From: Chrysochromulina tobinii
Lineage: Eukaryota
Assembly (NCBI GenBank): GCA_001275005.1
Contig: JWZX01001440.1
Coordinates: 1 to 32,094 of the forward strand
Length of the DNA stretch: 32,094 bases
Reading direction: 5' to 3'
Translations under genes and position numbers: made by a program
Shown here: one piece after another, positions 1-32,094 of the stretch
Position numbering within the stretch: position 1 is the first letter of the stretch
Layout: each line of letters opens with the position of its first letter
Notes under the pieces: model-generated
Database searches by the model: none
What the model was told of the DNA's origin: nothing
What the model saw: the letters and a program-made list of their open reading frames with translations, nothing else

Positions 1-16
1 CCGCGCCCGCGCCCGT

Positions 17-54
<38 letters not shown>

Positions 55-2047
55 TCCCGCGGCCCGCAGAGTACACTCCGAGCTCGGCGAGGCGCATCCG
101 GAGGTTGAGGAGCCCAGGATCGTTCTCCTTGGCGGCGGCGGCGGCGGCCGCGGCGGAGGCGGCGTTGGAGGGGGCGGCGGCGGCGTCTTCCTTCTTCTTG
201 TCGCCTGTGTTCAGAGGGAGGCCGAGGCTGAGCTTGAGTCGGGCCATCGACTCCTCAAGCGTCACTGGTGGGTAGCCGCCCTCCGACCCGACGTACTTCG
301 AGAGCGCGGCGTGCGGGTGCGATTGCGAGTACAGCCCACGTCGGTGAGTCTCCTTGGAGGGCGGGAGCGCGCCCGCCGAGCTGTTCCTGCCGCCCGATGC
401 CGCGTCGTCAGGAGCACTCGTCAGCAGCCAGCGCGCGTGCTCGATCGCGGGCTCGGCCGCCGCGGCATCGCGCGTCGCGTCGTCGACGGCCCTGGTGAGG
501 CGTAACGACGCGAGACGCGCCTCCTGCGCTTCGGACGGCTGCGCTTCGAGGAGTGCCCCGAGCATGTCGACGTCACCTGCCTTGGCGGCACTGCTGATCA
601 GAGTGCTCCGATCGGACGCACTCTCACTCAGCAGCTTCTTGAGCGTCGCCGCGTCCGCGCGCCTCGCAGCGAGACCGATGGCCTCCACCCGGCGCAGCGA
701 GGCGGAGTCGTCCTCCGAGCGAGACGCCCCGGCGGACTGCGCCCTGACGGGCGGCACGCCGAGGTGCCCAGCGACGACCACTTGAGGCGCCATATCGTCG
801 TCGGGCGCGCCGTAGGAAGTGGCGGCCGGCGCGGCGGCTGGCTGCGGGGCCCCGGCGCGCGCCTTGGCTGCCGCAGCCTCTTCAGAGGTGAGCTCAGTCA
901 CCACCTGCACCAGACCGCCGTCCGCCGGTGCGACCTTCTTCCTCTCCTCCTCCTTTTTCTGATCGGTCGCCTTCTTGTCAGCCTCCTTCTTGTCCTCCGT
1001 CTTCTTGTCCTTCTTCTCCGCCGTCTTTGCCGCGGCTGACTTCTCGTCGGATGTGAGCTCGGTCAGCCAGTCTGGCCGCCCACCTGGCGCGCCGAGTCCG
1101 GAGAGCACGGGCGCGGCAGGCGCCGACAGCCACACGGCCATCGTTCGGCCGCTGCTGCCGCTGCCGCTCGCTGAGCCGCTCTTGCCGGCGCCGCCGCCGC
1201 CACCGGCGCCGCCGATGCCGCCGATGCCGCTAGCTGTGCCGCTCTTGCCGTTACCAGCACTGCCGCCGCTGCCAGCACTGCAGCCGCTGCCGCTTGCGCC
1301 GAGGAGCTCCGCATGCAAATGATAGGCGCTCGGCACCGAGCCACTCGCGGACGGCTTGTCGGTGCCAATCTTGAGCCAGCTCAATGTCGCATGGTCGCCT
1401 CGCGCCTTGGCCCAGGCTTCGACGTTCGCGTCGCGCAGGTCCTCGAGGAGCTTCTGCTCGCGACGGCGCGCGGCGAGCTCGACGAGCGCGGGCACGGCAT
1501 GCGCGAGCGCCGGCTGTGTCAGGTGGCCCTCGGTCAGCACGCGATCATACTCAGGGTGCATGGCAGCGACGATATCATGGTCGCCCGCGAGCAGGGCCGC
1601 CTCGAGGCGCGCGCCGACGCAGACGCGCAGCTTCTTCTCAATCTCTGCGGGCTGCTTGGGCGGGTCCGGCTTCTTTGCGATTGGTGGAGGCTTCTTCGGC
1701 TCCTCCGGCTCGAACAGCCGCTCCGGACCGCTGGGCGGTGCGAGATCGAGCCGCGCGAGCGGAGTCGTGCGAGAGAGAGCGCGGGAAGAGGATGCGGAGA
1801 CCGCGTCGGCCAGTGCGATCAACCGCGTGACGAGCACGTTGAGACCGCGCTGTGCCGCGAGGCCGACCAGCTCCGCGGGCACGTGGTCGATCGAGGTCGC
1901 CACTGCGGGCTCCCGTCCCTCGCGCCACTCAGGGTCGAGCGTCCTTACTAGCTCGCCGTCTCCTTGGGCGGCTGCAGCTGCAGCGAGTGCCTGCAGCTCT
2001 GCTTGCAGCCGTCGCCGTGGCCCGTCCGACGAGCCGAGGCCGAGCAT
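1..2047 (-). CDS. Hypothetical protein, 3'-partial (>=682 aa; runs off window start); Gly/Ser-, Lys/Glu- and Ala-rich tracts, possibly one ankyrin-like helix pair
   Basis: Absent from the ORF track because no stop lies in the window. Minus-strand frame from ATG 2047 (MLGLGSSDGPRRRLQAELQ..., in-frame TAG upstream) reads open to base 1, e.g. ...EEPKKPPPIAKKPDPPKQPAEIEKKLRV..., ...STLISSAAKAGDVDMLGALLEAQP..., ending in GAGAGA. The + ORFs at 15, 354, 975 and 1356 share one frame and are its antisense shadow. Confidence 0.75.
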
Positions 2048-2415
2048 CGCGGGGGTCTGCCACCAGTCGCGACGGGTGGCGCCGATTCGCTATTCATACC
2101 GGTACTTTCATGGAGCGTTGTGGCGGGCGCGCACGTCAGTGGCCGACTTTCTATTATGAAGTGGGTTCTTTCACTTTCGTACCAAAGCACTCGTCGATCG
2201 GGTTTCTAGACAAATTTGTCACTGTTCACAGCATGCCACCTCTACCGCCTCAGAAGGACTTGGACGAAACTCACGTTCACGATCACGTCTATTGGCCGTC
2301 TCGGCAAGACGCACAACCACCGGACTTGGACAATTGTCCCTACGTACCTTTTTGAAGTTAACGAACCTGGTACCGTACAGTCCGGACTACACTCCACGCG
2401 GCGCTACCGAGTCCG

Positions 2416-3255
2416 CTACGAGTGCTTGATCAAGGCTTCGCACGGCTTGAGATCGCCATCGCCGTCGAGCTTGGCCACGTCCCCATATGCCGGATAGTAC
2501 CTGTCGAACCAAGCCTTGGCCTCGTCATACGAGTCAAAGTCGGCGCAGTCCTTGACATCGCCAGGGTTGGCCTCGAAAGCCGCCACCTCCTTTGCCTCAC
2601 GCGCCGTGCTACGTTGCTGTTGCTGGAGCTTTGCCGAAGCTGTCTTCGTGGATGCAGGGCGCTGGTTTGCATTCGGGCCAAACCCTTTGCCTGCTGTGCT
2701 GCTGCTGCCGCCGCTGCTGCCGCTGCTGCCGCCGCTGCTGCCGGCATCAAAGCACGCGCCCCAAAGCCCAAGGCTCTCCGACTTGGCCTCGGCCTGTAGA
2801 CGGTTGAACATCTCCTGATTCCGGATGTTGGGCTTGTAGGCCTTCGCGCGTGCATAGCCTTTGCGAACCAGAAGCTCGTTGATCGACTCACCATCTTTGT
2901 ACAGGTACACGAGGCTGCGGCCAAACCGATCGAGTGGCTCCACGTCGGTGTCAAACTCCACCTCCGTGCCCGCCGGAAGAAGCCGCTTCATCTCTGCCGA
3001 TGCTTCCGGTCCAAAACACTGTGGAGGCTCCCCACGCTCTCGCTGGGCCGGAGAGACCGTCTCTGGCGTGTTGATTCCAAGCAGGCGGGCTCTTCCGAGC
3101 TTTTCTAGTATCACTGTGTCGCCGTCCACAACCCGCTCAATGTAATCCGTCTGCATAGACCATGAAGCTTGCGGTGACCATGCGATCGTCGCTGCGCCGA
3201 TGATCGCAATCAGCGTGCGCTGTGCGACATCGTTGAACAGCCCATTAACGCGCAT
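2416..3255 (-). CDS. Thermonuclease (staphylococcal nuclease, SNase family) with C-terminal Excalibur-type Ca-binding domain and N-terminal hydrophobic targeting segment
   Basis: SNase motifs VVDGDT, ARLLGINTPET, FGPEAS, DRFGRSLVYLY, INELLVRKGYA, EAKSESLGLW; Gly/Ser linker; C-terminal DCADFDSYDEAKAWF...LDGDGDLKPCE. First ATG at 3255; the frame is open to 3375 and an upstream exon is possible, so the start is uncertain. Confidence 0.9.
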   Translation of the reverse strand: MRVNGLFNDVAQRTLIAIIGAATIAWSPQASWSMQTDYIERVVDGDTVILEKLGRARLLGINTPETVSPAQRERGEPPQCFGPEASAEMKRLLPAGTEVEFDTDVEPLDRFGRSLVYLYKDGESINELLVRKGYARAKAYKPNIRNQEMFNRLQAEAKSESLGLWGACFDAGSSGGSSGSSGGSSSTAGKGFGPNANQRPASTKTASAKLQQQQRSTAREAKEVAAFEANPGDVKDCADFDSYDEAKAWFDRYYPAYGDVAKLDGDGDLKPCEALIKHS

Positions 3256-4160
3256 TGCACTCGGGGCAGCCTGGCACTGGATCGGCGCTCCTCTGGTGTC
3301 TCTGGTAGTCGTCGATCCGTGCTGGAGGTCCGACACATCGGTGATACAATCTCGATTCCGGGTGCACAATCTCAAAGGTCACAAACACAATCACGCGTGT
3401 GGAGACTCTTACAGTCCCCCTCTCCCGTGCACCATTACACGCAAGTTGTGATTTTGTGTGTGCGAATGTGTGTGCGAATGTGAATGTGTGACTGTGTGAC
3501 TTCTAAACACGCACAAGGGACACAGGGCCGACGTTCCACGTTCGGTAAGACAGATTGAAATTTCAATTTGTGACGGTGCACCGTGCTCAGTAAGGATCTA
3601 GTAGGAACGCCCTGAGAGTGGACAATAGCTTCCGCGACCGTGTCTGATGAGAAGCACCAGGACAGCGGGTATAAAAGTACCTCAAATAGGTCAATTAGCA
3701 GTGTCATCTTGGATCTAGATCGATCCCATGCGCCGGAATGATGATGCATGATCATTCCGCTCGCTGCAGGAGATTGTGAAGCGAGGTCGGGCACACGCCG
3801 CTCGACCGCGCCGCGCTCGGGCACCCGGCATCCCCGCATACATGCACGGCACACCGCGTCGACACCGTCGCCCGATGCGATCGGATGCGCGCACACCCGA
3901 TCCACAGTACACACATCCCGCGCAAATCGAGTGCGGCCCTCACCCCACGGAGACCGTTCACGTTCACGTACAGTTAGCCCTCACGGCTACTAACTATAAT
4001 AGTACGAGTAGAAGCACAACCGCTGGCCCCGTGGATGCGTGGAGACGCTCACCAGACGGACGTCCGAGTGGCACACTCCTTCCGCCTATCTTGATAACGG
4101 CCGCTCATGCGGTGCGCGCCTGCTCCGTAAGCTATGCCAACTGCGACCAAGCTTCGCCAC

Positions 4161-4943
4161 TTAGTTGTCCTCGGCCTCGGATGTGCTCCCCTTGGCTGCC
4201 CTTGGCCGCCTGGCCGCCTTTTGCTTGTCTGCTGCCGCCGCCTTCTGCGCCTCGTCCGCCTTTTGCTCGGCCGCTGCCGCCGCCTTGTACGCCTCCGTCT
4301 TCTCTTGCTTGGCTGTTGCCGCCTCCTTCTGCGCCTCATCCGCCTTTTGCTTGGCCGCTGCCGCCTCCTTCTGCGCCTCCGTCTTCTCTTGCTTGGCTGC
4401 TGCCGCCTCCTTCTGCGCCTCCGTCTTCTCTTGCTTGGCTGCTGCCGCCTCCTTCTGCGCCTCGTCCACCTTTTGCTCGGCCGCTGCCGCCTCCTTCTGC
4501 GCCGCCTTCTGAGCATGGATCGCCCCAGCCGTCAAATTCTGGAGAATGGCCACCTCATTGGTCGACATTGCCAGCGCCAACTCCAGATCGATCCTTTTGT
4601 CGAATGCTTGCTTGAGCTCCTTCTGGGCAATGATCTTCCCCATTCGCATCTGAATCTCTTGAACGGCCATCTGAATCTCTTGAACGGCGTTGGGATTCGA
4701 GGCGACCATCGAGGTCGCGAGCACCAGGGAGCCCAAGACGACAAGCAGGATGCCGATGCAAGATTTGCTTCTGGAAGGCGCACCAACGCCGACATTCTGC
4801 TGCTCAGGGACCGGTTTAGCCGGCACTTTGTCCGCTTCGCCGTCGGTCGGGGGCGGCGCAACGCGTGATCGGACTTTCGAAGCACCGTCAGATTTGGGTG
4901 ACGACCGTGGCGGCGACTTGCTGCGTGAATGGGGCCCAGCCAT
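4161..4943 (-). CDS. Single-pass membrane protein with Ala/Lys/Glu/Gln coiled-coil stalk of 14-aa repeats (~260 aa)
   Basis: ATG 4943 (MAGPHSRSKSPP); hydrophobic CIGILLVVLGSLVLATSMVA; 6-7 copies of EAQKEAAAAKQEKT-like units. Confidence 0.7.
   Translation of the reverse strand: MAGPHSRSKSPPRSSPKSDGASKVRSRVAPPPTDGEADKVPAKPVPEQQNVGVGAPSRSKSCIGILLVVLGSLVLATSMVASNPNAVQEIQMAVQEIQMRMGKIIAQKELKQAFDKRIDLELALAMSTNEVAILQNLTAGAIHAQKAAQKEAAAAEQKVDEAQKEAAAAKQEKTEAQKEAAAAKQEKTEAQKEAAAAKQKADEAQKEAATAKQEKTEAYKAAAAAEQKADEAQKAAAADKQKAARRPRAAKGSTSEAEDN
4205..4510 (-). repeat. Coding tandem repeat, 42-bp period
   Basis: Repeated gcctccttctgcgcctccgtcttctcttgcttggctgctgcc-like units encoding the 14-aa repeat. 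Confidence 0.9.
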
Positions 4944-5482
4944 TGTGTGGGACACGCGAGCGAGGAGTCGATTGCACGATGAAACCCGGCCCAGAGGGGC
5001 CTTTTTTGACAAATTTGGGACAAACTCATGTAACGTCAATTTGCATCTCGGAAGACGATTCTTTGTCAATTTTGGGTTTCGAATAGGAAACTAGGCGCAG
5101 GATGCGCAGGAACTCTCACCCCCACTGCTAGCCTCGAGAGCACATTCGATAGGCTTCCGTTAGGTTGTCTGTTGTTTATGTAGTAACTGAACGCAGGAAG
5201 ACTCTCCACTCTCGATCACGCAGTCGTGAGCACTCTCCGCCTTACGAGCAATGAACCGTCTCGAACTTATGTCTCGCTCGCTTGTCCCTGCGGCTCTTCC
5301 AAGGGTCGTCTTCCCACAGACCGACGGAAGCAGTCGTCCATAGCCATTAATATTGGAGTGTCCTGTTTGGGGAGTTCCTCATCCGTGGGTTGGACACTCA
5401 TCACACCCCGGTGAGAACTGTGAACGCTCAGGCCTTAGACGAGGCGCGAGCGCGCGCGCGCGAGCGAGCGAGCGAGCGAGCG

Positions 5483-7255
5483 ATGCTCATCCCAATCATA
5501 GGCTTCTCGCCCTCGGGCGAACCGCTGCTCGGCGACCAGGGCTTCGAGGTGGCGGATGTGCCATCCTTCGAGATTGTGCGCCGCCTTGGCGTCGCGTCAC
5601 CGCTTGTGCTCTGCCTGCCGGCTGAGCTGCTCAAGGCGCCGCCGTCGGAGGCAATCTGCGAGTTGATGCGCGAGACGACGACGGTCGTCGGCCCATTTGC
5701 GCTCGAGCGTGCAGACGAGGCGCGCGAGTGGCTGAGCATGGGCGCGCACTACGCCCTCTTCCTGCCGCCGGCCAATCTCGGTATCGGAGCTGAGTGTCCT
5801 CCGGCGGCCAAGCCGCTGGCCGAGGTCGTGAGGGCCGCGGCGGCTGAGGTGGCGATCCCGGCAGAGCGCATGATGCTGCTCGTCGACGTGCCGGCGCTCG
5901 AAAATGCGGCCGCGCTCGCGCGCTTCCAGGCCGACATCGAGTCCCTCGCGGCGCCTGCGGGCTCCGGCTGCTACGAGTGCTGCAAAAAGGAGACGTGTGG
6001 CGCCGTGTCTGGCGTGTGCGTGGTCGTGCCGCCGGGCACCTCGGAGAAGATCGAGGCGGATCTGCTCGGCGTTCTAGGCCCGCTCGCCGCGCGCGATCGG
6101 CTCCAGGTGTTCCTGGGCGGACTCTCGATGCTCACCTCGAGCGCGCAGCCAAGCTCGGTCGGGCACCTGCACCACTCGTTCGCAATCCACGCCCTCGGCG
6201 CCGCGACGCTCGCGGAGGAGGCAAACGTCGCGACGCCCGCGGGAGGCTTCGTCGGTGCGCCGCCCGTCGCCGTCGTCGAGCTGCCCGCCGCCGCTGCCTC
6301 GTTGTACGCCCTCTTCGCCGCCCCGGCGCTCGAGCTCGGCCCGGCGGTGGCCGCGTGCGTGCGCACTGACCGCTCGGATGGGTTGTTCCCGACACTTGTG
6401 CTCGAGGCGGACGGCGCGGCGCTCGGGCTGGTCTACTCGTCGACCCAGTCGATCGGAGCCGCGCTGCGCTGCGGTCGTGGAGTCTACTGGTCTCGCTCTC
6501 GCTCCTCGCTCTGGCGAAAAGGAGACACCTCGGGCGCGTGGCAGACGCTGCGTCGCATCCAACTGGACTGCGACGCGGACGCGCTCTGCTTCACAGTGAC
6601 GCAGCACGGCATCCCGCCCGCCTTCTGCCACAAGACGAGCCTCTCTTGTTGGGGACAGCCGACTGGCCTGCATGCGCTGCAGCTCACGCTCTTCGCGCGC
6701 AAGGCCTCGGCGCCGCCCGGCTCGTACACCAAGCGGCTCTTCGATGACGCGACGCTGCTCCGCAACAAACTCGTCGAGGAAGCGCAGGAGCTAGCGGAGG
6801 CCACCGAGCCCGACCACGTTGCCGCCGAAGCGGCGGACCTGATCTACTTCGCGATGGTGCGCTGCGTCGCGGCGGGCGTCGGCCTCCCGCAGATCTCGTC
6901 TCATCTCGATCGGCGCGCCCTCAAGCTCGAGCGCCGTCCTGGGCACTCGAAGGCGAGCCGCATTGCCGCCGGCGACGCCATCCTGAGCGAAGCCAAGGGC
7001 AAAGCTGGCGCCGCCCCCGCGAGCACGGGCGCTCTCGTGGGCGCGAGCACGGGCGCGGGGCGGGCGCGATGGCTGCCCGTGATCGCCTTCGGGGTGTACG
7101 CCCTCTACTTCGCGCCCGGCACGACGCTTGCCCTCGGGCAGGTGGGCCAGGCGGCGGCGGCGGCGGCGGCCAGCAAGGCAACGGCGGCGACCAACACGGT
7201 GGCGGCGGCGGCGGCGGCGGTGGCCAGCGCGGTGAGCCGCCGTCGTGGGCAGTAA
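5483..7255 (+). CDS. hisIE: Bifunctional phosphoribosyl-AMP cyclohydrolase / phosphoribosyl-ATP pyrophosphatase (HisI-HisE) with degenerate HisA-like N-terminal region, fungal His4/His7 style, without HisD
   Basis: HisI motifs DRSDGLFPTLV, LGLVYSS, GVYWSRSRSSLWRKGDTSG, DCDADAL, FCH-x5-CW; HisE motifs SYTKRLF, KLVEEAQEL, EAADLIYFAMV. ATG 5483 follows a (GCGA)n tract. Confidence 0.92.
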   Translation: MLIPIIGFSPSGEPLLGDQGFEVADVPSFEIVRRLGVASPLVLCLPAELLKAPPSEAICELMRETTTVVGPFALERADEAREWLSMGAHYALFLPPANLGIGAECPPAAKPLAEVVRAAAAEVAIPAERMMLLVDVPALENAAALARFQADIESLAAPAGSGCYECCKKETCGAVSGVCVVVPPGTSEKIEADLLGVLGPLAARDRLQVFLGGLSMLTSSAQPSSVGHLHHSFAIHALGAATLAEEANVATPAGGFVGAPPVAVVELPAAAASLYALFAAPALELGPAVAACVRTDRSDGLFPTLVLEADGAALGLVYSSTQSIGAALRCGRGVYWSRSRSSLWRKGDTSGAWQTLRRIQLDCDADALCFTVTQHGIPPAFCHKTSLSCWGQPTGLHALQLTLFARKASAPPGSYTKRLFDDATLLRNKLVEEAQELAEATEPDHVAAEAADLIYFAMVRCVAAGVGLPQISSHLDRRALKLERRPGHSKASRIAAGDAILSEAKGKAGAAPASTGALVGASTGAGRARWLPVIAFGVYALYFAPGTTLALGQVGQAAAAAAASKATAATNTVAAAAAAVASAVSRRRGQ

Positions 7256-7262
7256 GACGAGG

Positions 7263-7386
7263 GCGCAGCCCCCGGAAGCCACGAGATCAGCACCTCGCTC
7301 GCCGAGATCGCTTCTCGCGCAGCCCCGTGGCCACGGAGGCCACGAGATCGTATCTCGCGCACCGGGATCGCATCTCGCGCAGCCCC
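7263..7386 (+). repeat. Imperfect ~60-bp tandem duplication with CGAGATCG..TCTCG micro-hairpins downstream of hisIE
   Basis: gccacgagatc...gatcgc(t/a)tctcgcgcagcccc occurs twice about 60 bp apart. Confidence 0.6.
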
Positions 7387-7921
7387 CCAGGAGGAGCGGG
7401 CACGCATGTTATGGCGTCGGCCGGTAAGCGGAGGCGGCGACGCCACGGGATGGCGTCGAGGGACACGCATGCAAGTGCTCACCACGGCATCGCGCATGGC
7501 GTCGAGGGACACGCAGGGACGTGGGGCGACTTTGCTTGGGAGGGCGTCTGGAGTGTGCGCGCCCCAGGAATCAGGCCCCCCTTCCCTGGCCGGCTGACTC
7601 ACGTGGTAGAGCGCAGCCCGGGTGTGGATGGTATCCTGTAGACCTTTGGTGTCGTACCTGTAGACCTTTGGTCAGCTATGGACAAGGAGTTATGTTGTCC
7701 AAAACGCAACCCAAAAGAGCGTTCTTCTTCTTGTGCGCGCCGTGCCAGCCCGCCGCAGCCCCGCAACAGGTTTTTCTTGACGTGCGTCAGGACCACGCGC
7801 AATCGCCAACGACAGTTCGACAGTCCGAAGAACCGGAAGGCGCGTCTTGACGATTGAACCAGCGAATAAAGAGGGTCTATAGAACGGCATGCAGTCGATT
7901 CACAGGAAAGTCGCGGGATCA

Positions 7922-9286
7922 ATGGCGCCTCGCGCGAGCAAGAGGCTCGCGTGGCCGTGTCTTGCTGGCGTGGGAGTCTTGCTGGCGTGGCTCGCATACC
8001 TTCCGAGGCCTCATGTTTCTGATTGGCTGATGGAGCTGCTGCTGCTCTTCGACCGCTGCCCGCCGGTCCATCTCCGGCGGGCGATCGCAGTGCTCGCCGT
8101 TGGCGACAATTACACTTCGGCCATCACTCATACCGTGGAGCCTGCGCACCAGCCACTCTATCCGCCGTGGCGACCTCTGCTGGCCGTTGAGCTCAAACGG
8201 AGCGCGGAGGACACAGTGATCTTTGACGCAGCAGGGCGCGAGCTTCATTGCTTAGCGTCCGTACCGCTCGGCACCGGCACCGGCAACGGCGTGTACGTGT
8301 ACGTCGCGCCGGCCGGGACGCTGTGGCAATGGCCAGCGGAGCACGTCGGCTTCGCTCGAGCGGCACGACTGCCTCCACTCCGCTTTGACGCGGATCGGCC
8401 GGAGGGCACATGGGAGGCAGGCCCTGGGAGCCCGCTGCCCGCTCTAGCATCGACGACGTCGCCCGCGGCTCTGCTGCCACCGACGACGGCACGGATACCG
8501 TGATGCTGCAGACCCTTCTCGACGTCGCCGCCGATCTTTCGTGCGCCTGGGCTGCTCACGGAGGCAGCCATGGATGCTCTGCTCGCGGCTGCGGCGCCCG
8601 GCCTCGCCAGGTCAACTGTGGGAGATCCGACGCAGACGCAAGCTCCGTATCGGCAGGTGGACGAGCGTCGCACCTCCCTCTCCGCGTGGATACACGGTTA
8701 CAATGACCCTCGCCACTCGCACTCGGTGGCCCGCGCGGTGCAGCGCCGTGTCGCCGCGCTGCTCGCTCTGCCCTCGGAGCGGCTGTGGCGCGGCATCGAG
8801 CCCCTCCTCGCCGTAGAGTACCCGGAAGGCACCTTCTACGAGCCGCATTTCGACTTTTTTGGTGGCGGCGGCGGCTCCGACAAGCTAAGCGAGCCCGCGT
8901 TCACGCCGCCACACGGCTCCAATCGTTTCGCCACGGTGATCGTGTACCTCACTAGCGCGGGCGAGCCTGGAGACGGCGGGTTCGTCAACGGCCACACCGT
9001 CTTCCCCTTTGCTGGGTTCGTCAACGGCTCCGACAGCCTCGATGGGGTCGCGTTCGCGGGCGCCGTACCGGGCGCACCCGCGTGCAGCTTCCCCGCGCCT
9101 TCGACGCCCAAGGCGGCGCGAGGCATGCTCGTCCAGCCGCGCCGAGGCGACGCGATCCTCTTTTATGACCAACGGCCAGACGGTAGCCTCGACGGCCGCG
9201 CCAGGCACGGATCGTGCCCCGTGGTGCGCGGGACCAAGCGAGTGATCAACGTGTGGGCTTGGAACCGAGACGTTATCTATCGATGA
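7922..9286 (+). CDS. Prolyl 4-hydroxylase (2OG-Fe(II) oxygenase) with N-terminal membrane anchor; frame interrupted at ~8445-8518
   Basis: ORFs 7889-8503 and 8570-9286 are in the same frame, separated by one TGA (8501-8503). P4H motifs: STSPPIF...GLARSTV, FYEPHFDFF (HxD), NRFATVIVYL, GHTVFP, VQPRRGDAILFY, HGSCPVVRGTK. N-terminal LAWPCLAGVGVLLAWLAYL. Confidence 0.85.
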
Positions 9287-9333
9287 ACTGAGAGTAAGCG
9301 AGCAATCCACGTGTGGGCTTGGAACCGAGACGT
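9236..9333 (+). repeat. 60-bp-period duplication of the P4H 3' coding end into the 3' flank
   Basis: aagcgagtgatcaacgtgtgggcttggaaccgagacgt (9236) vs aagcgagcaatccacgtgtgggcttggaaccgagacgt (9296). Confidence 0.85.
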
Positions 9334-9682
9334 GAGATCGTATCGCGATGAAGCCGTGAGCGCGCGCGAAAACGCGCATGCGTGGCGCTGGGCCTCTCCG
9401 ATCGGGGAGACGGATCCGCTGGGCGCATTGAGTGCGTGGGAGGGACTCACTGTAGGTCTCTACAAGTGTGCCCGGCTTCTTTAGATGCACGTCCATGATC
9501 GATACTCGTGGATACATGTCCACCTAGGTTGTACACACGCGCTCTGAATCTCTCGCAGCAATCGAACCCCAAAATGAAAATGCAACCTTAGCGAGTGTCA
9601 CCCACAGCAGCCTCGCTCGCATCCTACTGTCTCTCCCGCTATGATGGCACTGAGACTCCGCCATCTGAATGAACCAACTCTA

Positions 9683-10054
9683 TCAATTGTCGAGTCCTCT
9701 GTGTGCCGCTTGCCGCCAATCAATCTTCGCCTCCTCTTCTGCTTGTGCAGACTCCGCAGCATGATGATCCTCGCACGCAGCTTTGGCTTTGGCTTCTGCC
9801 ACGCCCTCGCGCAGCTCGAGAAGGCGGCGCACGTCATCTACGTTCCGTGTGAGCTCCCGGATTCCGGGAAGCTCAGATGCTAAGCTCACATGCAGCCGGG
9901 CTGGAGCTGGACTGGTCGGAGTGTTCTGCATCAGATGACGCGTCGACACGACCTTCCCCATCACATTGCCCTGTGGTATCAAAGACATCCTCGGGGTGAA
10001 TGCAGGCGGTGTTGCTACGAGCAGCGCTGCAAAAGGAGTCAGTAGCAGCCGCAT
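9683..10054 (-). CDS. Small hypothetical protein (123 aa) with signal or bipartite plastid-type leader and short coiled coil
   Basis: MRLLLTPFAALLVATPPAF leader, then a Ser/Thr/Arg-rich stretch, then helical VDDVRRLLELREGVAEAKAKAA. No family recognised. Confidence 0.5.
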   Translation of the reverse strand: MRLLLTPFAALLVATPPAFTPRMSLIPQGNVMGKVVSTRHLMQNTPTSPAPARLHVSLASELPGIRELTRNVDDVRRLLELREGVAEAKAKAACEDHHAAESAQAEEEAKIDWRQAAHRGLDN

Positions 10055-10323
10055 CGTCGAGCTGGTGATCGTCGTGCAGGCCGCGGTGGCGTCCCGAAAG
10101 CGAGTGCGCTGGATGGAGAGAAGGCGTGGAAGAATTCTCAGTCTAACCTCAAAACATCTCGTGCCGCGAGATCGATCGTGAACAGTGTGGGCTCAAACCC
10201 TCCGGAAACTCGAAAACCCCAAGGTAATCGTGCGCGCGCGGCGCAATCTGCCTAAGTAGCCCGTCCCCCATCCCCCCGAGCCCGGTGTGTGCCAGCCATC
10301 CACTCCACTCCTCCTCGGTCTCT

Positions 10324-13313
10324 TCACAGCTCTTCTTCCTCCGTCTCCTGATCAGTCACACGCCCGTCGTCCTCGGGCGCGTCGACTTCCGCATCGGGAA
10401 GGCTCGCCGCCGCAGCCTCTGCCCGGTCTGAGAGCTGCTTGACCAGCGCTGGCGGGAAGGCGGTGGACTCGTACAGGATAGAGTGGCGCCTCTTGAGCAC
10501 GCCGGGCTGGTGCGTCGCCTGCCATCAAGAGCCATCAAGAGCCATCAAGAGCCATCAAGAGCCATCAAGAGCCATCAAGAGGCCATCAAGAGCTATCAAG
10601 AGCCATCAAGAGGCCATCAAGGTGGCGCACCTGGTCCGCCTTCTGGTAGCTCGCGCAGATGGTCGCCCAATCCAGATCCAAGCGCGGCCCGACGTAGACA
10701 GGGAACCGAGGATAACCGTTCTCCATCAGCTCGGTGAATCGGTAGGTCACGACCGAGCCGACGGGCGGTGGGCTCTTTCGGTCGTGATCGGTCAGACCCG
10801 AGCCGCATGAGAACTGGCGTCCGTCGGGCGTCTCGAGCGTGAGTGCACCTGTGCGGAAGGCAATCCGTTGCAATCAGTAGGAATCAGTTGCGATCAGCGG
10901 GCGTCTCGAGCGTGAGTGCACCTGTGCGGAATGAATTCTTGCCCGCGCCGCCCTCGTGACCCACCACCTTGGCCTCCTCATCCTTCTGACTTTTCACCTG
11001 GGGTCATCAAGCAAAATCAAGCGCAATCAACATCGATCGAATGCGATCAATGGCACTCAAGCGCACTCGAGCGCAATCAAGCGCAATGAAGAGCTCTAAT
11101 CACCTTGAGCAGTGCTTGCTCAATGCTCATACTGCAATCCAGTGCAATCAAGTGCACTCAAGCGCACTCAAGCGCACTCACCTTGAGCAGGTGCTTGCTC
11201 CGGCAGTGCTCATACTGCAATCCAGTGCACTCAAGTGCACTCAAGCGCACTCAAGCGCACTCACCTTGAGCAGGTGCTTGCTCCGGCAGTGCTCATACTT
11301 GGAGCCGGGCCGACGAAGCATCAGCCCCTCGCCCCCACAGGCCTCCACCTTCGCGAGCTCGGCGCTCACGTGCGCACGGCCGGTGCATGTGATCGCGCCG
11401 ACGGGCGCAGCGTATGGCGTGCCAACAGCGGGAATCGATGAACTGCTCGTGCCCGCGACGGCGCCGGTCGAGTGGCTTGTACCGGCCCCGCCGCCGCTGA
11501 CGGTTGATGCTGATGCTGATGCTGATGCTGATGCTGATGCTGGTGCTGCGATGGCAGGGGCAGGGGCGGGTGCTGCTGCGATGGCGGGGGAGGGGATGGG
11601 TTGGATGCAAGACTGTATGAACTTGAGCCGCTCCTCGTATGGCTTGTCGAGCGCAGGGGCATCGAAGACGAGGTACGTGACGTACTGCGCCCGAGATAAG
11701 GTCGGATGCAGTCAGAGGCAACATCTTCCAATCATCAGAGGTCCTCAGAGACAATGCAGTGGCCCTTAGTGGCACTCGGAAGCAATCATCAGCAATCAGT
11801 GGCAATCAGTGGCAATCAGTGGCCCTTAGTGGCACTCGGAAGCAATCATCGGCAATCACGGCTGCTCTCTCACCTGCCACAGGTCACCCGAGGAGGCGGA
11901 GCGAACAATGGAGAGGCAGCGACGGAACTGATGGCGTCCCGCCCACAGCTCGCCATCGAGGGGAGTCGAGGGCAGCCCTAGCTTGAACCACGCGGGCGCC
12001 GGAAACGCATTCCCATTACGCGAGTAGAAGTTGGTGCCGTCCCAATACCTGAAGAGTGAGGCAATCAGAGGTCATCGGAGGTCTCGTCAGAGGTCTCGTC
12101 AGAGTTCGATCTCGCCCCAGTACGCGCGCACGCCGTCGAGCTTCTCGGAGATCAGCCACCCAGTCGGATCCACCTTTTTCGCATCGTACTTGTCGGCGAG
12201 CATGACCTGAGTGGCCTCCGCGGCCGAGGCAGCGTTTGCGAGGACTTGCACCACCGGACCAGACCCTTTGGCTGCTAGGAGCGTAGCATGCATCGCGGCT
12301 CCTGGAGTCACCGGCCCGCCCGCCGCGGCGGCGCTTGCCGCCCAGATCGCCGCTGCCTTCGAGGGCGAGCCCTTGTGTGCCTTGGACGCGCCCGCAGGCT
12401 GTACAGGCAGATTGGCAGGGTCGATGAGGAGATAGGGCGTCACGTCAGGTGGAGCACCGAGGCGTACGGCCTCCTGCACGAAGCCCTCACTCACGACGAG
12501 CGTACCTGTGGGGAAGAGGGGCGCCGTGATGAGCACTTGCATGCAAGGCCTCCTCGGCAGAGCGTTGCGACCCTCAGTCACGACGAGCGTACCCTTGCGC
12601 ATGGCCTCGAGCACCTTGTTCGTCGGGTTGTCTGCCTCGGCGGCCGTCGTGATGAGGTGAGTCGTGTCGCGTGTCACGCCCTGCATGTTGACGGTGGCAC
12701 CTTGCGAGCGCAGCCATGCCCAGAACTGCTTGCGCACCATGGACATTTGGCCCGAGACGCACACCACCATCGAGCCCAAAGGCTTTCCGTGCGGCGGAGG
12801 AGGCAACGGTGCGGGCGGCAACGGTGCGGGCGGCAACGGTGCGGGCGGCAACGGTGCGAGCGGCAACGGTGCGGGCGGCAACGGTGCGGGCGGCACCGGC
12901 GCGGCCGCAGGAGGAGCAAGAACAGGATGAGGCGGCGGTGCTGGATGCGACGACGGCGCAGCTGCTGCGCACGATGCGTGGCTGTACGGGCACTTATCGC
13001 CATCCTTGCAGTATCCCTTGGCAAAGTGCTTGCAATGAACGGTCGCTGCACGCGGCTTCTTCGCGGGAGGCATTGCCGCTGCTGCGGGTGCCTGCTTCTG
13101 CCCCGTCAGCTGCTGGCGTCGCACAGAGCGGATGGTACCTGTCGATGTGTTTGTCTGCTTCATGTCCTGTAAGTCGATCATGTAGGTGCTGCCGGCCGCA
13201 TCGACTCTGACCGACTTCTCGCCGCGAAAGTGGGCTGCTTCCAGATGAGCGTTGTGCCCGCTGTCAAAGTTCTTCCACTTACCGTCGCTCAGCTCATATG
13301 CCCACTGCGCCAT
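10324..13313 (-). CDS. Minimal ATP-dependent DNA ligase fused to N-terminal WWE, CCCH zinc finger, Pro-rich linker and BRCT domains (7 exons, ~728 aa)
   Basis: Hand-spliced exons 13313-12593, 12505-12124, 12048-11874, 11684-11265, 10997-10922, 10848-10631, 10518-10324 (2187 nt, all GT-AG, phases consistent). WWE: QWAYE..GKWKNFD..LEAAH..YMIDLQDMKQTN..TIRSVRR. CCCH: CKHFAKGYCKDGDKCPYSH. BRCT: VVCVSG..GATV..VTRDTTHLI..KGTLVVSEGFV. Ligase motifs: SEKLDGVR (I), SRNG, LDGELW (III), YLVFDAP (IIIa), EGLMLR (IV), LLKVK (V), PRFPVY (VI). Confidence 0.92.
10519..10630 (-). repeat. Ligase intron 6, made almost entirely of a 10-bp tandem repeat (sense TTGATGGCTC)
   Basis: About 10 copies of gccatcaaga between CAG|GTGCGC donor and TGGCAG|GCG acceptor. 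Confidence 0.9.
10849..10921 (-). other. Ligase intron 5 (73 nt), bracketed by an exact 34-bp duplication spanning AG|GT
   Basis: cgggcgtctcgagcgtgagtgcacctgtgcggaa at 10825-10858 and 10898-10931; CTGAT-type filler between the copies. Confidence 0.9.
10998..11264 (-). other. Ligase intron 4 (267 nt): TTGA(G/T)TGCGC 10-mers plus duplicated copies of the exon 4 end and donor
   Basis: 83-bp unit in tandem (11134-11216 and 11217-11299), third degenerate copy at 11100-11133; AGGTGA at both junctions. Confidence 0.85.
11685..11873 (-). other. Ligase intron 3 (189 nt) with CTGATTGCCA 10-mers and an internal 60-bp-period duplication
   Basis: CAG|GTGAG donor, CGCAG|TAC acceptor; cagtggcccttagtggcactcggaagcaatcatc at 11757 and 11817. 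Confidence 0.85.
12049..12123 (-). other. Ligase intron 2 (75 nt)
   Basis: Starts GTACTGGG while the next exon starts GTATTGGG (7/8 match); splicing restores KLDGVRAYWDG. Confidence 0.85.
12506..12592 (-). other. Ligase intron 1 (87 nt, in-frame and stop-free, hidden inside ORF 12099-13313)
   Basis: Its first 22 nt duplicate the first 22 nt of the next exon (1 mismatch), giving GTLVVTEG...GTLVVSEG in the unspliced ORF; it ends GCATGCAAGTGCTCATCACGGCGCCCCTCTTCCCCACAG. Confidence 0.85.
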
Positions 13314-13561
13314 CCTTTTTGCTTGGTGATAGCGCGCCCGAGGGACCTTTACATGTCGTGCTTGGCAAGAGCGCTCGCAAAGAGTTGAAACCCGGAATCG
13401 CGCGAAGAACCAAGCCCCTGCATCAAGCGCTCAATCTTTGATAACCCCGGAGAATGCACACGTTTCGCAGAAATCCGAGCTTCATCTCCCCAAATCGCCG
13501 ACACCGCCGCGTTCGTCGCCTCGCCTTACGCATCCGTCCGGCTGAACCGCCCTCTGAGAGA

Positions 13562-14495
13562 ATGTCAGGCCGTGCCAAGGCACTCTCGGGGCGCAACACA
13601 ATGAGCTCGCTACCAGGCGGCATCTTCGCAAAGCCTCCCGAGTATGATGGCCAGCAGATCCTTGCACAGAAGCAGGCGATCGAAGGTCAGGTCAACGGTC
13701 GGTACAACACCTCGTCCATCGCCGGCGGCATCTTTGCTGCCGGCCAAGGCTCACCCGCCGCCGAGGGACTCTTTGCGGCTGGCGGAGCTCGACTGTCACA
13801 CACTGCTATGGGTGCCGGAGCACGGCCTCAGAGCGCGGCGGGGCGCCCCTATGTCAACGAGTCCTCGGTCTCCGGAGGCATCTTCGAGCGGGACGAAGCC
13901 CCGTCGGCGCCATACCCTGGTAAGCGTCTGTTTCCTCCCACCTCGGACCCGTCAGTGCCCACCAACTTCAGACCGCGCGATCCTGGTCCTATTCTCGGCG
14001 GCGGTGGCCATCGGCAAGCGTGGGCTACCCCTGATGCCGCGGGCGGCCGTTCCAGCAACGCTCACCAGCTCCAGAGCGTACCGATGCGTGGCAACCTGCA
14101 CGGCAGACAGACGCAGCCAAGCTCGGGCGACGGGGCGTTCGCTCGATTTCTGAGCGAACACAGCGGCAACGGTAGCAGTGCGAGCGCCCCAAGCAGCGAG
14201 CTCTTCGAGCGAGCGCCGTATCGGGCGTCGTCCTCGGACCGCTCGCTAGCTCAGAACGACGCCTTCCTTGAGGCGGTCTCGGCCGCCGAGGAGCGCGACG
14301 AGGAGGATCTGCAGACGCTGGCGCAGCTGCGTGAGCTCGCCGAGCAGGAGGAGATCATCGAAGCTGCAGCCGCTCAGTTGGCGTTCGAGCAGCAGCTCGG
14401 GCCTGCGGAACAGGAAGCCCTGCGGATGGCGATGCTCGAGCGCGTGCGACACAAAGCTCGGACACTGCAGCAGCAGATGATGCAAAATCAGATGC

Positions 14496-14528
<33 letters not shown>

Positions 14529-15118
14529 TGCAGATGACCCAAGGCGACCATCTGATGAGGGCAAAGATGCAGCGCCAGCAACAGCGGCACTCCTCAGCGT
14601 ACTCTGAGTACGAGAACGCGGGCGGCGACGGCGCCGCTCATGGCCCGCCGCCCGCCGGGAGCCGACCCGCAGGCGGGCCGTCCGGCCATCTCCTGCACGG
14701 TCTGATGCGCGGGACGCCGCCGCCAGCAAGCCGGGGCACGCCTGGAATGGGCACGCTCCCCGGGATCTTGGCGTCATGTGGCGAGATCGTGCAGGAGCTC
14801 CCAAACCCAATCAAGGGGCGCGGCGCATTCAACCCTGCGGCCGGTGCCGACGGCGCCATGCCCACCGGCTTCGACACAGCCGATGCGGCGGGCCAGGCTG
14901 GTGGCGCAGCTGGCTGGAAAGCGGGCGGCGGCGGCGTCGCTGGCGGCCAGCACTATGCTCAGCTGAGGCTCGAGCATTACCACTCGCCGGCGAAGCAGCC
15001 TCCGATTGGCAAGCTCAAGCCCTACCGACCAGAGTCGCAGGTGAGCTTTGGCGGGCCCGCACGCATCCTGTACCCGAGCTCAGACGTCATGATCCGCGGC
15101 AAGTTCCCGGGCTACTGA
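13562..15118 (+). CDS. Hypothetical disordered protein with three SSxxGGIF motifs, central coiled coil and polyQ (~518 aa)
   Basis: Long ORF divergent from the ligase; SSLPGGIF, SSIAGGIF, SSVSGGIF; (CAG)n at ~14498-14527. The frame is open from 13454; ATG 13562 is preferred by composition. Confidence 0.75.
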
Positions 15119-15186
15119 AACAGGTGGCCGTAGGAATGGCCGCGAATGGAGGGGAGCAGCGAGTCCCGAGTGGGAGCCGCACAAAC

Positions 15187-15280
15187 AGCATGCGCGAGGA
15201 CGAATCACTCAGAGGGCCAAGCGCCCAGAGACGGTGTGTCAAGCTTTTGTCGGATGTTTGATGTTGTGAACGGCAGTTGA
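15187..15280 (+). repeat. Left copy of ~95-bp direct repeat
   Basis: agcatgcgcgagga...gcgcccagagacggtgtgtcaagcttt.gtcggatgtttga.gttgtgaacg...gcagttga; matches 18149-18246 with a 27-bp identical core. Confidence 0.92.
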
Positions 15281-15436
15281 TCGGTCATCATCTTTCAAGT
15301 TTCAACTTACATACTTACTTGAGCGCGGGGGGACCGCGACGAAACTGACTGATTTGCTGCATCAACTTACGATCAGGATCCGGCGGCAAGAGCAAGACGC
15401 TCACCCACAAGGTGTGGGCGCTCGGCCTCACGGTAC

Positions 15437-17335
15437 ATGTTGGGGACCGCCGTGCTACACGATGGCCTCGCGATGCGTCCTCCCATGGGATTCAATTCTT
15501 ACATAGGGCCATCCGGTGGTTTCGTCTGCGTCCCATCCTACGCCACGCCTCTTGCAAAGCCGCCACCCATGGCGCTGAACGATCAAGGATCCTCTGAACT
15601 AAATCATCTCTGCCCTGAAGGCCAGCTGCCTCATCCCACAGCTTACAAGGCGCTCAAGAACCCACCCCCCGGCTGGTCGACCGTCGGCGCGGCTCAAAAC
15701 ACAACCGACACTGCTCCTCCGCACTACTTGTACAATTCGGCCTTCCAAAATTTTGGGAACGGCGTCTCCAGCGTGAACGGCTCCGTCGTCGTCTCTCAGC
15801 CGATCCTCGAGCCCGACGGCTCTTTGAGCGGCGCGCACTCCCTTGCCGAGATTGCCGTGCAGTCCGCCGATCTGCTTCAAATCGTCGAGGTTGGATGGAT
15901 TGTGGGCTATCAAGGTCAGTATCTCGGGCCAAGCCCGACGCTCTTCGTGTTCCACTGGGTCGACGGCGTGGAAACCTGTTACAACGGCTGCGGCTGGGTG
16001 CAAGTCTCCACGACCAGAGTGCCAGGCATGACTCTGGATCCCTCCTCCGCACCTCGCGAGCTCGGCATTCGGTACTTCGAGGGCAATTGGTGGGTCCTCT
16101 TCGACGGCGAGTACATCGGGTACTTCCCTGGCTCACTCTGGGCCGGGGTGCAGCCCAAGTTTGACAGTGCGCATGTGGCCCAGTGGTTTGGGGAGGTGGT
16201 GTCAGAGAAATTGATCAAACCGACGACGCAGATGGGTAACGGCATATTCGGCGACCAGGCAGGTGCATGCCATTGGAGCCACTTGTCTTACTCGCAAGGA
16301 GACAAAACCCATTGGGCAAACCCACAATATGATGTGACCGACCCGACGCTCTATAACATCGGTCATAAAGGCGTCGATCACGGGTATGCATTCGGTGGCC
16401 CGGGCTATGTGCCGCCAGCGCCGCCAGCGCCGCCAGCGCCGCCAGCATCGCCTCCGTCTCCGCCAGCGCCACCAGCGTCGCCTCCGCCTCCGGGCCACGG
16501 GTGCCACGCGGCGTACGCACCAATCGAGCCTGCAGGGATCGCGCTCGGCTGGTTTTTGACGATTGCCACGCTGCTTGCGCCATCGCCGCAATACGTGGCT
16601 CTGTGCCGAAGCCGCAGCTCACATGGCATCTCGCTGCTCACGCCATTGCTCAACCTGGTATACGGCGTGCTCAACTTATGCAGTGCCATCCTCACCAAGT
16701 GGCCCTCCATTCAGCGCTGTGGCGATTCGTCGTTAGCGGGTGCATTTGAAGCTGATGGCTGCGTGGATCAGCTCCTCGACGTGTGGCAAGTCGCGATCAG
16801 CGCGCTCGGCCTCTCTGTCATCTTGGCCTTGGTGGTGCTCTTCCCGCCGCACAACTTTGCCAAGGAGCGTGCGCTCGTTGTCGTCACGCTTTGTTGCCTC
16901 GCCCTGACCATATTTGCCGCGTGCTACCTCAGCGCTCTCAGCCCGTGCTCGGAGGCGAGCCACACGCTGTCGCAGACCTTTGCAGTGCTCTCCGCCCTGA
17001 TCGTCGTCGTGGCCTTCGCGCCGCAGCTGTACGAGACATGGAGGACAAGGGGAGCTGGCTCCCTCTCGAGCCTCTACTACCTTATCCAATCGATAGGCAC
17101 CGCTCTCGTGGTGGTCCTGCAGCTTGTCGCGCTGCGCGACTCGATCCTCGTGTGGGGTCCGAACTCAATCTCAATGGCCGTGCAGGGCGGCATCTTCTCG
17201 ATGCTCTGCTACTACCGCCGCTGTGCGGGCCGTCGCAGCGGAGGTACCACGGGCGCCGATCCGCTGCTCGTCGTGCAGGAGTCCGCGCAGGCCGCCGCCG
17301 CGGTAAACGTTGGGCGATGGGCGCCGCTGACGTGA
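15437..17335 (+). CDS. Fusion protein: neprosin-family glutamic peptidase + Pro-rich linker + PQ-loop 7TM transporter (632 aa), with a GH27-like N-terminal fragment
   Basis: One stop-free ORF. Neprosin: CPEGQLP (pro-peptide end), HSLAEIAV, QIVEVGW, PTLFVFHW, CYNGCGWVQVS, GNWWV..EYIGYFPGSLW, AQWFGEV, TQMGNG, FGGPG. PQ-loop: LAPSPQY..RSRSSHGISL and AFAPQLYETWRTRGAGSLS, with about 7 hydrophobic segments. Confidence 0.88.
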   Translation: MLGTAVLHDGLAMRPPMGFNSYIGPSGGFVCVPSYATPLAKPPPMALNDQGSSELNHLCPEGQLPHPTAYKALKNPPPGWSTVGAAQNTTDTAPPHYLYNSAFQNFGNGVSSVNGSVVVSQPILEPDGSLSGAHSLAEIAVQSADLLQIVEVGWIVGYQGQYLGPSPTLFVFHWVDGVETCYNGCGWVQVSTTRVPGMTLDPSSAPRELGIRYFEGNWWVLFDGEYIGYFPGSLWAGVQPKFDSAHVAQWFGEVVSEKLIKPTTQMGNGIFGDQAGACHWSHLSYSQGDKTHWANPQYDVTDPTLYNIGHKGVDHGYAFGGPGYVPPAPPAPPAPPASPPSPPAPPASPPPPGHGCHAAYAPIEPAGIALGWFLTIATLLAPSPQYVALCRSRSSHGISLLTPLLNLVYGVLNLCSAILTKWPSIQRCGDSSLAGAFEADGCVDQLLDVWQVAISALGLSVILALVVLFPPHNFAKERALVVVTLCCLALTIFAACYLSALSPCSEASHTLSQTFAVLSALIVVVAFAPQLYETWRTRGAGSLSSLYYLIQSIGTALVVVLQLVALRDSILVWGPNSISMAVQGGIFSMLCYYRRCAGRRSGGTTGADPLLVVQESAQAAAAVNVGRWAPLT

Positions 17336-18148
17336 CCCCACGCCTACAGCTGTACCCGGCTACGGTACCCGCTGGACCGAACCGCAAAGATGAGAGGTGT
17401 GTAAGAATTTGCACCGACACCGACACGTTCACACACGCGCTCATACCATGGTGGGTTCGGCACAGAAGCACAGGGGCGGGATTAGAAGGGCGAAAGGCCC
17501 ATCGCGAGCTTAAAGCTCATGGCGGGGGTGGCGAAAAGGACCGTGGTCGTGTCTGCCATGACGATGGCGGAGGAAATAGGATGTGTGGTGGTGCGCGAGG
17601 AATGTTTGGGGGGAGGATGGCGACAGGCCTTAGGCCCTTAGCGGTGTGTACTGCAGATCCGGTCGGGTGTGACATCGTAGTCTGATTGTTGTCTGATTGT
17701 TGTCTGAGCCCCGGCCTATACGTCGAAATACGTAACGAAACCTATCGACTAACCTATACTTTTCAACCATTCAACGGCTAAACGTCATGCTAAACGTGCA
17801 CGCAATGTCACCACCCTTCCCCACAGGGGGAGAGTGGGACCACCCTCGTCCCTCCTCTACGGGGGCGGCCACGACGTCCGCAACACCCGCCATACAACAG
17901 CAAAAGAAACGAAACCTCCCAACCCACCCCCCGTCGGGAAAGCGGGGTTCGAGGTGTGGGTTCTTACTAAGGGGGGTCTAGTTAGTGTGCGCCACTGCAC
18001 AGACCGTACCGTACCGTAGTACACGTCCATCCATTGCGGGGACGTATGTACGTCAGAACCTCGGGTGCGTGCGTGTTTTGGTATGGTCCGGTCACCAAAA
18101 GCAAACTTTCCTAAACGTGCACGCAACCTTATCCATACCAGCATAAAT

Positions 18149-18246
18149 AGCATGCGCGAGGATGAAACACGCTCAGAGGCCAGGCGCCCAGAGACGGTGT
18201 GTCAAGCTTTAGTCGGATGTTTGACGTTGTGAACGCGTGCAGTTGA
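18149..18246 (+). repeat. Right copy of ~95-bp direct repeat
   Basis: Aligns to 15187-15280 with a few substitutions and small indels. Confidence 0.92.
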
Positions 18247-18562
18247 CAGTTCTGAGTTCAGCTTCAGGTCCGATGTGACATTGAAAAACAGGTGCAGTAT
18301 CATTGCGATGCGTCCTCCCTATGCAAACGTTTGGAAGGGTAGCTTGTTCCGTTACAAATCTCTCTGCCTATGCACACGAAATGTCCGTCCATAGCGACAG
18401 TGGCTCTCGTGCTTGGGGGTCCGGAGAGTGTGCGCGCGTTGTGTTGAACAGCAGCAGCACGAAATGCGACCACGCGCCGTAGCGGCACACCGATCCGGTT
18501 CACGATGTCGACGAAAGTGCGCATGAACCAACCACGAGCGACGCACACGGAGAACCAGCACC

Positions 18563-21500
18563 ATGCCAGCCGCCGCTGAGGATGAGCCCGATGAGTCGGA
18601 GCAGCCATTCTACTCTGCATATGGCAAGATCAGCAGCCGCTTCGGTGCCGACGCGAACGACGAGCCCACGGTCGAGGACCTGACTGCCGCAGACTTTCGG
18701 GAGGGTGGCAAGGTGCCAAAGATTGCTCCCTCGGAGAGCACAACGCTGACTCTATTCGTCGAGCGGTGCACGGCTAAGCGTCCGACCGAGACGCTCAAAG
18801 GTAGGAGCGAAAAGTACGACGAATGCCAGGCGGCTCTGGATGCCGCCTTCCGCGAGCACTTTGCCGACTGGAACCCGTCAGCAATCGAGATTGTGTCCAA
18901 TCCGAAGCCGGCGCAGTCACCGTACGTCTTCCTGCCGCCCAACCAGGCGTTTGCGTACAAGGGTCGCGTCAACAGCTTGGATGCTCCGCTATTCATCCAC
19001 GATCTCGGCCCGTCGACGCGACAGCAGCTCCTCGATGGCACTCTGGTCATCGATGCGTCCGACTTCCCGCCACAGCTGCTCAAGTACCCGCGTGTCGGCG
19101 CGTTCGAGGTCACCTACCAGCTTTACGATGGCTATCGGCCAATCGCGCAAAAGCTCGTCTTCTCCAAGCTCGCGACGAACACTTGGCCCTCTCCAGCCCA
19201 GTTGGTCAAGCGGATCGCGCTTCACGTGCAAATGGACCTATACCGGCAAAGTCGGTCGCACGCCAAGTTGGCCACCGATTTGCGCGCAAAAGCGGGCAAG
19301 TGTGCGCAGGAGCTTGCGGCGGCGCTAGGCATGATGCAGGAGCAGCAGCAGCGCGCCGAGGCGACCGCCGCGGAGCTCTCGGCAGCAGCTGACGCCGAGA
19401 GCGGCGGCGAAGGCGCTTCGGCGCTGGCGACGCTTCAGGAGCGCACGGCCGCCGAGCGCCAAAAGGCACTCGCAGCACGCTTCGCGTACGACAGGGTGCG
19501 CGTTCGGCACGCAGACCTGATAGCCAAGGCGGAGGTCGCCGAGGCACGGGTGGCGATGCAGACTGCCAAAAAGGAGCTAGTCGAGTGGGAGGCGTCGCAG
19601 AAGACGCTCGAGGATGCCTTGCAACGAGTTGAGGCCTTCGCCATTGCGGGCGATTCGAGCCTCGCGAGCGAGTTTCGCCAGCATGCACACGTCCTACGCA
19701 GAAACGCCGACCGCGAACTTGCCGAAGCGCGTGCCGCGCAGGAGAGCGCCACCAAGGAGCTGCTCGAGGCCATGCACGCCGACATGCGTGCCGCGGAGGC
19801 CAAGGAGGCGCTGTGCAGCTCCGCCGTCGCCGCAGCCACAGAGGCCGGTGCCGACGTCATCGAGATCGAACGGAAGCGCGCTGCGATGCTCAAGGCGCAT
19901 GAGGGCGTCGTCGAGGCGCGCGTGCGCATCGAGGATGCCGAGGCCCAAGCTGCGATGGCCGCCGCCGACATTGAGTTCAAGGAGGCGGTATCGGTGATGC
20001 TGCAAGCCAAGCTCGCGCGAAATGAGGCCATGTATGCTCCTTCCGGCGATGCCGAGGCTGCCGCCACCCACGCCGCCGAACTCAAGCAGAGAGCCCTCGA
20101 AGAGCTCCAGGACGCTCGCCAGCACCTCAATCGTGCGGCGAATGAGGCCATCGAGGCGGCCGAGGCTCGGCACGCCAAGGAGGTGTCCGAGGCCCAGCAG
20201 GCCAAATGGGACTTGACGGCCGCAGAAGCGGCGCTGACCGGAGGCACTCTTGGCGGCGCGAAGAAGACGGCACGGCACGTTGCGGACATGGAGCGGCTGC
20301 GCCAGATTGTGGAGCGCGAGAGCAGCCAAGCTGAGGTGTCCAAGCTCAACTTGCAGATCACGAGGCGGGAGCTCTCCGAAAAGCAAGCGGCCATCGAGGA
20401 GGTGGTCGAGAAGGCCTTGGCGGAGGAGGCGCAGGAAGCGGCCGAGCGACGCAAGCGGGAGCTCGCGGCGGCGGCCGTAAAGGAGCGTGACGAGGCCGAC
20501 GCGGCCATCGCCCAAGCCGCTCGCCTCGATGCGATGGCCGAGGAGGCGGAGAAGGCAGCCGTGGCGGCCACGCTGCGTGCGGGGGAGCTGGTGCGCCAGC
20601 ACGGGCGCCACAACCCGCTCTCCAGCTCGGCGCTCGCCTCCGAGCGCCAGGCGAAGGACGTTGCCTTTCAGCTACGGCGGGATGCGACTCAAGCCGCGGC
20701 GGCGGCGGAGCGGGAGCGGCTCGAGGCGGAGAGCGCAGAGATCAGCAAGGAGGAGATGGAGGCCGAGCTCGCGTACGAGCACTATCGCCTCGTGAACGTC
20801 AAGCTGGACGTCCAGCGCAACAACGTGATCAGTCTTCTGGAGCAGATGGAGGAGGTGGCCGCCACTGGCGAGCTCGAGCTCGAGCTGCGAGTCGCCGAGA
20901 CCGCCGCCGCTGCGCAGGCGGTGCTCGACAAGCTGGCCGAGCAGAGCGAGGAGGCGCTGCGCCAGGCGCGCAAGGAGTTGGAGGACGTGGCGGTGATACG
21001 CGAGCGCTTCGAGCAGCAGCAGCTCGCGTGTTCCGAGAAGCAGCTGTCCAAGCTGAGCAACCTCGCCGAGGACGCCGAGACGGCGGCCGAGGCGGCGAGT
21101 GCACACCTCGCCGAGGTGATGTCAGCCGTCGTGGTGAAGACGGCAGCTCTCAAAGAGGCCCAGGAGAACGTCCGTGCGGCAGAGGCTCGCACGTCGGGTG
21201 CTCGCGCGGCGCTTGCGAGCGTGCGTGCGCGCCTCGACCGCGAGCGAGACGAGTTTGGCGTGGCAGCGGTGAAGCGGCTGGAGGCGGCGAGAGAGATGAC
21301 TGGTGTGCTGGCCGAGCAGGTGGTGGTCAAAGTTGCGACGCTGGAGATGCAGCTCGAGGCGGCGCATCGCAAGGAAGAGATTGCGAAACAGCTGGACAAT
21401 CAAATCGCCGTGCGGAGCGCGAAGGCAGCGATCAAGCAGCTATCCACGCGGCTGGCAACGGCGGTGGCCAAGAAGGCTGAGGTCGACGCGCTGGTGATCG

Positions 21501-21868
21501 CGGCGGCCGACGCCGTCGAAGCAGGCATCCGAAAGCAAATGCGCAACGAGGCAGTGGCCGCCAGCACGATGGCGAGCGTTGCCGAGGCGATGGCTGCGAG
21601 AGCGGAGGCCGAGGCGAAGGCCGCGGTCGCGCAACACGCGAATGTCGTCAAGGACGCCACCGCCAAGGGCTATGCAAGCAGTGATGCAAAGCGTCAGGTG
21701 GACCTGGCAAAGCACTTGGAGAGGGCTGCGATCGCAAAGGCCGCTCGCAAGCGTGATCAGGCACGAGACGCTAGGTCGGAGGCGGAGGCGGCCGAGAAGT
21801 TGGCGTGTGGCAAGATTGAGGAACGAGTGCAGAGTCTCGCAGTCGAAAGAAGGAAGGAGCAACGATGA
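18563..21868 (+). CDS. 1101-aa protein: N-terminal Rdx/SelW-like thioredoxin-fold domain followed by ~870 aa of Ala/Glu-rich coiled coil
   Basis: Long ORF with GC3-rich codons; LFVERC...YPRVGAFEV...LVFSKLATNTWPS resembles the Rdx-family G-x-FEV...FSKL..xP pattern; the remainder is heptad-like and almost Pro-free. Confidence 0.85.
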   Translation: MPAAAEDEPDESEQPFYSAYGKISSRFGADANDEPTVEDLTAADFREGGKVPKIAPSESTTLTLFVERCTAKRPTETLKGRSEKYDECQAALDAAFREHFADWNPSAIEIVSNPKPAQSPYVFLPPNQAFAYKGRVNSLDAPLFIHDLGPSTRQQLLDGTLVIDASDFPPQLLKYPRVGAFEVTYQLYDGYRPIAQKLVFSKLATNTWPSPAQLVKRIALHVQMDLYRQSRSHAKLATDLRAKAGKCAQELAAALGMMQEQQQRAEATAAELSAAADAESGGEGASALATLQERTAAERQKALAARFAYDRVRVRHADLIAKAEVAEARVAMQTAKKELVEWEASQKTLEDALQRVEAFAIAGDSSLASEFRQHAHVLRRNADRELAEARAAQESATKELLEAMHADMRAAEAKEALCSSAVAAATEAGADVIEIERKRAAMLKAHEGVVEARVRIEDAEAQAAMAAADIEFKEAVSVMLQAKLARNEAMYAPSGDAEAAATHAAELKQRALEELQDARQHLNRAANEAIEAAEARHAKEVSEAQQAKWDLTAAEAALTGGTLGGAKKTARHVADMERLRQIVERESSQAEVSKLNLQITRRELSEKQAAIEEVVEKALAEEAQEAAERRKRELAAAAVKERDEADAAIAQAARLDAMAEEAEKAAVAATLRAGELVRQHGRHNPLSSSALASERQAKDVAFQLRRDATQAAAAAERERLEAESAEISKEEMEAELAYEHYRLVNVKLDVQRNNVISLLEQMEEVAATGELELELRVAETAAAAQAVLDKLAEQSEEALRQARKELEDVAVIRERFEQQQLACSEKQLSKLSNLAEDAETAAEAASAHLAEVMSAVVVKTAALKEAQENVRAAEARTSGARAALASVRARLDRERDEFGVAAVKRLEAAREMTGVLAEQVVVKVATLEMQLEAAHRKEEIAKQLDNQIAVRSAKAAIKQLSTRLATAVAKKAEVDALVIAAADAVEAGIRKQMRNEAVAASTMASVAEAMAARAEAEAKAAVAQHANVVKDATAKGYASSDAKRQVDLAKHLERAAIAKAARKRDQARDARSEAEAAEKLACGKIEERVQSLAVERRKEQR

Positions 21869-22668
21869 CGTTGGTAGTACGGTAGCACGAATGAGTCGCA
21901 ATGTAGGAGTCAGTTATAGAAGAGTTGTTTGAGAGTCGCCTACCCTACGGCTGAGCGACCGGAGAACGAGCCCGGTCTGTAAGTAAAAGTAGTAATTCAC
22001 GCCTCCAGGCAGCGTACACGTCTCACGGCGAGCCCGGACCGGCCAATTGGGGCCGGCGCGGGCGCCACCGGACGCGAAAAGCGCGATGGTCCGAGCTCCG
22101 ACACGGTTCATATCATAACCATGTTCAACTTTTCACACGTCATATGTGAGTCTGAGGCAGCCATCAGGTGGTGGAATAAGAGAGTACGTCTACGTTTCTA
22201 GAAGTGCAGCGCATGTTCTGCGCTTCGTTGGGGGTACGCTTGGCGTGTGTGCGAGCATCGCGGACGAGGCAGGGGCGTCGCGTGCCAAAACGTGGCAGGA
22301 ATTGGCCAAGGACCCCTCGAGGTGACCTGCCTTTGGGGGTTGTGCGCGCCGTTCACAGCTGCCGTTCACACCCCGAAGCTTTCTTTCCTTATCGAGCGCG
22401 CGATGGCTGAGGAGAACCTTGTTTGCCAGTGCTGAGCAGTCGGCTTCGCCAGCGAGTTGGCTCATCGCGCGCTCCGTCGCTCTTCGTGCTAAACGTGCGT
22501 CGGTGCGATCGCTGCACGGTCACACCGCACCGCCTTCGCACACGGAATACATCGAGTCCGCTCCCTGGTAGGTGCTTTCTTCCACGGAGCCCGCGGGGCA
22601 CTTCTGCATCTCAGTGCTGCCGAATACACACGCTGCCTAAGCCTCTCTTCTTCTCTCTTGTTCGCAGG

Positions 22669-24129
22669 ATGATCGCGATGCTCATCAACTGTGTAGCGGA
22701 GAAGACCAACGCCCACAGCGATAAAATCAACTCGGTCACCTTTTCGCCCGATGGCACGAAGATCGTGTCGGGATCGGCTGACGGGACGATCAAAGTCTGG
22801 GATTCGGGTGCGCTGCGCCCTCAAATCGCCCTTTCTTGGCCAAAACTGACGCCTGTGTTGGCTTGCCTGGCAGACAAGCTCGAGTTGCTGAGCGAGAAGA
22901 CGAACGCCCACAGCGACTACATCACGTCAGTCGCGTTTTCCCCAGACGGGGCCAAGATTGCGTCGGGATCGTACGACAGGACGATCATAGTCTGGGAATC
23001 GGGTGCGCCGGAGCCCTCAAAATCGCCCCTCCTTGGCCAAAACTGACGCCTGCTGGCTTGTCTGGCAGACAAGCTGGAGCTGCTGAGCGAGAAGACGGTC
23101 GCCCACAGCGACTGCATCAACTCGGTGACGTTTTCACCGGACGGAACCAAGATCGTCTCGGGATCGCACGACGGGACGATCAAAGTCTGGGATTCGGGTG
23201 CGCCGCGAGCTCAAAATCGCCCCTCCTTGGCCAAAACTGACGCCTGCTGACTTGTCTGGCAGGCAAACTGGAGCTGCTGAGCGAGAAGACGAACGCCCAC
23301 CGCGGTGCCTTAAAGGCAGTCGCGTGGGTCGCGTTTTCCCCGGACGGGACCAAGATCGTGTCTGCATCGGACGACAAGACTATCAAAGTCTGGGATTCGG
23401 GTGTGCCGAAGCCCTTAAAATCGCCTCTCCTTGGCCATAAACTAACGCCTGTTGGCTTGTCTGACAGACAAACTGGAGCTGTTGAGCGAGAAGACGAACG
23501 CCCACAGCGACTGCATCATGGTGGCGTTTTCCCCGGACGGGACCAAGATCGTGTCAGGATCGTGGGACAAGACGATCAAAGTCTGGGAATCTGGTGCGCC
23601 GAAGCCCTCAAAATTGCCCCTCCTTGGCCAAAACTAACGCCTGTTGGCTTGTCTGGCAGGCAAGCTGGAGCTGCTGAGCGTGAAGATGAACGCACACAGC
23701 CAAGAAATCACGTCGGTGGCGTTTTCCCCGGACGGGACCAAGATTGTGTCCGGATCGGACGACCAGACGATCAAAATCTGGGATTCGGGTGCGCCGGAGC
23801 CCTCAAAATCGCCCCTCCTTGGCCAAATCTGACGCTAGCTGGCTTGTCTGGCAGGCGCATTGGAGCTGTTGAGCGAGAAGACGGTCGCCCACAGCGACTG
23901 GGTCATGTCGGTCGCGTTTTCCCCGGACGGGGCCAAGATTGTGTCCGGATCGTACGACGGGACGATTAAAGTCTGGGATATGGTCAAGTGGTCTCGCAAA
24001 GATCATTTGATGTTCAATGATACCACCCAGCGATTCGTCTTGCTGCTGCTGTGGCTGAACAAATACAGTATGAAGTTTCCGGATGATGTGCTTGATCTAC
24101 TCATCGAAACTTGCTTGCAAAGCAGTTGA
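22669..24129 (+). CDS. WD40 protein, 7 near-identical repeats at one per exon, with C-terminal F-box-like helical tail (~354 aa)
   Basis: Exons 22669-22807, 22874-23002, 23069-23197, 23263-23400, 23468-23593, 23660-23788, 23855-24129 (1065 nt, open frame); six phase-1 GT-AG introns of 65-67 nt. Repeat consensus [42 protein letters not shown]. An acceptor just before the ATG suggests an upstream exon. Confidence 0.92.
22697..23979 (+). repeat. Tandem array of ~195-bp exon+intron units
   Basis: Intron consensus gtgcgccg.agccctcaaaatcgcccctccttggccaaaactgacgcctg.tggcttgtctggcag occurs six times. Confidence 0.95.
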
Positions 24130-24544
24130 GAGGTGTGGGGTGACGGCGGCTGGATGTGTCGCATCCGATCTGATCCACACGGGTCATGGCGCGCGCCGTT
24201 CTAGAGAGTCCTCGAGCAGTCGAATGATTCAGATTGACACGCATATGTTGACACAGGAACTTGTAAACTGCCTGTTAATTACTGGTACCACGTGCCCCAG
24301 GTATGGGGTACCACGCGAAAAATGCAATGCCAAATCCTGTCGTGTTAACGTTCACACACACGTTCACACCTCTTGCGGGGAGAAAAAACCGAGCTGAACT
24401 GTGTGTGGAGACCGCGCGCGTAAAACATGGGCCGCGTGCTCTTGAAGGAGCTCCGCAACGCGGCGCCGCGCGCGCCTTCCGACCGCCTTTCGACCGACAA
24501 CGTGCGACCACTGGTCCTCTGCAGGCTCTCACAGATAAATCCGA

Positions 24545-27500
24545 ATGAGGCGGCGGAAAATCAAAATTGGGTGGCCACGGCACGTTCAGATGAGTTTGGT
24601 GCACGAACGGAGGGCGGAGGCGAGGGTTGGTGCGCAGCTGATGCAGGCGCTGCAGGCGCAGGTGGTACAACTGACGAACCGTGTTTCTACCCTAGACGAA
24701 GCTCTCCTTGCCGAGCGTCGGGAAAACGAACAGCTGTCTCAAGAACGAGCAGAACGGCTTCGGGCGCAGGCGGAGGCGTCTGAGAACGCGTTGCGCGACC
24801 AGTTCCGAGCACTGTCGGCTCGGGTAGAAGCGCAAGTGGATCAAGGCGAGAAATCTCTTCGAGACTATCCTTCTCAGTTACGTGCCCAGGCGGACGCGTC
24901 GGAGGGGGTGCTCCGGCAGGAGATTGCGCGCCTGCGCTCGGAGGCAGCCGTTTCGCTCTCCGCCGCCAGCCCAAACTCGAGTCGTCCCCCGACTGTTGCG
25001 GAGCTGGGCCTCCGAGTGGAAGCGCTCAAGCAGTTGAAGGAGAGTGGCGTTCCAGCCTTCCCAGCTAAGGAACTTGGGTATACGCTCATGGAGCTACGGC
25101 TTGCAGGCTACTCGTTTGCGGAAGTGAGGCTCATACCCGGGTATACGCTCGCCGAGATCAAGGCCGTTGGGTACGTCGAGGGCCTCAAGGCGGCCGGGAT
25201 TAAGTGTGACGACGCCAAGGCGGCCGGCTACACGCTCGCCGAGATGAGAGCGGGTGGCTTCACGTGCGCCGATGCCAAGACGGCCGGCTACACGCTCGCC
25301 GAGATGAGAGCGGGTGGCTTCACGTGCGCCGACGCCAAGGCGGCCGGGTTCGTCGAGGGCCTCAAGGCGGCGGGCTTCACGTGCGTGGAGGCCAAGGCGG
25401 TCGGCTACACGCTTGCGGAGATGAGAGCGGATGGCTTCACGTGCGCTCAGGCCAAGATGGCCAGCTACACGCTCACAGAGATGAGGGCAGACGCATACAC
25501 GTGCCTCGAGGCGAAGACGGCCGGCTACACGCTTGAGGAGATGAGAGCGGGTGGCTACAACTGCGCCGAGGTCAAGGCGGCTGGCTACACATGTGTCGAA
25601 GCCAAGGCGGCGGGCTACACGCTCAAGGAAATGAGGGGCGCTGCGCCGGCCGCCGGGCCTGCTACCAGTGGCTTTTCATTCGGTGCGCCACCTGCATCCG
25701 CTGCGCCCGCTGTGCCCGCTGCGCCGGCGACGGGGGGCTTTTCGTTCACTGCGGTCGGCAACCCGCCTAGCACTCCGGTCACCGCGCCTGCTACCAGTGG
25801 GTTTTCATTCGGTGCGCCCGCTGCGCCCGCTGCGCCGGCTGCGCCGGCGACGGGTGGCTTTACGTTTACTGCGCTCGGCAACACGCCTTGCACGACGACC
25901 GCCGCGCCTGCTACAAGTGGCTTTTCATTTGCTGCGCCAGCAACAGTTGGCAAAGGACGAGGACGAGGACGAGGCACCAGCACGCCGGCCTCCGCGCCTG
26001 CTACAAGTGGGTTTTCATTCGGTGCGCCCGCTGTGCCAGCGACGGGTGGCTTATCATTTGCTGTAGTCGGCAGCCCGCCTGGCGACCAAGCAGGGCCTCG
26101 CCCGTCTTTCAAGGCAAAGCGGCCCGCAAAACCAGCCTTTGGCAGCCCCGCCGCCGGCTCTGGTTCACCGCCGGCACCAACCACTGGAACTCTGGCGGCG
26201 GCAGTCCCTTTGTCAAACGCCGCCCTGGAAAAGCTACACACGGCGGTGAAGGAGAACCAGTTGGCCGATGTGAAAACTCTGCTCGCCTCGGGCTCAAACC
26301 TAGTCAACATGGCTGATGACAACGGGATGACGGCACTCATCTGGGCTGCATCCAAGGGCCATGGTGAGATGGTCGGAGTCCTCCTCGAATTCGGCGCGGA
26401 CAAGAAAGCGGTGACGAAAAAGGGCAATAACGCACTGCAGGCAGCCAAAATGGGTCAAGAACAGGCTCCCGGCGACGCGCGTTTCGACCATGCTATCCGA
26501 ATTCTAGAAGCCCCGCCCGGACTCAAGCTCGAAGGTGGCTCGCTGCCAGGAAATGCGGCCAAATACGGTGGCACCTACAAGCTTGATCCGAGGAAGCTTG
26601 TAAACGGCCGGCCCGCGTATCAGCACACGAGCGATGCAACTTGCTGGATTGCGTTCGCTGGAGACCGCTGGATGGGGCTGCCTGAGTCGCTACTTGGTGA
26701 GAAGAAGGGCTTCCTGGACCTAACAGACTCAGCTGCTGCTTCGCCCGACGTGAGTGCCAAGACATGGAAGGTGAGCGGCAGAGCGGGCTCTGGTTGGGTT
26801 GAGGCGCCGCAGCTCAAGTGCACTGCTTGGACGCCGCCGCCGCCGCCACTCGCCGCCGAGCCCGTCGGTGCAATGGCTGGTAGTTCGGCGGGCTTTTACA
26901 CATGCGCCGAGGCCAAGACGGCAGGCTTCACGCTTACTGAGATGAGAACGAGCGGGTACACATGCGCCGACGCCAAGGCGGCCGGGTTCGTCGAGGGCCT
27001 CAAGGCGGCGGGGTTCACTTGCCTCGAGGTGAAGACGGTCGGCTACACGCTCGCGGAAATGAGAGTGGGTGGCTTCACATGCGCCGAGGTCAAGGCGGCC
27101 GGGTACGTCACGGGCCTCAAGGAGGCCGGCTACACGTGCCTCGAGGTGAAGGCGGCCGGCGGTGGCTTCACGTGCGCCGACGCCAAGGCGGCCGGGTTCG
27201 TCGAGGGCCTCAAGGCGGCGGGGTTCACTTGCCTCGAGGTGAAGACGGTCGGCTACACGCTCGCGGAGATGAGAGTGGGTGGCTTCACATGCGCCGAGGT
27301 CAAGGCGGCCGGGTACGTCACGGGCCTCAAGGAGGCGAGCTACACGTGCCTCGAGGCGAAGGCGGCCGGCTACACGCTCGCAGGGATGAGAGCAGGCGGA
27401 TACAATAGCACCGAGGTCAAGGCGGCCGGCTACACACTTGCGGAGATGAGAGTGGGAGGGTACACCGAGGGCCTCAAGGCGCTCGGCTACACGTGCGCCG

Positions 27501-28001
27501 AGGCGAAGGCGGCCGGGTACGTCATGGGCCTCAAGGAGGCGGGCTACACATGCGCGGAGGCCAAGGCAGGCAATTACACGTGCGCTCAGGTCAAGATGGC
27601 AGGGTATACGCTCGCAGAGATGAGAGCAGCCGGCTTCACGTGCGCCGAGGCGAAGGCGGCCGGGTTCAATCCCAAGGAGTCCATGCAGGCTGGCTTCACC
27701 TACCAAGAGGGGCTTGCGGTGGGTTATCCTTCCCATATCGATGGCCATCCTACCAATGTTACGTCGTGGAACTTCGGTATGCAACCACCGCGACTCGAAT
27801 CGACGATCTCCCTCCCCGCGCTCCCACCGCCTCCGCGCGCGCGCCCCTCAGTCCAGCGTCCAATGAGGCGGGCCGCGGCGCTGCGTGCGGCCCGCGCCCT
27901 GCGTGCGGCTTGCTGGCGTAGTGACCCTTGCTGCAGACTCACGCCCGCTCGTGTGCGCGCATGGCGCAGGGGTTTATGACTGGAATGGGAACGATTTGTG
28001 A
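24545..28001 (+). CDS. Mosaic repeat protein (~1090 aa): coiled coil, Cys-containing decapeptide repeats, GFSFG repeats, ankyrin repeats, small beta-rich domain, second decapeptide array
   Basis: ORF 24545-27979. AG(Y/F)TxxExKA decapeptides at ~25070-25635 and ~26890-27725; ATSGFSFGAP repeats ~25660-26060; ankyrin DNGMTALIWAASKGHGEMVGVLLEFGAD. A probable last intron 27777-27969 (GTATGC...CTCAC...CGCAG) gives the C-terminus NFGVYDWNGNDL* ending at 28001. Start uncertain (24545, 24590 or 24641). Confidence 0.85.
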
Positions 28002-28088
28002 TTGATAGGCTTCGCAGCCATGCCCGCCTGGGACAGCACCGCCGTGCCGCGATCCGTCCTCTATAGGGCGTGCTGGGCACCTAATGTT

Positions 28089-28132
28089 ATCTGCGGCATC
28101 TGCGGCATCTGCGGCATCTGCGGCATCTGCGG
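28089..28132. repeat. 9-bp tandem repeat (ATCTGCGGC) x5
   Basis: Directly visible. Confidence 0.9.
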
Positions 28133-28775
28133 AGCGAGAGGGTGGCCGCCGTTGCTGCCATGAGCCACGCGCCAAGCTGTGCAGGACGACAGAAAGAGCA
28201 AGAGCAAAAGATGAAAAGAACGATTGGACTTTGGCGCATCGTGAATGTTCGACAGTAATTGTAAACACCACGATCACTCGAGCACATAGAACAGAGTGAA
28301 AGTGTAGTAAGCCGTACGGCACACGACAGCTGTACTGTGTATTCGACGGGGTTTTGAAAAGCGTCCAGGATATTAAACATGCTCGATTTCACAGTTTAGT
28401 CACAGTAATCGCGATATATAACGGGATCCGATTTGATCCGATTGCCGTGCGCTCTGCGCGGTCCGGCGGGGTTTGGGGTTAGGGGAGTTAAATTACATTA
28501 TTTCGCTTTGCGGCGCGCGGAGGAGCGCCGGGCCGCCGCGCGCGACATCACCGTGTCGGATGCGATTTACTACTTTGATCTTTCTTCGCATAAACCGTAC
28601 TTGGTTGTACATGGATGTACTCCGAGTATTTTCAGCAGTTATCTCGGAAGTGCTCGCCCTCCTCGCGGGCCCGAGAGGCGAATCGGCTCTGGCGAGGGCC
28701 CGCTCGGCGCAACACCCGTCTCCACGCCCCGCTCGTCCTGAGACCCCATTCCATATGCACTCACGTCCCTTGTGC

Positions 28776-31700
28776 TCATCCCGCCGCCTCGCCCGTCGCA
28801 GGAGACGCACTGGAGGCACTGGAGGGTGACGCATGGGAGGGTGCGGGTGACCTCCCGCGGCGCCCACGGAATATGTGCGTCATCTTCCCGAGCGCCGCCA
28901 TTGAATTCCACATGTCTCGATAGTCGGGCGACATGCTCTCGGGCGCCAGTTCTGTGTCGCCCACTTCGAGAGGCGCTGGCACGTCCTCTTCGGCCTCATC
29001 CTCCCCAAGGACCTCGCCGCTGCCGACGGCGGCGGCTTCGGCGGCGGCTTGGGCGGCGGCGAGCTCGGCGGCCTCGACCGCCTCGGCGTCATAGTCAGAC
29101 GGCTTGTTCTCGAGCTTGAGTCCGTACGAGAGCATGATGGGACCAAGTCGCTCCTTGTGCACCACGTCTGCACCGCCACTCGCCGCAAGAAAGGCGCGCG
29201 TCACCTTGGCCTGCCGAACGGCCGCGTTCGAGAACTTGACCATGTGCGTGAACTCCTTGAGCTCCAGATGGCCGTCGCCGTTGAAGTCCCAGGTGCCAAA
29301 GGCGCGCAGCAGCATCTCCTCCTCGAGATCCATCAGCTTGTCCCAATGCTCGAGGGCGCGGAAGAGGAAAGAGTCGACGCAGACGCGCCCGACGGTCCCC
29401 TTGGCCGTTGGCTTCTTGCAGCTCAGGTCGTCGCCCACATTGATCTCCTTCACCTTCTGCTCGCCCTCCCCGCGCAACGACTTGCCGCTCTCATCGATCA
29501 TCTTATCGGCGGTGAGCGGAAGGTCCTTTTTAGCATGGTCCGTCAGCACGGCCTCGAGGGTCTTGATCGCGCGGATAATGTCCGCTTCCTTCTTCGGGTC
29601 CATCTGCACCGCCGCGAACTTATTCGCAGCGGGAGCTTGGGGCTCACCTTCTGCGCTCGCCTTCGCGCTCGCCTTCTGCTCCTTTAGGTAGCTGACCTGC
29701 TTATTGAGCCGCTCGATGATCCTCTCGAAGTAGGCTGCGGGGACCTTGAGCACGTCCGGCTTCGCATAGCACGCCCAGAAGGCATCACCCTTCATGCCCG
29801 ACAGATGGTCCTCCCGGCAGATCTTGACGAGCTGGCCCAAGACCTGGCGCATGAAGATGGCGGCCTGGTTTGAAAAGGGCTGGCTGGAGCTCTCGCCCTC
29901 GGCATCTCCGGGAACGAGAGCCGTCAGTGTGCGGAAGATCTCGAGCCGCGTGTGCGTCTCGGACGACTGCTTGAGCCCTTTGAGCGTATCCCGCAGATTC
30001 GCCTCGGCGATCTTCTTGAGGCCATACAGCTCGACGAACCGGTCCTCGACGAACTCGCCAAAGTCTTGATTGTCTTCCTCGGTCTCGCCTCGAGAAGCCA
30101 TCTCAAGCTCGTACTCGACACGCGCCTGTATGCAAGCACGTGCCCACTCAGAAGGCAATCAAGGGGCAATCAAGGGGCGACCCAGAGGGGCATCCAGAGA
30201 GAGCCACCCCGCGAAGGGACATCAGGGGCAATCAAGGGCAATCAAGGGCAATCAAGGGCAATCAAGGGCAATCAAGGGCAGTCAAGGGCAGTCAAGGGCA
30301 ATCAAGGGCATCCCGCGAAGGGACATCAGGGGTGGCACTTGCCTGCATCATCGTCCCCACCGTCTTGTGTAGCATCCAAGCGGGCACCGCCTTCGACCCC
30401 TTGAGCGAGGTGATCATCGGCTTGCCACGGTGACGCGAGCGCCGCTTCCGACCGTTGGCGCCCATGCCACCAGCGCCAGTGGCGCCATCGTCCTCATCAT
30501 CGCCAGACCTTCGCTTCTCATTCATCGCCTTCAGGTGGGCTGCCGAGTCCGCCTGTATCGAGATATCCCGAGTGCCCGGCCCGCCCGAGCCTTCAAAGAA
30601 CTCGGGGAAGCCCAGCTTCTCCATCATCTTCGACTTCTCCTCCTCCGACATGCTTGCAAACGCCTTGCGCTGCTCCTCCGTCATGCCCGCGAACGCCGCG
30701 CGCTGCGCCGCCGACATGGTCTCATACTTGGCGCGTTCCTCAGGTGAGAGCTTCTCGAGCTCCGCGGCGGGTAGGCCGCCAGCGTCGCCGCCGCCCCCTC
30801 GTCTCGAAGAGCCGCTCCCGCCCACCTTGATGGGCTTACCATCCGCGCCGATCATCTCGGGCACGCCCATCGTCTCCTTCATGTACGTCGCGCGCTCCTC
30901 GGCGCTCATCGACTGGTACGCCGCGCGAGCCTCCTCGCTCATCGAGGCGAAGGCCGCGCGCTCGGCGTCGCTCATATTCTCGTACAGCCGCTTCTGATCG
31001 GCGGGCAGCGCGGCGAGCGCCGCGGCCGAGAGGGGAGGGCCCACCACGCCCTGCTCACGCATCGCCTTGGCGCGCTCCTCGGGCGACATGGCTGCAAAGG
31101 CCGCGCGCTGCTCCTCGCTCATACCCGCAAACACTGCCTGCTCCGCCTCGCTCATGCTCTGGTACAAGGCCTTCTGCTCCGCGGGCAGCGCCGCAATCGC
31201 CGCAGCCCCGAGCGTCTCGCCCACGACGCCCATCTGTCGCATCATCTTCTTGCGCTCATCAGGGCTCATGGCCTGGTACGCCGCGCGCTCCGCGTCGGTC
31301 ATGTTCGCAAAGGCCGCCATCTCGGCTTTGCTCATGCCCGCCATCGTCGCGAGAAGGGCTGCCTTCTCCTCGTCGGACATGGACTCGAAGGCCTTCCGCT
31401 GCTCGTCGCTCATGCCCGCGTACGCCGCTTGCTCCTCGGGCGACATCTTCTCGTACATCGCGCGCTGCTCGGGCGTGAGCTTCTCGAGCTCTTCGTCCGA
31501 AAACCCGCTCGCTGCGCCCCGCTTCGGACGGGGCGCGCGCGGCTGCTTCATTCGGGCGGCGGCGGCTTTCTGCCTCGCCATCTCCTCCCCTTGCTCCCTC
31601 GCGAGCGCGTCGGCGGCGGCTTGCGCCGCTTCTCGCTTCTGCTGCTGCTCGAGCTCCCGCTGCTGCTTCTGCTCGTCCCACTGCAGCCGCTGCCGCCGCT

Positions 31701-32094
31701 GCGCCTCTGCCTGAGCCCTGCCGAGGCTCGCGTTCGCCGCGATGCTGTCCGCATGGGCCTCGGCGCTCTTGCGAAGGGCGGCGAGGGCGGCGGGGTCGAC
31801 CCGACCTGGGCGCGCGTTGTGCTCCTTGAGCTCCCGCAGCGCTCGCTCGCGTGCCCGCCGCTGCCGGACGTGGAACGGTGTGTCGTAGGAGAGGAGCGCC
31901 GCCCACGAGCCGGCGCTATCCGAGGCGCTGTGCCGCTGAGGGGTGACCAGACCTTGGCGGGGCTCCACGAGGGGGTTTGCGGTCGCGCGGTGCGCGCCGA
32001 GCGACCGGGCGAGCGGCAAGCGCGGCAGGGTTGGCGAAGGCGGCTGAGAGTTGAGCCTCCAGGCGAGCGGCGATCGGGCGCTCGGCCGGAAGGT
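28776..32094 (-). CDS. Large 5'-partial protein: coiled coil, 11-aa MSxEERAAY/F helical repeats, C-terminal helical domain with EF-hand
   Basis: The frame of ORF 30292-32019 is open to the window end and joins ORF 28776-30158 in phase through a GC-AG intron 30342-30126 (CAG|GCAAGT...TACAG|GCG). EF-hand loop DFNGDGHLELKEF. Confidence 0.85.
30126..30342 (-). other. GC-AG intron (217 nt) filled with TTGATTGCCC 10-mers
   Basis: (gggcaatcaa)n array; cccgcgaagggacatcagggg present twice; CAGGC at both junctions. Confidence 0.85.

Follow-up and report, generated by a model that had tools for sequence, protein, structure and literature searches.

We found that a gene on the minus strand of Chrysochromulina tobinii contig JWZX01001440.1 (10324..13313 of the window, by which we mean the whole 32,094-nt stretch of DNA analysed here) encodes, as defined by its spliced coding sequence and by RNA contigs, a 728-aa eukaryotic ligase E in seven exons. 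From its sequence, we consider it likely that this protein is an ATP-dependent nick sealer drawn to nuclear single-strand breaks by poly(ADP-ribose) (PAR) via a WWE domain, with a BRCT domain that probably grips phosphate. A PAR-guided break-repair ligase had been put forward in the original prediction, and the comparative evidence makes this the most likely reading; the description of the enzyme as self-contained did not stand, since the protein has neither a PARP domain nor an XRCC1-like scaffold for Pol beta and PNKP.

Gene structure and splicing

The coding sequence runs along the minus strand from an ATG at 13313 to a TGA ending at 10324, and these coordinates are exact. Its exons (13313-12593, 12505-12124, 12048-11874, 11684-11265, 10997-10922, 10848-10631 and 10518-10324) are separated by six introns, each bounded by GT and AG (12506-12592, 12049-12123, 11685-11873, 10998-11264, 10849-10921 and 10519-10630), and the spliced product of 2187 nt is a single open frame of 728 codons for amino acids, in which the domain order WWE, CCCH, proline linker, BRCT, adenylation domain and OB domain can be read directly. 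It had been predicted that removal of six introns would yield a WWE-CCCH-BRCT-minimal ligase with all motifs intact, and examination of RNA bore this out: every one of the six introns was skipped in some RNA contigs, leaving one frame, and none of the six was skipped in contigs from DNA run X1. In particular, introns 2, 3 and 6 were each absent from RNA contigs in all six RNA runs, intron 4 in four of the six (the short side being only 24-30 letters), intron 5 in three and intron 1 in two. (Note that this evidence consists of assembled contigs, which give no expression levels, and that the six runs are of the same year and kind and may be a single campaign; uncovered bins at 11495-11607, which reflect skipped repeats, were kept out of the evidence.) The bin at 13376-13492, upstream of the gene, had zero depth in 6/6 RNA runs while DNA covered it fully, and is a built-in silent control for the RNA contigs.

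Introns 1, 4 and 5 were also seen unspliced in RNA contigs, intron 1 being kept in contigs of three of the six runs. Intron 1 (12506..12592, minus strand; 87 nt) is in frame and stop-free, with a 16-nt exact repeat at its borders, and its retention would lengthen the BRCT domain by 29 aa; intron 5 (10849..10921, minus strand; 73 nt) has a 34-nt exact repeat across its borders. The span from WWE to BRCT lies within no single RNA contig, as both RNA and DNA contigs break near 12830-12866 owing to the proline repeat there. One stop-free exon, however, holds the WWE domain, the CCCH finger and the first half of the BRCT domain, the BRCT is joined to ligase exons in RNA contigs of runs X15 and X17, and the same fusion occurs in proteins of two other organisms, P0004 and P0006.

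The ligase core

The catalytic part of the protein comprises an adenylation domain (aa 336-566; 11265..12221, minus strand, spanning introns 2 and 3) with active lysine K362 (codon 12141-12143) and a low-complexity insert at approximately aa 452-512, an OB domain of the Lig E type (PF14743; aa 567-650; 10673..10997, minus strand, spanning intron 5), and a C-terminal extension common to the eukaryotic clade followed by an acidic tail (10324..10672, minus strand, spanning intron 6). Pfam matched DNA_ligase_A_M and DNA_ligase_OB_2 (E 2e-21). Motifs I, Ia, III, IIIa, IV, V and VI are directly seen to be intact (K362, D364, G365, R367, R378, D399, E401, F433, D434, E545, G546, K566, K568 and P638-R639-F640), and the catalytic motif residues are near invariant across 206 cores.

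Orthologues P0004 and P0006 scored 282 and 289 bits against the NCBIfam model PRK09125 (cut-off 200), scores that belong to these orthologues, the window core being 82% identical to that of P0004 and the window OB exon alone scoring 73 bits; against the LIG1-type model TIGR00574 the orthologues reached 19 bits, with a cut-off of 218. The predicted model of P0004 matched Lig E (6GDR) with an rmsd of 2.0, a TM of 0.92 on the target and an E of 3e-27, and matched LIG1, LIG3 and LIG4 at an E of ~1e-10. Neither a DNA-binding domain nor a PF04679-type OB gave a Pfam match in this protein or in the relatives scanned, and the latch is absent, the OB domain aligning to Lig E without a long insert. On these profile and fold comparisons, the core is assigned to ligase E (PRK09125; PF01068 + PF14743) and not to LIG1/3/4. 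Thus the proposed likeness of the minimal core to Lig E rather than to LIG1/3/4 stands, whereas the proposed likeness to the Chlorella-virus ligase does not, that enzyme being a much weaker match than Lig E.

The DNA-binding motifs of Lig E, G-K-G-K-aromatic and F-basic-I-G-S-G-F-x-D (PMC6144786), read G-A-G-K and F-S-C-G-S-G here; the glycines, the second lysine, the F and the D are retained, and the first lysine and the basic residue are replaced by A584 and S605, at positions that both vary within the family. An association between the presence of a BRCT and loss of these basic residues was looked for among the 206 cores, and none was found.

The N-terminal domains

The protein begins, with no leader sequence, at the WWE domain (aa 2-66; 13116..13310, minus strand; Pfam E 7e-17). 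The adenosine pocket of the RNF146 WWE consists of Y107, Y144, Q153 and R163 (PMC8853533), and in an alignment to 3V3L all four are identical here, as Y6, Y44, Q53 and R62. Both Q53 and R62 are conserved in 8/8 WWE-ligases. Of the second, phosphoribose pocket of RNF146, W114 is retained as W13, R110 and R161 are replaced by S9 and T60, and the RNF146 C-terminal extension is missing, a low-complexity linker coming after the domain instead. Lacking these arginines and the extension, the WWE may have no preference for PAR over mono-ADP-ribose or ATP. A search for the WWE-CCCH part in longer proteins gave three near-copies among 294 candidates and no donor, which is weak evidence.

A proline-rich linker (aa 114-176; 12786..12974, minus strand), containing a 15-nt repeat that breaks contigs, leads to the BRCT domain; the matching stretch of P0004 has a pLDDT <50. 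The BRCT (aa 177-270; 12417..12785, minus strand; Pfam from 177, E 2e-4) is split by intron 1 and has a phosphate pocket made up of S187, G188, R194 and K233, with S/T conserved in 35/35 sequences, G in 34/35, R in 31/35 and K in 35/35. The S187-R194 spacing equals that of S328-R335 in XRCC1 (PMC4538820), and the S187, R194 and K233 columns hold T/G, R and K in TopBP1. Although the original prediction likened this domain to the PAR-binding XRCC1 BRCT1, and the phosphate pocket is indeed kept, TopBP1, PARP1 and LigA fit better: profile scores were 40.7 bits for LigA, 39.6 for PARP1 and 24.7 for XRCC1, structure Z scores were 14.8 for Rad4, 14.1 for TopBP1, 13.6 for PARP1 and 11.8 for XRCC1, and XRCC1 BRCT1 ranked 40 by sequence and 33 by Z (and 4 by Foldseek E-value, among near ties). 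The domain therefore fits phosphopeptide- and DNA-binding BRCTs better than it fits XRCC1 BRCT1.

Relatives and domain fusions

Phylogeny of the core grouped the protein with ligase E of rotifers, Planoprotostelium and Mortierellaceae. All 27 eukaryote-type sequences fell together in a tree of 89 (SH-aLRT 99), and a tree of 206 recovered a 53-member clade containing this protein (SH-aLRT 92), these being quick trees with SH-aLRT and no bootstrap; kinetoplastid, Chlorella-virus and LIG1/3/4 sequences stood outside the trees and were compared by profile and fold only. The clade includes haptophyte, choanoflagellate, amoebozoan, CRuMs, fungal and rotifer proteins, and its companions Adineta steineri, Planoprotostelium and Podila ligase E share 51-54% core identity with this protein. 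A single clade for all eukaryotic ligase E held with 89 sequences and broke with 206, where Cymbomonas, Stephanopyxis and a second Mastigamoeba protein fell among finger-bearing bacterial and viral sequences. Published eukaryotic ligase E proteins with PBZ fingers (PMC6264785, PMC10665377), which the original prediction had missed, group with this protein.

An architecture search returned the WWE-BRCT-ligase fusion in P0004 and P0006 and eight WWE-bearing ligase E proteins altogether. PBZ, WWE or Macro is found on 32/53 clade members, or on 42/53 counting BRCT, and three unrelated ADP-ribose readers recur on the ligase E core. The eight WWE sequences need at least five changes, and constraining them to one clade was rejected (p-AU 1e-55). 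Other relatives are fused to FHA (P0025), to Pol X (P0226, P0233, P0263) or to WGR, and P0088 carries both WGR and a PARP catalytic domain. That the WWE sequences are not one clade, and that PBZ, Macro, FHA, Pol X and PARP occur on relatives, suggests from sequence comparison a repeated coupling of ligase E relatives to ADP-ribose signalling; reader modules appear to have been gained several times.

Proposed function and alternatives

We envisage that K362 would be adenylated by ATP, the AMP passed to the 5' phosphate and the nick sealed, a reaction inferred from the Lig E and AvLigE family. A PARP would mark the break, and the WWE domain, on its long proline tether, would bind an adenosine unit of the PAR chain, a route of recruitment to which the pocket residues and the comparison with relatives point. 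The BRCT pocket could make a second phosphate contact, on PAR or on a DNA end, and so make up for the absent DNA-binding domain. Once Pol X and PNKP had cleaned the break, the core would close the nick, taking the last step as LIG3-XRCC1 does in vertebrates, though the enzyme is not a LIG3. Counting against a role for the WWE, only 3/14 members of the closest clade have one, most having BRCT alone or SAM-BRCT, so the clade does without it. Also counting against the proposed function are the missing R110/R161 equivalents, the BRCT for which XRCC1 is not the best match, A584 and S605, the retention of intron 1, and P0207, a WWE-ligase from a diatom transcriptome, two diatom genomes having been reported to lack PARPs (PMC2964712).

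The enzyme could alternatively be an accessory repair ligase that the BRCT alone directs to 5'-phosphate DNA ends or to a phosphorylated partner, with the WWE and CCCH as passengers of domain shuffling. BRCT is the partner found most consistently in the close clade (12/14 members), it best fits the BRCTs of LigA, PARP1 and TopBP1/Rad4, and these algae attach many kinds of domain to the core (SAM, UBA, SAP, ankyrin and U-box). We nevertheless think this explanation unlikely: the WWE pocket residues are preserved across separate fusions, readers of ADP-ribose from unrelated families turn up repeatedly on this core, and this gene has the WWE in common with P0004 and Prymnesium (72% core identity).

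Improbable in our view is a ligase for RNA-containing or viral substrates that uses its CCCH and WWE as ZAP and PARP12 do. The single CCCH finger (C-x8-C-x5-C-x3-H; aa 92-113; 12975..13040, minus strand; Pfam 92-112, E 1.5e-5) does find its best matches among RNA-binding CCCH proteins, finger 2 of CPSF30 being the best in the PDB, CCCH and WWE are combined in PARP7/12/13 (PMC4245714), and viral contigs carry Lig E-like genes (142 matches). However, the finger is present in 2/8 WWE-ligases and missing from the Prymnesium orthologue P0006, and is a lineage-specific extra. Moreover, although ZAP/PARP13 and PARP12 also have a CCCH finger and WWE in one protein, the arrangement, number and packing are not alike: ZAP folds its finger as one unit with the tandem WWEs that come after it (PMC8853533), whereas here one finger follows one WWE with a linker between, and there is no PARP domain. 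The OB domain is of the DNA-ligase type with no Chlorella-virus latch, viral sequences do not adjoin this protein in either tree, and the neighbours are ordinary cellular genes (a homologue of staphylococcal nuclease, HisIE, an oxygenase of the 2OG-Fe(II) type, and neprosin-PQ loop, WD40 and ankyrin proteins; 6/11 frames matched). The ZAP-like reading of the original prediction is therefore weak. A viral or inserted origin of the gene was rejected on account of its introns and cellular neighbours, and identification of the finger as a PBZ on account of its CCCH spacing and the lack of a PF10283 match.

Very improbable, too, is an organelle ligase like those of kinetoplasts. Kinetoplastid ligase K has both core domains and may be that group's ligase E (PMC10665377); yet here the first Met leads directly into the WWE, RNA contigs start just ~30-50 nt upstream of it, and rotifer ligase E is nuclear. 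The protein also has a basic KKPR stretch (aa 85-88; 13050..13061, minus strand), which, as a pattern match rather than a tool prediction, we take to be a candidate nuclear localisation signal; 10/12 clade members examined have a K-[KR]-x-[KR] stretch N-terminal to the core, a count made without a chance control. Finally, a wrong model joining two genes, or a dead gene, is barely credible, for although the stretch from WWE to ligase is not bridged by any one RNA contig and three introns are also seen unspliced, six introns are spliced in RNA to give one open frame with intact motifs, and P0004 and P0006 have the same fusion.

Broader implications

LIG3 is patchy outside vertebrates (PMC4488670), which makes the sealer of PARP-marked breaks in most eukaryotes an open question. 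PBZ ligase E has so far been interpreted as adapting rotifers and a fungus to stress; the occurrence of WWE, Macro and BRCT on one core in separate lineages suggests instead that reading ADP-ribose is what the eukaryotic enzyme is generally for. We tentatively raise the possibility, which we hold at less than even confidence, that nuclear repair ligases include an overlooked fourth family, ligase E, which performs the PARP-coupled step of single-strand break repair across microbial eukaryotes independently of LIG3 and has repeatedly recruited interchangeable readers (PBZ, WWE, Macro, phosphate-pocket BRCT), that its clade may be old and not the result of recent transfers, and that, as bacterial fusions to WGR and PARP hint, its coupling to PARP may have started in bacteria. 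A reader and ligase in one chain offers a cheap way to test ADP-ribose reading, and, because AvLigE made human cells more tolerant of radiation (PMC10665377), a compact ligase that targets itself is also of practical interest.

Comparison with known systems

Several known ligases resemble this one in part. The best solved-structure matches, by sequence and fold, are proteobacterial Lig E (Psychromonas 4D05, Alteromonas 6GDR, Neisseria 8U6X; PMC6144786), which share the two-domain core without a latch at a median core identity of 39%; unlike the present protein, they are periplasmic, with an N-terminal signal sequence and no extra domains. The closest bacterial cores (median identity 52%) are the leaderless Lig E of Myxococcota and Planctomycetota, which have been mentioned beside fungal sequences (PMC8455567). 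These carry the PARP-type module WGR and, in one record, a whole PARP (P0088); no WWE was seen in the sequences examined. They also have an N-terminal Cys/His finger, presumably SWIM-like, that is absent here.

LIG3-XRCC1 likely does the same job, as a PAR-recruited nick-sealing ligase, with an unrelated ligase core; here there is no DNA-binding domain, PARP-type zinc finger or scaffold, and reader and ligase are one chain. Adineta carries both LIG3 and ligase E (PMC10665377), which means that ligase E cannot be viewed as a mere substitute for LIG3.

The nearest known system is eukaryotic ligase E ('LigK') with PBZ fingers, namely Adineta vaga AvLigE and Mortierella MvLigE (PMC6264785, PMC10665377). 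In the latter account, the rotifer enzyme is nuclear, is X-ray-induced together with Pol beta, PNKP and PARP2, seals nicks, and belongs to radiation-resistant animals; we found no PAR-binding test of its PBZ in the sections covered, and both sources describe most eukaryotic members as lacking PBZ. The WWE/BRCT form was not found in print: the words WWE, BRCT and haptophyte are absent from the main text and text supplements of PMC10665377, the part of its species table that was covered lists no haptophyte, and the drawings of its Fig. 2 and its 502-sequence tree lay outside the comparison. AvLigE and MvLigE resemble the present protein in having a PF01068 + PF14743 core, no DNA-binding domain and an ADP-ribose reader on a disordered tether; theirs is a C-terminal PBZ, whereas here the reader is an N-terminal WWE with a CCCH and a BRCT. 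The missing PBZ marks a variant, not exclusion from the AvLigE group. A PAR-recruited minimal ligase was thus known already, and what appears new here is WWE and BRCT in place of PBZ.

Transcription and splicing of the ligase gene

The minus-strand locus 13313..10324 holds a genuine gene, which is transcribed and encodes a eukaryotic ligase E. Its seven exons, separated by six GT-AG introns, give a spliced frame of 2187 nt that encodes 728 amino acids. To the six introns proposed originally, contigs from six RNA runs, which may stem from one campaign, and from one DNA run lend direct support: introns 2, 3 and 6 were skipped in RNA contigs of 6/6 runs, and introns 1, 4 and 5 in those of 2/6, 4/6 and 3/6, respectively (the short side of the intron 4 joints being merely 24–30 letters), so that each was skipped in at least two of the six runs, and none of the six was skipped in contigs of the DNA run. 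The bin directly upstream of the gene had zero coverage in all six RNA runs. Contigs of two RNA runs (X15 and X17) join the BRCT domain to the ligase exons; no contig of the six RNA runs or the DNA run spans the proline repeat separating CCCH from BRCT, a stretch that lies within a single stop-free exon.

Some RNA contigs retain intron 1, 4 or 5. Intron 1 (12506–12592) is in frame, stop-free and unspliced in contigs of three of the six runs; its retention, which would add 29 amino acids to the BRCT domain, is possibly a switch or merely slow splicing. A 16-nt exact repeat spans the borders of this intron and a 34-nt one those of intron 5 (10849–10921), while in intron 4 (10998–11264) the terminal part of exon 4, together with its donor site, recurs in two additional copies. 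In sequence, all three look like intron gain via local duplication. The introners of Chrysochromulina, as described in the available text of bioRxiv 2022.06.06.494994, differ in having 4-bp target repeats, which are much shorter than these.

The genes adjoining the ligase gene are ordinary cellular genes. At 13376–13600 the ligase gene stands head to head with another transcribed gene (13445–15118, plus strand), which belongs to no Pfam family; the RNA contigs of the two leave a gap of only about 140 nt. Also on the plus strand are a 660-aa frame free of introns (15353–17335), in which a neprosin peptidase domain is linked to a PQ-loop transporter domain, near-identical WD40 repeats in series interrupted by short repeated introns (22411–24000), and a 1146-aa frame (24539–27979) that combines numerous decapeptide repeats (PF25296) with ankyrin repeats and FG-like 'SGFSFG' stretches.

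Domain architecture and placement of the ligase core

Pfam identified the expected modules, namely WWE (aa 2–66), CCCH (aa 92–112) and BRCT (from aa 177), on a ligase with adenylation and OB_2 domains, in which all catalytic residues checked are present; these are near invariant across 206 cores. One orthologue, P0004, has the same five domains, and the nearest named relative, P0006 of Prymnesium parvum (72% identity in the core), has WWE, BRCT and core without CCCH. This kinship makes a haptophyte host likely. In a family-model scan both orthologues scored above the cut-off of PRK09125 (Lig E) and far below that of the LIG1-type model. The best solved-structure matches, both by sequence and by fold, were three bacterial Lig E enzymes, whereas the Chlorella-virus ligase matched much more weakly (E 4e-4 by sequence). 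Thus, the core is of the Lig E type rather than LIG1/3/4, as the original prediction held, but the likeness to chlorovirus ligases that it also proposed is not borne out.

The closest bacterial cores are those of Myxococcota and Planctomycetota (median identity 52%; 80 loci kept of 595), with proteobacterial Lig E cores at a median of 39%. Most ligase E proteins of these two phyla (L001–L080, P0033–P0124) begin with a Cys/His finger at the N-terminus and have WGR at the C-terminus, the latter in up to four copies (P0190). Phylogeny groups the core with eukaryotic ligase E of rotifer, Planoprotostelium and Podila. In an 89-row tree, pruned of near-duplicates and of most bacterial loci, the window protein and 26 other eukaryote-type rows make up a single clade (SH-aLRT 99); its members include proteins of Adineta steineri, Planoprotostelium, Podila, Vannella, Rigifila and Didymoeca. 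A 206-row tree, adding 141 of 145 new representatives, places it within a 53-row clade (SH-aLRT 92) that again contains these taxa, with further eukaryotic rows falling outside it. Both trees are quick ones without bootstrap, and their rows, the top of two similarity searches, represent part of the family.

ADP-ribose readers on ligase E

PBZ, WWE or Macro domains occur in 32 of the 53 rows of this clade, and including BRCT raises the figure to 42. Of the eleven remaining rows one was unscanned, and several of the rest are short or incomplete sequences. The Pfam scan covered 112 of the 145 new representatives. WWE sits at the N-terminus in three close rows, in the Cymbomonas protein and in a transcript of Stephanopyxis; three further rows have it at the C-terminus. 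As a label on the tree it requires no fewer than five changes, and a single clade of the eight WWE-ligases, a group defined from Pfam ahead of the AU test, was rejected (67 rows, p-AU 1e-55); repeated loss could also produce this scattered pattern. Further fusion partners among ligase E relatives are FHA, Pol X and WGR, the last of these also together with a PARP catalytic domain (P0088).

Among individual proteins, P0153 (Cymbomonas, a green alga) and P0207 (Stephanopyxis, a diatom) are separate WWE-BRCT-ligase E fusions, the latter adding a U-box, so that one ligase combines a PAR reader with an E3 in the manner of RNF146. Three metagenome proteins (P0226, P0233 and P0263) fuse ligase E to a family X polymerase, in both orders.

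In an alignment to 3V3L, which also set the RNF146 numbering, WWE residues Y6, Y44, Q53 and R62 match RNF146 Y107, Y144, Q153 and R163 in all four residue types; the latter hold the adenosine unit of PAR, according to the available text of PMC8853533. Across the eight WWE-ligases the Q and R are kept in 8/8, the first-place aromatic in 7/8 and the second-place Y in 6/8. The second pocket of this WWE is kept in part. The CCCH finger, present in two of the eight, is CPSF30-like.

The BRCT pocket residues S187, G188, R194 and K233 are kept in 35, 34, 31 and 35 of 35 BRCTs, respectively, and resemble S328, R335 and K369 of XRCC1 (PMC4538820, as far as its available text goes). A profile of 11 ligase E BRCTs scored LigA, PARP1 and TopBP1 above XRCC1, and a confident structural model (pLDDT 94) ranked Rad4/TopBP1 and PARP1 above XRCC1 by Z. 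Given the kept pocket and these rankings, the BRCT domain likely binds a phosphate; the suggested analogy to XRCC1 BRCT1 gives way to these better-fitting proteins.

Proposed function and relation to known ligases

Judged from sequence, the window ligase E most likely seals nicks in the nucleus under the guidance of PAR, a reading that we hold with fair confidence. The strongest argument for PAR-guided repair is that one core bears three unrelated ADP-ribose readers. Running counter to it, WWE occurs in just 3 of the 14 rows of the closest clade, and two diatom genomes are reported to be without PARP (available text of PMC2964712), one WWE-ligase being a diatom protein.

The available texts of PMC6264785 and PMC10665377 describe a ligase E family with PBZ fingers in rotifers, fungi, protists and a few animals, whose group 1 includes a Symbiodinium protein with a domain drawing that may show BRCT. 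The rotifer enzyme is nuclear and nick-sealing, and rises after X-rays alongside Pol beta, PNKP and PARP2 (PMC10665377, same text). Because these PBZ-bearing enzymes are published, the pairing of a PAR reader with a minimal ligase is not new; the PAR-recruited break-repair ligase originally predicted thus stands as the most likely reading, supported by the recurring readers, but not as a novelty of kind. In the literature searched, which took in the text of these two papers, we found no report of a ligase E that carries WWE or BRCT, or of a haptophyte ligase E; the present analysis adds the WWE-BRCT architecture and the recurrence of reader fusions.

The window enzyme, although no LIG3, would carry out a reaction equivalent to the final step of LIG3-XRCC1 repair. 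Ligase E is not a plain LIG3 replacement, since Adineta has LIG3 beside ligase E (PMC10665377, in its available text).

What the first reader, a model, noticed from the sequence alone, without database searches (positions are those of the whole stretch)
10519..12592. Introns that appear to form by variable-length exon duplication plus filler
Seen: the ligase introns carry direct repeats of adjoining exon sequence at their junctions: 34 bp exact (intron 5), 22 bp with 1 mismatch (intron 1), 8 bp with 1 mismatch (intron 2), AGGTGA (intron 4) and only 4 bp for introns 3 and 6, which could be plain splice consensus. In introns 1, 2 and 5 the duplication supplies the GT donor. Known: tandem duplication of an AG|GT proto-splice site is a long-proposed but rarely observed route to intron gain; DNA-transposon introners have short fixed TSDs and terminal inverted repeats, which are not visible here. 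Inference: recent intron gain by staggered-break repair or target-primed insertion.
Basis: partly seen in the sequence, partly recalled or inferred. Interest (0 to 1): 0.8.

Follow-up and report, generated by a model that had tools for sequence, protein, structure and literature searches.

The report
Alga copies introns into duplicated targets
In the alga Chrysochromulina, many introns consist of a 15-45-base copy of the neighbouring exon plus a short piece shared with other introns, and two are missing from closely related gene copies, so new introns are likely still being made, probably when a staggered DNA break is patched with a copy of an existing intron.

Summary
All six ligase introns are spliced GT-AG in RNA contigs; intron 1 is in frame and often retained. 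The listed repeats are present, but only introns 1 (22 bp), 5 (34 bp) and 4 (a missed 35-bp copy of the upstream exon end) exceed chance. The fillers are high-copy intron pieces. At other loci, 68 of 97 introns with intron 1's filler begin with a copy of the downstream exon (null 0.3%); copies are about 16-47 bp long. Two such introns are absent from alleles 97-98% identical; one has a perfect 33-bp duplication and a filler 47/48 identical to an intron 0.5 kb downstream. Fillers resemble same-locus introns more than chance (13 vs 1.05 expected), and unspliceable copies persist mostly as in-frame inserts (15 of 26). Best reading: splicing-blind templated insertion at staggered breaks, filtered by selection (0.55); rival: target-primed reverse transcription of intron RNA (0.25). 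It fails the tests for a TIR, fixed-TSD Introner. Species C. tobinii.

The parts
10324..13313 (-). Host gene: WWE-CCCH-BRCT-ATP-dependent DNA ligase, 7 exons, 728 aa
12506..12592 (-). Intron 1, 87 nt, in frame without stop; spliced in some runs, retained in others
12571..12592 (-). Intron 1 5' part: copy of the first 22 nt of the downstream exon (12484-12505), 1 mismatch; supplies the GT donor. A further 8-nt match (12547-12554 to 12468-12475) may extend the copy to about 38 nt
12506..12544 (-). Intron 1 3' part: high-copy filler module (12520-12544) plus pyrimidine tract and AG acceptor
12049..12123 (-). Intron 2, 75 nt; decamer filler ending in a variant of the second acceptor module; 8-bp junction match not above chance
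11685..11873 (-). Intron 3, 189 nt; decamer array whose interior differs in allele L068; 4-bp junction match only
10998..11264 (-). Intron 4, 267 nt, first donor used; nested exon-end duplications with decamer filler (83-bp unit x2.5)
11182..11216 (-). Exact 35-bp copy of the upstream exon end (11265-11299) inside intron 4; decayed third copy at about 11104-11134
10849..10921 (-). Intron 5, 73 nt: 34-bp exact duplication spanning AG|GT (copies 10898-10931 and 10825-10858) plus 39-nt decamer filler (10859-10897); the duplication supplies both splice sites
10519..10630 (-). Intron 6, 112 nt; almost pure decamer array; 4-bp junction match only
7450..7514 (+). Second copy of the intron-1 module in the window, without acceptor: 46-nt insert between 17-19-bp direct repeats (7450-7468, 7496-7514), about 200 nt past the end of the HisIE reading frame; no in-register splice sites

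Best explanation
These are spliceosomal introns built from a variable-length copy of the adjoining exon plus a fragment shared with other introns of the genome, and they likely arise when a staggered DNA break is repaired by copying part of an existing intron, often one in the same gene, after which selection would keep the insertions that splice out cleanly or stay in frame. Steps: (1) inferred: two nicks about 15-45 bp apart open a gap with complementary overhangs; (2) inferred: one end primes through 2-4 nt of microhomology on an existing intron (DNA or RNA, undecided) and copies about 25-60 nt of its pyrimidine-tract/AG end or its decamer repeats; (3) inferred: joining and fill-in leave the target duplicated round the insert; (4) shown in sequence: the duplication gives the GT donor (commonest), the AG acceptor, or both, so the spliced mRNA equals the empty allele; (5) shown for the six ligase introns: they are spliced; (6) inferred: repeated rounds or unequal exchange between the direct repeats give nested copies such as intron 4.
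For: Anchored duplications at 68 of 97 module sites, null 0.3% (36 of 133 unique sites dropped for lack of acceptor or flank); 104 of 182 with a fuzzy module, null 0.14%; 71 of 106 under strict de-duplication, median 27 bp, 5-95% 16-42, maximum 47. Second acceptor family 41 of 108, null 1.6%; decamer arrays 80 of 191, null 2.3%; both counts include some intron-internal tandem copies. Two presence/absence introns in 11 homologous locus pairs: L064 (81 nt = perfect 33-bp duplication + 48 nt) against empty L010/L032, and L020 (78 nt, 31-bp duplication, 2 mismatches) against empty L021; flanks 98.4% and 97.3% identical, empty sites in open frames. The L064 filler is 47/48 identical to the intron 524 bp downstream in its own allele and 48/48 to that intron in L010, with 2- and 4-nt junction microhomology. 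The best filler match lies in the same locus group for 13 sites (53 of 106 have such a partner), permutation mean 1.05, maximum 8 in 5000. Module copies without acceptor are also flanked by duplications (41 of 70, null 4.9%) and have ragged 3' ends; of the 26 with no in-register splice sites 15 are 3n long (p=0.009), several inside 3.5-4.5-kb open frames, 2 antisense. The closest homologue (P0004, 70% identical, from an 18.6-kb contig) runs through all six positions. Staggered 3' overhangs give tandem duplications experimentally (PMC8355091, passages).
Against: No enzyme or break was observed. Fillers come almost only from a few intron families, which a dedicated retro-element would explain as well (but I searched by these motifs, so other templates were invisible). 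Many best matches are in other loci, one of them 100% identical (L014/L114), and for L020 a cross-locus intron (0.89) fits better than its neighbour (0.83). Same-locus similarity could be later gene conversion. Duplication mismatch rate does not track module divergence (rho -0.03, p=0.79). i2, i3 and i6 show no significant duplication; i1-i3 are shared with L068. Introns at the other loci have no RNA check. Empty alleles could be precise losses. In the motif-free scan in-register GY..AG occurred at 135 of 228 repeats on the sense strand but at 75 of 228 on the antisense control. The 26 unspliceable inserts include adjacent pairs and are not all independent. P0004's DNA was not seen, so its lack of introns is inferred.
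Confidence: 0.55

Rival explanations
1. Target-primed reverse transcription: a non-LTR or Penelope-like reverse transcriptase nicks the target and copies spliced-intron RNA or pre-mRNA from its 3' end, giving 5'-truncated intron fragments with long variable target-site duplications (a SINE-like Introner).
For: Variable-length TSDs flank LINE and PLE insertions (PMC9977147 passages). Acceptor-bearing inserts end at the intron's AG, and a longer version with its own donor recurs. Neighbouring modules are mostly co-oriented (118 of 124 within 1 kb). A gene's own transcript would explain the cis bias.
Against: Unspliced copies have ragged 3' ends and no tail; in some introns the duplication supplies the acceptor and the filler is cut at its 3' side (16 of 135); 2 of 10 orientable in-frame inserts are antisense. 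The co-orientation is also what selection for splicing gives. No mobilising enzyme was looked for or found.
Confidence: 0.25
2. A non-autonomous DNA element of an unusual kind (Replitron-like HUH transposon) with fuzzy ends and variable TSDs makes the introns.
For: Replitron-1 makes variable-length TSDs and fuzzy ends, and one Replitron protein locus is reported in C. tobinii (PMC10288648 passages); identical fillers occur at unrelated loci.
Against: At least two unrelated filler families plus decamer arrays behave alike; no shared termini; strong same-locus bias; that paper saw no TSDs in other Replitron families.
Confidence: 0.1
3. The introns are old; local tandem duplication across exon-intron borders and gene conversion between introns later rebuilt their ends, and empty alleles are precise losses.
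For: Nested and polymorphic re-duplication at existing donors is real (intron 4; L071 against L031); intron interiors turn over fast (i3); direct repeats allow exact excision.
Against: In L064 the whole intron is duplication plus neighbour-identical filler with no older residue; the same structure occurs where there is no intron at all; the 70%-identical homologue appears uninterrupted.
Confidence: 0.07
4. Classical TIR/MITE Introner with a fixed 3-9-bp TSD, or an assembly artefact.
For: Chrysochromulina sp. MAGs have Introners with 4-bp TSDs and no TIR (PMC9860276); i2, i3, i4 and i6 have 4-8-bp junction matches.
Against: Duplications of 16-47 bp, variable; best terminal inverted match 4-7 of 10 nt; the structure recurs in many assemblies and is spliced in RNA.
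Confidence: 0.03

Closest known systems
Intron gain by staggered double-strand-break repair in Daphnia pulex (PMC4202315, passages; review PMC3443670, passages)
   Same: Polymorphic new introns with a direct repeat of the adjacent exon, and repeated rounds inside young introns.
   Different: Daphnia exon-intron repeats are 4-12 bp and most inserts have no known source; here 16-47 bp, the duplicate forms a large part of a 66-88-nt intron, and the insert is a traceable piece of another intron.
Introners that take one splice site from the TSD: Chrysochromulina sp. MAG family (4-bp TSD, no TIR; PMC9860276, passages and supplement rows); Symbiodinium and Polarella ILE classes 4/5 and 6/8/10 (4- and 8-nt TSD; bioRxiv 10.1101/2020.10.14.339549, passages)
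   Same: Multi-copy intron sequence, one splice site carried and one recruited from the duplication, mRNA unchanged.
   Different: There the TSD is fixed per class and 3-9 nt and the elements have defined ends; here the TSD is long and variable, both ends are ragged, several filler families act alike and there is a cis bias. The 2025 survey lists C. tobinii with 0 Introner families (PMC12130899 supplement row).
Tandem genomic duplication of an AGGT site (PMC3443670, passages)
   Same: Intron 5 gets both splice sites from a duplicated AG|GT.
   Different: A foreign filler of 25-60 nt brings the rest; most cases take only one site from the duplicate.
Intron transposition in Mycosphaerella and Oikopleura (table in PMC3443670; that copies are often in the same gene is recalled, not checked)
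   Same: New introns resemble existing ones.
   Different: Here only part of the donor intron is copied and a long target duplication accompanies it, which reverse splicing does not predict.
LINE/Penelope-like and Replitron insertions with variable TSDs in Chlamydomonas (PMC9977147, PMC10288648, passages)
   Same: Variable, sometimes long, target duplications; short truncated inserts.
   Different: No fixed end, tail or autonomous partner seen here; the passages read do not describe these elements making introns.

Membership tests
U2 spliceosomal intron | Removed from RNA with GT..AG ends | tested here: met
   6 of 6 skipped in RNA contigs; i1 also retained
U2 spliceosomal intron | Removal restores a conserved reading frame | tested here: met
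   728 aa, no gaps at the junctions against 15 homologues
Introner (general) | Sequence similarity among introns at unrelated loci | tested here: met
   182 distinct sites with module 1 and 108 with module 2 in 0.56 Mb of motif-selected loci; similarity covers only part of each intron
Introner (general) | Presence/absence between close alleles or species | tested here: met
   2 introns in 11 locus pairs; not for ligase i1-i3
Introner (general) | Element with defined ends and end-to-end similarity | tested here: not met
   5' ends vary; 3' ends vary in copies without acceptor
TIR DNA-transposon (MITE-type) Introner | Terminal inverted repeats | tested here: not met
   best 4-7 of 10 nt in the six introns
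TIR DNA-transposon (MITE-type) Introner | Fixed short TSD (3-9 bp) | tested here: not met
   16-47 bp, variable
Non-LTR / Penelope-like TPRT insertion | Variable-length TSD | tested here: met
Non-LTR / Penelope-like TPRT insertion | Fixed 3' end or tail with 5' truncation | tested here: inconclusive
   fixed at AG only in copies chosen for having an acceptor; ragged otherwise
Non-LTR / Penelope-like TPRT insertion | Autonomous RT partner in the genome | not testable with these tools
   no whole genome held
Staggered-DSB repair with templated insertion | Target duplication round the insert, with junction microhomology | tested here: met
   duplication; microhomology readable only for L064, where the template is apparent
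Staggered-DSB repair with templated insertion | Template biased to nearby sequence | tested here: met
   13 against 1.05 expected; conversion not excluded
Staggered-DSB repair with templated insertion | Dependence on repair enzymes (Pol theta, Ku, CST/Pol alpha) | not testable with these tools
   needs mutants or induced breaks
Pure tandem duplication of AGGT | Intron consists only of duplicated exon sequence | tested here: not met
   39-nt filler in i5, 65 nt beyond the 22-bp copy in i1

The most novel reading that the evidence does not exclude
C. tobinii multiplies its introns without a mobile element: existing introns, preferentially from the same gene or its transcript, serve as repair templates at staggered breaks, and this ongoing, splicing-blind process has built a large share of the genome's introns and also in-frame peptide inserts. 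It would be a genome-scale, population-polymorphic case of repair-driven intron gain with traceable source sequences, invisible to Introner screens.
Probability: 0.35. Interest if true: 0.92.

Novelty: new variant of a known kind. Interest (0 to 1): 0.8.

Why it matters
Where new spliceosomal introns come from is a long-standing question. Genome-scale gain has been credited to Introner transposons alone (stated in PMC12130899), and repair-born introns were few and mostly without a source. Here a culturable alga shows many young introns with empty alleles, source introns and failed (unspliced) siblings side by side, so rate, template choice and selection can be measured and the mechanism tested with induced paired nicks. 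It also shows a blind spot of whole-intron similarity screens: a large part of each intron is site-specific exon copy.

Tried and rejected
Filler motifs found nothing in viral contigs or genome contigs. Hidden duplications in i2, i3 and i6: not significant. Age test (duplication mismatches against module divergence): no correlation. Strand test on unspliced in-frame inserts: 8 same, 2 opposite, 5 without marker; too few to separate RNA from DNA templates. X17 shows a 60-nt skip inside i3: unit-number allele or contig artefact, not pursued. The 'culture-only' control (14 same-locus best hits, 42 of 69 sites with a partner, 1.41 expected) groups loci by record-name prefix, unverified. Literature: 10 full-text searches listed no paper describing long variable duplications at Chrysochromulina or haptophyte introns; the library lacks most subscription papers, two papers were not held, the 2022 supplement was stored cut and 2 of the 14 files of the 2025 supplement were not searched. 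Passages of PMC4580454 mention only about one intron per gene. That Emiliania introns are rich in 10-11-bp tandem repeats is recalled, not verified. PMC11282704 was read as passages. No paper was read whole.
Full report
Gene and organism. The region is a seven-exon gene on the - strand (13313-10324) for a WWE-CCCH-BRCT protein with an ATP-dependent DNA ligase domain. Its one full-length hit in a first search was a Prymnesium parvum protein, and a neighbouring histidine-biosynthesis gene clusters at 90% with a protein named from Chrysochromulina tobinii. Removing the six introns gives 728 aa with no stop and no alignment gap at any junction.

Splicing. RNA contigs of four runs skip all six introns with GT..AG ends: i2, i3 and i6 in 4 of 4, i4 in 3 of 4, i1 and i5 in 2 of 4. 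These are assembled contigs, not reads, and the runs may be of the same culture as the window. Intron 1 is 87 nt without an in-frame stop; in X13 and X15 it lies inside unbranched contigs at full depth while i6 is spliced in the same runs, so it is often retained and would add 29 residues in the BRCT domain.

The observation. Against background coding sequence only i1, i5 and i4 are above chance; i2, i3 and i6 are not. In i4 the significant repeat is not the 6-bp match but an exact 35-bp copy of the upstream exon end, part of an 83-bp unit present 2.5 times. No terminal inverted repeats were found.

The fillers are shared. Summed DNA contig depth rises from about 48 to 13,664, 7,747 and 42,389 in the bins holding the i1, i2 and i3 fillers (not a copy number, but a sign of many similar copies). 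Of 133 unique sites, 97 had an acceptor and enough flank; at 68 of them the intron starts with a copy of the downstream exon (score 10 or more; 0.3% in shuffled pairs), and 87 of 97 downstream exons begin with GT or GC. With a fuzzy module the count is 104 of 182 (null 0.14%); 42 of the 100 best copies are perfect and intron length is 66-88 nt (5-95%) with no 3n bias. Under strict de-duplication 71 of 106 have a copy, median 27 bp, maximum 47. A second acceptor family, to which i2 is similar, gives 41 of 108 (null 1.6%), and decamer arrays 80 of 191 (null 2.3%); both include some tandem copies inside introns. In a scan not anchored on motifs the duplication gave the donor in 69, both sites in 50 and the acceptor in 16 of 135 in-register cases among 228 repeats; the antisense control reached 75 of 228. 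None of these outside introns has RNA support here.

Recency. Of 11 homologous locus pairs compared, two differ by a whole intron: L064 has an 81-nt intron (perfect 33-bp duplication plus 48 nt) where L010 and L032 have one copy of the target, and L020 a 78-nt intron where L021 is empty; flanks are 98.4% and 97.3% identical and the empty sites are in open frames. A third pair (L071/L031) differs by a nested exon-end duplication at an existing donor, like i4. For the ligase itself, L068 carries i1-i3 unchanged in position; it ends before i4. The closest homologue (P0004, 70%; contigs of 18.6 and 12.9 kb) is uninterrupted across all six positions, which suggests but does not show empty sites. 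Direction is inferred: precise loss would also give an empty allele, but a perfect duplication and a near-identical source date the L064 intron as young either way.

Source of the filler. The L064 filler matches the intron 524 bp downstream in the same reading frame at 47 of 48 nt (48 of 48 in allele L010), with 2-nt and 4-nt microhomology at the junctions. Across 106 strict sites the best match lies in the same locus group 13 times (53 sites have such a partner) against 1.05 by permutation. Copying in trans also occurs: L014 and L114 are identical, and L020's best match is in another locus. The process is blind to splicing: 41 of 70 module copies without an acceptor have flanking duplications (null 4.9%), with ragged 3' ends; of the 26 that cannot be spliced in register, 15 are multiples of three (p=0.009), some within 3.5-4.5-kb open frames, and two are antisense. 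One such copy lies in the window at 7450-7514.

Mechanism. Shown: duplication plus intron-derived filler, splice sites recruited from the duplicate, splicing of the six ligase introns, polymorphism, cis bias, unspliced siblings. Inferred: a staggered break, microhomology-primed copying of an existing intron, fill-in, then selection (0.55). Breaks with 3' overhangs yield tandem duplications in mammalian cells (PMC8355091, passages), and Daphnia neointrons carry 4-12-bp exon repeats (PMC4202315, passages). The main rival is target-primed reverse transcription of intron RNA (0.25), since LINE and Penelope-like insertions have variable TSDs (PMC9977147, passages); ragged 3' ends and acceptor-from-duplicate cases speak against it, but do not exclude it. 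A Replitron-like element (0.10), remodelling of old introns (0.07) and a classical Introner or artefact (0.03) fit less well.

Comparison with what is known. It works like an Introner that co-opts a splice site from its TSD, but fails the tests for defined ends, TIRs and a fixed short TSD. Published Chrysochromulina Introners have 4-bp TSDs (PMC9860276), the dinoflagellate classes read about 3-8 nt (bioRxiv 10.1101/2020.10.14.339549, passages), and the 2025 survey lists C. tobinii with no Introner family (PMC12130899 supplement row). Ten full-text searches listed no description of this pattern, within the limits of the library. An earlier unchecked note of this scan (e1-2577349) reached a similar reading for another gene of this genome and favoured a short mobile sequence; it is not independent support, and the cis bias, ragged ends and in-frame siblings found here shift weight towards templated repair.

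Verdict. Observation confirmed, interpretation partly supported and extended to a genome-wide, apparently ongoing route of intron gain. New variant of a known kind; interest 0.8.

Noticed in passing
window 15280-18141 against L068 3300-3404: The L068 allele lacks about 2.9 kb holding the Neprosin/PQ-loop reading frame (15353-17335): a gene presence/absence difference.
   Followed up: no
window 30126-30342 (-): Likely 217-nt intron with GC donor and decamer array in an EF-hand gene; 5-bp junction match and an internal 21-bp duplication; no RNA check.
   Followed up: partly
window 22699-23979 (+): WD40 gene made of about 6.5 tandem 195-bp units, each apparently with its own intron: intron multiplication by domain duplication, a different route.
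   Followed up: no
L005 11748, L006 6444 and 6584, L008 10984, L067 1458 (positions on the module strand): Duplication-plus-module inserts of 3n length inside 3.5-4.5-kb open frames, predicted to add short peptides to proteins.
   Followed up: partly
L020/L021, intron beside the polymorphic one: A decamer array has grown inside the exon-derived copy, so decamer repeats can arise locally from exon sequence.
   Followed up: no
window 11757-11816: RNA contig of X17 skips one 60-bp unit within intron 3; the L068 allele has a different interior.
   Followed up: no
window 10324-13313: The ligase family (PF01068 + PF14743) has close relatives in bacteria, Mortierellales fungi, amoebae and a rotifer, a patchy distribution; a repair ligase with WWE and BRCT domains in a genome full of repair-like scars may be coincidence.
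   Followed up: no
window 24539-27979 (+): 1146-aa frame of decapeptide repeats and ankyrins.
   Followed up: no

Follow-up and report, generated by a model that had tools for sequence, protein, structure and literature searches.

A putative young chimera of a neprosin-type protease and a PQ-loop membrane protein in Chrysochromulina tobinii

Introduction

Cystinosin, one of the PQ-loop proteins (PF04193), has a lumenal domain that is non-catalytic and is preceded by a signal peptide. PQ-loop proteins are reported to hold their N-terminus in the lumen (PMC3281891), and the canonical sorting motif of two members, PQLC2 and Ypq1, is given as [DE]XXXL[LI] (PMC4649669). For plant neprosin, one study assigns an E188/E297 dyad by mutagenesis, reports an inactive enzyme upon loss of Q173 or W175 and describes a zymogen that activates itself at acid pH (PMC9343461); a preprint lists, as of 2022, no neprosin domains outside plants, fungi and bacteria (10.1101/2022.02.22.481544). 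HGT-chimeras, in which foreign and host intervals share one open reading frame (ORF), are reported from arthropods, with an origin by duplication and with signs of purifying selection (PMC13389597).

Here we analyse a stretch of 32,094 nucleotides of Chrysochromulina tobinii DNA (contig JWZX01001440.1; hereafter the window, meaning the whole stretch at its full length). An initial annotation, made from the letters alone, had noticed an ORF joining a neprosin domain to a PQ-loop domain and had imagined its product in the food vacuole of a mixotroph, a kind of host that agrees with the reported phagotrophy of C. tobin (PMC4580454). It knew of no described fusion of this kind. Our literature search likewise found no paper with both neprosin and PQ-loop and, among the titles and abstract openings of the neprosin papers listed, none on an alga or on a transporter fusion; the gene tables of the C. 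tobin paper may include the locus. The fusion is real and young, and apparently undescribed.

Results

A chimeric ORF among eukaryotic genes

The features of the locus are as follows.

15179 to 15280, forward strand: first copy of a direct repeat of ~100 nt, inside the RNA-covered 3' region of the upstream gene (repeat comparison)
15400 to 15435, forward strand: out-of-frame hydrophobic stretch immediately before M1, its frame lacking an ATG (best 11-residue hydropathy 1.49)
15437 to 17335, forward strand: chimeric ORF P0001, 632 aa (stop-free translation; identical in metagenome contigs L001-L003)
15452 to 15505, forward strand: residues 6-23, motif resembling the mature N-terminus of GH27 alpha-galactosidases, at the place of the relatives' signal peptides (PSSM)
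15506 to 15721, forward strand: residues 24-95, bacterial-type pro-domain with C31, C59 and K74 (relatives' alignment, AF2 model)
15722 to 16411, forward strand: residues 96-325, neprosin catalytic domain with E151, E253 and C181-C185 (Pfam, AF2, Foldseek, conserved columns)
16412 to 16498, forward strand: residues 326-354, Pro-rich stalk of 9-nt units, <90 nt (junction; stand-alone PQ homology begins at 16484)
16499 to 17236, forward strand: residues 355-600, seven-helix PQ-loop domain with P384-Q385 and P529-Q530 (Pfam, AF2, Foldseek, conserved columns)
17237 to 17332, forward strand: tail predicted to be cytosolic, DPLL motif at 17258-17269 (shared with relatives of ~50% identity)
18141 to 18246, forward strand: second repeat copy, 88% identical to the first, the pair bracketing the fusion gene (repeat comparison)

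The reading frame of P0001 is open already from 15353, upstream of M15437. Two checks proposed in the initial annotation, a Pfam scan and structure prediction, were run: Pfam finds Neprosin (E 2.1e-25, residues 134-322) and the PQ-loop in two stretches (E 1.4e-15), both past the Pfam cut-offs, and separate AF2 models of the halves show a neprosin fold and the seven-helix fold of SWEET, cystinosin and KDELR proteins. The uninterrupted ORF of 632 codons is confirmed, and its Pro-rich stalk (16412-16498) and DPLL tail (17258-17269) are as first described.

Three metagenome contigs (L001-L003; 26 of 102 pattern matches in the contig scan were confirmed) match the window at 100% over 11.9 kb (10437-22332), fusion junction included, one of them being possibly the window's own source and all three possibly one strain. 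Between 97 and 99% of 204 sampled words are present in 11 DNA runs, each run a possible source of the window. Given the identity in three contigs and the words in 11 runs, an assembly join in the Pro-rich linker, which had been named as a possible objection, is unlikely. The in-frame fusion is well supported at the DNA level, and its transcription weakly. Searches for exact copies of P0001 and of four variants of its start gave no match in protein collections; the Atlas contains an identical sequence, which may come from the sample that yielded the window.

The neighbouring genes are eukaryotic by Pfam. They include a WWE, CCCH zinc finger and BRCT protein (12099-13430, reverse strand), which we take to be a PARP12/ZAP-like combination of modules; WD40 exons lying within a 195-nt tandem repeat that covers exon and intron (22411-24020, forward strand); and an ORF of 1146 aa in which decapeptide repeats (PF25296) flank ankyrin repeats (24539-27979, forward strand). 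Non-coding arrays of a 10-nt repeat (GGCAATCAAG-like) occupy 10507-11864 and 30140-30308. A 33-nt element at 15320-15352, present as a single copy in the window, is common to many unrelated RNA-run contigs with loose ends on both sides; Rfam returned three weak matches, all far under gathering scores and none for this element. An exact 15-mer is found at 15470-15484, where it overlaps the GH27-like motif, and again at 18305-18319, so that it stands in the same order with the ~100-nt repeat before and after the fusion gene. The repeat pair and the 15-mer may record insertion or duplication of a unit.

A protease half of bacterial type

Folded alone, the protease half gives an AF2 model with a pTM of 0.84, the top Foldseek match of which is neprosin 7zva (E 2.3e-15), with a beta-sandwich fold. 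The candidate catalytic motifs picked out in the initial annotation, VEVGW and WFGEV, contribute E151 and E253, the counterparts of neprosin E188 and E297 in the alignment. P0001 keeps every one of the 25 columns that show no variation among 43 relatives and 44 of the 50 columns conserved at 90% or more, and the residues invariant in bacterial-type neprosin relatives comprise H134, E138, E151, H173 and E253 (P0001 numbering). Neprosin Q173 and W175 are absent from P0001, their places being paired with H134/E138 by HMMER and with E138/A140 in a by-eye motif alignment. Because these two residues, essential in the plant enzyme, are not kept, the post-proline peptidase activity first proposed for the protein is not assured.

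Homology to the bacterial relatives starts at about residue 24, where their leaders end, and includes the Cys pair and K74, a lysine conserved in at least 90% of relatives and a candidate latency residue of the pro-domain. The protease half is ~40% identical to a bacterial neprosin clade over residues 25-325 and scores up to 177 bits against bacterial relatives versus 38 against plant neprosin. A protein search yielded 43 matches among 7,994 scored candidates, each covering at most 49% of the query and bearing bacterial names where names were given; no PQ-loop domain is listed among these 43. Relatives are encoded in 239 genome stretches, the best 80 of which come from Actinomycetota, Myxococcota and others. 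In the Atlas, the feature neighbours of the protease include plant-rich clusters, and the best structural row is 97% bacterial. In a 78-row FastTree of bacterial rows only, the P0001 protease lies on a long branch without a well-supported sister; a lateral origin is therefore likely.

The relatives form a large uncharacterised bacterial neprosin clade (P0002-P0044, L007-L114), with MYXO-CTERM tails in some members and eight matches on viral contigs. A viral source of the protease half was considered and rejected, as these eight matches, at 24-38% identity, fall below the bacterial ones. No long multi-pass tail occurs among the 108 ORFs extracted from bacterial protease relatives.

A PQ-loop half derived from a recent duplicate

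The PQ half, folded alone from a 9-row alignment, gives seven long helices with a pTM of 0.66, and Foldseek ranks SWEET first, followed by cystinosin and KDELR (best E 8.2e-4). Of the 36 subfamily-conserved columns, 34 are kept in the fusion, the same 34 as in a stand-alone copy. The NCBIfam cystinosin model TIGR00951 has no match to P0001 at E 0.1, and relatives score 13-24 bits where the cut-off is 192; the PQ half falls instead in a eukaryotic subfamily that is uncharacterised and has additional conserved cysteines, its Atlas neighbours being hypothetical PQ-loop proteins. Since it is not cystinosin-like by NCBIfam and its subfamily is uncharacterised, the amino-acid export initially ascribed to it is an assumption, which our searches leave unsupported. 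The pairs of Cys conserved in the N-terminal segment and in loops fit a lumenal N-terminus, as do the basic loops that follow helices 1, 3, 5 and 7. The tail sequence GADPLL has Asp at -2 and no acidic residue at -4 of [DE]XXXL[LI], and thus departs from the acidic dileucine; a sorting role of the tail is still likely, because its LL is conserved in 61-77% of 103 relatives.

A stand-alone PQ gene (L004-L006) matches the window only over 16484-17331, at 91.8% nucleotide identity. It has a short Pro-rich start and faces a long ORF head to head only ~270 nt away, which leaves no room for a protease. That ORF (L005, 3397-4791, reverse strand) contains ~93-aa internal repeats and is, judging by motif, presumably an NYN/LOTUS protein. 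The exact stand-alone protein is an annotated Chrysochromulina parva entry, and a near-identical fragment is C. tobinii KOO24132.1. Both PQ copies are present in run X12, where 22 of 22 variant bases equal L005. Compared pairwise over 275 codons, a measure that does not date the fusion branch, the fusion and stand-alone copies show a dS of 0.20, a dN of 0.052 and a dN/dS of 0.26: there is purifying selection between the two copies, as seen in the PQ half. Their 27 amino-acid differences divide into 6 on the fusion, 15 on the stand-alone copy and 6 unassignable. Neutral simulation (1,000 runs) gave ~57 amino-acid differences and 0.4% stop-free ORFs at 0.1 substitutions per site, and 12 differences and 27% stop-free ORFs at 0.02.

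The nearest PQ outgroups (49-71% identity) all stand alone, and among the best 150 of 664 PQ representatives only 3 have more than 200 residues ahead of the PQ domain, the other 147 being without a long N-terminal extension; the stand-alone state is therefore taken as ancestral. None of the same best 150 matches the neprosin profile. P0001 has no Met between M266 and M580, so the fusion copy is without a start of its own, and, as its flanks are not homologous to those of the paralogue, homology being limited to the coding part, it could hardly be made except as part of the fusion. Our results very probably reflect a chimeric gene of recent origin, apparently assembled from three parts (a GH27-like start, neprosin and PQ-loop). 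The fusion is a young, lineage-limited chimera and not a conserved module, with a dS of 0.20 and no neprosin in the best 150 of 664 PQ representatives.

Protein, genome and metagenome searches found no such fusion in a second species, and the PQ region matched none of 7,642 candidate proteins of 347-1106 aa at E 1, a rarity bounded by protein collections that are poor in intron-bearing eukaryote genes. Four other PQ proteins (P0054, P0069, P0062 and P0078) are mosaics, in which a fusion-type paralogue is mixed with a stand-alone one or two kinds of stand-alone paralogue are mixed; they would stem either from gene conversion in wild populations or from co-assembly.

Transcription of the locus

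Mismatch-free RNA pieces lie in both halves in three of four runs (X12, X13 and X14; one run is a freshwater metatranscriptome), and in X17 an RNA contig with a single difference covers 15485-15741. Pieces from the PQ half include 7-39 sites that distinguish the fusion from the paralogue and hence derive from the fusion copy. Freshwater RNA of both 2017 and 2023 contains fusion-type sequence, each piece having 0-1 differences. Depth over the fusion is ~3; in X12 and X13 the upstream gene reaches ~28. RNA spanning 16400-16530 had been suggested at the outset as a check: pieces were found in both halves, and none of those listed from the four runs forms a contig across the stalk (16412-16498).

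A missing leader and a GH27-like N-terminus

The caveat that no clean signal peptide is visible at M15437 holds. Hydropathy detects none, the best 11-residue value before the catalytic domain being 1.21, whereas 100 of 101 protease relatives reach at least 1.9, in a comparison that dropped 7 of 108 relative ORFs (open-ended or without the motif) and used stop-to-stop stretches, longer ones being favoured by chance. A disulfide-bonded domain of ~350 residues is unlikely to pass the ER membrane without a signal peptide. None of 24,099 enumerated one- and two-intron splice models puts a hydrophobic leader beside the pro-domain, and the best models for a leader draw on sequence within the RNA-covered region of the upstream gene. 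An intron ending at AG 15506 is contradicted by the unspliced RNA-run contig 15485-15741. The out-of-frame stretch at 15400-15435 is possibly what remains of a signal peptide. The lumenal placement first proposed for the protease agrees with the topology reported for the PQ family (PMC3281891); for its entry into the lumen, neither a signal peptide nor a convincing splice model was found.

Residues 6-23 were compared with GLAxxPPMG[WF]N of the mature GH27 N-terminus, a likeness first spotted by eye, 17 GH27 loci being fetched afterwards. The PSSM from these loci ranks residues 6-23 first of 107,536 six-frame 19-mers (20.0 bits, next 5.6), with at most 10 of 19 identities to GH27 and a score below those of 16 of the 17 leave-one-out GH27 members. 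Pfam and PDB searches gave no GH27 match for the segment; in the AF2 model residues 1-25 are disordered, with a pLDDT below 50 over residues 6-23. On our reading, the protease gene may have taken the 5' end of a GH27-like gene, its leader being either unseen or recently broken.

Other fusions in the same PQ subfamily

Two further proteins carry N-terminal additions to a PQ-loop domain of this subfamily, each known as a single predicted protein without genomic context and thus possibly a gene-calling merge. In P0114, the C-terminal part of a sialate O-acetylesterase (PDB 9ega, E 6e-14) is in frame with the PQ domain; in P0104, a Cys-rich N-terminal domain and a Pro stalk precede it. The N-terminal domain of P0104 has no match in Pfam and three in the PDB, all of them mannose-6-phosphate receptors at a non-significant E of 0.11. 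In a 41-row PQ tree (6 chosen rows and 35 top representatives), the three fusions need three separate origins, and P0114 offers a hint that N-terminal fusions recur in this subfamily. It is doubtful that lumenal hydrolases or cargo-binding domains have been captured again and again by a PQ subfamily of phagotrophic protists, yielding food-vacuole digest-and-export or digest-and-anchor units of which P0001 would be a newborn case.

Discussion

Our tentative preference is for a product that would be a protease zymogen tethered to the membrane, activated by acid and brought to the vacuole by its PQ half. Under this model, a laterally acquired neprosin gene would have exchanged its bacterial signal peptide for the start of a GH27-like gene. 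A duplicate of the PQ gene, comprising its coding part alone, would have joined behind the protease, its short Pro-rich start expanding into the stalk. The chain would enter the ER through some leader, placing protease and stalk in the lumen ahead of helix 1, and the tail dileucine would direct it to an acidic compartment. There, low pH would free the pro-domain and the protease would cut prey or turnover proteins, possibly once shed from its stalk. The PQ half would act as anchor and address label, comparable to the MYXO-CTERM tail of some bacterial relatives; transport activity may have been kept, and coupling of transport to the products of the protease would not be needed.

Somewhat less likely is a mis-targeted or decaying young chimera, a former secretory-pathway protein that would have lost its signal peptide recently and whose product would be mis-inserted or degraded. 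The lack of an in-frame leader before the protease speaks for such decay, as does the out-of-frame hydrophobic stretch that directly precedes the GH27-like motif, exactly the position of the signal peptide in GH27 proteins. RNA depth is low, the terminal branch of the protease is long, 6 of 50 near-invariant columns are missing from it, a larger loss than in 40 of the 43 relatives, and intact stand-alone PQ paralogues are available as back-up. Decay is harder to reconcile with 632 codons free of stops and frameshifts, in which every invariant residue is kept, and with fusion-type RNA in freshwater samples of both 2017 and 2023 at 0-1 differences per piece.

The coupled digest-and-export unit of the initial annotation, a lumenal protease feeding an attached PQ-loop exporter in a food vacuole, we regard as quite unlikely. 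Its topology would be right if a leader exists, the PQ motifs and conserved residues are intact, the host group is described as phagotrophic (PMC4580454), and the same PQ subfamily has independently been joined to a sialate O-acetylesterase (P0114) and to a weakly mannose-6-phosphate-receptor-like domain (P0104). Yet such varied partners across lineages suit anchoring equally well, the subfamily has no assigned substrate, P0001 is without a cystinosin model match, the closest solved folds of its PQ half are sugar SWEETs, and 147 of the best 150 of 664 PQ relatives are without a long N-terminal domain. An endopeptidase, moreover, yields peptides, whereas cystinosin and PQLC2 export free amino acids. 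With no leader, an uncharacterised PQ subfamily and peptides as products, a tethered protease feeding its exporter finds no support here.

Two adjacent genes in chance in-frame juxtaposition, with separate or scarce expression, or an assembly join, are very improbable: no RNA contig crosses the stalk among the pieces listed and the mosaic proteins P0054 and P0069 show that paralogues recombine or co-assemble, but the junction is found at 100% identity in three contigs, the stalk repeat is short (9-nt units, <90 nt), no stop follows the protease domain and the PQ half is without a start codon.

The locus represents a datable eukaryotic gene birth in which a bacterial-type enzyme was combined with a duplicated host membrane protein, the stand-alone paralogue persisting for comparison. 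If made and lumenal, the tethered zymogen that we tentatively prefer would be a protease borne on a PQ-loop protein, an arrangement that our searches did not find described. It would also add an alga to an uncharacterised bacterial neprosin clade whose active-site environment is different, a point relevant to acid endopeptidases. If the leader is truly lost, the gene would be a curiosity of gene birth and decay. The second hydrolase fusion (P0114) points to where the function of this orphan PQ-loop subfamily may be sought.

Comparison with known systems

Similar to Nepenthes neprosin (PDB 7zva/7zvb, PF03080), the protease half has the neprosin fold (TM 0.78-0.80 by mature target, Foldseek E 2.3e-15), the matched residues E151/E253, C181-C185 and Y99 (neprosin E188/E297, C219-C224 and Y136) and, ahead of the catalytic domain, a pro-domain containing a disulfide and a conserved lysine. 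Unlike neprosin, to which it is 24-25% identical, P0001 does not keep Q173/W175, has no Neprosin_AP match, is without a signal peptide and is borne on a 7TM protein. The same pro-domain cysteines and lysine are found in bacterial neprosin-family proteins of Actinoplanes, Kofleriaceae and other myxobacteria, Nitrospirota and Chloroflexota; by contrast with P0001, 100 of 101 of these relatives possess a hydrophobic leader, and their tails, where present, are no more than single-pass (MYXO-CTERM in some). The PQ half shares two PQ motifs, seven helices, the fold and a C-terminal dileucine-like motif with PF04193 proteins (cystinosin, PQLC2/Ypq, SWEET and KDELR) and differs from cystinosin in lying outside TIGR00951, in an uncharacterised subfamily with extra conserved cysteines. 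Compared with the arthropod HGT-chimeras, the gene has a haptophyte host, apparently consists of three parts and is known here chiefly from DNA; like those chimeras (PMC13389597), it unites a bacterial-type protease and a host-derived PQ domain in one ORF, with duplication and, in its PQ half, purifying selection.

What the first reader, a model, noticed from the sequence alone, without database searches (positions are those of the whole stretch)
22669..23979. WD40 gene built from interchangeable exon+intron cassettes with hypervariable surface positions
Seen: seven blades, each its own exon, separated by six near-identical phase-1 introns. The framework is almost invariant while two patches differ in each blade: after AH ([39 protein letters not shown]) and in SxDx (ADG, YDR, HDG, DDK, WDK, DDQ, YDG). 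Known: comparable top-face positions are diversified in Podospora HNWD (het-d/het-e) non-self receptors, and one-repeat-per-exon shuffling is described for Ectocarpus LRR-ROCO genes. Inference: a recombining or alternatively spliced variable binding surface, possibly for immunity.
Basis: partly seen in the sequence, partly recalled or inferred. Interest (0 to 1): 0.75.

Follow-up and report, generated by a model that had tools for sequence, protein, structure and literature searches.

The report
Shuffled WD40 binder repertoire in alga
This spliced gene of a single-celled alga builds a ring-shaped protein from seven near-identical exon-plus-intron units that also occur in about twenty sister genes and in immune-receptor-type (NACHT) genes, and five predicted surface positions vary far more than chance, so it is likely one member of a reshuffled library for recognising foreign proteins.

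Summary
Six phase-1 GT-AG introns of 65-67 nt separate seven WD40 repeats. Exact RNA contigs splice two of the six, plus an unnoticed 5' intron. The gene gives 354 aa with no N-terminal domain and a conserved 49-aa tail; the closest named relative is from Chrysochromulina tobinii. It is not single-copy: at least 19 such genes and about 8 NACHT-WD40 genes use the same unit. Repeats are as alike between genes as within one, and a 192-nt exact tract sits in four loci of both types. Codons 14/15/17/33/35 give omega 2.3-3.2 against 0.17 for the framework; four match the spacing of the Podospora HNWD selected sites. Probable alleles differ in repeat content and number. Two corrections: linkage is gone within 15-30 nt, so the intron looks carried along rather than serving as a swap boundary, and no exon skipping was seen. 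Ligand and tail function are untested. Verdict: HNWD-like diversification with a brown-algal exon layout in a haptophyte, feeding both NACHT receptors and NACHT-less genes; a new variant of a known kind.

The parts
22412..22567 (+). 5' non-coding exon (part covered by RNA; true start unknown)
   Evidence: Exact RNA contigs in X12, X13, X16; no in-frame ATG in the window; frameshifts or stops in this frame in paralogues
22568..22667 (+). 5' UTR intron, 100 nt, GT..AG
   Evidence: Joint skipping 100 nt in X16; also an unspliced 265-nt contig in X13
22668..22807 (+). Coding exon 1: ATG at 22669, short N-terminus plus WD40 repeat 1
   Evidence: Pfam PF00400
22808..22873 (+). Repeat intron 1 (66 nt, phase 1)
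   Evidence: no own RNA joint listed
22874..23002 (+). Exon 2, WD40 repeat 2; variable codons 14/15/17 at 22915-22926 and 33/35 at 22972-22980
   Evidence: exact RNA contigs
23003..23068 (+). Repeat intron 2 (66 nt)
   Evidence: Spliced in X16 (107+128 nt exact) and X11
23069..23197 (+). Exon 3, WD40 repeat 3
23198..23262 (+). Repeat intron 3 (65 nt)
   Evidence: retention frameshifts
23263..23400 (+). Exon 4, WD40 repeat 4 with a 3-residue in-frame insertion in the first patch
23401..23467 (+). Repeat intron 4 (67 nt)
   Evidence: exon-to-exon loose ends at 23400 and 23467 in RNA at 88% likeness, which may come from paralogues
23468..23593 (+). Exon 5, WD40 repeat 5 with a 1-residue deletion
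23594..23659 (+). Repeat intron 5 (66 nt)
   Evidence: retention gives a stop
23660..23788 (+). Exon 6, WD40 repeat 6
23789..23854 (+). Repeat intron 6 (66 nt)
   Evidence: Spliced in X11, shorter side 42 nt
23855..23979 (+). Exon 7, first part: WD40 repeat 7
23980..24129 (+). Conserved 49-aa C-terminal tail (predicted three helices) and TGA stop; RNA continues to at least 24252
   Evidence: RNA contig 24088-24252

Best explanation
This is a transcribed, spliced 354-aa seven-repeat WD40 gene whose exon-plus-intron repeats belong to one pool shared with at least 18 sister genes and about 8 NACHT-WD40 genes, and it is likely a variable binder of foreign proteins that is reshuffled by recombination and diversified by selection on its predicted top face. 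Shown: the gene structure, splicing of three introns, the multi-locus family, equal repeat divergence within and between genes, exact tracts shared between loci, and omega above 1 at five codons. Inferred: exchange works by ordinary homologous gene conversion and unequal crossover, with tracts from a few tens of bases up to a whole 195-nt unit, and the intron rides along as part of the repeat. Inferred: the five codons form the top-face binding site, by their match to HNWD sites, and selection holds most NACHT-less genes at seven repeats, one closed propeller. Inferred and untested: the ligands are virus or parasite proteins. Because this copy has no NACHT or effector domain, its conserved helical tail would hand the captured target to a constant host partner; my best guess is a cullin ubiquitin-ligase adaptor (about 0.35 for this step alone).
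For: Splicing and expression. Coding constraint: 193 of 194 unique internal exons in frame and none of those with a stop, while 250 unique introns range over 59-83 nt in all three frames. Family: 129 of 129 loci with the intron motif lie in WD40 exon/intron arrays; 19 distinct last exons with tail and 9 NACHT-type last exons in the record set that shares identical arrays; NPHP3_N/NACHT/APAF1_C upstream of the same units. One pool: mean exon differences 19.8 within a locus, 20.1 between NACHT-less loci, 20.1 between types (109 exons, 29 loci). Exchange: 71 of 83 exact tracts of 60 nt or more lie between loci (24 loci); one 192-nt tract is in four loci, each seen in at least two assemblies, one of them a NACHT gene. 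Selection: pN 0.57 at the five codons against framework pS 0.27, framework pN 0.054 and intron diversity 0.13 (175 exons); diversity 0.60 at their first two positions against 0.23 at 17 fourfold sites, p=5e-5; omega 3.17 (p=2e-9), or 2.30 on a tree from those codons alone (p=9e-6), against 0.167 for the other 37 codons; 154 residue combinations in 175 exons. Same 2-16-2 spacing as HNWD codons 7/9/25/27 (PMC1805685). Probable alleles with mostly 93-100% flanks or tail but about 81-94% arrays, and one clean loss of a unit. 14 of 20 complete arrays have seven repeats. Tail pN/pS 0.34 in 32 sequences.
Against: No ligand, infection data or phenotype was available. The tail matches no F-box, SOCS-box or other model in Pfam or NCBIfam and no PDB sequence convincingly; the ligase idea rests on a recalled motif resemblance. 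Codon-model omega is inflated by recombination, though the tree-free diversity tests agree. All arrays come from short-read assemblies, which can build chimeras in such repeats. Allelism is judged from flank identity only, is weak for L019/L037 (about 400 nt of upstream match), and 4 of the 16 pairs compared had near-identical arrays. The window's own three canonical exons have no close twin in the sample (nearest 7-15 differences), and its array is identical in another assembly (L093), so no change within a culture was seen. One paralogue carries a frameshifted exon.
Confidence: 0.7

Rival explanations
1. The NACHT-less genes are mainly a reservoir of repeat donors (or decoys) for the NACHT-WD40 receptors and have no binding job of their own.
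For: Shared pool and exact tracts between the two gene types. LRR-only genes were proposed as a reservoir in brown algae (PMC11378527 section 15).
Against: The gene is transcribed and spliced, the tail is under purifying selection, frames are kept, and seven repeats dominate (14 of 20); a mere donor needs none of these.
Confidence: 0.12
2. [quoted passage not shown]
For: Symmetric phase-1 exons allow any skip in frame. Most of the longest shared tracts are about one unit long and several end near the exon 3' end or donor. An inverted, broken unit cluster lies beside one NACHT gene.
Against: Own RNA joints are in genomic order; a cDNA-like record of a paralogue has three introns removed and no skip. 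Mean r2 is 0.057 within 15 nt and about 0.01 beyond; the two patches of one exon are nearly unlinked (rho 0.11); 94-100% of site pairs show four gametes. Arrays are identical between assemblies of the same record set. Skipping would break a seven-repeat ring.
Confidence: 0.1
3. The array is a recently amplified repeat and the patches vary through relaxed constraint or local hypermutation, with no selection for new binding.
For: Some synonymous sites are also very variable (up to 0.66), and loops tolerate change.
Against: Replacement diversity exceeds fourfold-site and intron diversity; omega is above 1; the third position of codon 35 is nearly fixed (0.03) beside very variable first and second positions, and codons 16 and 34 between the variable ones are conserved. 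Framework adenines are not hypermutable, against a retroelement-type mechanism.
Confidence: 0.05
4. The apparent sharing and shuffling are artefacts of short-read assembly of a repeat family.
For: All loci are short-read contigs; one cDNA-like record shows a jump between two introns at an identical stretch.
Against: Arrays recur unchanged in separate assemblies; equal within- and between-locus divergence does not depend on long tracts; an exact RNA contig links the window's exon 2 to exon 3.
Confidence: 0.03

Closest known systems
Podospora anserina HNWD/NWD family (het-d, het-e, het-r): NACHT-WD40 receptors with high internal conservation (PMC1805685 passages; PMC2873952 passages; PMC13449251 abstract, passages, section 12)
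   Same: Near-identical WD40 repeats evolving in concert across loci; selected codon pairs with the same spacing, each around a conserved residue; repeat gain, loss and exchange; NACHT-WD40 members in the family.
   Different: Here every repeat is its own exon and a 65-67 nt intron is part of the homogenised unit; a fifth codon (14) is also hypervariable; most sampled members, the window gene included, lack NACHT and any N-terminal effector and carry a conserved C-terminal tail; the host is a unicellular haptophyte; no incompatibility or cell-death role is shown.
[quoted passage not shown]
   Same: One repeat per symmetric exon, diversifying selection, exchange between paralogues, repeat-only genes beside NTPase-bearing ones, algal host.
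   Different: WD40 rather than LRR or TPR; phase 1 rather than phase 2 (as given for ROCO); introns short and themselves near-identical; no alternative splicing found here; linkage breaks inside exons.
WD40 substrate receptors of cullin-RING ligases with a terminal box (WD40-SOCS-box or F-box-WD40 proteins; recalled, from no call)
   Same: Seven-repeat propeller plus a short three-helix terminal module; a hydrophobic-Pro-x-x-hydrophobic pattern at the start of the last helix.
   Different: No Pfam F-box or SOCS-box match; fold search inconclusive; known receptors of this kind are not described as recombining repertoires in what I read.

Membership tests
HNWD/NWD (NACHT-WD40 NLR with high internal conservation) | NACHT domain N-terminal to the WD40 array in the same protein | tested here: not met
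   Window gene starts at ATG 22669 after a non-coding exon; no NACHT among 12 window ORFs scanned. Met for the sister genes L004 and L013 (above Pfam cut-offs) and only weakly for L039.
HNWD/NWD (NACHT-WD40 NLR with high internal conservation) | WD40 repeats with high internal conservation (Psim at least 0.7) | tested here: met
   Psim 0.85 over 39 columns for 5 of 7 window repeats; the two with indels were left out; threshold from PMC13449251.
HNWD/NWD (NACHT-WD40 NLR with high internal conservation) | Diversifying selection on two codon pairs, in the d-a loop and the b-c turn | tested here: met
   Codons 15/17 and 33/35 (plus 14): omega 2.3-3.2, same spacing as 7/9/25/27. Placement on the top face is by analogy; no full propeller model was made.
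HNWD/NWD (NACHT-WD40 NLR with high internal conservation) | Concerted evolution and repeat exchange between loci; repeat-number polymorphism | tested here: met
   (short-read assemblies).
HNWD/NWD (NACHT-WD40 NLR with high internal conservation) | N-terminal effector domain and non-self-triggered cell death | not testable with these tools
   No effector domain in the window gene. The region before NACHT in L039 looks HET-like to me (recalled motifs) but had no Pfam, NCBIfam or PDB match.
Brown-algal exon-shuffled ROCO / NB-ARC-TPR receptors | One repeat per symmetric exon | tested here: met
Brown-algal exon-shuffled ROCO / NB-ARC-TPR receptors | LRR with Roc-COR, or TPR with NB-ARC | tested here: not met
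   WD40 repeats; NACHT/NPHP3_N in sister genes.
Brown-algal exon-shuffled ROCO / NB-ARC-TPR receptors | Alternative splicing of repeat exons | tested here: inconclusive
   No solid skip in RNA contigs of 4 runs or in L071; contigs lose rare isoforms.
Cullin-RING ligase substrate receptor (F-box, SOCS-box or VHL-box WD40) | Recognisable box motif | tested here: inconclusive
   No Pfam or NCBIfam box model hit for 21 tails or the window tail; three-helix model, pLDDT 78; best structural Z 5.8, unspecific. Short divergent boxes can escape these searches.
Cullin-RING ligase substrate receptor (F-box, SOCS-box or VHL-box WD40) | Binds Skp1 or Elongin C and a cullin | not testable with these tools
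Introner-type mobile introns | Near-identical introns at unrelated sites in unrelated genes | tested here: not met

The most novel reading that the evidence does not exclude
A unicellular haptophyte keeps one recombining library of WD40 binding modules that feeds two defence platforms at once: NACHT receptors, some with an inserted RelA/SpoT-type nucleotide-synthetase domain, and NACHT-less adaptors whose new tail sends bound viral or parasite proteins to a ubiquitin ligase. That would be an intracellular antibody-like repertoire in a microalga.
Probability: 0.3. Interest if true: 0.85.

Novelty: new variant of a known kind. Interest (0 to 1): 0.65.

Why it matters
How microalgae recognise their viruses is poorly known. 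A recent study of the haptophyte G. huxleyi lists NACHT, TIR and LRR genes as highly transcribed in cells recovered from infection (PMC12489294, passages), and Chrysochromulina parva has cultured lytic viruses (PMC12085832, PMC6459981; search listing only). This family offers named candidate receptors with defined variable residues in a culturable genus, so ligand and resistance tests are direct. It joins two diversification schemes known separately (fungal HNWD repeat exchange, brown-algal one-repeat-per-exon genes) and lets one ask whether introns guide the shuffling; the data here suggest they do not need to. Seven paper searches found no description of this family. The library lacks most subscription papers, and I did not open the supplements of PMC13449251, whose list of internally conserved proteins might include these genes.

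Tried and rejected
Introner-type mobile intron: rejected, all 129 motif loci are WD40 arrays. Viral origin or viral copies: no intron-motif match in viral contigs; the single tail hit L130 covers 19 residues of an unrelated phage-like ORF and is chance. Coding 5' exon: rejected. Retroelement-type adenine mutagenesis: not supported (only 2 third-position adenines to test). Exon skipping: joints from 22804-22806 to 23262-23469 have sides under 30 nt and higher depth than the gene's own contigs, so I read them as junctions of paralogues. A recombination hotspot at the intron: the boundary scan is flat and noisy (rho -0.02 to 0.23). Tail identity: Pfam, NCBIfam, PDB sequences (best E 0.034 to a colicin immunity fragment), structure searches and the Atlas (85; best 0.77) gave nothing specific; this absence does not exclude a box motif. 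A profile search listed only close family members, best 120 of 447 shown; the distant relatives of the tail remain unseen, as no search of the 1.84-billion representative set was obtained. The last-exon search with the WD40 part was swamped by general NACHT/kinase WD40 proteins. The single-sequence model of the three-repeat relative P0139 was poor (pLDDT 60), so no surface mapping was done. Summed contig depth about 40 times the flank at the 5' exon fits many copies but is not a copy number. Run X4 holds both flanks with 1-2 differences and lacks cover of some array parts at 99% likeness; that gap is no evidence. No whole genome was held, so no complete census.

Full report
Observation. The array is real and far beyond chance: period 195, 6.5 copies, score 1612. 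Removing six GT..AG introns of 65-67 nt, all phase 1, gives one open frame of 354 aa from ATG 22669 to TGA 24127-24129. Five of the six introns would stop or shift the frame if kept. Exact RNA contigs splice intron 2 (runs X16, X11) and intron 6 (X11). They also reveal a further intron at 22568-22667 behind a 5' exon (X16). That exon has no in-frame ATG and is frameshifted or stopped in paralogues, so it is untranslated. Unspliced pieces are also present in the RNA runs. The closest named protein is P0131 from Chrysochromulina tobinii, 92% identical over the tail; its first three repeats match those of loci L096/L099. The host is therefore that haptophyte or a near relative.

A family, not a single locus. 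All 129 are alternating WD40 exon/intron arrays, which rules out a mobile intron. Two gene types use the unit. The first is like the window gene. Among the window and 83 loci that I grouped as one record set because they share identical arrays (L093 equals window 22535-23943) there are 19 distinct last exons with tail. 14 of 20 distinct complete arrays have seven repeats, 4 have six, 1 five and 1 three; the count is by motif and may miss divergent repeats. The second type has a long upstream exon with NPHP3_N/NACHT and APAF1_C matches above Pfam cut-offs (L004, L013), then 3-10 units and a different C-terminus. Nine distinct last exons of this type were found, about eight loci. L039 has a further, weaker NACHT context. 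No NACHT gene was among 12 window ORFs scanned.

Coding constraint. Of 194 unique internal exons under 260 nt, 193 keep the frame and none of those has a stop, while 250 unique introns span 59-83 nt in all three frames. Seventeen longer stretches between detected introns were left out of that count; most hide an intron my pattern missed, one is a spliced record, and a few carry inserts. In-frame length changes fall mostly in or next to the two variable loops.

Selection. In 175 of the 176 unique 129-nt exons, codons 14, 15, 17, 33 and 35 hold 12-18 residues each; pN there is 0.57, against framework pS 0.27, framework pN 0.054 and intron diversity 0.13. First and second positions of these codons average 0.60 diversity against 0.23 at 17 fourfold sites (p=5e-5). 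A GY codon model gives omega 3.17 (p=2e-9) on the all-site tree, 2.30 (p=9e-6) on a tree from those codons alone, and 0.167 for the other 37 codons. Recombination inflates such models, so the tree-free numbers carry more weight. There are 154 residue combinations in 175 exons. Paoletti et al. report selected pairs 7/9 (d-a loop) and 25/27 (b-c turn), each around a conserved residue, on top of the HET-E propeller (PMC1805685, passages). Codons 15/17 and 33/35 have the same spacing and the same conserved middle residues; top-face placement here is inferred from that.

Exchange. For 109 exons from 29 representative loci, mean differences are 19.8 within a locus, 20.1 between NACHT-less loci, 20.1 between types and 20.1 between NACHT loci: one pool. 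Among 24 loci, 71 of 83 exact tracts of 60 nt or more join different loci, the longest 232 nt. One 192-nt tract occurs in three NACHT-less loci and one NACHT locus, each seen in at least two assemblies. Yet linkage is short: mean r2 0.057 within 15 nt and about 0.01 beyond, 94-100% of 48 sites' pairs show four gametes, and the two patches of one exon correlate at only 0.11 (173 units). So whole units do move, but so do much smaller pieces, and the intron is not an obligatory boundary. This fits homologous gene conversion and unequal crossover, as shown for het-R and het-E mutants (PMC2873952, passages).

Variation between populations. I compared 16 locus pairs. L001/L021, L009/L041, L023/L036 and L059/L015 share mostly 93-100% flanks or tail but only about 81-94% arrays; L019/L037 does so on a shorter flank. 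In L023/L036 no unit reaches 96%, and L040 is L019 minus one unit with the others at 99-100%. L018 against L027 and L055 differs in part. Four pairs are near-identical (L050/L022, L025/L054, L007/L129, L045/L095). Four are paralogues or share only the tail. Allelism rests on flank identity, and all are short-read contigs.

Splicing variation. The gene's own joints are in genomic order. A cDNA-like record of paralogue L069 has introns 3, 4 and 6 removed, intron 5 kept and no exon skipped. Skip-like joints have sides under 30 nt and probably come from paralogues. Contigs lose rare isoforms, so this is weak evidence of absence.

The tail. It is 82-92% identical among 21 family members, under purifying selection (pN/pS 0.34 in 32 sequences), and predicted as three helices (pLDDT 78). 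It matches no Pfam, NCBIfam or PDB family convincingly, and fold searches are unspecific. A propeller plus a short helical terminal box with a hydrophobic-proline pattern reminds me of cullin-ligase substrate receptors; that is recalled, untested, and about 0.35.

Mechanism and verdict. Most likely each gene presents a variable propeller face to foreign proteins. Recombination across some thirty loci supplies new faces, selection keeps them diverse, and seven repeats keep the ring closed. NACHT members would signal as NLRs; NACHT-less members such as this one would pass the target to a constant partner through the tail. It works like the HNWD family and is laid out like brown-algal ROCO/NB-ARC-TPR genes (PMC3341825, passages; PMC11378527, abstract and section 15), but the window gene is a member of neither. 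A 2026 survey finds internally conserved repeats enriched in ATPase-bearing proteins across life and does not mention haptophytes in its main text (PMC13449251, abstract, passages, section 12; supplements not opened). Searches found no account of this family. Two unchecked notes of this scan describe stand-alone variable WD40 families with a shared tail in other eukaryotes, so the NACHT-less type may recur. New variant of a known kind; interest 0.65.

Noticed in passing
L013:1562-2401 (also L004, L010, L032, L046): The NACHT-WD40 sister genes carry an insert of about 250 aa after the NACHT core that matches the RelA/SpoT-type synthetase region of Tas1 (E 1.6e-5); the Atlas lists diatom-rich clusters at 0.95-0.96 and a cluster with RelA_SpoT on 34% of members at 0.94. 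Possibly an NLR with a built-in nucleotide-signal enzyme.
   Followed up: partly
L039:1095-2054: Domain before the NACHT of a third gene type with motifs that look HET-like to me (recalled); no Pfam, NCBIfam or PDB match.
   Followed up: partly
L020, L025, L054, L032 (within the arrays); P0126: Some repeats carry in-frame non-WD40 inserts of roughly 55-65 aa after the third strand, in place of an intron; possible integrated domains.
   Followed up: no
L011, about 1.8 kb past the main array (also L010, L077, L078): A second, broken cluster with two inverted units head to head with a forward unit and the NACHT-type C-terminus, recalling inverted LRR exons in Ectocarpus.
   Followed up: partly
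L095 (same record as L093): A paralogue lies on the same strand about 28 kb upstream of this gene, some 5 kb before the window start.
   Followed up: partly
window 24539-27979 (+): Neighbouring 1146-aa ORF with two blocks of Pfam Decapeptide repeats (PF25296, E 6e-120), an ankyrin segment and GFSF-type low-complexity repeats; another internally repetitive gene with recent duplications (210-nt period, 97%).
   Followed up: no
window 15353-17335 (+): ORF joining a neprosin domain to PQ-loop repeats, an unusual pairing; may be two genes or a fusion.
   Followed up: no
P0131: The annotated Chrysochromulina tobinii model fuses a three-repeat family member and its tail to a UDP-N-acetylglucosamine diphosphorylase and starts in what is intron sequence here; probably a gene-model error, since loci L096/L099 stop after the tail.
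   Followed up: partly
L069 / L014 / L071: A transcribed paralogue with a one-base frameshift in repeat 6, seen in two DNA records and the cDNA-like record: a likely young pseudogene.
   Followed up: partly
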